This document shows positions 1 to 64,000 of a stretch of 64,000 nucleotides of DNA, piece by piece. Every line of letters begins with the position of its first letter. The first letter of the stretch is position 1. Under the pieces are notes generated by a model. That model was not told the DNA's origin. It did not search any database and saw nothing but the letters and a program-made list of their open reading frames with translations. The position numbers and the translations under genes were made by a program. The DNA comes from Amphiscolops sp. MND2022 (lineage: Eukaryota). The stretch spans positions 7,936,001 to 8,000,000 of the forward strand of contig OZ076414.1 in NCBI GenBank assembly GCA_964187785.1, written 5' to 3'.

Positions 1-93
1 TGAAAACTGTGGGGCATTGCTGATCCGCTTTGTCATCCTAACGCCCCCAATTGAAAGGAGTTGGGTGAGATCATTTGCTAGTGACTCGATTTC

Positions 94-330
94 TTACAAT
101 GTTGGATGCGAATCTAAGTAATCGTGCATGTAGAAACTCTGTTTCACAACGAGTGCTGCTTCAGGAAACTTGGCTACGTAGTATAAACCAGTTCTCTTCA
201 AAGCGTAGTTAGCGCAAGTTGAGCTGTCTTTTGCACCAAAGATGTGACGTGTGTACTGGTACACTTTGATTTCTTCTACAGGGGTTTTTTTCTGGAGCAA
301 TCTTAACGATTGTTTGTCCTTTTGCGGCAC
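94..330 (-). pseudogene. BEL/Pao reverse transcriptase fragment
   Basis: HIFGAKDSSTCANYAL and FYMHDYL, a degenerate YMDD motif typical of BEL/Pao RT. Confidence 0.85.
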
Positions 331-1525
331 ACCTACCTAAAGGAACATTCCTTTTATGTGAGGTGAGACGGCAAGTCGGTGTTGTCAAAACCTTAACGAA
401 ATTCGTAGCAAATTTTAAAGAAGAACAGGTCCACGAAGAAAGGGTCGGGTTTAGTGAAGCGTCGCGCAACTTTGCGGCTCTATTTAGTGCTCGAAGAACT
501 TTGTCTGGATTGAGCGGATGTTATACTAGATGGTGTGGTAAATACCATTGACGTGGAGACGTTGTTAAACATTTCTGTAGAGGGCACTTCTATCACGTTT
601 TCTTTCTGTATGTCTTATTTGATGAAGCTGGCATATCTTTCTTTCGGCGCAGTGTTTCTGTCAAGGTGGTTCTCCAAGGCAAATGCGTAGTAATAGTTGT
701 TCGGCAAAGAGGACATTTGAGAAGACCACATTTTTACCACGACGTAGCGGCTTATATCGTGGTATGTTGTAGCTTCTAGAACCTTCAGGGCATATTGATT
801 TTTCAATTAAAGCAAGTCACCTGTTTTGTTGGAACCATATGACTCCAGTTTCAACCATTGTTGAACATGGTTCGCTAGGTGCTGATCTTCAGTGGTGACG
901 GAATTAAAGGCGGAACATTCTGTCAAAGATTGATTGGATACAGGAGCACTCAGGCCCAGCCAAGGGCTGTGCGAAGTGCGACAGGTTGGTTGGGCTGACC
1001 ATCTCTGTAATCAGGCGGTTGGATGCATTCGTAGGAACCTTGACCAAGAAGTAGAACGTCTTTTTAGTTTACGACGACGTTAGGCAAGCGTTGCAGCTGC
1101 TGATAGGTCTTCTTCGAGGTTGTGACATTGTTTGAATCCTTCCCAATGCAATGATTGGCTTTTGCGTAAGCGTAAGCTTAATGTGAGGGAAATTGCACAT
1201 CACTGGGGTGTGCTGCGGTGACGTTGAAAGCTATCCATCTTGTTGATAAGTTTCCTTCGTTGTTGATGCGAGAATATCGAATGGTCTGCACTTCTCCGGC
1301 AAGACCAAATTCTTTGGCAATGTTTCCAGCTATCCTAGTGTGGGTACTTCCAGAATTCAGCATCGCAAGGACTCTTCAAGTTCTACCCTTATACGCGATG
1401 TTAACCACTGCTATCTACAGACGACCTTAGACGTTTTTGTTTGCTGCGACTGTAGACATTTCCGATGAAGATTCGGCTGTGATCTGAAGTTGCGACTTAG
1501 ATAAAGTTGACTTTGAGAACGCGCG

Positions 1526-1729
1526 TTATGCCCCATGAAGTAGAATACTGTGGGAGCTCATGCATTCTTGTTTAGGACACGAGTATTTTGTAGGGCATTG
1601 GCGGAATGAATTCGTTCCTTGTAGACATGAGAAACACAATTCTTTCTCGACTGCGAACCTGTTGCGTTCGTTTGGTGTTTGGTTGCGGAAAAAGCTGCAG
1701 CGATACAGCAAACGAACTCCTGAACACAT
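1526..1729 (-). pseudogene. BEL/Pao gag zinc-knuckle fragment
   Basis: LCFSCLQGTNSFRQCPTKYSCPKQECMSSHSILLH matches the BEL multi-knuckle gag C-terminus. Confidence 0.8.
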
Positions 1730-1851
1730 AGGACGGAGGTTATTATGTTGATTGTAGTTGTTTTCCTGTCTATCTTTTGTTGATCAAAAAAATGACTTCG
1801 AATTTGATTCTCTGCCGCTGGGTAATTAACTCGGCCGCTTGCTGTACATTA

Positions 1852-3538
1852 CACTGCCAAAAGTGGGTATTTTGAAATTTTGCAGTAGATTTCGCTGGAC
1901 GGCAAGTTTGGAAAGCGTGCAGCGTAATCCACTAACAAATGCTGTTACGTTGCAGTCGATTCAACTTTTTGGCGATTTCTCCGCAGTGAATTTCGCTGCA
2001 ATGCATTGGATTCCACTATCAAACACCTTAAACATTAGGATCTTGCAGTGGATTCCACTAAACATTGCCGTGGATTCCACTGAACGCTGCAGTGGACTCC
2101 CGCGATGGCCGGGTTGGAATCCACTATTGGCTGTACTGGACTCCACTGCAGTGTTTTAGTGGAATTCACTGAACTCTTTCAATACCAACTTACAAAAGTT
2201 ATCAACCATCGAAAAGAAGTGGAGTTCATGTAGTTCAGTGCCTAAAAGTTTTTCCTTCACGTGTTCAGTTTTGAGAATGAGAAATACTTTCAGAATAAGC
2301 AAGTGTCACAGGAAGAAGGATTCAGAATTTCTTCATTTGGTTCACAATTATTGCGAGAATTTATCGTCAATCAATTTATTCTGATACTCGCACCGCTTTA
2401 CCGTTTATTTTGACTGTTATTTTTTTCATTCTTTGATTGAATCATAGTGGGCATCAAAATTTCACACACAGCTCTTGCTAGTTACCTAGTTATACACACA
2501 TACCTAGTTACTTTAGGTAACACTGGTTTTCATTTTTCATTTACCTCATGGTGGAAACCAAAAATTTGCTTCCAGAAAAGTCACGTCAAGTATACTTCCA
2601 AGCTGACTGCAACGTAGACCTTGTCAATTCTACCAACAATCTACAAATTCAAATTTAGTCATCTAATAAACTTTAAAGTAGCGTCATATACTTGTTAGTC
2701 ATATTGCACGCTCAATGTGATGCTACTTTAGACTTTAGTACATCACAATAGTGGACATCAAAATTTCACACACAGCTCTTGCGTGTATTTTAGGTGAATC
2801 CAGAATTTTTTGCCGGTCCAGCTGGTGTTCGGCTAGCCGAATTCGACAGCAATTAACATAACAAAAAATTTGAATACACACCAGAATCCTTCATTTTTAA
2901 ATGTATTTCCAGAGGAACAGTTTATAATTGAGATACAAACTTTGTTCACACTGTTTTGCCTATTCTTTGAAAGGTGCGTGGGGACAAAGCAAGATGGCCA
3001 AAACTCTTCCAATAAAATGATCATTCACGTGTCAGTTTGAGAGATATGTTAAACTTCATATTAATGTTTCAGTCATGTTTCAACATGAAAAATTGGAAAA
3101 AAGAAATTTTATATTTTATTCATGTTTCAACCAAGTTTCAGCATGAAAAATTGGAAAGAAGAAAATTAGAAATTGATAAGTTCTTTCGCTGAAACTTGCA
3201 GTGGATTCCATTCAGCTTACAGTGGATTCCACTTTGGCTTACAGTCAAATCCGCTCGTTTTGCAGCCAATCCCACAAGTTGAAAAATGGAATCGACTGTA
3301 CGCCAAAGTGGAATTGGCAGCAAGTTGGCTGAAAGTTGTAATAGGCTGACGCGATTGGTTCAATTCAGTTGGCAGTGAAAAGCAGTGGATGTGGATCATA
3401 CATTAGCTAGATATGTTAGTGGATCCAATACAGGCTACACCGGAATCCATTGATAATCAGTGAAATACATGTTTAACAAACGTCAGTGGATTTCGGTGAC
3501 TCAATAGCACAAAAGTGTGCAAACACTTTTTGGCACTG
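1852..3538. mobile_element. Non-autonomous DNA transposon (CACTG-ended, CMC/EnSpm-like MITE) inserted in BEL gag
   Basis: Left end CACTGCCAAAAGTG at 1852; right end CACTTTTTGGCACTG at 3524-3538 (imperfect TIR). TA on both flanks (1850-1851, 3539-3540). Clusters of palindromic GTGGATTCCAC-like motifs at ~2005-2170 and ~3200-3490. No transposase ORF. Removing it restores a gag reading frame (..SSSPICINVQQAAELI..). Confidence 0.7.
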
Positions 3539-6500
3539 TAATGCAGATTGGCGACGACGATGACTGAGATTGAACAATCTGCATGCGATCATGCGGTCCG
3601 GCTTTTTGCTGGAGCTATGTGTTGAATTCTTGAAGAAGTGACGGTCGCTCTAGAGACTGTTTGACAGCGAAAAACGACCAAGCTTCTTTGAGGTTAGACG
3701 GACTGTACAAATCAGCTTCGTATCCAAGTAATTTGATAAAACCAACAAGATTTCCCATTATTGTTGCTAAATCTTCGATGCTTTCTGAAGACTTCGTTTT
3801 CACGGGCGAGTATTTGAAAGTTTCTCCAAGTAGACACAACTGCCTGTGGTTGTCCAAACTTCCGTTGCAAGATTCAAAGTGCTTCTTCGTACATTGTTCC
3901 ATAGTAGGCGAATTATTGAATAGCGGCTTTAGCTTTCCCAGAAACTAACGTTTCAGGTAAGTTAATTTGACATCACGGGAGTGGTGAGAAGAATCGATAG
4001 CATGTTTGAACTGGCCAAGCCACTGGAACGACTCCAAAGGGTCTCCATCGAAGCAACTTAATTTTCATTCGGGCAATGGATTATGCATTGTAAAAGCGAC
4101 AAGTTGAAAGTTGACGGCACCGTTTCAGGATTGTCTGTTCCATGTCGGTTAGAATCAAGTGGACGTTGATAGATGGTATAGATGGTAGTAGGGTAACTAC
4201 AAGAGTTGTAATTGTTGGCATGCGTGTTTGGGCGATGTTCCTCATTTACTTGACGGTGTGATACTGGTGTCTGGTGGGCGTTTTTGGAGAGATAATTAGT
4301 TTCTTAGCGGTCAGGAATTGAATGTTCGGAGTTGAAAGTCGTTTTATCAAGCGCTTGTCGGTGAGAACCTAACGGCTGGTAAGTAGTTGCTATCGGCAGA
4401 TCAAATTCTTGTCGGTAAGGCACTGATGGATAATAGACGACTGATTGTTGTTGAGAAGTGTTGGATAGGATTGGCTGTTGTGCCAAAAACAGGTTTGAAG
4501 AACAAGTGTATTTAGACGTTTGAAAATATTTTCAACTGTGAAACGCGGTGGGGGAGGATCTCCAGCAGCTGTTAGCATCCTTTTGGTTGGTTGCTGATTG
4601 AAGATTTCTGCCTTTTCTGGTATGTTAGTCTGCGGCCAAATAGTTTCGTGGATGACAGGCATTACGCTGACATTTGTCTGAGACTGTCTTCACCATTGAC
4701 ATCGCGCACTGGCGTATGCTGACTTGATGGAGTTGTCGCTTGGTCGTTTTCGAAAGATTCGCTTTCGGTAACTTTTCTGAAAATCTTCGTTGTACGATAC
4801 ACGTTGGAGAGGGCTTCTTCAAAGTGTGAGATGGGATGGGTTTCTGTAGTACGTTAGGACTTCGCTTAAGAGTCGAAGTGGGTTGTTTTGTCTAGTTGGA
4901 CCCGTTCTAGCTCTGGAAAAGTGCCTTGAGACGGCTTTGAAGCGGATGCTAGTTGACTAACTAGAACAAATAGTACTCTATGATCGTCTTCAGGGACGGA
5001 GTTTGCGTTTACATGAACGGCTTTGGTGGCGATTGGGTTAATTTTGGTATCAACCTTCGGTTGTTAAAAACATGCTTCTACAACTTTAGTTACATAGTTT
5101 TCAGTTCCCTGAGTAGATGATTTGTAGGACGTACTACTCGATTTCTTCTTAGAGGTGGTATCGTCAAATTCCAGTTGCTCTTCAAGATTCTTTGCGTCTG
5201 CTACTTGCCGTAGGTTTTATAGGACTATGAGCAGGATTGCGATTGAGAATGATTTGAGAAATCAATATTGTATTGATTAATATTTGATCTGATGTGATGC
5301 ATAATAGATTGAGCACCCCATATATAAAGGCTATAAACAGGTTGATATACAAACAAAATACTAGTGGCGCCAGCTTCCCTGAAACGCATATAAATTCCAA
5401 GAATTCAACAACGTGAGTCCTACTTAACTGTCTGGTTGAAGTTTCTACAGCCATGTTTTTTGATTTCTGAGTTGCGTCCCATCTTTATTGTTCGCTTGAT
5501 TCTCAGAAACAACTCTATTGCCTTTTGCCGCCGTGTGGACTGTGTCCGGACTTAACTGTCCGATTGATGTCTCCTCGGCATTCCTCGCTCTTTGAGCATT
5601 CGAAACAGGACGAGTCGTAACATTTTCGGGAATGCGCGTATTTGAAACTTCGTTTCGTCCCCCGTCAACCGCCGTGCTGTAGTTGGTTACCACTTTTGAA
5701 AAACAAAAACATCAAAAACACCCTTTAGCTCCAAAAGCTCTTCAATCAGCTGTGTTTAAGCTTAGTTGCTTGGTTGACACTGTGGTAGAGCTTCTTTGTG
5801 ACCATTTGTGACAAAAAAGAGACCGTAAATAGCTAGTTTCTTCCTTGTTTGCGCAACTTTGAAAACTTTGGCTGTCCCTATGTAAGAAAAAGTCGGAAAA
5901 CTTTCGAAAGCCTTTCCGATACGGAAAATGAACAATGAAGCATCCAGCAAAAAGTCAACGATGCGGTACTTAACAAAGATCGATTCGTCCGCGTTGAGAG
6001 ACTTGTTAGTTCATGTGACAAAGCGTTGACGAATTGATTCTTAAAACAAGAACTTTTTTTCAATTTGGCGAAGAAAACAGAAGAACCGTCGCTAGTCAAA
6101 CATGATTCGGAAACTTGATTGAGTGAAGTGACTACTCAAAACGACACTATTTTGAAAAAAAGCTCGTGATTACATTGATGAATGTCCGAATGTCGGTGAA
6201 GCTTTTCAACCGTCTACAACAGCCGCTTCAAAAAACAAGCAACCAAGCAAAACATCAAGTTCAAGAACGTCGCGGACTTCGACAACATCTAGTCAACGGC
6301 AATTAGACCTTTTGATTGCGAAACAACGTAGAGAAGAAATAGAGAAGCAGACCGACGCTGCGCTTCGAATTGCGAAGCAAAAGCAAGAACTGGAGCTCGA
6401 GCGGCTCGAAAAGGAACAAGAACAAACAGGGTCGAAAGCTGACCGCTTAAAGAAAGAACAAGGGTCGAAGAACTGCAGGAGAAAAACCGGAAAGAAAACT

Positions 6501-9500
6501 TGCTGAAACAACCCTCACTGAGCTCTAACTGAGAGATGACTTGTCCGCTTCCCTACCCAAATTGGAAGAACGTTTGTCCAGTTTTCGATTTCTTCCAAAG
6601 CCGACGAGACAACGCAAGTTAATGACTGTGTGAACAACTCAACTTTTGTTACCGTATCTGCTCCTTCGAACACAGTGACTGCGACTATGCCAGTACAGTA
6701 ACCAGTTGTTTTGCCTGTTACAATTACAAGTCCAATATTTATTCCAGTAATTGGAATTGCAAACATACCCACTGTAACCGCTACAGCGGAGTTGACATCA
6801 AACAATCCACCCTCAATGTAACTACATAACAATATCGTTCCACAACAGACTATGGCTGCGACAAATGTAACTGGGCCACCCATCATGCCGACAGTAATGG
6901 TGCAGTCACAACCGTTAACCATACCCGCAAGCCATGTTTTACCAAATGTATCTGCATGGACTTTTCAAACTACCACAAGTAGCCGGCAAGTGCAATTCCT
7001 GTCACGGCTTTGATTCCACGGATACCAACATTACCTACAATGGTTCCAATCACAACAAGTTATCCCACTTCATCGCCTGTTATCGCAGTCACTGCTGCAG
7101 GAGGAACGATTTACTATCTCAGTCCATGATCCTTGGCTATAGCCATTATGCATATTAGTTCACCACTTCCGACCACCTCTTCTAATCTTTCATCAACAGT
7201 TTTGCTTTTTTTATTATCTTCAACAACCTCTGGTCCGTATTCATCGACAAGCAGTTCCACAGTTCAATATCTGGCACAAATGTTTATGTCATTGAAAAAG
7301 GACCATCTTCCGGAATGAACTGGCACAGTACAGCGGTGATCCACTTCAATGGCACTAGTGGTTCTGCCAGTTTAAGAGTGCCATTGACTCAGCGCCTCCT
7401 ACCAATGACGTGAAACTGACCTTTTTGGAGACGCTGGTTTCCGGTAAGGCAAAGACGGCGAAGGCCGAATTTGCTTACTGTGGCGCGATGTACGAGATGA
7501 AGATTTTGGACAGCAAGTTTGGACAACCACAGGCAGTTGTGAGCGCTTATTTAAACATACTTGAAAACTACCCAGCAGTCAAAATGCACAATCGTGAGAG
7601 CAATATAAGCTTTTCTGCAACTGTATCGTCACTCGTGTGAGTCTTTCGCTCCTTAAAGTTTGCAAATGATCTGTCAAGTGCTTCCCTTTTAGTCCAAGCC
7701 ATTCAAAAACTTGAATGCCGCGAAATTTAAAGGAAGCTTGGTCGATGAACACTGTGAACACTTGAACACACACACAAAATCTAGACCGCCTAACATTGAT
7801 TCATTTCAATGACTGGCTATAGGAGAAGACAGAGAGAGGCACATGGAAGAGTGAAACCAACTTCTAGCAAGCCAAAACGCCTCAACTGTATCCAAGACCA
7901 AAACAGGAACAAAAGTAACCAATGTTTTTGTCGTCACAACTAGTAACCAAGTCACTACTGTACTGGAACTAAGCCAAATTGTGAAAAACGGTTTGTAGCC
8001 GGCAAAGATTTTCATCCCCTTTCGCGTTGTCAAGCGTTCCGCAGTAAAAACCCTAATACAGCGAACTAACCTAGCCGCTGAGGGCAAACTCTGCTTTTCG
8101 TGTCTCACCGAAGGGCATGCATCCCGCCAATGCCCACAATCAAGAAAGTGCACAGAAGAAGACTGTAGTAGCTCTCATAATGCTTTACTTCTGACAGAAT
8201 TGTTCCTCTGACAAAATCAGGCGAACAGAAAAAAAAAACGAGAAAGTTGCTACAGGTAGTGCAACCAAGGTCAGTCAGAAAGAAACCGGCAGCGAGAGTT
8301 CCGGCATGCCTTCCATGTCTGACGTCAAATGTTTGTTACGGATAATGGAAGTTCAGTGGGAATTTCCGTCATGAAACGAAAAAGTACTTATGTTGTTTGA
8401 CGCAGCATGTAGTCACTCTTGGATTTCAAAAGACCGGCTCAAAAACTCCAGGTTAAAGGCTCTCCAACAAGTTAATCGTCCACGGGATATACACCGAACA
8501 TTTGATCTACACGGAAAGAGTTGAACTCTAGTTTACAACCGTTGTTTCTGGTGGCTCTTATTCATCTTTTCCCGTGAAACCATTTGTTCGAAACGACCTG
8601 AAAATCGGAAATGATTTTATCGACGTTGCAAATCTGAAGGCAAAGTACCCGCACTTGAAATTGATTTCCTTGAGCAAGCACAGTTATGTCGCCGTTGAGA
8701 AGATTCTTGACAAAAAGGTTTTCCCTTCTATCCGCCCATTGAAGCACTTCGAATCCGACCGTGTGAATACTCCAATTGCCGTTCGTTTACCGTTGGATTG
8801 GGTACTGAGTGGTCCACTTCCTTCAACCACGAGTCTTTTTTCGACTTGATTTAAGGCTGTTGCTGCCTCTGGGAAGAATTCAATTTTCGCCAAACAACTT
8901 TGTAGCTGGTATGACAAGGAGACATATGGAGCCTGAAAACAAACTGACTCTCGCTCCGCAGGCGATGCGCGAGCGATGAAGGTTCTCGACGAGACAGCTT
9001 TAAACGATGGCTGCTGATACTAAGTTGGAATGTTGTGGGCCGATGAAAAAAGTACGTTGCCGATCAACTACTTCTCGGCTCTCGTTCACATCAAATCATT
9101 GCGCGTCGCCTTGGAAAAGATCCTCAACTGAAAAAAGTTACAGCAAAACAATCAAAGAGGGTTTTGAAAAGAGGTACATTCTTCAAGTCGACAAACCCGA
9201 GTGCTTCCGAACCGACAACTGTCGGAAGTGGTACGTGCCAAATCATTCCGTGATCCATCGACACAAACGAATGGTGATGCGAAGTTCCAAGGTTATTCTC
9301 TGAACAAAACTTTTTTGACCGGTCCGGATCTGCAGCAAATCTTGGTCCACATCCATTTTCAGATTCCGTCAGTACCCCAACGCCGTCTTTGACGAAATTG
9401 AAGAAATGTTCCTACAAGTATGAGTTTTTCCGAGCGACCAACTGCCTATTCGTTTTTCGTGGCAGGAAGATCCATCAACTGAAGTTGCTGTGTTTCAATA

Positions 9501-11044
9501 CGTCTTTGGTTCGTATGACTCTCCGACTTGTGCAACTTACGCTTTGAAAAGAACAGCAACAGACAACGCTGACATGTTTCCAAAAGCCACTCGGAGCTCA
9601 CACACGAACTTCTACATGGGGGATTATCTCTAGTGGATGACTATCTAGTGGAAATGGACGACTATCTGTGGAAGACGCTGCCCAAAAGTCCAAAGACTTA
9701 GTGAAAACACTTTCACTAGGCGGTTTCAGTCTCTCGAATTTCGTATCGAACAACCCGAGAGTTGAATCTAATTGACCCGAATTCAGAGAATCATAGCAAT
9801 GATGGACAATGATTGCCGACACTGGGCAAGTCCTACCATGTCCTTGGCCTAAAGTGGAATCAAAACTCAGACACACTTGTTGTCAGTCGAAGTACGACGC
9901 CGGACATTAACCGAACTGTCACTCAAAGTGTTGTGTTAAGTCTTGTCTCTGCATTGTACGACCATAGCGGTCTCGTAGCACCGTATACTGTTTACGCACG
10001 ACTTCTATTGAACGACATTTGGCGACTGAATGGTCAGATATAGGACGAAATCTAGACAGATGACATCATAACATAGTTTACAGACTGGAGCTGCGAACTG
10101 CAGCCGCTTTGCGAAATTGGAATACCTAGAAGCAACTTTCAGCAACAATGCGAGTATTTGGAATAACACATGTTCGAATATGTTTCGTGACAGTTCGCAA
10201 GACTTCTTCAGTGCTGTGACTCTTCTGAGAAGTAAGATCAATTCAGAACATGGCAGCTCAACCGAACTAGGTTTCGATTTTGGAAAAGCACGTGTTGCAC
10301 CAATGAATGCCTTGACAAGGACAAAACTTGATCTTCAAGCTGCTTTTCTTTCCGTGAGACTCAAAGATGACATCCAAGAAGCCTTGACTCCGAAAATAGA
10401 AGAATTTCACATGGAGCGATTGTACTACGGTACTCCAACGGTTAAATTCGCTCGAAAAGCAACCGGTTTTTGTAGCAAACTTTATTGCGGAAGTTTTGAT
10501 GCTTACAACTGTAGACGAGTGGTTTCATGTTGAGTCTGCCGACAACCCTGCGGACGCAGGAACGGGATGCTTGTCTGCTAAGGCACTCCATGAAAGTTGT
10601 TGGTTGAAAGCCCCCAGTTTTTTGATAACTTCTGAAGGGCCTTTCAAGCCATGCGAAAACATCCGAAGTAATTTCAAGCAAGCAAAACTGGATGCGAGTG
10701 ATAAACTAGTAACAGAGTCGTCGACGAGAATATCTGCACACCAAACTGCAATTGCAAAAACTTTGGATTGGCAAAAGTATTGCTCATAGGAGAATTTTCT
10801 GCGCATTGCAGCCTATATGTTGCGCTTTTTGTAGAAGACTAGTACTTGTGCCATCACTCATCCAGCGAAACATGAAATTAATGAACAACATCTTTTTTAC
10901 GTGGTCCAAACCGAGCCCTTTCCATTGGAAAAAATATATGCGCAAGTCGTCGCCACTTAACATTATGTCTAAAATCACACAGTTGTCCCACTTTAATGGA
11001 CCAAATGGTCTTGTAGGAAAACGAACAAACAACTTGATTTTGCC

Positions 11045-12170
11045 ATGTTTGATAAGAAACATCCCATTATTCTGGAAGCCCCTCATCGTTTGATCAGACT
11101 ACTGTTGGAACACTTGCATAATCAAGAGTGTCCCCAGGGTGTTGCTTGCCTCAGAGCATTGGTACAGCAGCCATTTGCTACGAACCGCGCACTGCGAATA
11201 ATTGTTTCGAGGTGTGCAGTTTGCCGCAAACGTAGAGCTGAAAATCTGACTCCAATAATTGTGGACTTACCCCGCGAAAAATTCAAAGAACCTCCGTTTC
11301 CAAACACTGGCGTTGACTTCTTCGGATCGTTATTTGTATTGGTCAAGCTACTAAAAAACGTTGGGGTTTTCTTTATACTTGACTCACGACTCGAGCTGTC
11401 CACTTCGACGTGGCCTCAAGCATGGACACCAGAAGCCACGTGATGGGAATTGAAGCGTTATTTGCCCGTCGTGTCATTCCGTCCGGTATTTGGCCCGACA
11501 ACGTTACAAACTTGGTGGCCACTGAAAATAATTTTTGTTGAATATCAAGAACTGGAATCAGCAATTCTTCGGAGAAACACTTGTGAAGAAAAGTATAAAG
11601 TGGAAGTTTAATCCACCTAATGCTCCGCATCACGGAGGTGTTTGAGAACGTGTTGTGCGAAGATTCAGTCACGTTTGTTACGCTATATTAAAGACCGTTG
11701 ACTGACAGCTGAAATTTTGATGACAACGTTCTGCTTGTTGCAACAATGTCTCAATGCTCGTCCAAATACATCAGCATCTACAGATCCACCAGACCGAGAC
11801 GCGCTAACCTCAAACCATTTCCCGCTAGGAACCGCCAGTTCAACGTTACCTACTCATTTTCACCCCAAAGTAGGCCGTCGAAAGCGGTACGGTCGTGCCC
11901 AAGCGTACTCAGACGCTTTTTGGAATCATTGGCTGGAGGAGTACGTTCCAAATCTGAAACTTCGTTCCAAATGGTGCAAATCGTCCAACAGAGACCTCAA
12001 GACTGGAGATCTTGTTTGGATAGTTGATCCAACTGTTCCTAAAGGAGACTACCCTCATGCCCGAGTTGTGAAATTCGGCACCGATGCCGACGCCAAATCT
12101 ACCGAATTCAATACGTCAACTAGTAATCTAGTTCGTCCCGTTGTTAAGTTAGCTTCCGTTCTCCCCGTTC
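11045..12170 (+). pseudogene. BEL/Pao integrase and C-terminal (DUF5641-like) region
   Basis: HPIIL..HLH..CAVCRKRRA zinc domain, PFPNTGVDFFG core, LNARP..LTSNHF, FWNHWLEEY; broken by frameshifts. Confidence 0.85.
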
Positions 12171-12278
12171 CAGAAAAAACTACATTTTGTTTCGTTTCAC
12201 CGTACAATATTACTTTTCTTAAAACATGTATGAACAATAAATTCAAGTTTTTGTACGATTTTTCCGTCACAATTTTTC

Positions 12279-12300
12279 GGGGCTGGAGGATGTTGTTCAG
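12279..12300 (+). other. Polypurine tract followed by start of 3' LTR (TGTTG at 12291)
   Basis: GGGGCTGGAGGA immediately followed by TGTTGTT, just downstream of the integrase C-terminus. Confidence 0.6.
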
Positions 12301-13099
12301 TATGATAGCAAATGAAAGTGGATAGCAAAATGAAAGTGTTCTTTGGAATTTCTGAATTTTACGTTTCGAGTATTTTCATGCACTTGCTATCTCGCAATCT
12401 GATGTTTCTTATGATCAATATGTGATAACATTTTGTAAAGATTTGTAATGACCTAGTTTCAGACTTTTTTGAAAAGTGGATTATTTTTACCGCTGATTCA
12501 ACAAATTGACTGTTGGATTGTTTGTCTTCACTGATGTCATTTTAAAATGGACTGTAGTCAAATCACAGCTCTCTTCAATGTTGATTTTTTCTTTGAGAGT
12601 GTGTGTGTGAGAGTGGGGGGTGTTGAGGAAAAAGATGCCACACTCTATATGACAAGAACAATGTAACTCGGTGATACAACTAGACGAAGTGTTTTAATCC
12701 GTTTCCAAAAAAGTTGAACTTCGAGTTGAGCGTCCAAACTAAGAGAGCTTTCTTCCTAATAAGGAAAAATATTTCAGTTTTAATTAGTCCTTTTCGAAAT
12801 TTTTCGTCAACAGAGAAAGGCCCTTTTTCTTGATCATCGAATGATTCATGATTAGCGAAACGTTTTCCATTGAAACCAACAATCGTTTTGCCAAAATTAC
12901 GAATTTCACTACATTCGGATATGCTGTCAATCAATTTTCAATCAATTAACACCTAACAGAGCAAGCTCTAGATCAAATGATATTTGTTTTCATGTTTGTA
13001 AACATAGTTTTTCTGTTTTGTAATAAAACTACATCTTTCGATACGATAGATAGAGTGTAGATCCTTTTGACAAAGCATTCATTGGCAAAAAATCTTAAC

Positions 13100-15650
13100 C
13101 ACGAATTAATTGTTTTCGTATCCTAACCAAGATATAGAACATGGCGACCAAGAAATAGAAACTAATAAAAACCGGACATTCAGAAAAAGTGAAACACGTG
13201 GACAAAGATTGTTTTGTCTCATTGGTAGTATTAACGGTGAAAACGACAAATTGGTAAAAATAGCAATGGACTCGAGAAAGCTAAGCAACCGTTGTATAAA
13301 TATCCTACAACACATGCTGAACATAGAAGAATTGTCAAATCAAACTTAGACCGAACAAACGAAATGATGATATCGACGATTGACATAGATTACCCATAAG
13401 GCCAAAAAAGTCTACCAGAGGAAACAAGGCGACAATGCCTATTTGCCCTAACCGGTTGAGTTATTTAGTGGATACTACATATTCAAAAAAACTTTACGGT
13501 ATCGCTGATATCTCAACAATAATTAAAGAAAAAAAGTTACCGAACTTTAGAAAATTTCACATCGGCTTGGTTAGATGACATAAGAGTGTTTACCATTGGA
13601 GATCGGGCTGAACACGAAAATATATTGTTTTACGTATTAAAGAACCTGGAAAACGCGGGATACCAAGCACGTGAAAAAAATCCGGATTCTTCCTATATGA
13701 GATCAAGTGGCTGGTAGATGAAATCGATGAAACGGGAACTGAACCGAACAAAGAAAAAGTAAAAGCAAAATTGGTTTTGGAACACCGGAGAAAACAAAAC
13801 AATTAGGTAATTCCTCGATGCGAAACAATACTTACTCAAAATTCACACCAGGAACATCGGAAACAACCTAACGACTCCGAAAACTCGTAAAGAAAGATTC
13901 GAAATACAATTGGGAACAGAACAAGACGAAGATTTTAACAACAGAAGTGTTAACAGAAGAACCAAATCTAGTCCATTACGCAATGCACAGAGACAACATC
14001 GTAACAACCGATTCCAGCAAAACTTAACTTGGAATAACACTATGGCAGAAACAATCTGACGGATAAATCAAACCGACAGCATTCGATAGGAGAATTAGAA
14101 TTATGTCTAGGGCTCAGAAATATTCCAATTTTATTTTTGCGGCGAGAAAGTCTTTTTGTACACAGACCACCAAGAGCTCGAACCATTGACTAAACGAAAC
14201 CAATGTAATAGACAATACAGCACAAAATTAACTAGTTGGTTAGATCGGCTTGGGTACTTTGATATAGCCACCCAACACATCGTAGGAAGTAACCTAATTT
14301 TTATCAACTTTCTAAGTAAAAACCCGGTAGAAAATGCGACGGTCCAAGACTAAACGATGAGCAAAACGTAACAAATATCCTTTCAGCCGAATTAAACGTC
14401 AAATAAGGACGACTAGCCGCTGACTAATCACAAAACGCGAAGGAGAGAGTAAAATGACCTCAGTAGAAGTTAAAAACCAATCATATCAGAAAAGAACATT
14501 CGAGAAAAATCGAGAGGTGAACAAAAACTGTTTTTCACACGATGTTCACATCGATCAAATGCCAACAAAAATTAAAACGGAAAGTTCATTACGCATTTCA
14601 ACTTCAAATTTATTATCCAATTCAAATTACCTACAAGAATTACCTCTATTTGAGAGCAACCTGGACAGAGAATAATTCCACTGGGATGATACCACCGAAA
14701 CATGGAGATGATAAGAAGAGGGAGAGAGTCCAAGAAAACCTCAGACTTGTGGAGAGACGATTGGAAATCTTACGGCCAGGGACAATGCCCCAGGGACAAT
14801 CGACATATATGCGCCAAGACAATTACGGGTTCCTTCCCAGACCGAACAAAAGAATCCGAGAGGAGATCGCAGAAATTGATGGCGAACTGCTAACACGGGC
14901 GAATAGATTCGACGGGGGATATCAACGCTTATACGACCGGAGAGAAGTTCAGTAACAACCGGAGGTGATTGCAGACAACGAACCAGAAAGCGAGGGAGAA
15001 AGCCAAACAATCCGGGGTGACAACTTTCCCATTGTTGACTTGAAAGCATACAATACTAAAGGAAAAGAGATTCAGTTTATCCGGAATCAATCACGTCATC
15101 GAAAAAATGACGGGGGACAAAAAGGCCAGAGTAGACATCATCAAAGAGGCCGAATTTAACTTCTACTCGACCTATAAACGCTGATCGCAAAATCAACAAC
15201 AGATGCCGAATCCGAATCGGATCAGAGAAAAACGGCTTCAGATCCTTTCAAACTGATATTTGAGAAGCTAAACAACAAATGGGGCTTATCATTTAATGAC
15301 GACCGAAAAGTTGTGCTATGCGAATTGAGGAAAAATGTTTTGGATACATTGCGTTTCGGAGCAACCAAAATGATGGCGGAAGCCAAAACTTCCCGGTAGC
15401 ACAATTATGTCAAAGAACATAGAAGACAAAATCAAACCAAAAACTGACGGAAAGTATATACAAAGGAATGAGATGTGTACTCAAATGGAAACAATTTTAC
15501 CGCCACCGGAAGATTTTATCTGCCATCGAAATAATGCATCCGCCACCGGATTCGATTCGGGTTGGCTGAAGACTCGTCTCAATGTATAAAGAAGAGAAAA
15601 ACGAGTGTTTGCTCGTTTGCTCGATTTATATCAAAGAAATCAAAACAGCT
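13100..15650 (+). mobile_element. Decayed Gypsy pol fragment (family Y, copy 1): RT, RNase H, spacer, integrase N-terminus
   Basis: VKIAMDSRKL (~13255), STIDIDY..GQ..RQC (~13375), FSGYY..FYGIADI (~13470), AWLDDI (~13565), YTDHQELEPL..WLDRL..FLSKNP (14156-14353), integrase H2C2-like region ~15300-15450. Heavily frameshifted. Confidence 0.8.
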
Positions 15651-16795
15651 AATGACGTCGGTATTGTATTAGGATCGGGAATAGTGTTTTTCGGCACCTT
15701 GCGACATCTTCCGGCACTGCGAGACTTTGGGCAGAGTGCAATTTTGTGACCATCACACCCCAGGAGATTGCTTTCACCCACATTCATGTTGATTATAATG
15801 TGGGATTTTTTCCGCCAATGGGAAATTTCAACAACAGAAAATGTTGAGCCAGATTCTTGACTGCTCTGTGTTGATAACGATCTTTAATTTGAAAAAAAAT
15901 GCAATTATACTCTATAAATGATTCAATTCCACTGGTATAAAATGTACAGAAATGTTAAATGTTGATCAGGCGAAAGTGGAGTTGTTTCTTTCCTTTTTGA
16001 ACACTACGTTTTGGGTAAATATAGTAAAAGTCTTGTCACTGTCACTTTCTCTTGCGAACGTTTTCCATATTTGGATACTCGGCAATCACCGCTGCATCCA
16101 ATTGTTCTCTTGTTCAATCAGTTGCAATAAAATTTGAATGAGTGAATGAAAATTTAAAAAACACGTCTTGCAGCATCCACACAACAGTTCGGTGCATCGA
16201 TATTCTACCTTTTAAAGACTAGATTCGAGAATGTTATGCTTCTTATATTTCGTGCAGCAAGTACTCAAAAAAACAGAAAGCATTTGTCATGAACTCGTCC
16301 CTACAATGTGATATTCACTGGGTTAACCGCTGACCTTTCAGTTGAGATCATATACAATCACACAATCCTCGCTCGGTTTATGCAATATATAGTGAGTTGG
16401 TGTACGTTTCAAGCAATTCGTTAACATTCAATGACAAAAATTGATGGAAATTTAGTAATAGTTCTCATATATGCATACTGTAGGACGAAACAAGCATGTG
16501 TTCGCAGTGTTATCTCTTGCACAGTCGCACATTGATAATATTAAATCATTTGACTGCTCCCATCCATAAAGTTTTAATGTACGATCTGTTGGCAAGCAAG
16601 ACCGTTGTCTCAGCTACAACACTCTAGTGTGAATTCGCATCCACTCTTCTTTTCTCGTCTGTCATTGACTTCAAATATCAGTACAAAGAGTTTAAGAAAT
16701 TGAAGCATCAGTGACAATAAATAATTCAAGAGAACATTTTTTTCTCGGTTATACAGAATGCTTCCTTGCTGTTGCTGTCCCGGTTTTTTCCAGCA

Positions 16796-19700
16796 AAGCT
16801 TGTTCATTTCCTCCACGAACACGCATTGTATCAAGGTAACACAAAAAACCTGTATCTCTATGGAAGCAACTCGACAGTACAACTGTTAACAGAAAAATGA
16901 AAAATGGATGAAAGTGTAGTTGACATTTTGAATCTACCTTTTATGGAAGGTATGAGTCACTGAACCATAAATGGAAGTATAAACTTACCATAAAAGGAAA
17001 AAGTAATACGCGTCAGCGTACCTCAAAAGTACCTGTCGAACATTTTTATCCTCTGTGAAAGTTAAATGTACAGTTAACAAAAGTTATGGTCAAGTAACGC
17101 CGCATTGTCCGGCAAGACCACTCAAGTGGAACAAATATCCTCAGTAAGACGTTGCGTTCTCTGATAAAACGACTCAAACGTAATAAATTGCCTCATAAAA
17201 ACATGGCATTGATTGTGAAAGCTACTCACGGTGAACAAATTCCCTCAGTAGGAGGCGGCATTGACTGCGAGAATCACAATTCAAAACTCTAAATTATCAC
17301 GTTTCTAAAGATAGATAGCGTGCGTAACTGACAAATGATTACCCTTTTGTCTTTTCTTTTCAAAATTGAAATTACAAAATTGGAATTTTTTAGAAATCCC
17401 AAAAATTGAAAAGTTCAATTGCCCCCCCCCCCTAACGTAGCAAAACTATCAATGTAAATTGGTAGTAGCACGGGTATTAATGATTCTTTAACCGTAACGA
17501 GCGTAATGAAGACAATAAAAGTTAGAGTTTGGCTTTGTATTAGTGCATTTATTTGCCTGGAAGTATTACATTTTTGAATTGGCTACCAAAATTAGTAATT
17601 CTACGTTAAACAATCAAGAAAATGATTGTTCTTAGACAAACAAAAGGTACGTCTAACTATCAAGAGGAATCAGCTTTTCCTATGTAGTTTATCGTTTGTA
17701 GATTATGTATCAAACTCAGTGTACTTGATCAATAAATGACCATGCAGTTGAAAAACAGATCTTGCTCAGAATGCACTGATCTCCTGGACAAACTAAAAAT
17801 TGCGTTTAGGTTGAAATAATTTCTTTCTTTCTTTATAAAACATATCAACAGAGAAAAAACAAATCACCGATTGAATAGTTGATCAGTCCTTGTACCAAAG
17901 TTTTGGCCTTTTTTCAGCGCAGTGATGAGTTGATCGATGTCTGTAGGGATAGCTGGAACACAACCAGTCAGAATTGAGTTCTTGAAACTTTAGGCATCCA
18001 TAGTCATCTAAATTGTCGACATGCTTGCCCACTAACGAGCTCAACATTGTACATTTTTCCAATCTTTTTGCAAAGAATTCGGCTCTGTACTGCTTGAGAC
18101 TAGTCAAAATCTTTGTAACGTCATTGTAGTCCAAAGCACCACTTCTCCAATCAATTTTGTGCAATTTATTTGTGCCCCCAATGTGTTTGGAATGTTGTTT
18201 GGAAACTTGTTGGTGGTTTGAAAGAAAATCCAAAACCTTGTCCGTCAAAAAAACGCCCAAATCTTCAACAATGTTTTATCCAAAAACTCAACATGCAGAG
18301 ACAGAATTGCGATTTTACAGAGACAACTTTTAAAGGAACCAACGATCTGTTTTGTTATCGGTGTCGATTTTAATTTGGTAAATCAATATTTAAGACTCTC
18401 AGCAAGCAACTTGTTTGTACGACTGCGAAATTAAGAATGAATTGAAAGTGGCTGGATCAGTATTTAGCAGTCCTATTACTATATATGGCAATGTTTGTAT
18501 GACGACGTCTTCCCGAAAAGGAGAAGCGTCAATTCACTATATACGCCAATCTTTATATGACGAAGTCTACCCAAAAGGAGAAGCGTCAATATACTATAAA
18601 TGGAAACAGTAGTTACGCGCTAGCTCAAGTGTTCTGTCACGTACTCGTCAAAAATCTTTCTTATTGTTGAGAGGTCCTACTTTCGGGAGACCGAATGTCT
18701 ACAACTGGAGCATAATAACTTCAAAAGACGTTGCACTGTTTGAGAAAACCACTTGCGTAGATCGGCTGAAATTCATCCGATATACATTGTTTTTCCATCT
18801 TTTGTACCTCTTATGTCTTATATTTAAAATTTACCCAAAATAGGCAGACGTCTAAACAGTAATTGATCACTATCAGAGTAGTTGTTACTCGAAGTCACGT
18901 GTTCCTGGCCGTAACATCTGAACATCACGAGGAGAGCACTGAAGTCATTGAAGCACATTAATATTGCTGTTACACACTAGTCCAGTATTTAGGTTGTGAA
19001 AATTTTACTCTAAAATTTGACAAGACGCAAAAATCATTGCTTCGAAACCTGTCTTTTCAAAAATGTGTCGAAAGTGCAAAATTTGTCTTTTTTACGGAGT
19101 AAAATGGGTAAAAACCTGTCTTTTTAAAAATAAAAAGGCCTTCCCAATCTGTCTTTTAGTTTTTTCACCTCGTGTAAAATCTGACGCGTTTCGGAAGGCT
19201 TTTTTTTTAAAAAAAGACAAGTTTTTACCCATTTCATTCCTTGAAAACGACAAATTTTGCGGTACATTTTTAAAGAGACAGGTTTTGAAGCAAAACTTTT
19301 TACGACTTGTCAGAACATGAAGTACTATTTTTCAACGTGTCAGATTTAAAAATAAAATGTTTACGTCATGTCAGATTCGAAGTTAAATATTGTAATAAAC
19401 ACCGTCATATATAAAAAACGAATGATTTCACGTGAAACCAGTTTTCATTGCACAAAATTTCTGCCCAAGACCTCAGGGATTTTTAAAAAATCGGATTTGT
19501 TGTGTTTTTAAAAAGTGCCTCGTGATATTCGGATTTTACGTCCACGAACACGTGACTTCGCGTAACAGCTACACTTGCGTAACAACTACACACGAAACAT
19601 TGGAAAAACAATGTATGTCGAATGAAATTCAACGGATCTACCCGAGTGGTTTTCTCAAATGATGCAACGTCTTTTGAAGTTATTACGTTCCTGTTGTAGA

Positions 19701-21019
19701 CATATGGTATCCCGATAGTAGGATCTCGGAACAATAAGAACGGTTTCCGACGAGTACGCGAGAAAACACTTGAGCTAGCGCGTAGTTACAGTTTCCATTC
19801 ATAATATATTGACGCTTCTCCTTTTTGGGAAGACTTCGTAATTCAAAGATTGCCATATATAGTAGAAAGACCTCTAAATGTTTATCCAGTCACTTTCAAT
19901 TAGTTTTAAGTTTCGCAGTCGTACAAACAAGTTGCTTGTTTAGAGGCTTACATTTTGATTATTAGGTTTAAGCGCACTGCACTTTCTTTTCTCAGGCCGC
20001 CTGCCAGCTTGTAATTTTGAGGCCACTCGCCAAGCCGCGGGACTGCTGTTTTAACTATCAGGCTGTTTGCCAATCTGCGTACTGCGTTCACTAATAAAAA
20101 TTTAGCTCCGTTTTAAATACTATTTAGTTTGAATTAGCTCCATTCTTATAATTGTTGATTTTGTACGGGAAATGTATACTTGTTAACAGATTACTATTAT
20201 CATTACTATTATTTTTAAATATTATAAATATCAGGACCACTTTACCATAGACACCCGAATTACTGAAAACCAAGTTACCAAACCAGGAGGGTAACTTGGC
20301 CGGTAATATGTCCGTCACTATTAAAAATTTTCAAAATGAAAAAAAAAGTAATTTTTGCAGAAATGTGTTTTTTGCCCTCAAAAAGGTTCGATGATGTGCA
20401 AATGAAAGTTTTTTAAAGACGGGTTCAAAAAAATATTAGATCATTTTCATACCAAGTTACCAGGGTTCGATCAGTTATCCTTGTGCCAGATTACACTTCC
20501 CCCGTGCAAAATGTCGTGATTATAAATCTGCGATCGAAACTAAGATTGAAACAAAACCAACAAAAATTCATCCCTTTTGGTGTAAAACAAACGCTCACAT
20601 TAATAAAAATGGGTGTTCAAGTTATTTCAGCTACTATTACTATATTACTATTACTATTATTATTATTATCTTTATTTTTTTTATTTTTATCATTAATATT
20701 ATGAAAGCGCCTTCGTAGACTACATAAGCGCTCCTGCGAGACATTGGCGCTCTCGCCTCTCAAAACACGGGTTACAACACCGCTCCTCCGCACAACTTTC
20801 AAAGGTAAGTGAGTCCATATAGATGTTGTACCGTTTCGGAAAACCATTCCAAAACCGAGTTGAATGCAAGCTGCCTTATGACGTAATTCCGAGAAACTTT
20901 CGTCTCGGAAAACTACCACAGCGAGCGTGGCTGTCGCTTCCACCGGAAGCTTTCTGCACTCGTTCGGCAGCTGTTACGTAACATTTCATCTAGTAATTGG
21001 TAATATAAATAACAGTTAT
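16796..21019. repeat. 4.2-kb tandem duplication, unit 1
   Basis: Starts AAGCTTGTTCATTTCCTCCACG at 16796; the same sequence restarts at 21020 (offset 4224). Near-identical along its whole length by eye. Confidence 0.95.
18381..19960. repeat. ~1.6-kb imperfect palindrome (foldback-like), copy 1
   Basis: ~18381-18935 aligns to the reverse complement of ~19515-19960 (e.g. GCAAGCAACTTGTTTGTACGACTGCGAAA). ~19015-19144 aligns to the reverse complement of ~19193-19320. Both pairs of arms share a centre near 19170. Confidence 0.85.
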
Positions 21020-22603
21020 AAGCTTGTTCATTTCCTCCACGAACACGCATTGTATCAAGGTAACACAAAAAACCTGTATCTCTATGGAAGCAACTCGACA
21101 GTACAACTGTTAACAGAAAAATGAAAAATGGATGAAAGTGTAGTTGACATTTTGAATCTACCTTTTATGGAAGGTATGAGTCACTGAACCATAAATGGAA
21201 GTATAAACTTACCATAAAAGGAAAAAGTAATACGCGTCAGCGTACCTCAAAAGTACCTGTCGAACATTTTTATCCTCTGTGAAAGTTAAATGTACAGTTA
21301 ACAAAAGTTATGGTCAAGTAACGCCGCATTGTCCGGCAAGACCACTCAAGTGGAACAAATATCCTCAGTAAGACGTTGCGTTCTCTGATAAAACGACTCA
21401 AACGTAATAAATTGCCTCATAAAAACATGGCATTGACTGTGAAAGCTACTCACGGTGAACAAATTCCCTCAGTAGGAGGCGGCATTGACTGCGAGAATCA
21501 CAATTCAAAACTCTAAATTATCACGTTTCTAAAGATAGATAGCGTGCGTAACTGACAAATGATTACCCTTTTGTCTTTTCTTTTCAAAATTGAAATTACA
21601 AAATTGGGATTTTTTAGAAATCCCAAAAATTGAAATGTTCAATTGCCCCCCCCCCTAACGTAGCAAAATTATCAATGTAAATTGGTAGTAGCACGGGTAT
21701 TAATGATTCTTTAACCGTAACGAGCGTAATGAAGACAATAAAAGTTAGAGTTTGGCTTTGTATTAGTGCATTTATTTGCCTGGAAGTATTACATTTTTGA
21801 ATTGGCTACCAAAATTAGTAATTCTACGTTAAACAATCAAGAAAATGATTGTTCTTAGACAAACAAAAGGTACGTCTAACTATCAAGAGGAATCAGCTTT
21901 TCCTATGTAGTTTATCGTTTGTAGATTATGTATCAAACTCAGTGTACTTGATCAATAAATGACCATGCAGTTGAAAAACAGATCTTGCTCAGAATGCACT
22001 GATCTCCTGGACAAACTAAAAATTGCGTTTAGGTTGAAATAATTTCTTTCTTTCTTTATAAAACATATCAACAGAGAAAAAACAAATCACCGATTGAATA
22101 GTTGATCAGTCCATGTACCAAAGTTTTGGCCTTTTTTCAGCGCAGTGAAGAGTTGATCGATGTCTGTAGGGATAGCTGGAACACAACCAGTCAGAATTGA
22201 GTTCTTGAAACTTTAGGCATCCATAGTCATCTAAATTTTCGACCTGCTTGCCCACTAACGAGCTCAACATTGTACATTTTTCCAATCTTTTTGCAAAGAA
22301 TTCGGCTCTGTACTGCTTGAGACTAGTCAAAATCTTTGTAACATTATTGTAGTCCAAAGCACCACTTCTCCAATCAATTTTGTGCAATTTATATGTGCCC
22401 CCAATGTGTTTGGAATGTTGTTTGGAAACTTGTTGGTGGTTTGAAAGAAAATCCAAAACCTTGTCCGTCAAAAAAACGCCCAAATCTTCAACAATGTTTT
22501 ATCCAAAAACTCAACATGCAGAGACAGAATTGCAATTTTACAGAGACAACTTTTAAAGGAACCAACGATCTGTTTTGTTATCGGTGTCGATTTTAATTTG
22601 GTA

Positions 22604-24186
22604 AATCAATATTTAGGACTCTCAGCAAGCAACTTGTTTGTACGACTGCGAAATTAAGAATGAATTGAAAGTGGCTGGATCAGTATTTAGCAGTCCTATT
22701 ACTATATATGGCAATGTTTGTATGACGACGTCTTCCCAAAAAGGAGAAGCGTCAATTCACTATATACGCCAATCGTTATATGACGAAGTCTACCCAAAAG
22801 GAGAAGCGTCAATATACTATAATTGGAAACAGTAGTTACGCGCTAGCTCAAGTGTTCTGTCACGTACTCGTCTAAAATCTTTCTTATTGTTGAGAGGTCC
22901 TACTTTCGGGAGACCGAATGTCTACAACTGGAGCATAATAACTTCAGAAGACGTTGCACTGTTTGAGAAAACCACTTGCGTAGATCGGCTGAAATTCATC
23001 CGATATACATTGTTTTTCCATCTTTTGTACCTCTTATGTCGTATATTTAAAATTTACCCAAAATAGGCAGACGTCTAAACAGTAATTGATCACTATCAGA
23101 GTAGTTGTTACTCGAAGTCACGTGTTCCTGGCCGTAACATCTGAACATCACGAGGAGAGCACTGAAGTCATTGAAGCACATAAATATTGCTGTTACACAC
23201 TAGTCCAGTATTTAGGTTGTGAAAATTTTACTCTAAAATTTGACAAGACGCAAAAATCATTGCTTCGAAACCTGTTTTTTTTTAAAAAAATGTGTCAAAA
23301 GTGCAAAATTTGTCTTTTTTACGGAGTAAAATGGGTAAAAACCTGTCTTTTTAAAAGTAAAAAGGCCTTCCCAATCTGTCTTTTAATTTTTTCACCTCGT
23401 GTAAAATCTGACGCGTTTTGGAAGGCTTTTTTTTAAAAAAAGACAAGTTTTTACCCATTTTATTCCTTGAAAACGACAAATTTTGCGGTACATTTTTAAA
23501 GAGACAGGTTTTGAAGCAAAACTTTTTACGACTTGTCAGAACATGAAGTACTATTTTTCAACGTGTCAGATTTAAAAATAAAGTGTTTACGTCATGTCAG
23601 ATTCGAAGTTAAATATTGTAATAAACACCGTCATATATAAAACACGAATGATTTCACGTGAAACCAGTTTTCATTGCACAAAATTTCTGCCCAAGACCTC
23701 AGGGATTTTTAAAAAATCGGATTTGTTGCGTTTTTAAAAATTGCCTCGTGATATTCGGATTTTACGTCCACGAACACGTGACTTCGCGTAACAGCTACAC
23801 TTGCGTAACAACTACACACGAAACATTGGAAAAACAATGTATGTCGAATGAAATTCAACGGATCTACCCGAGTGGTTTTCTCAAATGATGCAACGTCTTT
23901 TGAAGTTATTACGTTCCTGTTGTAGACATATGGTATCCCGATAGTAGGATCTCGGAACGATAAGAACGGTTTCCGACGAGTACGCGAGAAAACACTTGAG
24001 CTAGCGCGTAGTTACAGTTTCCATTCATAATATATTGACCCTTCTCCTTTTTGGGAAGACTTCGTAATTCAAAGATTGCCATATATAGTAGAAAGACCAC
24101 TAAATATTTATCCAGTCACTTTCAATTAGTTTTAAATTTCGCAGTCGTACAAACGAGTTGCTTGTTTAGAGGCTTACATTTTGATT
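22604..24186. repeat. ~1.6-kb imperfect palindrome, copy 2
   Basis: Duplicate of 18381-19960 inside tandem unit 2. Confidence 0.85.
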
Positions 24187-24861
24187 ATTAGGTTTAAGCG
24201 CACTGCACTTTCTTTTCTCAGGCCGCCTGCCAGCTTGTAATTTTGAGGCCACTCGCCAAGCCGCGGGACTGCTGTTCTAACTATCAGGCTGTTTGCCAAT
24301 CTGCGTACTGCGTTCACTAATAATAATTTAGCTCCGTTTTAAATACTATTTAGTTTGAATTAGCTCCATTCTTATAATTGTTGATTTTGTACGGGAAATG
24401 TATACTTGTTAACAGATTACTATTATCATTACTATTATTTTTTAATATTATAAATATCAGGACCACTTTACCATAGACACCCGAATTACTGAAAACCAAG
24501 TTACCAAACCAGGAGGGTAACTTGGCCGGTAATATGTCCATCCCTATTAAAAATTTTCAAAATGAAGAAAAAATGTAATTTTTGCAGAAATGTGTTTTTT
24601 GCCCTCAAAAAGGTTCGATGATGTGCAAATGAAAGTTTTTTAAAGACGGGTTCAAAAAAATATTAGATCATTTTCATGCCAAGTTACCAGCCAGGGTTCG
24701 ATCAGTTATCCTTGTGCCAGATTACACTTCCCCCGTGCAAAATGTCGTGATTAAAAATCTGCGATCGAAACTAAGATTGAAACAAAACCAACAAAAATTC
24801 ATCCCTTTAGGTGTAAAACAAACGCTCACATTAATAAAAATGGGTTCTCAAGTTATTTCAG

Positions 24862-24938
24862 CTACTATTACTATATTACTATTACTATTATTATGATTAT
24901 TATTATCATTATTATTTTTATTTTTATCATTATTATTA
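24862..24938. repeat. Degenerate (ATT/ACT)n microsatellite (paralog at ~20635-20700)
   Basis: CTACTATTACTATATTACTATTACTATTATTATGATTATTATTATCATTATTA... Confidence 0.85.
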
Positions 24939-27900
24939 TGAAAGCGCCTTCGTAGACTACATAAGCGCTCCTGCGAGACATTGGCGCTCTCGCCTCTCAA
25001 AACACGGGTTACAACACCGCTCCTCCGCACAACTTTCAAAGGTAAGTGAGACCATATAGATGTTGTACCGTTTCGGAAAACCATTCCAAAACCGAGTTGA
25101 ATGCAAGCTGCCTTATGACGTAATTCCGAGAAACTTTCGTCTCGGAAAACTACCACAGCGAGCGTGGCTGTCGCTTCCACCGGAAGCTTTCTGCACTCGT
25201 TCGGCAGCTGTTACGTAACATTTCATCTAGTAATTGGTAAAATAAATAACAGTTATGTAAACTAGACACATTTGGTATTCCTAATCTGTTGAATAGTTGC
25301 TTGTTTTCTCAACCTAAATTTTAAAAAATTACATTCGAAATCAAGAATTTCAGAAAATTTGATAATTTACAACAATAGCGTCTCTGTTCAATTTCAATTA
25401 AAATGAAGACGAGAAGTCAAAAAGTTAATGAAGAAGACACAAACATTAAACTTGCTACTCCGACGACTTCCAAGGCTCCCGCAGATGCCATTGATAACAG
25501 CGCTGAGCCCATTTTCAGCCAAAATCTGATTTTAACGCCCCGTACGTCAGGCATTGTCGATGAACTGCTTCAAGATCCGTCTTTAGAAATGGCGTTTAGT
25601 TCAGCACTCACAGCCTCTCGGCTTGTCGCAGGGCAATGCGAAACTGAGTCCCCGCCTCCAAAAGAAGTTGACCCAGGATTGCTTCGTAAACGAAGGATTT
25701 GTAGCCCAAAATCATACGGAAAAGGCCCAAAAGCCGACCTGGCAAAATGTGTAATCTGCCGAAAAGAAGTCAAAAAGATGTATCAACATCTGAACAAGGT
25801 CCATCATTGCGAAGACCGCGTCAAAAGGTTCATTCTGAGCTACCCCCACACCCGAATTGCTGCTGGGCGAGTTTGGGAATGCGTCGATTGCATGCTAAGA
25901 ACTGCCAACAAAACACGACATTTGCAACAAAATCCTGGCCACAACATTGTAAAAGTCAATGACAAAGCCGGATATGATACGTTTCCACCAGAGGTGAGTG
26001 CATTCATCAAAGGAGAGGGTCGGGTCTTTTCAAAAGTCTTTGGAATTATGAAAGATTTCGCCCAGTTCAAAATCGACCTGCGAGATGCACCTGTGCCTGG
26101 GTACGTTGAAGCCTTTTTAACGCACGTCTATTCGAATTGTGGCAACATGCGAAACTGTTCTGACTTGCCCAGGATTTTGACAATGTATCAGGCCCAAAAA
26201 CAGTACTCTTTGGTGTCCATGAAGAAGTTATTATTTGATTTGAAAAACTTTTTGTTTTTCCTCAAAAGCACTGGTGACAAGTCGCAAAAAATTCCTTTCA
26301 ACAGCTGGGAGACTGAGATTGAAACTTACTTGCGTTCCATTCGTAAACCAGCAACACAGGAAGCGTTTGAGAAGCGGGAAGAGCGCTACTATCAAATCCC
26401 TCCCGTTGAGGTGCTTTCAAAGGCAGTAAAAGGTGTTCGCGAGTTATTGCAAGAGGCGCTTTGTCAATTTGTAAGCGACGAAAACAAGGAGAAGGCCCCC
26501 GTACTTTGACAATGAGTGAAATAATTTCATCAATTTTCTTCCTCATTCATGCGCGCACTAATTGTAGAGCTGGTGGTTTGCTGAACATGACAAAGGAGGA
26601 GTTGGATAGCGTCAATACAGACATCCGCCGCACCCACAAACATAAAACAGGCCATATTATGACCAATTTCCGCAAACTGTCGGAGGAAAATTTGGAGTGG
26701 TTGACAACTTTCCACGAAATTTATGAGCAAATGCATGGTAGGGTTGCTATTCTGGCGTTTCCCAACGCTGACGATGGTATATTGACAGCTCAGGCGACTA
26801 CAATCAACACAATTATAGGACGGAATTTTGACTTGAAGCCATATACTTTCGGTCCAAATTCAATTAGAAAGCACTGGGACACAATGCTGGAGAAGGACAA
26901 GTTCGTTACAGAGGACTTACGCGCCGCATATGAGGCTAACAGTGGCCATTCAGAAGCTACAAGGAAGAAATTTTACTCAAAGCCCCCCACCGATGATGAA
27001 ATAAAGCGAATTTTGTCTCTGCAAGAAAAATTTTTGGAAGATCCTGCATATTTAAAGCAGTTGAAAGAGCCACAAGATGTCCAGGGTTGTTCTCATTGGC
27101 CATCAAATGAGCTCTCACCGTCTGAAGACGAGCCTGTAGTTCCTGGGGAAGCTATAGAAGCTCCAGATGCCGCTATTAGTGAATCTCAAACTGAAGGTAA
27201 ATTTGAAATTAAAGGTAATTTGAAACTGAAGGTAAAATTTGTTTTTTAATTTCAACATATCGTTTGCCTGTAGCTAAATGGTTCTATTTGTTATAGTCGA
27301 CAGCGAGAATCCACAGCCTTCCCAGGAAACAGACGAATACCGCCCTTCCAATAAAAAACTGGTTGAAAATCTGCCGCAAAGTTCGCGTTCACTGCGCCGA
27401 CATAAAGAAGAAATGTGGAAGAAGCTCGAAAAAAGCATGCTGAATTTTTTGAAGCCGCATAAAACGCTACAAAAACCCATTGAAAGAATCTGCCGCGTGA
27501 TTGTTGAACAACGAACAATGGTTGGAAAGCATACAGTGCGAGAAATGGCGAAGAAAGAAAACTTGAATAATCGAGATACTGAGACTGTGGTGGATAAAGT
27601 GTACCAAAAGTTCCGCTCTGCCCTTCAATTGGCAACTAAATAGTTTCATTTAGTTTTGATTTTGTACTAGCTTGCTAGTTCGTGGACGTTTAAGTAATAC
27701 AATGTCGTCCCTGTACGTTTTTCAGTCACTGAAGTCTAAATTTTGACAGTAGTAGAAGCCAACAAAGACCCTCTAATAATAGTGCAATTTACATAAACAC
27801 TCCTATTAATAATATTGCAAAGCAAAGACGCTCTTGTTGTTTCAATTCGTTGTCCATTCATATGTACTTTTATTAAGTCTTTGTGAACTCGTATCCATTC

Positions 27901-28274
27901 ACAAAAGTTCACGAGAGTTCAACTTGAGCTCGTCTAAACGCTCTGCCAATAGTAAATGGCACAGCATTGATTTCTTCACGTGGTACCAGTGCTCTCTGGT
28001 AATAATAATTTTTGTACATACAGCCTCTTATTGTCTCAAGTTGAGGTAATTAAACGCCACTGCGTGTGACGTCATACCAATCTGAAATAGAAACAATTGA
28101 GGTTAAGCAAAGTTGTTGCTACGCTTCATAGCAATGCATCGCGACTTGAATGAAGACAATATAATGACTTTCTAGGCTTCTTGGATATCGATTTCTACAT
28201 GCAGCCTCCACATTGTTTCATTCCTAGACAAAGGCAGTTTCATTGTTTTCAAGAATCTTACAAAGGGCCTCCCG
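24939..28274 (+). mobile_element. Crypton-like tyrosine-recombinase DNA element; proposed limits set by the flanking (ATT)n tracts
   Basis: Contains the YR gene at 25403-27643. No TIR, LTR, RT or TSD seen. TTATCATTATTATTA-type microsatellite on both sides (to 24938 and from 28275). The boundaries are inferred. Confidence 0.65.
25403..27643 (+). CDS. C2H2 zinc-finger + tyrosine recombinase (Crypton-like); one frameshift at the C5 run 26496-26500 and a predicted intron 27197-27296; ~713 aa if repaired
   Basis: N-terminal CVICRKEVKKMYQHLNKVH and CVDCMLRTANKTRHLQQNPGH. YR catalytic pattern in the second frame: NC-R-AG, KH-K-TG, PNSI-R-K, SG-H-SEATRKKF-Y. GTAAAT donor at 27197 and TTATAG acceptor at 27296 join the last two ORFs in frame (G|TC = Val). 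Confidence 0.85.
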
Positions 28275-28300
28275 TTATCATTATTATTATTATTATCATT
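28275..28300. repeat. (ATT)n microsatellite
   Basis: TTATCATTATTATTATTATTATCATT. Confidence 0.85.
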
Positions 28301-28534
28301 AAACTTTTTTAAAAATAAGTTAGCTCCGTTATTGTACATAGTATAATATAATAATTGTTTGTAGATCTGCTTACTGTTCCTTCTTCCGTTCTATTCCCAC
28401 TTCCCTTCTCCGTAGACTGCGCTTGGTTCATTGCAGAATTCACAGCTTAGCTGGGGCTGTTACAACTGCGATCACTTTGTTTTCACGCTTGAGTTTCTCA
28501 TGTCATTATCTTATGTGATCACCGTTAGTCAATT

Positions 28535-28770
28535 GAACTGAATACGTTAGTGAACAAACAATATTATTCCCACGGTAGGTTCAACAGGTTGATTGAGTCT
28601 GTAGGTCAAAATTTAACAAATGCAACTCGTAGCGCGTGATTAACAGAGGTGAGTATTATCAGGTGTGTGTAAACATTAATGATCCTGTTGTCTACGTGAC
28701 CCTCGTATAAATACTTGGGAGAGCATGACAAGCACTTTCCCTGGTGTCAAACTTCTAAAAAAGTAATAAT
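28535..28770 (-). repeat. Isolated internal fragment of the family-X Gypsy LTR
   Basis: AACTGAATACGTTAGTGAACAAACAATATTATTCCCACGG.. also at ~29433 and ~43697, same orientation. Confidence 0.8.
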
Positions 28771-28860
28771 GAAACCTGCAAAACTTCGTGTCTCGGAATT
28801 GCCGCCAAATTTAGGATGCAATGAACATTTACAATGAGGGGGGAGAAAAGAATGGGGTGA

Positions 28861-30986
28861 TGTCGTGATATTCATCACTTGAATGGGAAACATCAGAGTT
28901 TCCCCTAAAGTAGTCATGTCGACTACTGTTGACCAAAATGGGCTTTGAGTTAGTTTTCCAAGCATTCCTAGTTCTTTTCTTTTCCGCGGTCCTTCTTAGT
29001 CTACTACACCTGTAGTCCACTTCTTCCCGAAACACAGGATTATGACTAGTAATGATATTTTCATTATTCGGAAGGACTTTCTCACTGATTATTGAGTTTA
29101 CAGTATCCGCTATTTGAGTGTTCAAGTCTCTTTTCAATTCATCTAACTTCTAGGAAACTTCAAAATTCACCAATCACATAGTTTCAATGGTAGATTCACA
29201 GTTTTCTCTGCTGTTTGAATTTAAAAGCTTCGTCATTTATGTTTCCTGATTTGCTATCTAACTCATTTCTTGAATAGGAACCCAACATTACGTCTACATT
29301 TTCTTTATCAGACATTTGGTTCCCTGTCTAGAGAGCGTCTTTCCTTTGCTTTCTGTTTTCTAGTTAAAGGCATTAGGAGAATTGCGCTTTCGGGTAACCG
29401 TTAAAAGCTGCATGTATTTTATAACAAATGAAACTGAATACGTTAGTGAACAAACAATATTATTCCCACGGTAAGTCCAACTGGTTGATTGAGACTGTAG
29501 GTCAAAATTTAACAAATGCAATTCGTAGCGCGTGATTATCAGAGGTGAGTACTATCAGGTGTGTGGAAGCAATAATGATCCTAAGGTCTACGTGACCCTC
29601 GTATAAATAATCGGGAGAGCATGACAAGCGGTTTCCTTGCTTTCAAGCTTCTAAAAATAGTATCAAACCTAAGCGAATCTAAGGGAAATGTCCTTCTGGG
29701 CCATACATCATCATTACATCATTTGGCTATGAATAGGAACAATTTGGGTCGCAAAAGGGTCAGGCTAGTGAGGGGGGAGACGTAAAGGCAGCAGGCTTTT
29801 CAAGTCTGAGGCATCATAACTCATATTTGGAATTTATATTCATTTACGTGAGTATTGGCTAATGTAAATATTACATGTACTTCATGCTTGTCGCTAGTGG
29901 TCCAAATAGCTAATGGCGGAGAAGAAAAAAAGCACACTAACAGCATGCGAGAATGAATGCTAAGCGCTGATTGGATAATACGTTGAGGACTACGCGTCCG
30001 AAATGACTAAGCGAGACGTCAATTCGAATGCGTTTCCTTTCAAATCGACAGTCGCTTACCATTATATTCACTGCTATTTCAGCTAACTTTGATTATTCGA
30101 CATTCTGGGTTACATGATAATAAATTATAACTGATATATGAAATAGATTTGAGCTGGTTTTTACATAAAATCCATTAGGTAAAATATTGGAAAATAATTT
30201 ATAGGGTTGGTCAAACTAAAGCAAACGGACCAAGGGTCCTTATGTTTATACAATGCATAGAAAATCAGTTTATAAATGCTAGGAGCTCATGAGAGATGTT
30301 TGGATGCGGACCGACAGTCCATGGGGCTTACAGTGGCAAAACTTCTGGGGGCAATGTGTAGTTTGATTGTTCGTCAGGTGGTACTTGATAAACTTTTCCA
30401 TCACTGGCGGTCGCCTGTGACACTCCCCGCGGGACGATAACAATTAACCCCGCCCGCATTCTTGATTGAAATGCGTCTCTCCTGCGTTGTCTGGTCTCGT
30501 ATGATTCTCCTCGTATAATAGAGATGGCGAAAATTGTTGAAATATAGTGATTGGAATATTGATGGTTCTAACGAAATGTGGAGATAATAAGAAGCAGTAC
30601 TATTCAAGTGTTCGTCACTGGCAGGTTCCGAAACACTGAAAATCATGATGAAAATATAGTTAAAAGAAATAATAACTCCGGTAAAAACTGAAATAACTTG
30701 CATGTAGCCACGACGTCCTTTAATGTAATGTAGAATAAAGAACACAATAATTGTATAATTGACCGTCTCAAGAGTCGAGTATGATGGTAACAAGTAAGTA
30801 TGTAAGTAACAAGTAAGTAGGTGAACGGGACTTGTAGTTGAATTGACGTAGAACATCGTAAACCAGTTTGATAACAATCACAGTCAACAGCACAGCATTT
30901 GAATTGATTAGCTTCTTTGTCACATTCCTCATTCGCATCACCTGTTATATTTCTCCTGGGGCAGATTAGCGGTCTGGATCGCAACA
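28861..30986 (-). mobile_element. Solo LTR (~2.1 kb) of Gypsy family X
   Basis: Ends TGTCGTGA (28861) and TCGCAACA (30986), i.e. TG..CA with an imperfect terminal IR. Colinear with 43073-45676. Homology stops exactly where the PBS begins in the full element. The flanks GGTGA/GATCA do not give a clean TSD. Confidence 0.8.
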
Positions 30987-32714
30987 GATCAACACTTTGC
31001 AACTTTTGTCACATTAGCAGCATCGCCCGCAGATTTGTATCCTCAGGACTGTGAGCCTGTCCGACTTTCCTCGACCTAAGTTCAAATTTGTCCTGTAGCC
31101 AATTCTAGATCTCCGAATCCCAATCAGCAGCAATGTACGAGAGTTGCAGACGCCAGCATCCGAATCCAGCATTTGAAACTCGACATACAAATTCTGCCTG
31201 CCAATTTGGACAAACATCAGGTTGGTTCTTTAAATTTTTTTGTCATATTTGAGGTTGATCAGGGCTTCCCATTGACTAAATTTTCACTTCCTCTACCGTG
31301 AAATATTCAACCATAGGTATGAACAGATAAAAAACCTTGGTTTCAAAAAGCTTTCAAATGCGATCCGAAATGACTAAGCGAGACGTCAATTCGAATGCGT
31401 TTCCTTTCAAATCGACAGTCGCTTACCATTATATTCACTGCTATTTCAGCTAACTTTGATTATTCGACATTCTGGGTTACATGATAATAAATTATAACTG
31501 ATATATGAAATAGATTTGAGCTGGTTTTTACATAAAATCCATTAGGTAAAATATTGGAAAATAATTTATAGGGTTGGTCAAACTAAAGCAAACGAACCAA
31601 GGGTCCTTATGTTTATACAATGCATAGAAAATCAGTTTATAAATGCTAGGAGCTCATGAGAGATGTTTGGATGCGGACCGACAGTCCATGGGGCTTACAG
31701 TGGCAAAACTTCTGGGGGCAATGTGTAGTTTGATTGTTCGTCAGGTGGTACTTGATAAACTTTTCCATCACTGGCGGTCGCCTGTGACACTCCCCGCGGG
31801 ACGATAACAATTAACCCCGCCCGCATTCTTGATTGAAATGCGTCTCTCCTGCGTTGTCTGGTCTCGTATGATTCTCCTCGTATAATAGGGATGGCGAAAA
31901 TTGTTGAAATATAGTGATTGGAATATTGATGGTTCTAACGAAATGTGGAGATAATAAGAAGCAGTACTATTCAAGTGTTCGTCACTGGCAGGTTCCGAAA
32001 CACTGAAAATCATGATGAAAATATAGTTAAAAGAAATAATAACTCCGGTAAAAACTGAAATAACTTGCATGTAGCCACGACGTCCTTTAATGTAATGTAG
32101 AATAAAGAACACAATAATTGTATAATTGACCGTCTCAAGAGTCGAGTATGATGGTAACAAGTAAGTATAGGTGAACGAGACTTGTAGTTGAATTGACGTA
32201 GAACATCGTAAACCAGTTTGATAACAATCACAGTCAACAGCACAGCATTTGAATTGATTAGCTTCTTTGTCACATTCCTCATTCGCATCACCTGTTATAT
32301 TTCTCCTGGGGCAGATTAGCGGTCTGGATCGCAAAAGATCAACACTTTGCAACTTTTGTCACATTAGAAGCATCGCCCGCAGATTTGTATCCTCAGGACT
32401 GTGAGCCTGTCCGACTTTCCTCGACCTAAGTTCAAATTTGTCCTGTAGCCAATTCTAGATCTCCGAATCCCAATCAGCAGCAATGTACGAGAGTTGCAGA
32501 CGCCAGCATCCGAATCCAGCATTTGAAACTCGACATACAAATTCTGCCTGCCAATTTGGACAAACATCAGGTTGGTTCTTTAAATTTTTTTGTCATATTT
32601 GAGGTTGATCAGGGCTTCCCATTGACTAAATTTTCACTTCTTTTACCGTGAAATATTCAACCATAGGTATGAACAGATAAAAAACCTTGGTTTCAAAAGG
32701 CTTTCAAATGCGAT
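29997..32714. repeat. Tandem duplication of ~1.37 kb (units 29997-31363 and 31364-32714), spanning the LTR end plus flank
   Basis: TCCGAAATGACTAAGCGAG at 29997 and 31364. Unit 2 is ~16 nt shorter in the GTAAGTAACAA repeat. Confidence 0.95.
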
Positions 32715-32776
32715 AAAAAGGGTTTTCATAGCGGAAGTGGTTGGTATGATTAATTTCTTCCCGTTTAGGCAAAGAA

Positions 32777-35700
32777 ATGAGCGGCCAACCAAATCAAGAA
32801 ACACTAGAGGATTTAGAGAACAGGCCTCAGCAAAGTGAGCAAGCCCCTGAAACTGAAGTCACCGAACGCCCAGTAAACACAAGGTCCATAACTGTGTTGT
32901 CTTCAACTAGGGACGCAGAGAGTTGTGGGGCATACTTTACGCGGAAGATGGAGTTGTTGGTGGAAGAAGACCCAGTTCCAGCCAAACACGAGGAACAATT
33001 TTCAGAGCGAGATCAGCATCAGTGACACTGTGTCTGTCACTCCAGGTGTCAATTTTTTTGAGCTGACAGAACTCCCAATAGAGAATCCACCGGAAGTCAC
33101 CTTTCTAGAAAAGACAGCACCAGTCCGCGGGTCCACTGAGTCCGGACCAGAGCAAAGGCGGGGAGATACAACTAGTAACCCTTACGACAATTCGGAAACC
33201 AGATCAATTGAGAGAAGAGAAATAGAAGGAGAGCAGGGAACCACAGAAAAGTCAAACATCGGCGCTGAGCGAATGGACTACCGATCCAACACAGAAGATG
33301 CCTCAAATGCTGAGATGCATTTAGAGACTGCCACTCAGACCCGTTCAACACTCCCCCAGGCTCTTTATTGTCTCGCACGTGTGTCGGATTTTTTGTGCCC
33401 GAGAGACTCCAGCAATGAGTCAAATGAGTCGCGCACCCCGGTTGACGGCAGGCCAACTCCCCTCGCAAGTACTAGCCGCGCAATCATAAAGCAGTGCTTC
33501 ACTGAACCTAACCCCATCGTCTTACCACCTGGACATCCGACCGTAGTGTTCAATCGAAAACAAATCAGCAGCATCCTCCCAATCGTGGCAGATGAGAGTG
33601 CGCAAGCGTCAGTTGAGATGCTCAACAGTGTAGTCCAGCGGGCTAGCCAGTTAAGCCTGCACAATTGGTCCAAAACTCCCCCTAAGGGGAGGGCACAAAG
33701 GAGTCTCGCAGCTGACACTGACACAGATGATGGCATTAATTCCTTTATGACTTCTGACGTCCAGGGAAAAAGCAGCAGCCAGGGATTCACCAGCGACCCT
33801 GATTCTCCTCACGACTTTCAATCTTCAGTTAATTTTACTTCTCCACCCAACGAAGTTGCCACCGGGAGCCGAGACCATTGGTCCACACCACTCTAGCCTG
33901 AGTGTTTCAGTCCAGGAGCACAGACCTTGGCCACCATTCGACAGGAAGCCCTCAAGGAGAACGGAAAAACAGCCAAGAAGCCTAGTGGAGCCCACAACAC
34001 TCCTAGACGCTCCAAGCCCCGTAAGCGAGTTGGAAGAGTGATGAGAGAGGAGCACTTTGAACAATGTCATGGAGGCGTCCTTCGTCTCTGGGCCCATGGA
34101 TCCCAAGTGGAACAAGCAGAAGATATACTGCCAAATCTGCAAGTGCAACGCCTCCATTCGTGCTAAAGGACTCAATGAGATCCTGTGACACTACGCCACC
34201 GAGAGGCATCTCCGCAAAGATCAAAAATGGATATACGAATGACTGACCACTGAGGCCCATGACAAAGAGACCTCGTTACCAAGTGAGGGGAAGAGACAGC
34301 AAGGTTCTGTCCAAGTATCAGCTGCAACTCGAACTGCCTCACTTCATTAACGCAGAGTTAGCGGAAGAAACTCCCTTTTTACGGAGAGGTTATGGCAGGA
34401 GCGGACAAAACTGCTGCATCACCACAGAATTGAGACCTCTTGCAGATATCCATCTTGAGACACTACCTCCCCCTGTCAGGAGACGTTATGGTCTTACGTG
34501 CTCTCTGGCAACACATGGGAACTGTCGTAAACCACCAGGCGCTGTTCTGTGACATTGACTGGAGTACCACCGGGCTCCCGGTAAGTAGTCTCATCTAGTC
34601 GCTTTGACATAAGGTCGAAAATGTGGCATATACAGCTGATGAACCATGTTAAGGTCTTCCATTGGAACATAGACTACAGGTCAACTGGTAGTACACAAGC
34701 TGGTTGTACCATTCTGAAAAAAAGTTCAATTTGGTCAATGGTATATGCAAAACTGATTTTCAGGTGTAGTTTCATCATTTGTTCCATCAGATGAATCCGA
34801 GTCTGGGGAACGACATTCTCACTGAATGCCAATTTTCAATTGAGTTCGAATCCCAAGGCGTGTTTCCTCATTTACACGTTCGCTTTTGGAAGCAAAACAA
34901 ACTGTGCAGGGTCTACTTGCTCCGGAATGGCCGTACCAGTGGACAGACGCCGGCCGAACTTCGACTGCTGTCGACCCTCCTTGCGGCTATTTCACCGGAA
35001 GCAGACTTGGTGTGTTGCTCTGTTGCTTCCTTCCACCTAGTGCAATTGTTAGACAACTCTCCTCTGTCTAGACATGGGATCCAACAACCTACCGGTCGAA
35101 TAGTCTTCTTTTCTGTCCTCCAGTATCTTGTCATCTCTCTGGGGGCAGCGTACAAATGAACAAATGAAGTGGACATTGTTTACCCTGGAACTAGTCAAAG
35201 TTAGTATTTTTCTTCTTTCAGTCTAGCTATCTTTAGTTCTGGTACTCAACTTCGTTTTCCATGTTCAGGCAAAAAAGTCGAGCAAGCTAGACGTTTAATC
35301 TGTGCCAGCCCTCTGTCAGCTAATCGCTCAATGGAAGTCGGTCACTTCTTTTCTGTCTGCTCACGCTGTCCGGCAGCAAATACAAGGAGTGAGAAATCAG
35401 GTAGGGCATCCTTCGTCCGGCATTCTCAGGGTCTCTTTCCGAATTTGCGAACTGGTTCTTTCATTTCAGCCACAAAGTCTCGAATGGTCAATCATCCACG
35501 ACGACTTCTTCACTTGCCATTTGGAACTCTTCCACAAGCTAGTCCGTGACTGTTAGTATTTTGACATATCATAAGCTAACAGTTGTCGTTTTGTTTCTAT
35601 AGGCTCAGTCAAAGCTGTCCATAATGGTGTATTCTCGATCTTTTAACACATTGTTCAATTTGTCTTTACTGGTATGGGCATCCTCAGTTGTACTAGGAAC

Positions 35701-36877
35701 TACTGTGTATTTACCTGTAATAAGAAGTCTGCATGGAGCTTCTTCTTTCGTTTAGATACTACCAATGTCTCTCTCAGCCTCAGCGGACGACGAGACAGAG
35801 GCTTCCATGCGTATATGCAGTTGCGTCTATATCTCCATCTCCGTAAGCTGGCAAAGAGAGGAGTCATGCATAAATCTCTGCCTTCCGAGGGCGACATCGA
35901 CGGGATTCTCGACCTTGACATCTCCCTTGCTCGTGCCCTCAGTGTCACTGTCTTCTTCCTCAACCGGTTGAATATCGGACATAAGTTGGACTACGCGTGC
36001 AAACTGAAAGCAGAGGTTGAGAAACACGAGTAGAAAGCAGAGAAGTTAACAATTGGAGAACTGAAAAACGAGGCCAAAGAGGAGTATGGCACACTGGCAA
36101 GAAGCTACGTCACGCACCTCTTCAAGGAGACCAGAAGTCGTTTTGATTTCACTACTCTAATAGCGCAAGGCCTGGGAAGTTTCCCTATAGAGATACTCCT
36201 GAAATTACCTCTTATTCTTGCCACCAGATGTTGCAGCAAGCTGTTCACGACCTTTAGAGTGCGCGGTTATTTCTCTCCGGATCAGGAATCACAGGCAGAG
36301 GAAGAATATTTGTCGTTCCTTGATAACTCCGGATCAAGTATTCTGAATTTGACCAGCCAATCTACTAATTCCTGACGCTGTTGACTTCATCATGGGAGAG
36401 GCAACGATACATGCTCGTCCATTGTTTTTTTGTCTGGATGAACCATTCCACCCTTTACCAGCTGGTAAATTTGGTCGTGTCAACACCGAGGACGTCACTA
36501 GCAAGCTAGTCGATGTCGTACTGCCGGTCCAGTCATTCTTAACTGCCGGTACAGTCACTAGTAACGTGGTAAGCTGCACTGATACTGCCACTAGCGATGC
36601 CTCCATTGCAAACTTCATCGAGCTTGAGTCTACATTCGGTGCCACACCTATGACCCTTGGTTGGGTTTGGATTACTTCCGGCGAAGGGAGATCCTGTCCA
36701 ATCTTGATCGAGGAAGCAAGATCCAGAACAAGCCCAGGAAGGAAAAATCTGCCAGCGAGACCAATGTCCAGCAATCCCCCAGTACTCTTCGTTATTCCAA
36801 GAAGCATGCACGACCTACTCAACTACTGTCGGAGGATGAGATTAGCCAGAGTCCAAGAGTCTTCGCCAATGCGGTAG
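32777..36877 (+). pseudogene. Decayed spliced gene with a BED-like zinc finger, probably hAT-transposase-related
   Basis: Low-complexity N-terminal ORFs (32777-33896). Off-track frame at 34129-34209 gives C-x2-C-x16-H-x5-H (CQICKCNASIRAKGLNEIL*HYATERH). FSIEFESQG..HVRFW (~34815-34890) resembles the hAT FSI..DES.D..VRFW segment. Candidate short introns (GTAAGT 34581; GTTAGT ~35200 and ~35551). Multiple stops. Confidence 0.5.
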
Positions 36878-39105
36878 TAAAGACTAATTGTACATACTGT
36901 ACAGTTGGCCGTATACCTGTATCTTTGTATGTTGTAGACTCGTTGTATTTACCTATTATATCTGTTGCTTGACGTTTGCCATTTTTTTGCAGTTGTTATT
37001 TGTGGCCTTTGTATTGTACGCCACTAAGTTGCTTTGTCGACAAGGATTTGTTTCAAAAACGAAGTCAGAGTAGTCCCAAGTAAAAATACATGTCCTTGAG
37101 GACAGATAGCCAGAAAGGGGCTTTGCAATTCAATATTCTGTTCAGTATCTGTATTCTTCAGTGTAGTTGGGGGTGAGGTTAGGACAAAGATTGTATTTTA
37201 CTCCAATAGGACTTTCATTTTCTACAATCATGTCATCAGTCTCACTTTCCAATACATCGCGCATGATAGTATTGCTCCCCCTAAGGATGTTTTATCATCA
37301 GGACTTACTTCGTCGTCACTTTCGTGCGGCAGTTGATCAGGAAGTTTTTCTTTGGTCGTATCTCGTCCGGTGGACCGAAGGTCCACATCGGTCAGAATTT
37401 GATCTGGCTGTTCAGTAATGTCAGCAGCGTCGTTAGTAAAATCTGCTCGTTCGTTCGGTAGCTAGTAGGTCTCTATACGTCGGCTAGACTCAAATTTGCC
37501 AAATTCGTTTTCCACGTGATAACGTATAAATTGTCTTGTGGAATAATAATTTCATCGTCGGGGTGCAAATTCCCCTCCAGGCGGACATCCTGCAAGTCAG
37601 TATTCGGATCATATTTTCGAAGACGAATTCCATGTAAGATTTGCGTTTTGTTTGAATTGAGTTTTCTGATTATGTAATTGTCTTCCGGTGGAACCTTTTC
37701 AATGATGTAAGGACCAATCCATGTAAAATCTTCGAACGGGATTTTTGATCCCTGATGATCTGCTATGGGTTGCTATAGTCATTTTGTTTCAAGGACGCTG
37801 TTTTGGCCTTTCGGTCATAATATTCTTTGTACTTGTAGTAAGATTGCATGATGTTTTTCTTCGTAGTGTTGATCAAAATTTGCGTTCTTCTTTGGAATTC
37901 CTCGGCATAATCGGTCGTTGGTAATATTGTTTGGGTTGGGGTTGAGTCCCAACTTGTGGCCCAGAATATTATATGGTATTCACCAATTAAATATCCTTGA
38001 AGGCTCACCGCCGAAAGTTGAAAGACAGGACGTGTTGTAATTGAGTACTGCCAAAGGTAGATATTTGTGCCACTGACGTCTGTACTTCCCTGAGGTCATC
38101 TTGAGGTTCGTTTTGAGACTGACATGAGTCAGCTCTAGCTTTCCTATGGCATGCAGGTGTTTTGTTGTTGCACATTTGATCTGAATTGCCAATGTTTGCA
38201 CAATTTCAGCAACTAACTTAGACGTAAAGGCTGATCGTTATTCGGTTATCAATTTGGTCATTATGTCAAATATAACCTTGGCCGTATTTGCTGCTGAGGC
38301 ATCAGTAACTGGGTAAGCAAAAAAGTAACGCGAAAAAACGTCCATGGCTGTAACAATACTTTCGTATCCTCCTCTCGGCGGAAGGTTTGGTAAAATGTCT
38401 ATTTGCATTGCGTTTTCTGGACCTAAGGTCCACTCTGGTAAATTAATTCCTGAGTTATTACCTCATTGGTGATTCTCTTGTCTTTGATGCATGTTTCGCA
38501 TCCAATTACCCATTTTCGAACAAGTTTTGCTATTCCAGGATAATAATACTTACATCGAATTTCCTGTAACATCTTGGCAATGCCTGGATGTCAGTTAGCT
38601 TTCCCGTGGAGCGATTTGAGTAATTCGGTCACCATATACTTAGGTAAAAGCACTTGATTGTACTTGACGTTTCCTGTTTCATCATATTACTACCTGGTGA
38701 TGACTTCAGCTTTAATAGACATCCAGTCCAATTGACGTAGGTAGTGTTGGTATATGGTATCTTGTATCAAGATCGTTTCTGAGTACTCTTCTTTCTGTAT
38801 TTTGAGTTTAAATTGCTGTAAAATAACGTCGTTATTTTGTTCTAGAGCCACAGTGATGGTATTGGCTAATTTTCGACAAGTTGAACGTTTATGATAACAG
38901 CTACTGTGAGAACTGATTTTTTCGTACGAAATATCCGGCATTTCGTGAGTAAAGTTATCTCATCCCTGTTTTTTTCGTTTCCAGATTTGCTTTTCTGTTT
39001 CGTCCTCGTCTTCGGTGTAGAATATTTTTTCCTCTTCGGTTATCCCTGCTGATTGGACATGAAGTTCAATTGGCGTTGTGGGGATATCCTCTCTTATTCG
39101 AAGGA

Positions 39106-40405
39106 TCACTTTTTTGGTGATACTTCAAAGCGTGATAAATAATCAGCTGCTGTATTGTTTTTGCCAGGCATGTGTGCAATAGTGAAGTTGAATTGGATGA
39201 CGTAATCGCATGCGTTCCAAAGCGTATGTGGGATGTTCTTTGTTTGAAAGAAACGCGTGACCGATTTGTTATCGGTCAGTATTATAACCGGTTTTGGCGT
39301 CCCCCAAAATAAATGTCCAAATTCTTTGAAGGCGGCAAACAATATGTCTAAGAATTCTTTTGCGTAAATGGACATTTTCAACTGTGCGGGACTAGATTTT
39401 TTTGAGCTGTGCGCCACCGGAGGAAAAGCTTTTCTCGTTGAAGTGTATTTCTCTTGTGGATCATCCTCTATCAGGACTGCATTTCCAGCGGCCATGAAGC
39501 TGGCATCAGTCATGAGGGGTATTTGCTTCTTCGGTAGCGGTTGTTTGAGCGCTTATTTGCAACAACGGTCAAGTGCCTTGTTTATCTCGGTAAATTTGCC
39601 CAACAGATCTGGTGTTACCAGGACTTTTTCATCTTTCTTCAATGGTTCAAAGAACGGAGTCAGTTTTTCTGAAAGCCTGTGGATGTAAGTCCGATAATCG
39701 TTGAGAAATCCCAGGTATCGTTGTAATGCTTTCTTGGATTTTGGATATTTTGTATATTCAAGGAAATTTTGGACTCGTTGTCGTTGTGAACGTACTCCAA
39801 CCGGGCCCAACAATGCCCATATCGTCGACATATTGTGCAGATTGATCAGCTTTTTGGACTTTGTCAAGGTATTCGCGAAAAAAGCTTGGTAAAACTGACA
39901 AAGCGCGACTAAGTCCTTGCGCCAATCTGCGATATGCTAAAGTTCTGCTGGCAACATTGAGCGCCAGCATCTCGATCAACCTTCAGTTTGCCATCTGCGG
40001 GCAACGTAATGCTTGCGAGCAATCCAATTTGCAAAAAAGTTTTCTACCTGCCATGTGTTGAGATGAATCCGTCAGCGTACTGACAGTGTGATTGTTGTTG
40101 ATATAATCATCTGATATAAGATTGTTGATCTTCCGAAGGTCAGGTACTAGTCGTAATTTGTCATAAGGTTTCTTTTGGGCAAAAATTGGATTAGCGTATT
40201 TGGAAAATGGGAGAGTAGTTATTATCCCGTAACGTTGCAAAAGTGCCAATTCTACAAAAAGGTCTACCTTGAGATTGATATGCGTTGGTAAACTTTGACT
40301 ATAGGCCAGGGAATCATATTTTGGTGTTAATTTAACCTTAAATTTCTCATTCATGCCTATGTCGAATCGGTGTCTAGCGAAAATATCGTGATATTCGACT
40401 AGCAA
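39106..40405 (-). pseudogene. Gypsy RT-RNase H (broken)
   Basis: ORFs 39983-40405, 39758-39979, 39553-39867 and 39106-39513 carry consecutive RT and RNase H motifs in shifting frames. Confidence 0.9.
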
Positions 40406-42878
40406 AAATCTTCGATGCGTGCAATTTCATTTGGTTGCAGCATAGAGTCAGTCCAATCAAAGTTTGTCAGGATTTGTCGTCTGGACTAAAGGTCATTCTG
40501 AGGATTTAGCTTTTCTAGCTCCTAAAGATTCAGTAGCTCCTTTAGAAGGAGTTTTTGAGTAGGCGTATGTTACTGCGGAACCCCAGGGTCTTCCGGAGTA
40601 GGGAACCAATAGTTCTCCTTGAAATCTTCTGGTTTTGAAGAATTGATCAAGCTGCTTACATAAAAGGCAGCGTTCTTAGGATTGTCCTGCAATAGGTGCC
40701 ATGTGGTCACCGGATCTATAGGTTTAACGTATTTTGTCTGTCCAGGGGTCATGACAGAAAAGTTACCAACGTGCGAACCTCTCTTGAGAGCATAAGGATA
40801 GTCATTGAAGTTATTCAAGTGAATTTCAACTTTACCAGCGGTCAATGTGACCAATGTCGCACAAAAGGCAATGTCCCTATCTTCAGTGAGTTTGCTTGAT
40901 TGAAGAATGCGAGCAACAGTGGTGTAAACGTACATTTGTGAGGTCAACGTGACTAGGTGTCTATCATCACAGGGGATTGTGATATCCTCTTGAGTTCTGA
41001 TAGGCTCCATGACCTTGATGTACTTGTGATCCGCTGTCTTTAACTGCATGGAGAAAAACGGGAAATTTAAGACTCCCTGTCGCATGTCCAATATGGTATT
41101 GTTTCGTTGTAGGAACGAAAGACCAATCAACAGACTCGTTAGTTTCTCCATTACAAAAAACATTTCGTGAAACAATCTTCATGTCGCCGACCTCAAATTT
41201 CAGTTCAACAGTGCTCTTCGGAGTTTGCAGCTGCCTATTTGCTACCATTATTTGGAAATTGGGTGCTGGGCCCACTTTGACAAATGACTGAGGGCTAATA
41301 AACGAATTTTTTGTAGATCGGTTTCAGGGATTGCGTTAGATAGAGCTCCCGTGTCTACAAGGCCATCTAAAGTAAGTTCGCCAAAATCCATTGGAAAAAA
41401 AGAGCATTTGTCGTTTGTATTTGAGTCCAAGATTGGTAGTCAGCGGTACATAATCTGGTTCTCCGTTTCTGGTGACCAGGGTATTCACGAATCGTGCTTC
41501 GACTGCTGTAGTCAAAGACCTTCGGTCTAAAGTTGTGCAATTCATCTTTTTGCTCATCTTGTGCTGGTAAAGCACAAGGCTCAGGTTTTGTTTGCCAAGG
41601 GTCAAATTGTGCTTTTTTTCAAAACGTCGTTTAGAGCCCTATCAGTAACGAGACAATCGGGTTCTATGTCTGCGTCTTGCTTGTTGAAGTCTCCATATAA
41701 GTGATTGTAGTTTTGAATCTCCCAGTAGGGGTCAACACAGTAGTCAAGTCTTATTTATTACGGGATGTAATCGGGTATTGATGGGAGGGGACGAATTTTG
41801 TTTGTGATCGAGTCATGTCCGTCGGACCTGTGGTCCGAAGTAAGAAGTTTAGTAGAAGTGGTTCCCATTTGCTGCCGCCAGTTAGCCGATGAGGAACCTT
41901 TAATTGAAAAGTATATTCAGTTATTCAGTATAAAATACATTAGAAGGGTCAGAAATTATATACTGTCTGACACGTAGTTTGTCATTAAATTGGAGTCGTG
42001 GGAAATCTAAGTTTTTGAGTTCTTCGAGACAGAAGTTGATTGTTTACTACTGATATAGTTTTGGCCTGGGGACGTATCGTGCTAATTTGCGTACTCCAAT
42101 TTGAGGTTTTTGGGCTTGAGGTGGGCTCCTACGCCTTTCCAACACCGTCTCCCCGGGTGGTTTGTTTTGTCGCAAAAGGACATTTTGGATATTCCTTTTT
42201 GGTATCCTGCCTTTCGTTGCGTTTTGTTCCTCCTTTCTTTTGAGTTTTCAGCAGTCATCCTTGACGTGTCCGGGTTTTTTGCAGTAATTGCAGGTAATAT
42301 TCAGGTCAATGCCGGAAGAGCGGAGGCCTGTTCCCGGTCGTGTTGCTGTCGGGGCAGTGGACATTGTGGGGACTGCAAGTCCATTAAACTCTAGTTCCCG
42401 TTCTAGGTGGGTAACGATTTCTTCATATGAGGCATTCTCCAGTCTCGCCATATTGACTGATCTCTTGAGTTTTGGGGGCAATTTGGCGTATAATAGGCTG
42501 TCTATCATCGCCTGGACGCTTTCGCGGAACGCTTGTTCCGCACCCTGATTTAATTCTTCAAGAAAATCCGGCAATTTCATTGAGTTTGGATCAAACACCA
42601 AGTTTTGCCATTACATCTTCCGCCAGTTTGACCGCCAGTACATCTTCCAGAGTTTGCCTACTTACAGTGCTATTGTTGCGAAAAGTTTGTTGGGCATTTT
42701 TCTTTATAAGGAAATGAATGATTTATTTTCATCATTTCCGTCATATATGGCTGCATTTTTATCATGGTATGAAAAATGTCTTCAAAGACCTTTTCCAATT
42801 TGCCATCAAACGTCAGTGTAGGGGTGCTGACCGGGCGTACCATCAGTGTTTGTGCTGATGATTTGCTGTTCATTCCGA

Positions 42879-43502
42879 CTAACAGGTCCGCAAGGCGTCT
42901 GATGGGGTCTGAGTTGTCGTGAGTGATTGACACTGGTCTCTGGGAACGAAGGGATATTCTCTGAAGATTGACCTTGTGGGAGATTTTGATTCTGTGTGGG
43001 CAAGGGAGTGCATGGGACGTCCAGTAAGAAATTCAGGAACCGTACGAGGGGTCAGGTTGGCTCCTGTCACCATGTCGTGATCTTCATCACTTGCTTGGGA
43101 AACATCAGAGTTTCCCCTAAAGTAGTCATGTCGACTACTGTTGACTAAATTGTGCTTTGAGTTCTTTTTGCAAGCTTTCCTAGCTCTTTTCTCTTCGGCG
43201 GTCCTGCTTAGTCTACTGGACCTGTGGTCCGCTTCTTCCCGAAACGAAGGATTTTGACTGGTCATGGTAATTTGAATATTCGGAAGGACTTTCTCAATGA
43301 ATATTGATTTTATAGTATCTACTATTTGAGTGTTCAAGCCTCTTTTCAACTCATCTATTTTCTTGGAAACTTGAGAACTCACCAACCCCATAGTTTCAAT
43401 GGTAGACTCACTATTTTCTCTACCGTTTGAATTTAAAGCCGATCTGAAATCTTTGAACAACCTTCTGTCTAGTTCTGTCGGATCCAAAGTCCACTTCGTC
43501 AT
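42879..43502 (-). CDS. gag N-terminal ORF that starts inside the 5' LTR and reads through the LTR/PBS junction
   Basis: ATG at 43502; 143 codons lie in the LTR; ..GAT CAC GAC A|TG GTG ACA GGA (DHD-M-VTG) spans the LTR end at 43073. Confidence 0.7.
   Translation of the reverse strand: MTKWTLDPTELDRRLFKDFRSALNSNGRENSESTIETMGLVSSQVSKKIDELKRGLNTQIVDTIKSIFIEKVLPNIQITMTSQNPSFREEADHRSSRLSRTAEEKRARKACKKNSKHNLVNSSRHDYFRGNSDVSQASDEDHDMVTGANLTPRTVPEFLTGRPMHSLAHTESKSPTRSIFREYPFVPRDQCQSLTTTQTPSDALRTC
43059..43072 (-). promoter_or_regulatory. Primer-binding site, tRNA-Leu-like
   Basis: TGGTGACAGGAGCC directly after the LTR-terminal ..CACGACA. One mismatch from TGGTGTCAGGAG, the complement of a typical metazoan tRNA-Leu(CAG) 3' end. 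Confidence 0.6.
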
Positions 43503-45676
43503 TTAAATTTCCTGGGTTGCTTTCTAACTCATTTCTTGAACAGGAACCCAACATTGCGTCTGCATTTTCTATATCAGACATTAGGCCCGCTTATCTAGAG
43601 CGTCATTCCTTTGCATTTTGTTTTCTAGTTGAAGGCATAAGGAGAATTGCTTTTTCGGGTAACAGTTTATTAATTTAGATATTTCATAACAAATGGAACT
43701 GAATACGATAGTGAACAAACAATATTATTCCCACGGTACGTCCAACAGATTGATTGAGACTGTTGGTCAAAAATTAACAAATGCAAATCGTAGCGCGTGA
43801 TTATCAGAGGAGAGTATTATCAGGTGTGTGTAAGCAATAATGATCCTGTGTTCTACGTGACTCTCGTATAAATACTTGGGAGAGCATGACAAGCAGTTTC
43901 CTTGGTGTCAAGCTTCTAAAAATAGTATGAACACTAGGGGAATTGTCTTTGTGAACCAAACGTCATCAATACTTCATTTGGCTTTAAGTAGAAACAATTT
44001 GGGTCGCGAAAGGGTCACATTACTGAGGTTGAGGCGTAAAGGCAGCACGCTTTTCAAGTCTGAGGCATCATAACTCATATTTGGAACTCATATGCTAATG
44101 TAAATATCACATGTACTTCATGCTAAGGACTAGCGGTCCAAATAGCTAATGGCGGAGAAGAAAATTAGCACACTTACAGCACGAAAGAATGAATGCTAAG
44201 CGCTGATTGGATCTCTAAGCGAGACGTCAATTCGAACGCGTTTCCTTTCAAATCGACAGTCGCTTACCATTATGTTCACTGCTACTTCAGCTAACTTTGA
44301 TCATACGACATTCTGGGTTACCTGATAATAAAACATAACTGATATATGAAATAGATATGAGCAGGTTTTTACATAAAATCCACTATGTAAAATAATGGAA
44401 ATTTTTTTATAGGGTTGGTCATACTTAAGAAAACGGACCAATGGTCCGTATGTTTATAAAATGCATAGAAAATCAGTTTATAATTGCTTGGATCTCATGA
44501 GAGATGTTTGGATGCGGACCGACAGTCCATAGGGCTTACTGTGGCAAAACTTCTGGGGGCAATGTGTAGTTTGATTGTTCGTCCTGTTGTACTTGATCAG
44601 CATTTCCATCACTGGCGGTCACCTGTGACACTCCCCGCGGGACGAGAACAATTGACCCCGCCGCATTCTTGATTGAAATGCGTCTCTCCTGCGTTGTCTG
44701 GTCTCGTATGATTCTCCTGCTCTGTGAGTCCTCTCCAAGTAGTCGGTAACAACTTCTTCGCGGACAATATCTGCTGTTTTCACACAGACCATGCAGTCGC
44801 CCCATCGGACAAGATTCTGTTCTCGACAGGTTCCGTCAGTTCTTACTGCCACCCCAGAAATCGAAGAATGAATGGCGGTTTTGGTCCGATCGACCTTAGG
44901 TCGAGGCTCACAAATTTCGCGGAAATTCTCATCACGGAAACTTCTACTTGCTTCTTCCATTGAATCTTTTGACTTTCCTTTTTAGGCAGATTCCTTTCCC
45001 GAATCTGTTTTGATAATAAGCCGCTTGGAAAGTTAATAAGCCCTTGAGGCCACCTCAAGTGGTTGTAATAGCTAGTAAAGAGGTGCCAATGGGTGATGAG
45101 ATTGTTTATCATTACTCATACTTAGCAAGGAAGTATCTTCAACGACTGACGGTCTACGCGCCTAGCTTTGACTAACTACCCGATCAGTATAAGTCGTTAA
45201 ATGAATGAAGAAATCCTGAATGGAATAGTAGGGATGGCGAAAATTGATGAAATATATTGATTGGAATAATGATGGTTTTAATGAAACGTGGAGATAGTAA
45301 GAAGCAGTAATATTCAAGTGTTCGTCACTGGCAGGTTCCGGAACACTGAAAATCATAATGAAAAAATAGTTGAAAGAAATAATAACTCCGGTAACAATGA
45401 AAAAACTTGCATGTAGCCACGACGTCCTTTATTGTAATGTAGAATAAAGAACACAATAATTGTATAATTGACGGTCTCAAGAGTCGAGTATGATGGTAAC
45501 AAGTAATTATAGGTAAATGGGACTTGTAGCTGAATTGACGTAGAGCATCGTAAGCCAGTTTGATAACAATCACAGTTAACAGCACAGCATTTGAATTGAT
45601 TAGCTTCTTTGTTAAATTCCTCATTCTTATCACCTGTTATTCTTCTCCTGAGGCAGGTTAGCCGTCTGGATCGCTA
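43073..45676 (-). repeat. 5' LTR of Gypsy family X (~2.6 kb, including ~500 bp absent from the solo LTR)
   Basis: Colinear with 28861-30986; extra segment ~44719-45221; homology ends at TCTGGATCGC (~45674). Confidence 0.75.
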
Positions 45677-45739
45677 TGCAATATAAAGAAAAGGGAGCTA
45701 AATATTAGCAATATCGCATATTGTATATTGCAAAGTATA

Positions 45740-48270
45740 CTGCTTTATCATGATCTTCATATATGAAGAAATAGTAGTTCATATGAATGCCCCCTTCATC
45801 GGATTTAAGTTTTTACGGTCTTCCGTTGAAATTGAAGTTCCTCGTTACAAAATTTATAACTTTTTTGTTCAGGTGGTTTTGCATATTCTCGCTGTCCGCC
45901 ATCTGCAGACAGGATCTACAGCAAATAATATTTGTATTTTTCTGTTCATGTTTTATTATGTAATTTTCCGGTAAAATCTATTTGTAATTCTTGCCACGTT
46001 TCGGATAGTGTATTTAATTTACCACATTTGTTTTCTGGAAATTGGTGAATTTGGTATTAAGGCAGGCGGTACAGTCTTCAATTTTTTGTTATCTGATCGT
46101 CCACGATAATTAGGTTCTCCCATGGAATTGAAAACTTCTCAAAAATCGGTTTGTAACTTTTCGGTGCTGTTTCTTTGTCTTCTCGTCTCATGCTTGACCG
46201 GAATCTCGGGATCGTTTGCTGTTTTTGATATCAGAATTTTTAAATCCAAAATGAAATCGAATTCTCCTCTCTTCTTACATTCTTCTGTAGTTTTCTTGTT
46301 TGTTGTCAGCTTACTCACGATGTGGGTAATCTGAAGGTAGTGGGCTTCTTTTCCTTCCTTGAGCTGTTTACTCAAGTCTAATACAGGTAGATTATCTGCT
46401 CTCATGATTATGTTGTCTTCTTCGCGTCTTCGGTATCAAGCGGATTTCGTTCATTGTCAATTTCACAGCCCTCCAGAGCTTCGGCTCCTTCGTCGTCTTC
46501 CAGTACTTGTTGCAATGGATGATAGCTGCCTCTTATCCGGTTACCTCTACAAATGAGCTCCGCATCAATCTCTGCTATCGCTTCGTGGCTTCTTTTGTTC
46601 CGTTGTGACCGCGCGAATACCGTCTTTTGCGATAGTGGGTCATACCTACTCCGCACAACTCCCGGTCTCGCCAGTGTCTCTCATCTTCCCACTAATTTCC
46701 TTCTTTCGGGGCTTTTGTTTCTCCGGCGAATAATCTCCATGATTTTCCTGGCATTTCGACGGTGATAAATATTCTAATGTTTGGTCGATCTTCTCCTGGA
46801 ATATTATAGGTTTATCGGCAAGTCCGTAAAATCCATCTTTGAATCTGTAATATCCACTAAATTTTGCTCCCGTTATTGCGAATACACATTATCGGCTACT
46901 TTCTTCGAATATCTTCATTTGTACGTATGCGTAACTAAAAACAATTTTTCAAATGAAAAGTTTCACAGTTAAGTCTCGTGTGATCTCCACCAAAATTTGG
47001 TTTAATAACTCTTCCAATTTCGTTTTATACAACTATCATTCAATTTTCGGGAGTCTGATGCATTTTTAACCGATTTGTCGTTTTCCAATGTAATTACTAC
47101 CGGTGAAACGAAACAATCTTTATCAATGTTGTTTTTGTTTTCCAGATGTCCGGCTTCTATTTTTTTCTAGTCGTTTTCCCACATCTTGATGATCCCAAAT
47201 CTTGGAATGGTATCGGTCTAGCTTTTTGTTTTACCGGATAGCATCTTGGTTTCAATTTTATAATTATTTCTGTATCTTTTTTTGTTCGGTTGTCCTCAAT
47301 AAAGTTAGGAAATTTTGTGAGTTCTTTTTTTTCTGATTGCTTGTTATCAACCAACTGTATTCGTCCGATTGTTAATTTGAATTTTTCATCCAGTCCACTG
47401 GAGTAATGGTGTTAAATCCGCTCTTTTGGTGATTAGTGTTTCCATCTTTTGTTTATTGTTTTCATATTCAATGTCCACCGGTATTTTTCCCGCAATTTAA
47501 CTCCGTTCTTGCTCACATCTTGGTATCGATTTATAATTTTCTGGATTTTGGCATGTTTCAATATTTGTTCATCTAGTGGCATCATTTGGCATTTAGTGGC
47601 ACGGTTGAACAGGTGTATATTATGAACTTTTTCTTCCTTTAGTTGACTTTAAACATCGCTGTATAATGTTTTGTTTGTTTTCAATCGTTTCTCTTTCTTC
47701 CATGTAGTTTATGCTTTCGTTTGACTCGCTCAATGACTCCTTCGGTTCGTTTATTTCTCCTTCGGTAAGCTTTCTCATCGTTCGGTTGTTGTTCATTCTT
47801 TGTTTGTACGCTTCAGCGTAATGACCCTCCTTTCCGCATTTATTACAGTTTGATTCTAATGCGGGACGTTTGTGTAAGGGATTCCATTTTGGTGCGTTGC
47901 AAAATCTGCATGGCCGGTTTCCGGTAAAGTTGTTCTTCGGTCTCGTCCCGAATTTTTCTATTGTCTGTATCGGGTTTTCCTTCATTGCTTGTTCCTCCTT
48001 CACTGCAATCAATGCACCTGGTATCGTGTTCTTCTTTTCGTAGGTATCTTGTTTGATTAATGCTATGATTTTCTTAATTTCCAAAGTTGTTTCCTGCATC
48101 ATGTTGTCCCGTAATTTTTTGTATGTAATTGCGGTCATGTACTTCGATATCAAAATGTCTTCGGCTGAGACTGTATTGAAATGACATTCTTTCTTGATCT
48201 CAATTAATCGTCTCCAATGTTCTTCGGTTGGATCGTCGTCGGTTTGATTTGCCCAGAAAAAGTTTATTTG
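45740..48270 (-). mobile_element. Internally deleted Gypsy relic (family Y, copy 2): gag, partial RT, spacer, integrase core
   Basis: gag with CRFCNAPKW..CNKCGKEGHY (47620-48300); KQKARPIP (47157-47354); CVFAITG..FSGYYRFK.GFYGLAD (~46790-46930); IAEIDAEL spacer (46408-46656); QIDFTGKL..AVD..KSDEGG (~45800-46000). The RT C-terminal half and RNase H are missing. Confidence 0.82.
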
Positions 48271-48840
48271 CAATTTTATTAGGCTCCTTGATTTGATCAT
48301 TGATAAGAGAATCTAAATACAGTTCATGGTCTTTTAATGCATCATTTTCTTTGGAAAGTTTTTGTTTAAATACACCAGTCTTTACAATGTGCTTCTTTAT
48401 CGACCCAGCTTCACCAGGAGGGAGTTGCTATCGCTTTGGATGTGGGGCTTGCTATTCCGGAGATGGGTCGTTAGCTGCCGAACTGCAGGGCAGTGTTGGA
48501 GACGCATTGTTGGAGGGCATTGTGTTGGTGGCAACAGCATCTTGTAGAGGAACATGTGGGACAGGTGTGAAGACAGATGTCGATGTAGTGCAAGAGGCAG
48601 ACGTAGTGTGTGTTGCAGAAACTGTAGATGCAGATGGAGAAGGTTGTATTCGAGGAGAGATTGAAGTCAAATCAATGGGAGACGGAAACCATATGATCAT
48701 GCGAGCAGTCAACAATTGTATCAATAGTGGGTATGCAGTTCGAGAGTCTGGGTATTCGAAAAAAAACATCGTGAAGAGATCAAGAGCGAACCAAACAAAT
48801 AAATAATTCAAAAAACAACCTGATAGTCAGAACAAGATTG
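48270..48840 (-). repeat. Dispersed ~550-bp repeat with a Ser/Thr-rich ORF (copy 1; copy 2 at ~55450-55945)
   Basis: CGACCCAGCTTCACCAGGAGGGAGTTG is identical at ~48410 and ~55590. Both copies encode QLPPGEAGSI..LKxHE..LDSLINDQ..EPN. Confidence 0.8.
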
Positions 48841-49587
48841 AAGGTTTTTTCTTAAGTTTTTGCTTGCAACTTGCTCATGACGAAACGGTTTTCCCCAAAA
48901 GTTTTTTGTCAATTGGCAGCTGATAAAGCGACCCTTGCTATGAATATTTTTGACTGTAGAAACTATGTGTAACGTAATGATGATCATTTTTGAGGAAAGT
49001 TTGAAGAATTTGTACGGAGATGAACATTTCCACTATAAAATAAAGATCTTATTATTAATATTTGAATATTTGAATTGATTTGGTCAGATAAATATGGTAT
49101 GAACTAAAACACAAAACAATTTATATTTATTCATATGAGGAACACATATCTGACCGGGACGCAGAAAGGAGCTTTACAGCTCTAGGGTATACGCCCCCAA
49201 AAACAAAAGAAGAGTTGTCAGCTCCAATAAAGGAATATAGTAGGAATTCTGGAACTTTAACCAAAAATGAGGTTAAAAGTTGTTTCACTGTCAAGGATGT
49301 ACAGTTCTTTGAAATTCATTATGAATTTTTTTAACATTACTTTGTCAATATTGTTTCCGAAACTAGGCAATAGACCGTTTTTCATTAAAAAATTGTAACA
49401 TTTTGTAACTCTCCCGGCTAATGAGTTCTTGGCTGTAACAGTTCGCGAAAAATGGGGTCGAATTAGTCCAGCAATTTGAGATCGAGTTGTCCGTAGGAAA
49501 GCTTGATTTTGAAGATCCAATGATCTAATTGTCGAAAAACCATAAATTTGAAATAGAGTCTCTTTGAATATTTCTTCAATGTAAAGT

Positions 49588-52098
49588 TCAAAAAACAGTT
49601 TCTATTTTATGCTTCACAAACAAGTCAGAAACTGTATCGCTACGTTTTCTGAAGAAAATTGTTCGTATAATTCGTTTTTGCATTAATAGAATCTCATTCA
49701 GCACTGAATGTCTTGTACCGCCGTATATGAGCAAACCGTACAGTATAATTGGTTTTGCATATGCTTGATAAAACCTTAAGAGAGCTTTCCGGGAAAACCA
49801 ATAACGTGCCTTGTAGACCAAACCATTAAATTTAGCTAATCTTTTCTGGATACTCGCTATATGGCTATGAAAATTCAATCTTTTGTCGATACTAACGCCT
49901 AGGTACTTGAATTTATCTACAATGTCTATTTCGCCTGCTAAACCCTCAAGTTCGTCAATTTCCGTTGCGGTTATCGATTTACCAAAGGGTAAAATTGTAC
50001 ACTTAGATACATTGACAGTCATTTTGTTAACCGAAAACCATTGATTCATGCTTTCTAGATCCAATTCTACATCTTTTGTTACATTTCTACAGCTTTTAGA
50101 AGTTACAATTGCAGTATCATCAGCAAAAAGAATCATGTTTGACTTCTTACATGTTTCAGGCAAATCATTTATGTATATCAAAAACAAAAGTGGGCCCAAG
50201 ATTGAACCTTGTGGAACTCCACAATCAATGCTCCTCGATGAAGACTTTTGATTACCCGAAAATACGAATTGTTCTCTGTCAGATAAGTAATCTCTGAGCA
50301 AATTTTCAATTTGACCGCGTAGTCCAAAGCTATTTAGTTTTTTATTAAGAAGATTGTGATCAACGGTATCAAAGGCTTTTTTTAAATCAATGAAAGCTGC
50401 CAAGCCATAGTGTTTTTTGTCAATTGTTTTTCTCATAAATTCAGTGATTTCTGCAATTGCATGTGCACAAGAAAAATTTTCTCTAAAACCGAATTGTTTG
50501 GGAGTTAGTAGTTTATGCTTCGCCAAAAATTTTGTTATTCGTTTGTGAATGAGTTTTTCAAAAATTTTGCTCAGCGAAGTCAAAAGACTAATAGGGCGAT
50601 AATTATCCGGTTGGGAAAAATCACCTTTCTTTAAAAGCGGAAGAACTTTCGCAATTTTCATCGACTTAGGAAACTTTGAATCTTCTATACACTCATTGAA
50701 AATATTGGCCAAAAATTGACTAATTGAAGATGCCGCAAGCCTCAAAAGTTTATTAGAGATGCCATCATGACCAGAAGAAATTTTGTTCTTTAGGTGTTTG
50801 ATTATACTGTAAACTTCAGATGCATCTGTCTCGAAGAGAGCGAAAGTTTGAACAGGTCCGTCCGCGTCGAAGTCAACATTGGGTAAGGATTCACTACACT
50901 CATTTGCAAGTTTTTTTCCAATACTTACAAAAAAATCATTAAATTTCTCAACGTCTACTTCTCTTTGTTTCTTGGTTTCTTTCCCACAAAAATGGTTAAA
51001 ACAGTTGAATAATTCTTTTGAATTGCACACGTTTTTGATTTTTTTGTCATAATAGGATCGTTTAGCTTTCCGATTTTCACTGGTGACCGAGTTACGGAGT
51101 TTCTTGTAAACTAACTCGTTCTTTTTGCTGGCCTCTTTTACGTAAAAGGCATGCGCTTTATCACGTTTATGAATCAAAGATTTGATATGGTTTGTTACCC
51201 AATTTGATCTTTTCTTCGTAGCATCAAAAGTTTTGTGTGGAGCATACTTCTCGGAAGCTGAATTCAGAACACCGGTGAGGTACTCTAATTTGCTTTCAAC
51301 TGTGTCACACTGACATTTACGAAGTGCTTGATCTATGTAAAACAAAAATTTCAAATCATGATCTTCTTTAGAAAAGCCGGAAAAATCACGAAATTGAATA
51401 GCATCATTATCGTTGCAATGATTTGTGTCATATAAAATAGGAAATCTCAATGCATAGTGGTCACTGATTTTGTATTTGAGAGTTTCAACTTTTATTTCTT
51501 TAGTTGATATGCAGAGGTCAATGCATTTCGAAGTTGACAGAGTCTCTCGAGTAGGCTCTTCATTCTGCACAGATAGTCCGAATGCTTCCAAACAAAGTTC
51601 TAGTTTTTTGGTTTTATAGTCTAGATTATCAAGAACATCAATATTGAAGTCTCCTACGAGTATGGAATCTCCTTTCATTTCAAACAAATCAGTTAGAAGA
51701 CAATCCATTTCATCAAAAAAGACAGCTTTAGCATCTGGTGGTCTATAAATCAGGCAGACATTCAGCGGACCTAAAGCGTTCCGATGGATTGTGACAATTA
51801 CGTGTTCAATATTAGATTTACATTTGGTTGTAGTGTAATTCACGTCTTCTCTCGCGTAGAAAGCTAAACCGCCACCAGGTTTGTTCAGTCTATTTGATGT
51901 TTCAATTTCAGAGTAGTCGTCGAGCCAATAAAGGTCAATAGGGTCATTTTCTGTCAACCAAGTTTCACAAAGGCAAATCAACTCAGGTTTTACTTCAAAA
52001 TCATCAAAAGTAGTAATTAACTGGTCATGATGGCACCTAAGTGAACGTATGTTCATGTAAAAAATGTCTGAGGTTTTAAAAGTTTCCACAGATTCCAT
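49588..52098 (-). CDS. LINE ORF2: AP endonuclease + reverse transcriptase (836 aa; continues to 49257 across a frameshift in the A6 run 49590-49595, ~946 aa if repaired)
   Basis: YMNIRSL, LCETWL, IYRPP, GDFNID, ISDHY; NYRPISLL, QFGFR, FIDLKKAFDTVDH, GVPQGSILGPLLFLIYINDL, FADDT, KYLGV. Confidence 0.95.
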   Translation of the reverse strand: MESVETFKTSDIFYMNIRSLRCHHDQLITTFDDFEVKPELICLCETWLTENDPIDLYWLDDYSEIETSNRLNKPGGGLAFYAREDVNYTTTKCKSNIEHVIVTIHRNALGPLNVCLIYRPPDAKAVFFDEMDCLLTDLFEMKGDSILVGDFNIDVLDNLDYKTKKLELCLEAFGLSVQNEEPTRETLSTSKCIDLCISTKEIKVETLKYKISDHYALRFPILYDTNHCNDNDAIQFRDFSGFSKEDHDLKFLFYIDQALRKCQCDTVESKLEYLTGVLNSASEKYAPHKTFDATKKRSNWVTNHIKSLIHKRDKAHAFYVKEASKKNELVYKKLRNSVTSENRKAKRSYYDKKIKNVCNSKELFNCFNHFCGKETKKQREVDVEKFNDFFVSIGKKLANECSESLPNVDFDADGPVQTFALFETDASEVYSIIKHLKNKISSGHDGISNKLLRLAASSISQFLANIFNECIEDSKFPKSMKIAKVLPLLKKGDFSQPDNYRPISLLTSLSKIFEKLIHKRITKFLAKHKLLTPKQFGFRENFSCAHAIAEITEFMRKTIDKKHYGLAAFIDLKKAFDTVDHNLLNKKLNSFGLRGQIENLLRDYLSDREQFVFSGNQKSSSRSIDCGVPQGSILGPLLFLIYINDLPETCKKSNMILFADDTAIVTSKSCRNVTKDVELDLESMNQWFSVNKMTVNVSKCTILPFGKSITATEIDELEGLAGEIDIVDKFKYLGVSIDKRLNFHSHIASIQKRLAKFNGLVYKARYWFSRKALLRFYQAYAKPIILYGLLIYGGTRHSVLNEILLMQKRIIRTIFFRKRSDTVSDLFVKHKIETVF

Positions 52099-52269
52099 CC
52101 TTATTGCAAGCTGACAAAAACTGAAGAAAAACGCAAACTTCAGAGTATTAAAGAAGTATTTGCAGTCAAACTTTAGGAAGTTTATGTTTTAAGTGTAGTG
52201 AGGTTTAGGTTTCAAACTATTTGTCCATTATCATTTTTGAAACGTTTTAGAAATTTGACTGCAAGTTCA

Positions 52270-53082
52270 TCAAATTACAGTCCCTCGTCCATTGATGTCA
52301 TTATCGCGACAGAAGTTTTTCAAGGATTGCAGGCCCTCCTCATCTGGTGACGACCGTATTCGTTTCAATAAAGATTTCATTTGATTTTCCACGAGTTTGG
52401 ATGGTTCAGGCGTCATTGCAACTTTTTCATGCTGCTTTTGAGATGGCTTGACTTTTTTAACAGCTATGTCTTTGATATCATGTACCGCTTTCACAGAATT
52501 CAACTTGACGCTTTTGTATCTTCCATCGAAACTTCTGGTAAAAGCTTTTACTTGGCAATTGTATGTAGTTGTTATCAACCCTTCTTCTTAGGCTTTGTTT
52601 TTGATTTCACGCTGTTTGGGTGGGAGCCTCTCTTTGAAGTACATAGCTTGACCATTAAGAGGGTTTGATGACCTTGATAACCAAGATTTACGGCCATAAA
52701 TTTCATTTTTTTCTCCAAAGTACACGAACTTGACAATAATTGCTGGTGCATATTTTTCATTTTTCCAGGGCCCCAGGGGATGGCAAGCTTTAAAACTACT
52801 GGGATGGGTCTCATAATTGATATAGGATTTCAAAACGTCGCATACCTGATGACTGAGAGGGGGTACATTACCATTGTTGAAGTTTTTTATTGGTAAATTC
52901 TCCATTATAATACAGTCTTTTGATGAATAGATTTCACATTCGTCCAAATCAGCTACCTTGTTTTCCAGTGATTTAATTTTCTCGTCTTTGATGGTAAGAT
53001 TAGTAACGATTTCAGTAAGAATTTGCCTTAAATCGGCATTCTCAATTGCTTCTATGGCGCTTTTGATTTCGAAAGAGGCCAT
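52270..53082 (-). pseudogene. LINE ORF1 (coiled coil + RRM-like), one in-frame TAA at 52588-52590
   Basis: MASFEIK..KIKSLENKV coiled coil; PAIIVKFV..YFKERLPP typical of L1/CR1-type ORF1. ORF 52270-52578 is in the same frame. Confidence 0.75.
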
Positions 53083-53517
53083 GTTCAAAAAAAGTTCAAC
53101 TCTTATTACGTAATAATTTGAAACAACGCTCACTGCACACACAACTGCTCTCTAGCTTTGCATTCGTCCCCTGAGAAACGCGAATGTGTAGGAATATGGA
53201 AGATCTTGGCAAGAGTTTCAAGATAATTCGCAATGGAAAGGTAATGTTGAGTGAGAAAATGTGGGTCTTATGTTTGCACTCATTCAAACTTTTTTTAAAA
53301 AACTCGGCATGTTTTCCAAAAAGAAAGTGCACTATAGTTCGTTTCTTCAAAGATGCAGGTTTTTTTTCAAAACTTGTGCAACAAAAATTTTATCAGACAA
53401 ACAAATTGAAGTACATGCTTCTTGTTGGTATATTTTTTTTTTTCAGATCATAATGATTTTACACTAAAAGAACCAAGACAATTTAGTACTTTAAACCAGA
53501 GCCGCATATGCGGTAAA

Positions 53518-54436
53518 GGAGTCGGCTTAGGTTTTTTTTCTTCTGACTCGCCCCAATCCCAGTCATAACAATTTATTGGAATTGCACACATAGGACCATA
53601 ATATGGTGTAGAAAATGACTGTAAAAATTTTCCTTCGAATCGTATGAACAGTTTTAGCAAAAGTCAAAAAAAGTCGAAAAATGACTGTTTTTTGGCCATT
53701 TTTGGGTTAATTTAGGCTATGTTTCTCACATCCCAGCAATACTAACTTGTTGAAATTACACACAAAGGACCATAACATGGTGAAGAATGACTGTACAAAA
53801 TTTCATTCGAATCGTATGGACAGTTTTTGAGAAAACAGAAAAAAATCAAAAAATGAATGATTTTGGCCATTTTTGGGCTAATTTTGGCTATGTTTCTCAC
53901 ATCCCAGCCATATGACTTTAATGCCATTGCACATATAAGACTCTAATATGGTGTAGAATAACTGTAGAAAATTTCGTTCGAATCGTATGGAGTTTTTGAA
54001 AAAATCGAAAAAAGTCGAAAAATCGCTGTTTTTTGGCCATTTTTGAGCTAATTTTGGCTATGTTTCTCACATCCCAGCCATACGATTTTAATGCCATTGC
54101 ACATATAAGACTCTAATATGGTGTAGAATAACTGTAGAAAATTTCGTTTGAATCGTATGAACAGTTTTTGAAAAAATCGAAAAAAAAGTCGAAAAATCGC
54201 TGTTTTTTGGCCATTTTTGGGCTAATTTTGGCTATGTTTCTCACATCCCAACCATACGATTTTGATGCCTTTGCGCACGCAGGGGTCCCTTTGGGTGTAG
54301 AATGACTGTGCAAAATTTCGTGAAAATCGTATGGACAGTTTTTGAGAAATTTGAAATTTTCATGAAAAGGTCGCGAGAAAAAAAACAAAAAAAAACAGCA
54401 CGATTGCATAAGTAGTCGAAAATGTTTTCCGACTCC
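53518..54436. mobile_element. Non-autonomous DNA element with short TIRs, carrying an internal ~170-bp tandem array
   Basis: GGAGTCGG (53518-53525) and CCGACTCC (54429-54436); TAAA on both flanks (53514-53517, 54437-54440). Confidence 0.55.
53575..54380. repeat. ~170-174 bp tandem array, about 5 units
   Basis: ATGGTG(T/A)AGAA anchor at ~53603, 53777, 53948, 54118, 54291. TTTTGGCCATTTTTGGG..GCTATGTTTCTCACATCCCA recurs. Confidence 0.92.
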
Positions 54437-55449
54437 TAAAAAGACGCTTACAGAGCTGCAGTATTGGGTCTAGAAAAAAGAACAACTGTTGAGAAGAGAA
54501 AATTGAGTGTTCAGTTCGGGTTAAAAATCAGATTGTGAATTGGTGAAGAGATAAATTCAAGTCAGTATAGTCTAGACATTTACAAGTCTGGTGAATAGGT
54601 GTATGAAAAAATTTAGGTGATTACGTCAAAGGATTACGATGGTTATATCATCCGACCGGGTTTTAAAAGGAACCATTTATTTAGTATTATGAAGAAATTG
54701 AATCATGAGAGTTGGAACCGTAAAAGGTTTGGCCAGAACATATAGAGTTGGAGTTCGATTTAAGGTCTGGAGGATTTGTCAAAGTTTCAAGTAAAGGTGG
54801 TAGTTTGATAATTGGTGTAGTCAAAAGATGTTTATTCACAAAAAAATTCACAAAATAGAGTAAAAATATAAAAGTTAGAAGTGAATACAGAAGGGGAGGA
54901 AAGGAAATAGAAAACTTTAGTTAAAAATAACATGTGTTATTACAGTAGCAGCAAAATACAATAATTTTTATTGTATTGGTATTGTATTTTTACTTTTTTG
55001 TGTAAAACAATTGTAGTAATTTATAAGGCACATAGAAAAAATACATTTAAAAGGGCACAGAGAACTTTGAACAAATTGATAAGGTAATCATCAACATGTT
55101 TCAAACTGTTTGGAGATTTTGAAAAGAATTAAGCGTTTTGTCATTATTGGTTATGGGGCACTTTTGGTAGGAGTTTGATTTTGAGTGGTTGGAGGAGGGG
55201 GGTTAATAGTAACACTTATGGACTGTTTTGCCGGAAAGTGGGTGGAGGGAAAGGAAAACATAAATACGAAGAAGGAAAGCAATTATAAGTATCATCAAAA
55301 AATTTAGAGTAATTAGATGACTCATCATGGGGATAGAATCGAAGAATTGATTTGAATAGAATTGAGACGCATCAAAAGTAAAATTTGGTGGTGGAGGTTT
55401 TCTGAATTTTAGTAGCACAGAACTAGGAGACAAGTTAAATTGTTCAGTA

Positions 55450-55945
55450 AAATTGTTTGCCATTATATTAGGTTCATAGAGTTGATCATTAATAAGAGAA
55501 TCTAAAGACCATTCATGATGTTTCAATGCAATATTATGTTTGAAAAGTTTTTGTTCATATACAGCACTCTGGACTATGCGTTTCGTTATCGACCCAGCTT
55601 CACCAGGAGGGAGTTGATATCGCGTTGGATGTCGGGGCTTGCGATGTAGGATGGGTGTGAAGAGAGTTGTCGATGTAGTTGAAGTGACAGACGCAGTGGG
55701 TGTTGCATAAGATGAAGATGAAGATTGAGAAAGATGTATCAGCGGAGAGATTAAAGTCAAATCAATGTGATAATCGGAGCGGAGCAGTCAACAATTTTAT
55801 CAATAGTGGGTATACAGATCAAGAGTATTTCAGGGTATTCAGAAGAAGACATCGAGAGGAGTAGAAGAATTGTGAATCGATGGAGAGCGAACCAGAAGAA
55901 TGTATGAGTTATAATACAAATTGAATGTCGAAACAAGATTGGAGC
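55450..55945 (-). repeat. Dispersed ~500-bp repeat, copy 2 (see 48270-48840)
   Basis: ORF 55203-55760 shares RYQLPPGEAGSI..LDSLINDQ..EPN with copy 1. Confidence 0.8.
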
Positions 55946-56190
55946 TTTCTGTTATTGTGTTTTTCATCACTATGATTTCAAGAGGCACGTGGCGAAAGTG
56001 AGGCCAGAAACAATCTTGTCTGCGAAAACTGGAAAAAAAAGATGTGGCTAGAAACAACTTTGGATACGCAATGATCAGCGAAAAGTTTTCCGTTTTTGAA
56101 GAGAAGCTAGTAAAGTGACGAGATTGTACTGATCTGTTCAACTTTTTTATATGCAAGTGGTAGTCTTTATTCTGTAGTGGTAGTGTTTAT

Positions 56191-57056
56191 TGTTACGACA
56201 ATTTACTGGGGTAGTTCTAAAGCTAGTCGCAATTGTTGTTTTAACAGGTGTTGACGTTCTAGCAACGGAGGTGTTTTCAGGCTCGGAATCAGAATCCTGG
56301 TCATTGACGCACGTGGGGCGTTTTTTACTCAAAGGCGCTATCAATTTAAGCATTTCCTTTTGGTTCTCAGCTAGTATTTTTGACAAATCAGACAAAATCT
56401 CTTTCCTCAAAGACGTCTTTATTTCGTCTAAGTTTTCAGGTTCAATTCTGATAGTTTTACTAGGGCCTGCAATTAAATCCTCAGATGGGATGTTGTCGTT
56501 CACAAGAGTTTCACAATCTTGAGAAATTAGCTCAGCTACAGCTTTCCTCTTTTGACATCTAGTTGTCATTTTTCGGGTTGAAAATTCAAAGTCTTCGGTA
56601 CAATTGAATTCTTCGAATAACTATTTTTCGTTATTACAACGGAACGTTTTAAGTACAAAGCAGTGATCAACTAGTCAACTTCCAACATAGAAAATTGAAA
56701 TTCGAAGTAAAAGTATGACTGGCAAAAAATGGTTACGGAATTAAAACGGATCAAAAAGTTTTGGGTTTGTAAATATTTAGATGTTGGGAAAGGAAACAAA
56801 TGATGCTGAAATAGACGTATTCCAATTGTTAACACAAACAAAACCTGTGTTACATTTGACAGCAGTATAAAAATAAGTTTAACCTGAACATTAGCAATTG
56901 CCGACGGAAATTGTCCGTTGGGGTAATACAAATCCTTCATGATATAAATTAGCATCGATACAAAACAATACACGGTTATGATGACATGGCATGGAAATAG
57001 CAAGCCATTTGAAGCAAATTGACCTTACGTTGCGTTTTTGGTATTATTAGGTGACA
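56191..57056 (-). mobile_element. Probable solo LTR of another Gypsy family, carrying a gag-like N-terminal ORF (56569 to 56191)
   Basis: ORF MTTRCQKRKAV..LDEIKTSLRKEILSDL.. reaches ..CGT AAC A| at TG 56191, in the same codon phase as the family-X LTR end. The right boundary (GTGACA 57056) is a guess. Confidence 0.5.
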
Positions 57057-57387
57057 TATAAAGTAAGAGGGTTGTTCAACTACAATATTTTCATGGACAA
57101 ATCAGTTGCAACGTAAGTCAATCGTCATTCTTATCGCCATCATCATGGAGTTTGAAGGTAGGGAATTAAGACATAGCAACTGGTTAATGCAATATGAAAT
57201 GCTATACGAACTTAAGGTCAAGAGCATATTTTATCCAATTCATCTTCAACTTGTCATCAAATTTTGAGCTCTGTTTTTTCTTACAGTACAGCCTATCCTC
57301 TGTGAAATTTTGCTTCGAACACCATTAAATGCGTCGGTTAAAAAAGCTTCGTTCAGAATCCGTTTAATTTAATACTTCATTACTACG

Positions 57388-57518
57388 ATTTTACAATTCG
57401 CTCCGTAGATACTCCGTACGTATTAAGATTGGTTATAGCTGAGCGGCGGAATACAATTTTACAATTTGCTCCGTAGTTGCTCCGTACATATTAAGATTGG
57501 TTATAGCTGACCGGCGGA
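57388..57518. repeat. 68-bp tandem duplication (2 copies)
   Basis: ACAATT(C/T)GCTCCGTAG..TATTAAGATTGGTTATAGCTGA(G/C)CGGCGGA at 57393 and 57461. Confidence 0.9.
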
Positions 57519-58132
57519 GGCTGACGGAGAGAAAGCGGAAAGCGTAGGCGAATTGATTCTCTTTTCTCTTAGCTAATTGGCGTTGCTAGGGGCAACCAAG
57601 CATAGTTCTACCGGCATGAGCTCAAATAATTCAGTTGAGGCGCAACGCTATTGGTCCGTAAAAAAGTAGAAATACCCATTACTAGCTTTGTTAATTGACG
57701 CTGTCACAACGTTGTAAACATTTGCTTAAAGTCACTTGACTGTAGCTTTAAGTGAATATTGACAACTACTTTGATGCCCGGAAAACAATTCCACTATATT
57801 TTATATCTTTTTCATTTTAGATTGTATGAACTCCGTTGGGATCTCGGAGCTAAAATTATCTTTGATGTTTTCATATTAGTGTGGAACAGGAGAGAAAATG
57901 ATCCCATATAGGAAAATGTTTCTGTTTTAATATTTAGATTAGTATGACAAAATGCAGAAGACGATACCGGGAATAAAAATAGCGTTATGCGTGATAACAT
58001 TAAACCGGAAGTTTTAGCCAGTCCGAAATCATTTCTGAAAATATTCCGTGGCGCTTACGTTGAATTTTATGATCGACAAATTGTTTGCAAGTTATCTAGT
58101 TGTACTGTAAGTATAGATTAAATTAGCTCACG

Positions 58133-58839
58133 TTATTGTTTCGTGGTCTTTACAATATTCACGTCCTCTTCCACTTCCCATTGCGATGCATCATTCGCAA
58201 CCACGACTGGGAGCGGGTCGTGAAAGGCCCTTCTTGTCGCTAGGAACACAGGCCATCCCTGACAATAGGGAATCTCTTTTTTGATCTGCACTGGGGGGCG
58301 GCGGCTGAGGTAATTTCTAATTTGGTGAGGGCCACGTCCACGGCCAACAGACATGTAGACTTCTCTTTCCTCTTTTTCGAGCTCTAGCGACAATTTTGCA
58401 AATTAATCATTGGCTTCAGGAGTGCATAAGTCATTCAGGTAATCTCTTACTGTCTTTCCTTTTTCTTGCGTACATGTAGGCGGCTCATTTAGGTCATTGA
58501 GTTGTCCTTTTGCTGCTACCTTTTCGGGCTGAGGCATGTTCATTCTTCGTGAAGGCTTTAATGGTTCAGGTCTTCATAAAAGTCGCTTTCTGAGTCTTTG
58601 GAGGCTGGAGGCAGATTAAATGTCATATTCTTTTTAGGCGAGAGCCTAATTTTTTTTGGAGATGATTCAGACTCGAAGGTCGAATTAATTTCAACGTCAC
58701 TGCCCCGGAAAACTTCAGTTGACGAGTCGCTCAGATTGAGCCTTCCCACCAGGTTTACTGGTAGGGTTTTCATTGGAGTGCTTGTTTTGGCAATTTCTTC
58801 ATCAGAAGAGATGTCGAATACAAGAGAGTATCCGTTCAT
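58133..58839 (-). pseudogene. Decayed ORF of unknown function (~230 codons, acidic/Ser-rich)
   Basis: ORFs 58558-58839 and 58133-58393 are bridged by an open stretch with one frameshift and one TAA. No recognisable domain. Confidence 0.3.
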
Positions 58840-59217
58840 TTTGTGTTTGAAGAATGCTGGTTTTTAGGAGAAAATGAGACAAATTTTCAATTATCTTAAT
58901 GCAAGCTGGTCAAGCTGAGAATTTGGACGACAAATGACCGTTTCAATTTTCTTTCTGTCGTGGCTTTCCTCGGAGGTTCATTGGTCGGTTTTTCCGCTTT
59001 CGTTCCGGTCCGTCCTGACCTTTTAAGGCGACGAACTTTTATCTTCACTGTTATTGGTCAAAATAGGAAATCTTCATCCTAATTCCGATTTTTTTCATCA
59101 GCGTCGTTATGATGTCATCAATTTTTTAAAAAAGGTTACGTTCACGAAACGAAATTTCTAAAATTTAGATTGTTTTGAAGAAACTGTTGTTGCTCTGTTG
59201 CTCAACTTCATTCGCAA

Positions 59218-61110
59218 ATGGAAAAAGATGCTATTTCCCTTACTGAAGAGATGGAAGACGAAGAGACTGAGTGTCCTGTTGCAGCGGCTACTGGCTTTGT
59301 GAGTGGGAACTAGACTGTGTACAATTACTCCGAAGTCGACGTTATGCATTCGGAAGGAATGATTGGGTTGTCTATTTCAGGTTGGTAAATTCTTTCTGAC
59401 TTTCATGGGTAATTCGGACTATTTTTTGGTGGTCAGCCTGTTAGTCCTACCCGCTTTTCTGACGCGTCTGAGACCAGATCTTGATTTTCAGTAACTCAAC
59501 CTGGTAAGTCTCCCACAGTTTCCGGAGGGTTCGCGGAGACTTCTCCTGCAGTGTTACCATCGGCTTCCACTCTGATTTCACTTAGCTCTCCTCCCAACTT
59601 TGGGGCTGTTCTTGAGAAAACTGTTTTTCCCGATGTTCCTGAAGTATTCATTCCTACTAAGGACATAGGTAAATCTAGTTCTCAGACCCAACTTGAAGCA
59701 GAGTCTCATGGAGGTGAGAGTGACTCCCCCTCCGAAGAGGAAACGGGTTAGTGGGGTACTAAATGGTGTATGATGATACAACTACAGGGGCCTGTAGTAA
59801 GCGTTATCTTGTTTTGTAGAGTCTCCTGTACGTCAAGGTCATTTCCAATCCGTAAGCTCCACCCAAACGTGTGAAGACAGTCGCACTACCTTCGCCTCCA
59901 GCGTTGACTGCTGCACCGGGAGGGTGGATTAGTTAGTATTGTACTGTGATTCATTGTGAACGTGTGGGAATCGTGGATTGTTTGGGCAGTTGTTGTATAA
60001 GTATTTTTGTTGTAGGCAATGACGATGACTTGTTAGGGATTGCCTTGAGCCCGGAACGTTTGAAGCTTCTGAGTCAACAAATCGTGGATGAGGTTGATAC
60101 GCGGACTGCCCGAACTATTCGGAATAGTAAGTGCTCTTTGATGGTGTTCATGTGCTAGGGCGTCTCTGTTTCGTACTGTTCTTGTGATTATTTTTTGGTG
60201 CTCCCTGGGGTCATTTCGTTGGTATTTGTTGTAGGTTTTAGTGAGCTGACTGCTAAGGTGGATGCGCACGTGGGCAACCGACCAAAAGCAAAGAAGTACA
60301 GGCGGAAGAACATGTTGCATAGACGTATGTTGGATTCTCATCCTGCATACCCTAGCTTTGTGAGCGGTTCGAAGCGCGGGGCAGGGACGCATTTTCATTG
60401 TGTCATGTGTAAGTGTGACGTGGCTATGAATGCTCATGGATCCCGCGAATTTGCTCGGCATTTCCAATCCGATGGGCATTGGTTCAAGAATGACGTATAC
60501 CGTGTCCACATGGGTATGCCTGTGTTAAACAGGTTGATGGAGCCTATGCAATGAAGTGAGGAGAAGCTTGCCGAATACCGTGCTCTTGTCTCGTGTTATC
60601 CATAGTTTGGATTCAAAGCAGATGCCACTCGCTGTTGTTGGAGCCAGTCCCAGTTTATTGAGGGTTATCAGTGATAACCGTACGGATGGTCGCCGTTTTG
60701 TGGTGTATCAGGGGTTCACCGAAGAACTCTTCCTACAAGGCGTCCGACAAGCTCATCAAGACATATTTGGGATGGTAGAAGTGACTACTATTGTAGAGTA
60801 TGTTGTCCATCGTCTCAAGAACGCGGTGTATGAAGAGTGGACCGAAGACAAGATTGTGCTGTGTAGATGTCTCCGAAAGGGCTCCGTGGATTTTTGTGAT
60901 TATCGTGAGTTGCTGACGGATTTGAGTGAATTTTGGCCAAAGATTCGTCCTTACATCCGATGTACTGTGAATCCAGAAGCACGTGGGAAATCTGCTACTG
61001 TTGGTACTATTGCGTTATTTGGGGTGTTTGTACTTGTATTGTGCATGTATATATACACACGTTTTCTTTGCTTTCCAGATGTTAGGGACAGATTGGCATT
61101 TGATTGCTGA
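59218..61110 (+). pseudogene. Second decayed, probably spliced gene with the same BED-like finger (hAT-related?)
   Basis: CVMCKCDVAMNAHGSREFARHFQSDGH at 60399-60479, the same C-x2-C-x16-H-x5-H spacing as 34129-34209. Low-complexity N-terminal region; candidate acceptors (TTTTGTAG ~59820, TTGTTGTAG ~60015 and ~60233). Confidence 0.45.
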
Positions 61111-61440
61111 TAATATGATCGTGCAGCGCTTTGGTCTGCTACGGTTTGTTCTCGATACGTGTAAGTATGGTGTTTTGATTTTTGTTATTTAATTTTGTTT
61201 TCCTTCTTCGTGGCTGTTCTTTCCGATTGATGTTTGTAGTTCTGTCGACTCGTCTGGTACGGTTGTTCTTCCGTTTTCATAATTTTGGTGTTGTTTTAGT
61301 CCATATCAATTTCACGAAGATGCTTCAGCGACGGAAGGATTACGGATTTCATGGGTACAGTGAATTGTGCCATTTTGTCTACTGTCTGCTGTTGAAGACT
61401 TAATACATGCACTTAATACATGCGGTCGTGATTTCACTCG

Positions 61441-61546
61441 CACAAGGTCGGACCCGCACTGGGTAGGACACAGGACTTTTTAACTAGACAAGGTCGGACC
61501 CGCACTTGGTAGGACCTGAGACCTGTTTTTACTAGCACAAGGTCGA
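61441..61546. repeat. 46-49 bp tandem repeat (~2.2 copies)
   Basis: ACAAGGTCG at 61442, 61488 and 61537. Confidence 0.85.
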
Positions 61547-61806
61547 ACTAACAAAATGGCAAATGAAAAACCAAATTAGTTTCAAATAAAATAAAAATGA
61601 AATGAGCTTCACCAAACTTGAAATTAAAACTGTTTGAGAAAGTTGTCGAGAGCATTCAAAAACCGAAAGACTCACTGAAATTGTGTTAAAATTACTGACA
61701 AAAATGTGAGTTTAACTGTTTAACCGGGTATTCGGTTTTTGATGTTATATGAAAATAATTTCACTATGTTGAATGGAACTAATTCCGTTTTTGTAATCTG
61801 CTTTTG

Positions 61807-61852
61807 TATGTTATTTGGTACGTGAGTTTGGCGTTGTTTGATTAACTTAAAA
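61807..61852 (+). promoter_or_regulatory. Conserved upstream box + TATA-like element (possible Pol III upstream promoter); paralog at 62053-62092
   Basis: TATGTTATTTGGTACGTGA is identical in both units. TTAA(C/T)TTAAAA sits at -25 to -15 in both. The spacer between them is diverged (16 vs 10 nt). Confidence 0.35.
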
Positions 61853-61866
61853 TTGCTGCTCTTCCA

Positions 61867-62012
61867 ACCGAGTTAGTGTAGTGGTTAATCACGCTGTCGA
61901 GCTCATCATTTGTTAGGATGAGCTCGTTACAGTATAGGCAATTATATGTCTCGGAAGGTGAATCGGTAATTGCATCTGCGTGTTGAGAGTGGCTTGACAC
62001 TAACTCGGTTTT
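61867..62012 (+). ncRNA. Candidate ~146-nt Pol III small RNA, copy 1 (unassigned; vault-RNA-like or tRNA-derived)
   Basis: 5' ACCGAGTTAGTGT pairs perfectly with 3' ACACTAACTCGGT, followed by TTTT. A-box-like TAGTGTAGTGG. Perfect internal hairpin CGAGCTCATC/GATGAGCTCG; second helix GCAATTA/TAATTGC. Confidence 0.55.
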
Positions 62013-62106
62013 ATGTCATTTGAAACTAATTGTTTTTTTTGTTATTTGCTCGTATGTTATTTGGTACGTGATCAAGTATGATTAATTTAAAACTGCTTCT
62101 CTTCCA

Positions 62107-62254
62107 ACCGAGTTAGTGTAGTGGTTAATCACGCTGTCCAGCTCATCGTTTGTTAGGGGCAGCTCGCTACAGTATACGCAATTATATGTGTCGGAAGGTG
62201 AACCGGTAATTGCATCTGAGGGTTGTACCGTGCTTGACACTAATTCGGTTTTTT
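62107..62254 (+). ncRNA. Candidate Pol III small RNA, copy 2 (240 bp downstream)
   Basis: Same 5' end and A box; closing stem kept with one G-U; T6 terminator; first internal hairpin partly disrupted. Confidence 0.5.
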
Positions 62255-64000
62255 ATAGCCACCACAAAATCCTTCCAGATATTGTTTTCGGGATTCTTAT
62301 TCCCAAATGTTATTTGGGAATTCACCAATGTTTCCATATTGGTTGTTTGACTCGGCTTAAAATAGCAACGCTCGGTGGTTCAGAATTATAAGGTGGTTGG
62401 GAATTATATAATGGAAAAAACAATATCAGTTGGTTTAATCAAATAGTCCCCAACTGGAACAACGTTTGGAACAATTAACTAGTTCCTTTGAATTAAATTC
62501 ATCAAATTAGTTTTTTGCTTGGAATACTGTAAGTCGGACTTTAACTTTCAGAAACCAAAACGTTATGCGCATTTGAAAATTCATGCACATTTGGAAATTC
62601 ATGCACATTCACAAATATATTAATTATTTAGTTATTATAATCAAAACACCCCCCCCCCCCCCAACTGGAACAACAATGAAAATTTAAAACCTCGATTTTA
62701 CCGAACGTTGACTTTTATTAATTAATTCAGTTCATTTTTTTTTGAAATACGGTTAATTTCAAATTATTGTTCGGTATACGTGAGAAGAATATAGAATTCG
62801 GTCTCTATATCTTATTTTTGTATTGAAAAGGATCGCAGTTCTGGAGAATATTTTAATGAAAGTTGGAGTAACAAAATGGGTTTGATGATTCAACAACCGA
62901 ATCCCGCAAACTTTTGGAGAAACCAATAAAACATATGAACATATATGAATCATGATTTCGAGAGAGCAAAACACAACTTTTTATATTTCGAAAAATATTT
63001 TTACTATGTAATTCAAATTTTTATGAAGTTATTTCGAAGATCTGTCTTCTACCGCTAAGCTACGGTCGCCTTATTTTTTGATAAAATTATTTCCATCTTA
63101 TTGCGAACGCAACAATACGTTTTAGAAAGTTCTGGTCCATTTAAAACATAAAATTATCAAGTTCACCCGCCAATTTGTAAGTGTAACGGCTGCTTGATCC
63201 CTTCAATTGACCAAACTTTACGCCGCCCTGAATTCGGTGCTCGGCACTGCGGATCGTTACCGAACACTGCTTGCTTCGTAGATTAAAAGGACTGTATCTT
63301 GACTTAGTAGGATCCAATGATCCCGAATTGCATTTCTTCCTTGTCTCTTAACACGTCCAACTCTCCACAAGTTGAGAGTAACTATCTTAGTCGCCCTAAG
63401 TCTTTGGCGAAAAGTCGAAAAGAGGTGAAGAAATGAATTGAGAATTGAAATGGTCCTAAGACCCAACTTGACTACAGCTATTCAGTCGTTAAAATCTCTC
63501 TCTAATAATGGTATACATGTGGTTTACAATTCTACAGTAAGTATAGAACAAATATCAGATGAAATATGTGGTATAAATAAATGACATTTAAAGCATAAAA
63601 TGAAGTTATTGGCTAAGTAAACAAACAATGTGGTGGTTTTGGCATGTTGGTCAGGTGGGTTAGAAAGTATGTTTACACAATGTAAATATCAGTAATTTCA
63701 ACAGAGATGAATTTCCTTCAAGGTCATATGAGAGAATCACATAATAATTGATACATCAAAATTTGGGTAATTCATGGGGTCCGACCTAGGTCACTTTGGG
63801 TGTTAATTGCTCGGAACCCAGGGGAGATACGGGGTAGGTTGTTAAGAGTGAAAAGTTAGTGAATCACCACCACTATATGTGTGCCAAGTTTCAAGGTGGT
63901 TGAATGAGAGGTTTACCGGGACGGGGGGGTGGCCCTTTTTTTACATAGGGTCATTCTTGCTTAGACTTGTATTTTTCCATCTAAAATCTTGATAAGTTTT

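Follow-up and report, generated by a model that had tools for sequence, protein, structure and literature searches.

The stretch of DNA that we analyzed, hereafter the window, comprises 64,000 nucleotides of contig OZ076414.1 (positions 7,936,001 to 8,000,000) from Amphiscolops sp. MND2022, and it holds one copy of a repeated element, family F0, whose features are collected in Table 1. Its gene appears among the open reading frames of the window as three frames (25403-26509, 26410-27249, and 27278-27643), which an earlier, sequence-only reading had joined into a nearly intact Crypton-like gene. The start codon (ATG, 25403) and the stop (27643) given in that reading were found, as were its two C2H2-like motifs (at 25748 and 25880) and its tyrosine-recombinase motifs, which we located at 26560 (NCRAG), 26641 (HKT), 26857 (NSIR), 26944 (GHS), and 26965 (KKFY).

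Table 1. Features of the F0 copy and its surroundings (positions in the window)
Feature	Position	Strand	Remarks
Whole element, family F0	24938..28279	+	3.34 kb (about 3.37 kb in most siblings); boundaries common to 20 siblings; precise ends merge into the repeat
Left flank, degenerate (ATT)n	24863..24937	+	likely target repeat
Right flank, short (ATT)n	28280..28301	+	
Left terminal 12-bp motif	24941..24952	+	in AT-N register; likely recombinase binding site (inferred)
Right terminal 12-bp motif	28261..28272	-	imperfect inverted partner of the left motif
Exon 1	25403..27196	+	disordered N-terminus, two zinc-finger motifs, core-binding and catalytic recombinase domains, acidic linker; broken here
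Two C2H2-like motifs	25748..25942	+	also in sister families and the nimavirus recombinase
Catalytic positions	26566..26976	+	R 26566, K 26644, N 26857, R 26866, H 26947, Y 26974
Predicted phase-1 GT-AG intron	27197..27296	+	from homology and frame; present in F0, absent from the other 3.3-kb families aligned
Exon 2	27297..27643	+	end of the linker and conserved four-helix C-terminal domain, possibly DNA-binding
Dispersed host repeat, left part	24186..24434	+	right part resumes at 28291-28465
Orphan copy of the first ~320 bp of the element	20701..21019	+	from a 4.2-kb tandem duplication, 16796-21019 / 21020-25256

Other repeats share the window. Nested long inverted repeats at 18381-19960 and 22604-24186, 84-87% identical and arranged around a 300-bp imperfect palindrome, are foldback- or MITE-like. 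Decayed remnants of a Pao/BEL retrotransposon (Peptidase_A17, DUF5641) lie at 10072-12325 on the forward strand, and an 866-aa endonuclease-RT frame of a LINE, unrelated to the element, occupies 49588-52188 on the reverse strand (RVT_1, E 3.8e-41). By inspection, 28531-32714 and 39106-45674 hold Gypsy-like remnants, with LTR-like repeats at 28531-28765, 29432-29662, and 43692-43927 and a 1.37-kb tandem duplication at 29997-32714, inside the first of these regions. A tandem repeat with a 170-174 bp unit (about 4.5 copies) is found at 53556-54356.

The sequence-only reading had recognized a single lesion in the gene, one base missing at a run of five Cs, and a repaired protein of 713 aa. When the window copy was aligned with 19 siblings, the 20 that had been fetched minus the internally deleted L044, that run showed no indel, and three other deletions emerged, all of bases that are present in 19 of 19 siblings. 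The loss of 22 nt at 26469/70 shifts the frame ahead of the catalytic residues, and losses of 8 nt at 25593/94 and 1 nt at 25634/35, a net 9, put about 14 codons in the wrong frame before it is regained. The unbroken spliced product is 723 aa. Identity between the window copy and the youngest siblings is about 98%. Among themselves, the 12 youngest that were aligned are 99.0-99.6% identical, and they lie in unrelated flanks. Of the 20 fetched siblings, 9 have an unbroken gene, in which a start codon is present and both exons are free of indels and stops. The family is thus young, and the copy in the window is, as judged from these alignments, a non-functional fossil. The earlier description of the copy as possibly mobile fits the young siblings and fails for the copy in the window, with its three exonic deletions.

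The proposed 100-nt GT-AG intron gained support: the interval joins the last two frames, and the alternative AG at 27273 leads to a stop. Furthermore, exon 2 matches a profile built from the C-termini of 12 intronless relatives (E 4e-20), being the sole match among the 1251 frames of the window, and the sister families described below encode the same C-terminal domain in one frame. This homology of exon 2 to intronless C-termini supports the intron, which we regard as predicted. Among 29 aligned rows, two of which duplicate copies present in others, 28 retain the GT and all retain the AG. The interval measures 95 nt in most siblings (a net 5 nt longer in the window copy), and non-triplet indels are tolerated within it in several lineages. 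As for the domain that exon 2 encodes, its model is of good quality (pLDDT 84), the best structural match reaches only Z 6.3, none being clear, and protein-language features give a weak helix-turn-helix lead; a DNA-binding role is possible, and the guess of a Myb domain found no support. A donor-like GTAAGT at 25042-25047, in the 5′ region of the element, might mark a further intron in the untranslated region.

The sequence-only reading had looked to recombinase HMMs for confirmation. Pfam gave no recombinase family above cut-off for the three window frames or for intact copies, and relatives matched only below threshold; sequence and profile searches of solved structures likewise returned nothing meaningful. 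The answer to this came from the predicted fold. A structure model made from 15 family members (pLDDT 80.9) found XerA first in Foldseek (E 5.9e-4), followed by XerH, XerD, Cre, and the Tn1549 integrase, in a list composed almost entirely of tyrosine recombinases. In a wide structural search, the first 12 rows were recombinases or integrases, with XerH at Z 13.6 and an rmsd of 5.0 over 275 residues. The encoded protein is thus predicted, from this model, to fold like the Cre/Xer tyrosine recombinases. The R, H-K-T, R, H, and Y residues are invariant in 15 aligned family members; the N at the usual His of H-x-x-R, which the sequence-only reading had pointed out, is indeed present in the window copy and is unconserved elsewhere, being N or D in sister families and T or A in some relatives. 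Between sub-lineages (L033 and L039 versus L035), the dN/dS of exon 1 is 0.20 and 0.32, low values that show purifying selection. In the 12 young copies, private changes are nearer to neutral, with a ratio of 0.69 in exon 1 and, in exon 2, 8 nonsynonymous changes against 1 synonymous; ratios of 0.5-0.9 were obtained for broken copies of greater divergence.

A protein search of the same genome (1.07 Gb) produced 690 candidates, of which 139 were scored, all with E ≤1e-3; about 28 were close matches, and more than 100 had 32-40% identity. Word-index protein searches reached almost only the F0 family. Exact patterns for the F0 ends occur at least 28 times for the left and at least 21 times for the right, and the reversed patterns, used as a control, do not occur. 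In all 20 fetched siblings the ends are the same, both running into (ATT)n or degenerate (ATT)n on the same strand, so a direct repeat of 4-6 bp would be indistinguishable from the target. An older F0 copy (L099:5321-5613) has an inverted 3′ end and lacks the normal right junction.

In the window, the element interrupts a dispersed host repeat; of the 11 paralogues examined, 9 have the two parts of that repeat joined. The gap also contains 430 bp of a different repeat, so the host repeat does not offer a clean empty site. Such a site was sought twice and none was found, the paralogues of the immediate left flank being devoid of the tract; those of the split host repeat already hold an ATT-rich stretch. 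An apparent LTR beside one copy (L036) turned out to be another ATT-targeting element and hence no evidence of an empty site. The 4.2-kb tandem duplication that accounts for the orphan fragment is 98.3% identical between its halves, it ends on the right at a breakpoint some 320 bp into the element, and its junction shows no obvious microhomology; the duplication probably copied the start of the element after insertion.

F0 is one of several such families. From 40 further regions chosen among the weaker protein matches, and then 20 and 6 more, long open reading frames fell into 11 clusters at 85% identity, and one additional family (F11) was recognized later, giving at least 11 sister families with the same layout. 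Their proteins are 26-31% identical to that of F0, and the elements for which both ends were found measure 3.24-3.39 kb. Ends could be defined in nine families, each of which uses one repeat in one orientation: on the gene strand, ATT for F0, F3, and F6; AAT for F2, F4, and F7; and ATC for F1, F5, and F11. Among 234 end observations in these families, from loci that were picked by protein match and not by flank and that may overlap and so count one end twice, at least 13 of the 15 flank positions agreed with a trinucleotide repeat in 221, as against 9 of 5000 random 15-mers from the window. Elements also accumulate in shared tracts. For instance, seven elements of two families lie in the same orientation in one ATC tract, over about 22 kb (L097, L098, L052; G000:C2:18775400-18797300), and F0 elements are neighbors of F2 and F6 in ATT tracts. 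In a tree of 40 recombinases, with no row dropped, at least six ATT or AAT families form one well-supported clade, the ATC families fall into two groups, and F0 is a long, separate, weakly placed branch. These groupings suggest that the target was probably switched more than once among the families, in an order that the tree does not give.

The lineage also takes other forms. In the same genome, relatives of about 7-10 kb that combine a SET domain, zinc fingers, and the recombinase lie in (AGT)n or (ATT)n tracts (L157 at G000:C10:45061001-45071000, L159, L100, and L102-L105); at least one has an apparently multi-exon gene and cargo frames, and one family has many 100%-identical ends. Internally deleted F11 copies of 2.4 kb (L098, L107, L111, L078) are 95-99% identical to full-length F11 in their 5′ part and 84-85% in their 3′ part and, going by these identities, are an amplified, chimeric, non-autonomous subfamily. 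An independent, 3.5-kb metagenome record (L163:1-3535) contains a complete F1-like element with one frameshift and 70% protein identity to F1, flanked at both ends by (ATC)n in the same orientation as in F1.

The ends themselves are built alike. A 12-bp motif is present in inverted orientation at both ends in 9 of 9 families, 6-9 bases inside and in AT-N register with the flank, and the left ends of F0, F1, F3, and F11 begin in the reverse-complement phase of the repeat, which creates palindromes of 6-14 bp. When repeated end motifs were searched for automatically, nothing but AT-rich noise emerged. With a seeded search, each family showed 1-5 additional occurrences of the end motif close to its ends (only one in F0), 0.3-0.8 being expected. 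Systems of the lambda and Tn916 type have arm-type sites, which these extra copies recall, and we note this as a lead. At the left junction, F0 copies differ by one repeat unit (12 of the A type and 9 of the T type, n = 21) independently of internal SNP groups, and variants also occur in F1 (23:9:2) and F3 (57:2). This variation fits either a crossover within repeat-like DNA, with heteroduplex resolution, or slippage.

Slippage raises the question of whether the repeat was the target at all. The elements could have inserted at a short AT-rich word, with the (ATT)n flanks growing later by slippage from the repeat-like ends or being added at insertion, and the one-unit variation of the left junction, together with the short or degenerate state of some flanks, would suit such a history. 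Nevertheless, long tracts are found on both sides of copies that are 99.5% identical, some flanks are old degenerate repeats, unrelated families share a tract in fixed orientations, and, as described above, paralogues of the host repeat already hold an ATT-rich stretch. We therefore regard growth of the flanks after or during insertion as unlikely, and insertion into existing repeat tracts as the better account.

Tyrosine recombinases need sites with two-fold pseudo-symmetry, and their chemistry is established; from this chemistry we infer how an element of this kind could move. The recombinase would bind the inverted 12-bp end motifs and the adjoining repeat, the two ends would recombine to free the element as a circle, and the circle junction would then recombine into an (ATT)n tract, leaving the repeat on both sides. 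Given that such an insertion would regenerate the target, further copies, and also other families, could stack in one tract. The pseudo-symmetry might be supplied by the repeats: two of every three positions in (ATN)n and (TAN)n agree with the reverse complement of the same repeat. This rule fits 3 of 3 target classes, but 6 of the 10 trinucleotide classes have the property, so the chance of such a fit is 1 in 6. Copy number would rise through excision and repair around DNA replication.

Alternatively, the element could move replicatively, by copy-and-paste: one strand would be nicked, and repair synthesis would copy the element with no free double-stranded circle. The difficulty of this route is that the predicted core-binding and catalytic fold and the paired inverted end motifs fit recombination between two sites, and that arrays of mixed families are expected from independent insertions into a regenerated target; we consider it quite improbable. 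Returning to site-specific recombination through an excised circle, we hold with good confidence that this is how the family likely moves and that the copy in the window is a frameshifted member of a young 3.4-kb family, present in many copies and sitting in (ATT)n, whose one protein is a predicted tyrosine recombinase, a reading that builds on the observed shared ends, copy number, repeat flanks, fixed orientation in each family, catalytic motifs, and lesions.

The assignment to the Crypton-type DNA transposons, which have a tyrosine recombinase and no reverse transcriptase, is supported by the fold, the catalytic residues, the many copies, and the single gene. No RT or DDE transposase frame lies between the ends of an intact copy, as in Cryptons in the broad sense. 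The CryptonV-like nature that the sequence-only reading had guessed gains independent support from the strict targeting of microsatellites. According to the accessible text of PMC8869645, which cites Kapitonov and Jurka (2012, Repbase Reports 12:2034), CryptonV elements are DNA transposons inserted specifically in microsatellites; in the parts of PMC5753468 and PMC4455052 available to us, CryptonV appears as a name in a table, so that, in the portions of the literature found, microsatellite-targeting Cryptons amount to a name and one sentence. Set against that description, the likeness consists of a tyrosine recombinase as the only protein, microsatellite-specific insertion, and an animal host. 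The excerpts examined contain no description for CryptonV of zinc fingers, a C-terminal domain, inverted end motifs, a family-specific intron, target switching, or mixed arrays, the features that we report here. Judged by title or the start of the abstract, no paper that we found describes these families. It is thus probable, with CryptonV compared by description only, that the element family is a relative of CryptonV rather than a new kind of element.

Other known systems were compared as well. CryptonA/I, CryptonF, and CryptonS are eukaryotic tyrosine-recombinase DNA transposons without RT, for which a circle route has been proposed (PMC3212892 and PMC13465315, in the sections available), and an active CryptonF of Chlamydomonas inserts and excises by site-specific recombination at a short target (PMC9977147, in part); the element described here differs from all of them in its imperfect inverted end motifs and repeat target. 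Animal CryptonA/I elements have, in the accessible part of PMC3212892, no C-terminal domain and no terminal repeats, and our conserved C-terminal domain, inverted end motifs, and lack of a DUF3504 match in Pfam rule them out. CryptonF was rejected because GCR1_C is missing, Pfam giving no match on exon 2 or on the full-length intronless F2 protein. Starships were also set aside, as Pfam shows no DUF3435 match and F0 has no cargo; a feature-level lead at 0.90 was the only pointer to them. The integrases of Tn916/Tn1549 and of the lambda type, XerH, and Cre resemble the modeled protein in the predicted core-binding and catalytic fold, although they are only 9-15% identical to the F0 protein. Moreover, F0 has zinc fingers and a C-terminal helical domain, in contrast to the N-terminal arm-binding domain of the Tn916/Tn1549 and lambda-type integrases, and it carries no excisionase or other gene.

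A further relative came from viruses. A profile search gave 234 proteins at E ≤1e-3, and among the ten that were looked up, the one with an informative name is a nimavirus tyrosine recombinase (BDT62627.1), which matches the profile at E 1.8e-8 and, in HHalign, with a probability of 97.2 over 381 columns spanning the zinc fingers and the SAM-like and catalytic domains. The two share, besides these domains, the HKT motif and repeat-specific insertion, as the available part of PMC10871703 describes it for the nimavirus enzyme. They differ in that the latter is carried by giant viral genomes and has (TAACC)n, associated with telomere repeats, as its target (same excerpt), and identity is only about 19%. 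In our tree, the nimavirus protein sits on a very long branch (3.1) with unsure placement. The nimavirus enzymes have been called unrelated to known Cryptons, in a comparison whose Crypton inputs were, in the text accessible to us, only CryA, CryF, CryI, and CryS (PMC10871703). A shared origin of these elements and the nimavirus recombinases is plausible.

This homology, together with the larger SET-bearing relatives with cargo in the same genome, could be taken to mean that the F0 gene is a recombinase fragment or a non-autonomous remnant of something larger, such as a DIRS/Ngaro retroelement, a Polinton-like element, or an endogenous virus. However, the element is bounded at about 3.37 kb in all 20 fetched copies (one with a short internal deletion), and the intact copy that was listed has the recombinase exons and no other frame of 100 aa between its ends. 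There is likewise no capsid, and neither the RT nor the pPolB whose linkage would, in the sequence-only reading, have spoken for DIRS or Polinton elements; DIRS, Ngaro, and VIPER fall away with the missing RT, and Polinton-like elements and endogenous viruses with the single-gene layout and the lack of any relative in a scan of viral contigs. As the compact layout also recurs in families that are only 25-31% identical, the fragment reading is already largely refuted, and we give it very little credence. Least probable of all is domestication as a host gene, which the sequence-only reading had allowed for and for which the intron and the well-known domestication of Cryptons (PMC3212892, as far as available) might speak, since the gene has three exonic deletions here and more than 20 dispersed, near-identical copies keep their transposon ends.

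With about a dozen sharply bounded families, intact copies of recent origin, and a naturally occurring set of target switches among ATT, AAT, ATC, and AGT, this genome makes two problems accessible to testing: the way in which a tyrosine recombinase can employ a non-palindromic simple repeat as its site, and the identity of the domain that determines the target. The nimavirus homology suggests, in turn, a possible source for the integrase of those viruses. A more far-reaching idea, which we advance tentatively and with more doubt than conviction, is that one lineage of zinc-finger tyrosine recombinases reads simple repeats through the hidden two-fold symmetry of AT-N/TA-N, has switched between ATT, ATC, and AGT within one genome, spans both the 3.3-kb and the SET-bearing 7-10-kb forms, and supplied the nimavirus integrase. 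If this were true, the young intact copies would represent a ready single-protein, repeat-specific integrase for animal cells.

What the first reader, a model, noticed from the sequence alone, without database searches (positions are those of the whole stretch)
61775..62260. Tandem pair of unassigned ~146-nt structured Pol III-like small RNA genes
Seen: two units exactly 240 bp apart. Each has a conserved 19-nt upstream box, a TATA-like element at -25, and a tRNA-like start (7-nt acceptor-like strand, TA, D-arm GTGT-AGTGGTTAATC-ACGC with an A box). A 13-bp panhandle pairs the 5' and 3' ends, two internal helices lie between them, and an oligo-T terminator follows. Two differences between copies (closing stem C>T; TCGG vs CCGG in the small inner stem) swap G-C for G-U and so keep pairing. 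There is no canonical anticodon arm or T-loop, so it is not a tRNA; GGTGAA(T/C)C is at best a degenerate B box. Established: vault RNAs are Pol III transcripts of this size with an A box and paired ends, and Y/stem-bulge RNAs have paired ends and upstream promoters. Inference: a vault-like or new small RNA gene family, and the only non-TE-looking functional unit in the window. Caveats: copy 2 has a damaged first hairpin, and box-to-TATA spacing differs by 6 nt.
Basis: partly seen in the sequence, partly recalled or inferred. Interest (0 to 1): 0.85.

Follow-up and report, generated by a model that had tools for sequence, protein, structure and literature searches.

The report
tRNA-derived small-RNA-like unit in a repeat
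The two look-alike "small RNA genes" are real. They are two of at least seven copies of a tRNA-derived unit, each sitting inside a long DNA segment present at four or more places in this animal's genome, and nothing yet shows that the RNA is made or that its folded shape is under selection.

Summary
Two about 147-nt units lie 240 bp apart (61866-62012 and 62106-62254). Each has a tRNA-like 5' part with an A box at +9, a 14-bp pairing of its 5' and 3' ends, internal hairpins and a T4/T6 run. No Rfam family matches (Vault, Y_RNA, sbRNA, tRNA), and ARAGORN calls no tRNA.

The pair is not a stand-alone locus. I used the chance open reading frame on the minus strand as a protein query and found five more units in another assembly of the same species. 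All seven sit in a roughly 1.2-kb element inside a repeat of at least 14 kb, present at four or more loci. The other loci have one unit per element, though one locus holds three elements.

Seven copies show no covariation. The RNA body is usually no better conserved than the non-RNA sequence downstream. The "conserved upstream box" is deleted or mutated in other copies. No B box is recognisable. Unit 1's perfect hairpin is unique to it.

What all copies keep is the A-box 5' end, the terminal stem (with some damage) and the T run.

Best reading (0.45): a lineage-specific, tRNA-derived Pol III unit, comparable to rodent 4.5SI/4.5SH genes and of unknown function. Main rival (0.33): a dead relic kept similar by recombination. 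This scan has not noted the family elsewhere.

The parts
61402..62861 (+). Window copy of the roughly 1.2-kb repeat element that carries the unit. It is 1.46 kb here because of the internal 240-bp duplication.
   Evidence: BLAST homology to L006, L007 (three copies) and L008 at 75-88%. The left edge abuts the end of another multi-copy element (56191-61400).
61866..62012 (+). Unit 1: predicted Pol III transcript including its T4 run (62009-62012).
   Evidence: Sequence; fold -53.7 kcal/mol, z -5.0; aligned with six other copies.
62106..62254 (+). Unit 2: second copy including its T6 run (62249-62254).
   Evidence: 88% identical to unit 1; fold z -1.9; closer to L8a (93.8%) than to unit 1 (87.6%).
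61866..61879 (+). 5' strand of the 14-bp terminal stem of unit 1. It pairs with 61997-62010.
   Evidence: This strand is invariant in all seven copies.
61997..62010 (+). 3' strand of the terminal stem of unit 1.
   Evidence: In other copies this strand carries a wobble change, two mismatches and a 4-nt insertion.
61874..61884 (+). A-box-like motif (TAGTGTAGTGG) within the tRNA-like D-arm region. The same motif is at 62114-62124 in unit 2.
   Evidence: One mismatch to TRGCNNAGTGG at +9 in all seven copies.
61898..61926 (+). Perfect 10-bp hairpin found only in unit 1.
   Evidence: The other six copies have three mismatches here and instead can form GCUGUC/GGCAGC.
61938..61973 (+). Second internal hairpin (7-bp stem GCAATTA/TAATTGC). 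It encloses the degenerate B-box-like GGTGAATCGG at 61957-61966.
   Evidence: Stem kept in all seven copies. No ungapped match to GGTTCGANNCC has fewer than 3 mismatches anywhere in any copy.
61806..61825 (+). 20-nt upstream box of unit 1. The unit 2 box is at 62052-62071.
   Evidence: Exact in both window units. Not conserved across the family or in the other assembly.
61841..61854 (+). AT-rich TATA-like stretch at about -26 to -14. The unit 2 equivalent is at 62081-62094.
   Evidence: Sequence. Moderately conserved, 0.81-0.91. Two changes in unit 2 of the other assembly.
62293..62413 (+). Downstream conserved block. It holds a partial box copy (62307-62317), a TATA-like CTTAAAAT and an 18-nt tandem.
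   Evidence: As conserved as the RNA 5' end, 0.92-0.99. No significant fold, and no conserved T run.
61432..61545 (+). 46-bp tandem repeat at the left end of the element.
   Evidence: TRF. Conserved among copies at 0.90-0.97.

Best explanation
Each unit is a tRNA-derived Pol III-type transcription unit.

Shown:
- The first roughly 30 nt copy a tRNA acceptor strand plus D arm, including an A box at +9.
- The rest has diverged into a non-tRNA body.
- The last 14 nt pair with the first 14.
- A T run follows at once.
- The unit sits in a roughly 1.2-kb element inside a repeat of at least 14 kb, present at four or more loci.
- The window's 'pair' comes from a 240-bp internal duplication about as old as the copies at other loci.
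- The copies exchange sequence by recombination or gene conversion.

Inferred:
- TFIIIC or TFIIIB would be placed by the A box together with the AT-rich -31/-14 flank.
- Transcription would start at the A residues at 61866/61867 and stop in the T run.
- The product would be a roughly 146-nt RNA with a U tail (a La-binding end) and a terminal double-stranded 'minihelix'. That kind of end is recognised by exportin-5 in Y RNAs.

In kind it resembles rodent 4.5SI and 4.5SH RNA genes: lineage-specific, tRNA- or SINE-derived, low-copy or embedded in long repeats. No function for the RNA is shown.
For: - Anatomy.
- All seven copies keep the A box at +9, have no internal T4 run, and have their first T4-T7 run directly after the 3' stem strand.
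- The 5' 22 nt, starting exactly at the predicted +1, form the longest invariant run in the whole element. The 25-nt bin there has the highest identity, 0.989.
- Terminal stem, D-arm-like hairpin and hairpin 2 can form in all copies; 96.8% of cells are paired.
- The two RNA bodies show 0 differences between the window and the other assembly over 292 nt, against 1.2% overall (about 3.5 expected).
- For pairs involving L8a, the RNA body is more conserved than its flanks (p 0.005 to 5e-5).
- Low copy number: only three ORF-call hits, all in the large repeat, so it is not a dispersed SINE or MITE.
- The analogue, tRNA/B2-derived 4.5SI genes (three genes 4-40 kb apart) and 4.5SH genes inside 4-5-kb repeats, uses an A box, a B box and a -31/-24 TATA-like box (PMC10137851, PMC7279448).
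Against: - No B box is recognisable; the best ungapped match has 3-4 mismatches in every copy. A type 2 promoter is therefore incomplete.
- The upstream box that could compensate is not conserved.
- No covariation: RNAalifold covariation term +0.29; 68 of 500 shuffles do as well.
- Paired versus unpaired variability is 11/72 against 21/73, p 0.07.
- Several copies carry damaging changes: a 4-nt insertion and mismatches in the terminal stem, and 13-nt and 5-nt insertions elsewhere.
- In most pairs the RNA body is no more conserved than the non-RNA downstream part.
- The 22-nt invariant run lies within the simulated 95% range of 24.
- The minus strand folds equally well.
- There are no expression data and no homologue from another species.
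Confidence: 0.45

Rival explanations
1. Dead relic. An old tRNA-derived sequence (pseudogene or fossil SINE head) that happens to lie in a long low-copy repeat. Its apparent conservation reflects the age of the duplications and gene conversion among copies, not selection. It is not transcribed, or only as noise.
For: - The whole 1.2-kb element is similarly conserved (mean 0.88). Non-RNA blocks reach 0.965-0.987.
- RNA identity roughly equals downstream identity in most pairs.
- L7a is a mosaic: its upstream matches L7c at 98.5%, its RNA and downstream match L7b at 98.7-98.9%. This shows recombination among copies.
- No covariation.
- No B box.
- The upstream box is not conserved.
- Insertions and mismatches occur in the stems.
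Against: - All seven copies keep the A box, the exact +1-proximal 22 nt, a T run at the same place and no internal T4 run.
- There are 0 differences in 292 nt of RNA body between assemblies, while four changes fall in unit 2's promoter.
- L8a comparisons show the RNA body better conserved than its flanks.
Confidence: 0.33
2. A divergent member of a known panhandle Pol III RNA family (vault RNA, or Y RNA/stem-bulge RNA), too diverged for the Rfam models.
For: - The loose vault description fits: 80-150 nt, box A, weak box B, panhandle, T run (PMC8824774).
- Some Y RNA features fit: paired ends, a GUG/CAC step within the stem, a U tail (PMC4726728).
- From my own memory only, a lead and not a test: the 5' GUAGUGGUUAAUC and 3' CUUGAC resemble human Y RNA ends.
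Against: - No Vault, Y_RNA or sbRNA hit even at E<=10 on 159 nt.
- The terminal stem is a continuous 14-bp helix. It lacks the bulged cytidine and the opposite 3-nt bulge that define the Ro60 site (PMC4726728).
- At 146 nt it is outside the 100+/-20 nt given for Y RNAs.
- No GTTC-type B box.
Confidence: 0.08
3. A DNA-level element, not an RNA gene: a miniature inverted-repeat or foldback transposon with 14-bp terminal inverted repeats that has been carried along in the larger repeat.
For: - A perfect 14-bp inverted repeat at the ends.
- Internal palindromes.
- Both strands fold significantly.
- Degenerate copies of the end motif lie nearby: 61566-61596 inverted, 61722-61745, 61769-61797 and 62020-62040.
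Against: - No target-site duplication at the ends.
- In every copy the homology runs straight through the ends into shared flanks of hundreds of bases.
- Only three chance ORF-call hits exist and all three lie within copies of the large repeat, so there is no sign of independent mobility.
Confidence: 0.05
4. One reading: a type 3 (upstream, PSE plus TATA) Pol III gene in which the 20-nt box at -60/-41 is the essential promoter element.
For: - The box is 20/20 identical in both window units while the spacer beside it diverged.
- Its position resembles that of a proximal sequence element.
- A partial third copy lies 253 bp downstream.
Against: - Box-to-TATA spacing differs by 6 nt between the two units.
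- The box is mostly deleted in L7a and L7c and has 3-4 changes in L6a, L7b and L8a. That makes it no better conserved than its surroundings, 0.81-0.84.
- It has two changes in unit 2 of the other assembly.
- No U6 or 7SK gene of this species was available for comparison.
Confidence: 0.05

Closest known systems
Rodent 4.5SI and 4.5SH RNA genes (tRNA/B2-derived and 7SL/B1-derived Pol III small RNAs)
   Same: - Lineage-restricted small RNA genes born from a tRNA- or SINE-like sequence.
- Internal A box plus an AT-rich -31/-24 flank.
- Low copy number (4.5SI: three genes 4-40 kb apart) or embedded in long repeat units (4.5SH: 4-5-kb repeats).
Source: PMC10137851, PMC7279448.
   Different: - Those genes have a functional B box and proven abundant transcripts. 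Here no B box is recognisable and expression is untested.
- This unit is longer and closes into a 14-bp terminal helix.
- There is no sequence relationship.
Vault RNA (Rfam RF00006)
   Same: 80-150-nt Pol III RNA with box A near the 5' end, paired 5' and 3' ends and a T-run terminator (PMC8824774).
   Different: - No match to the Rfam model.
- No GTTC-type box B.
- The genome is reported to hold a separate array that does match Vault (not verified here).
Y RNA / nematode stem-bulge RNA (Rfam Y_RNA, sbRNA)
   Same: 5' and 3' ends form a long stem, there is a 3' oligo-U tail, and genes are clustered. The terminal minihelix is the kind of end linked to exportin-5 (PMC4726728).
   Different: - No Ro60-site bulges.
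- 146 nt rather than 100+/-20.
- No Rfam hit.
- It has a tRNA-like A box, which Y RNA genes (type 3 promoters) do not rely on.
tRNA-derived SINE heads and TE-borne tRNA-like Pol III cassettes noted elsewhere in this genome
   Same: A tRNA-like 5' part with an A box inside repeated DNA. Earlier notes describe such cassettes in LTRs and terminal repeats of this genome's transposons.
   Different: - Low copy number.
- No poly(A) or LINE-type tail.
- No target-site duplications.
- Homology always continues into the same long flanks.
- The 3' end pairs with the 5' end.

Membership tests
tRNA | Cloverleaf with anticodon arm and T arm, recognised by tRNA finders and the Rfam tRNA model | tested here: not met
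   ARAGORN finds 0 genes in the window and in L001 and L003-L008. No Rfam tRNA or tRNA-Sec hit at E<=10. Only the acceptor strand and D arm are tRNA-like.
Vault RNA | Match to the Rfam Vault covariance model (box A with its conserved 3' flank, box B) | tested here: not met
   No hit at gathering score or at E<=10 on 159 nt. No GGTTC-type box B; the best match has 3-4 mismatches.
Vault RNA | 80-150-nt Pol III transcript with a panhandle joining the 5' and 3' ends and a T-run terminator | tested here: met
   147 nt, a 14-bp terminal stem and a T4-T7 run in all seven copies. Transcription itself is untested.
Vault RNA | Association with vault particles (MVP) | not testable with these tools
   No expression or RNP data are available.
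Y RNA / sbRNA | [quoted passage not shown] | tested here: not met
   The predicted terminal stem is a continuous 12-14-bp helix. The only irregularity is a 2-nt bulge on the 3' side, above the stem in unit 1.
Y RNA / sbRNA | Size of 100+/-20 nt and a match to Rfam Y_RNA or sbRNA | tested here: not met
   146-147 nt, with no hit at E<=10.
Y RNA / sbRNA | Upper-stem GUG-CAC motif and a 3' oligo-U tail | tested here: inconclusive
   A GUG/CAC step lies within the terminal stem (AGUGU/ACACU) and a U tail is present. Both are short motifs and are not in an identifiable 'upper stem'.
Type 2 Pol III gene (tRNA/SINE type) | A box at about +8 to +20 | tested here: met
   TAGTGTAGTGG, one mismatch to TRGCNNAGTGG, at +9 in all seven copies.
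Type 2 Pol III gene (tRNA/SINE type) | B box (GGTTCGANNCC) 30-90 nt downstream of the A box | tested here: not met
   The best ungapped matches have 3-4 mismatches. GGTGAA(T/C)CGG fits only if 2 nt are deleted.
Type 3 Pol III gene (U6/7SK/Y type) | Conserved proximal sequence element at a fixed distance from a TATA box | tested here: not met
   The box is deleted in two of seven copies and mutated in three. Spacing varies by 6 nt. It is polymorphic in unit 2. Comparison with this species' U6 promoter was not possible.
SINE / MITE | Many dispersed copies whose homology ends at the element's termini, flanked by target-site duplications | tested here: not met
   Seven units at four loci, all inside the same long repeat. 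Homology runs from -450 to +600 around the unit. No duplications at the ends. Only three chance ORF calls exist among about 15 billion proteins. A direct whole-genome nucleotide search was not possible.

The most novel reading that the evidence does not exclude
A genuinely new, lineage-specific family of structured Pol III small RNAs. Each would be about 146 nt, with a tRNA-derived 5' module and a 14-bp terminal minihelix. The family would be kept in several copies by concerted evolution inside a long repeat that also carries a JmjC/SET gene, and would act as a stable RNP RNA in the way vault, Y or 4.5S RNAs do.
Probability: 0.22. Interest if true: 0.55.

Novelty: new member of a known kind. 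Interest (0 to 1): 0.35.

Why it matters
If the units are transcribed, they would be another independent case of a tRNA-derived sequence becoming a lineage-specific small RNA gene, this time in an invertebrate-type, transposon-rich genome that already shows many tRNA-like Pol III cassettes. It would be a tractable case, because seven diverged copies are available for mutational comparison.

If they are not transcribed, the result still matters for annotation. A convincing-looking 'novel ncRNA gene pair' turns out to be one module of a long low-copy repeat. Its most gene-like features, the exact upstream box and unit 1's perfect hairpin, are peculiar to this locus.

The way the other copies were found may also be reusable. 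A chance open frame across a non-coding repeat served as a protein query, which gave access to assemblies that can only be looked up by protein.

Tried and rejected
- Rfam at gathering score on the whole window, at E<=10 on 1.3 kb and on 159 nt, and at gathering score on L003 and L006-L008. Only chance-level snoRNA and miRNA hits appeared.
- ARAGORN on the window and loci: no tRNA genes.
- Exact 19-nt scan of metagenome and viral contigs. One unrelated tRNA-like fragment turned up (L002); there was nothing viral.
- Full-text search for four sequence strings and for the assembly accession: nothing.
- Taxon identification through LINE homologues and cluster names: no names were returned.
- Neighbouring ORFs 60195-61110. 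They have no Pfam or Atlas identity. They belong to a multi-copy element whose other copies (L004, L005) end at window 61400 and lack the unit, so the unit is not part of that element.
- The idea that the downstream block (62366-62535) is a second Pol III gene with the same promoter layout. Rejected because the fold is not significant (z -1.0) and the T6 run is TTTATT in the other copies.
- The idea that the minus-strand open frame is coding. Rejected because 12 of about 56 residues differ between the two window units from about 18-20 base changes, and no protein family matches.
- tRNA-Sec reading (9-bp acceptor stem, upstream promoter). Rejected because there is no anticodon arm with UCA in a proper loop and no Rfam hit.
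- Earlier notes, searched by sequence: blank.
Full report
**1. The observation**

- Two direct repeats, 61836-62012 and 62076-62252, lie 240 bp apart and are 88% identical.
- The 20-nt upstream box is exact at 61806 and 62052, with none expected by chance.
- The tRNA-like 5' motif and the 3' end motif each occur only twice in the 64 kb.
- Each unit starts at AACCGAG (61866; 62106) and carries TAGTGTAGTGG at +9, one mismatch from the A-box consensus.
- Its first 14 nt pair with its last 14 nt before the T run.
- It ends in T4 (unit 1) or T6 (unit 2).
- Unit 1 folds well (-53.7 kcal/mol, z -5.0). Unit 2 folds only marginally (z -1.9).
- The minus strands fold as significantly as the plus strands (z -6.7 and -2.3). 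The statistic therefore reflects palindromic DNA and does not name a strand.

**2. Known families**

- ARAGORN finds no tRNA.
- Rfam gives nothing at gathering score on the window.
- At E<=10 on 1.3 kb and on 159 nt, Rfam lists only chance-level snoRNA and miRNA matches. Vault, Y_RNA, sbRNA, tRNA, tRNA-Sec, 7SL and U6 are all absent.
I could not verify it. If it is right, the vault RNA slot is already filled.

**3. The unit is not unique**

No tool here searches this species' genome by nucleotide. One minus-strand frame happens to stay open across the whole unit, so I used its 57-residue translation as a protein query.
- The word-indexed search returned two hits and the exhaustive HMMER search one more. 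All three come from one ENA assembly (ERZ25074608) that is 97-99% identical to the window where they overlap.
- Fetching their contigs gave L006 (one unit), L007 (three units) and L008 (one unit).
- A neighbouring repeat ORF led to L003. This is the window's own locus in that assembly, 98.8% identical over 6.4 kb.
- That makes seven distinct units at four loci.
- Only three such chance ORF calls exist among about 15 billion predicted proteins, while transposon proteins of this species appear with up to about 100 members. A family of hundreds of dispersed copies is therefore very unlikely. This argument is indirect.

**4. Context**

- Homology between the window and the other loci runs from 61402 to 62861. 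That is about 450 nt upstream to 600 nt downstream of the unit.
- Each of the other elements has one unit. The window has two because of an internal 240-bp duplication.
- That duplication is not recent. Unit 1 is 87.6-89.0% identical to every other copy, while unit 2 is 92-94% identical to L7a, L7b and L8a.
- L006, L007 and L008 are collinear with one another for more than 12 kb at 83-89% identity. The shared stretch passes through 58-bp satellite arrays to ORFs with JmjC and SET domains.
- L003 continues into the same sequence to the right of the point where the window diverges from it, at 63181. The window locus is therefore a fourth copy of a repeat of at least 14 kb.
- On the left, the element abuts another multi-copy element (56191-61400). 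That element's other copies end at the same point and lack the unit.
- I could not tell whether the long repeat is a giant transposon or a segmental duplication. Its upstream limits differ among copies.

**5. Is the RNA under selection?**

*Structure.* With seven copies, RNAalifold gives a covariation term of +0.29. The single double-sided change is in a 2-bp helix. In the shuffle control, 68 of 500 shuffles do as well. Variable columns number 11 of 72 paired against 21 of 73 unpaired, p 0.07, and that comparison is biased towards the structure.

*Terminal stem.* The 5' strand never varies. The 3' strand shows a C>U wobble in four copies, C.U and C.A mismatches in one copy each, and a 4-nt insertion in two copies.

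*Unit 1's hairpin.* The perfect hairpin is unique to unit 1. The other six copies have three mismatches there. Unit 1's four differences (one on the 5' arm and three adjacent bases on the 3' arm) all restore Watson-Crick pairs. This fits either selection or one-step correction of a quasi-palindrome at the DNA level.

*Conservation along the element.* Mean pairwise identity is 0.88. The bin covering the unit's 5' end is the highest at 0.989, but non-RNA bins reach 0.987 and 0.965. The longest invariant run, 22 nt, starts exactly at the predicted +1. It is still within the simulated 95% limit of 24. In most pairs the RNA body is as conserved as the non-RNA downstream sequence. Only comparisons with L8a show an excess.

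*Recombination.* L7a is a clear mosaic. Its upstream is 98.5% identical to L7c, and its RNA and downstream are 98.7-98.9% identical to L7b. The copies therefore recombine or convert.

*Polymorphism.* Between the window and L003, the two RNA bodies have no differences in 292 nt, where about 3.5 are expected. Four changes fall in unit 2's box and TATA-like stretch. This is weak support for constraint on the bodies, and it counts against constraint on that promoter.

**6. Promoter signals**

- The A box is present in all copies.
- No B box is recognisable in any copy.
- The 20-nt box sits at -60/-41, a plausible place for a proximal element. It is mostly deleted in L7a and L7c, carries 3-4 changes in L6a, L7b and L8a, and is no better conserved than its surroundings.
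- The AT-rich stretch at -31 to -14 is moderately conserved. Such TATA-like flanks do matter for genes with type 2 promoters (PMC7279448).
- All copies keep a T4-T7 run directly after the stem, and none has an internal T4 run.

**7. Verdict**

*Shown:*
- The unit is a real, low-copy, tRNA-derived module with an A box, a terminal helix and a terminator-like T run.
- It is embedded in a long repeat.
- It belongs to no family in Rfam.

*Inferred:*
- It is, or recently was, a Pol III transcription unit producing a roughly 146-nt U-tailed RNA with a terminal minihelix.

*Nearest analogues.* In kind, the nearest known things are rodent 4.5SI and 4.5SH genes (PMC10137851), not vault or Y RNAs. The Y RNA Ro60-site bulges and the Rfam models for both families were tested and not met (PMC4726728; PMC8824774).

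*Probabilities:*

| Reading | Probability |
|---|---|
| tRNA-derived Pol III unit | 0.45 |
| Silent relic homogenised by recombination | 0.33 |
| Divergent vault or Y RNA | 0.08 |
| Inverted-repeat DNA element | 0.05 |
| Box acting as a PSE | 0.05 |

Expression data and a whole-genome and cross-species nucleotide search would settle it.

Noticed in passing
window 56191-61400; L004 4778-10882; L005 4860-10892: A multi-copy element of at least 5 kb ends exactly at 61400. It holds frameshifted ORFs (60195-60554, 60556-61110) with no Pfam or Atlas identity but 32 homologues at 52-97% identity in the same assembly. It looks like an unclassified transposon family.
   Followed up: partly
L007 2483-5437 (-); collinear parts of L006, L008 and L003: The repeat of at least 14 kb carries ORF pieces with JmjC/Cupin_8 (KDM2/7-like by Atlas features) and SET domains. 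That is a histone demethylase plus methyltransferase pair present at four or more loci at 83-92% identity. Whether this is a giant transposon or a segmental duplication is unresolved.
   Followed up: partly
L006 6304-6839; L007 12324-12996; L008 6696-7356; L003 about 8436-9030: 58-bp satellite arrays lie at the same relative place in every copy of the long repeat.
   Followed up: no
window 62293-62413: This block is as conserved among copies as the RNA 5' end (up to 0.987). It holds a partial copy of the upstream box, a CTTAAAAT element and an 18-nt tandem with GGTGGTT cores. It looks like an old, decayed sister of the unit. It has no significant fold and no conserved terminator.
   Followed up: yes
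window 61432-61545: A 46-bp tandem repeat (2.4 copies here, 1-2 in other copies) has very high conservation (0.94-0.97) at the left end of the element.
   Followed up: partly
window 61898-61926: Unit 1's perfect 10-bp hairpin differs from the family consensus by four changes, all of which restore pairing. Three of them are adjacent and equal the reverse complement of the opposite arm. This is a textbook signature of quasi-palindrome (template-switch) correction.
   Followed up: partly
window 63181 onward versus L003 6369 onward: The window and the other assembly diverge completely at 63181. L003 continues into the long repeat, so the window probably carries an insertion there that runs beyond its end.
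   Followed up: partly
L007 15607-16230 versus 10739-11860 and 9611-10525: L7a is a recombinant. Its upstream is 98.5% identical to L7c, and its RNA body and downstream are 98.7-98.9% identical to L7b. The switch lies near the invariant 5' end of the unit.
   Followed up: partly
window 49588-52098 (-): An 836-aa ORF with an apurinic-type endonuclease and a reverse transcriptase (non-LTR retrotransposon). A 97% identical copy (cluster of 93 members) lies on another contig of the species.
   Followed up: partly
L006 about 9650-9970: In L6a, an inverted copy of the unit's own upstream region, including the box, is inserted just downstream of the T run.
   Followed up: no
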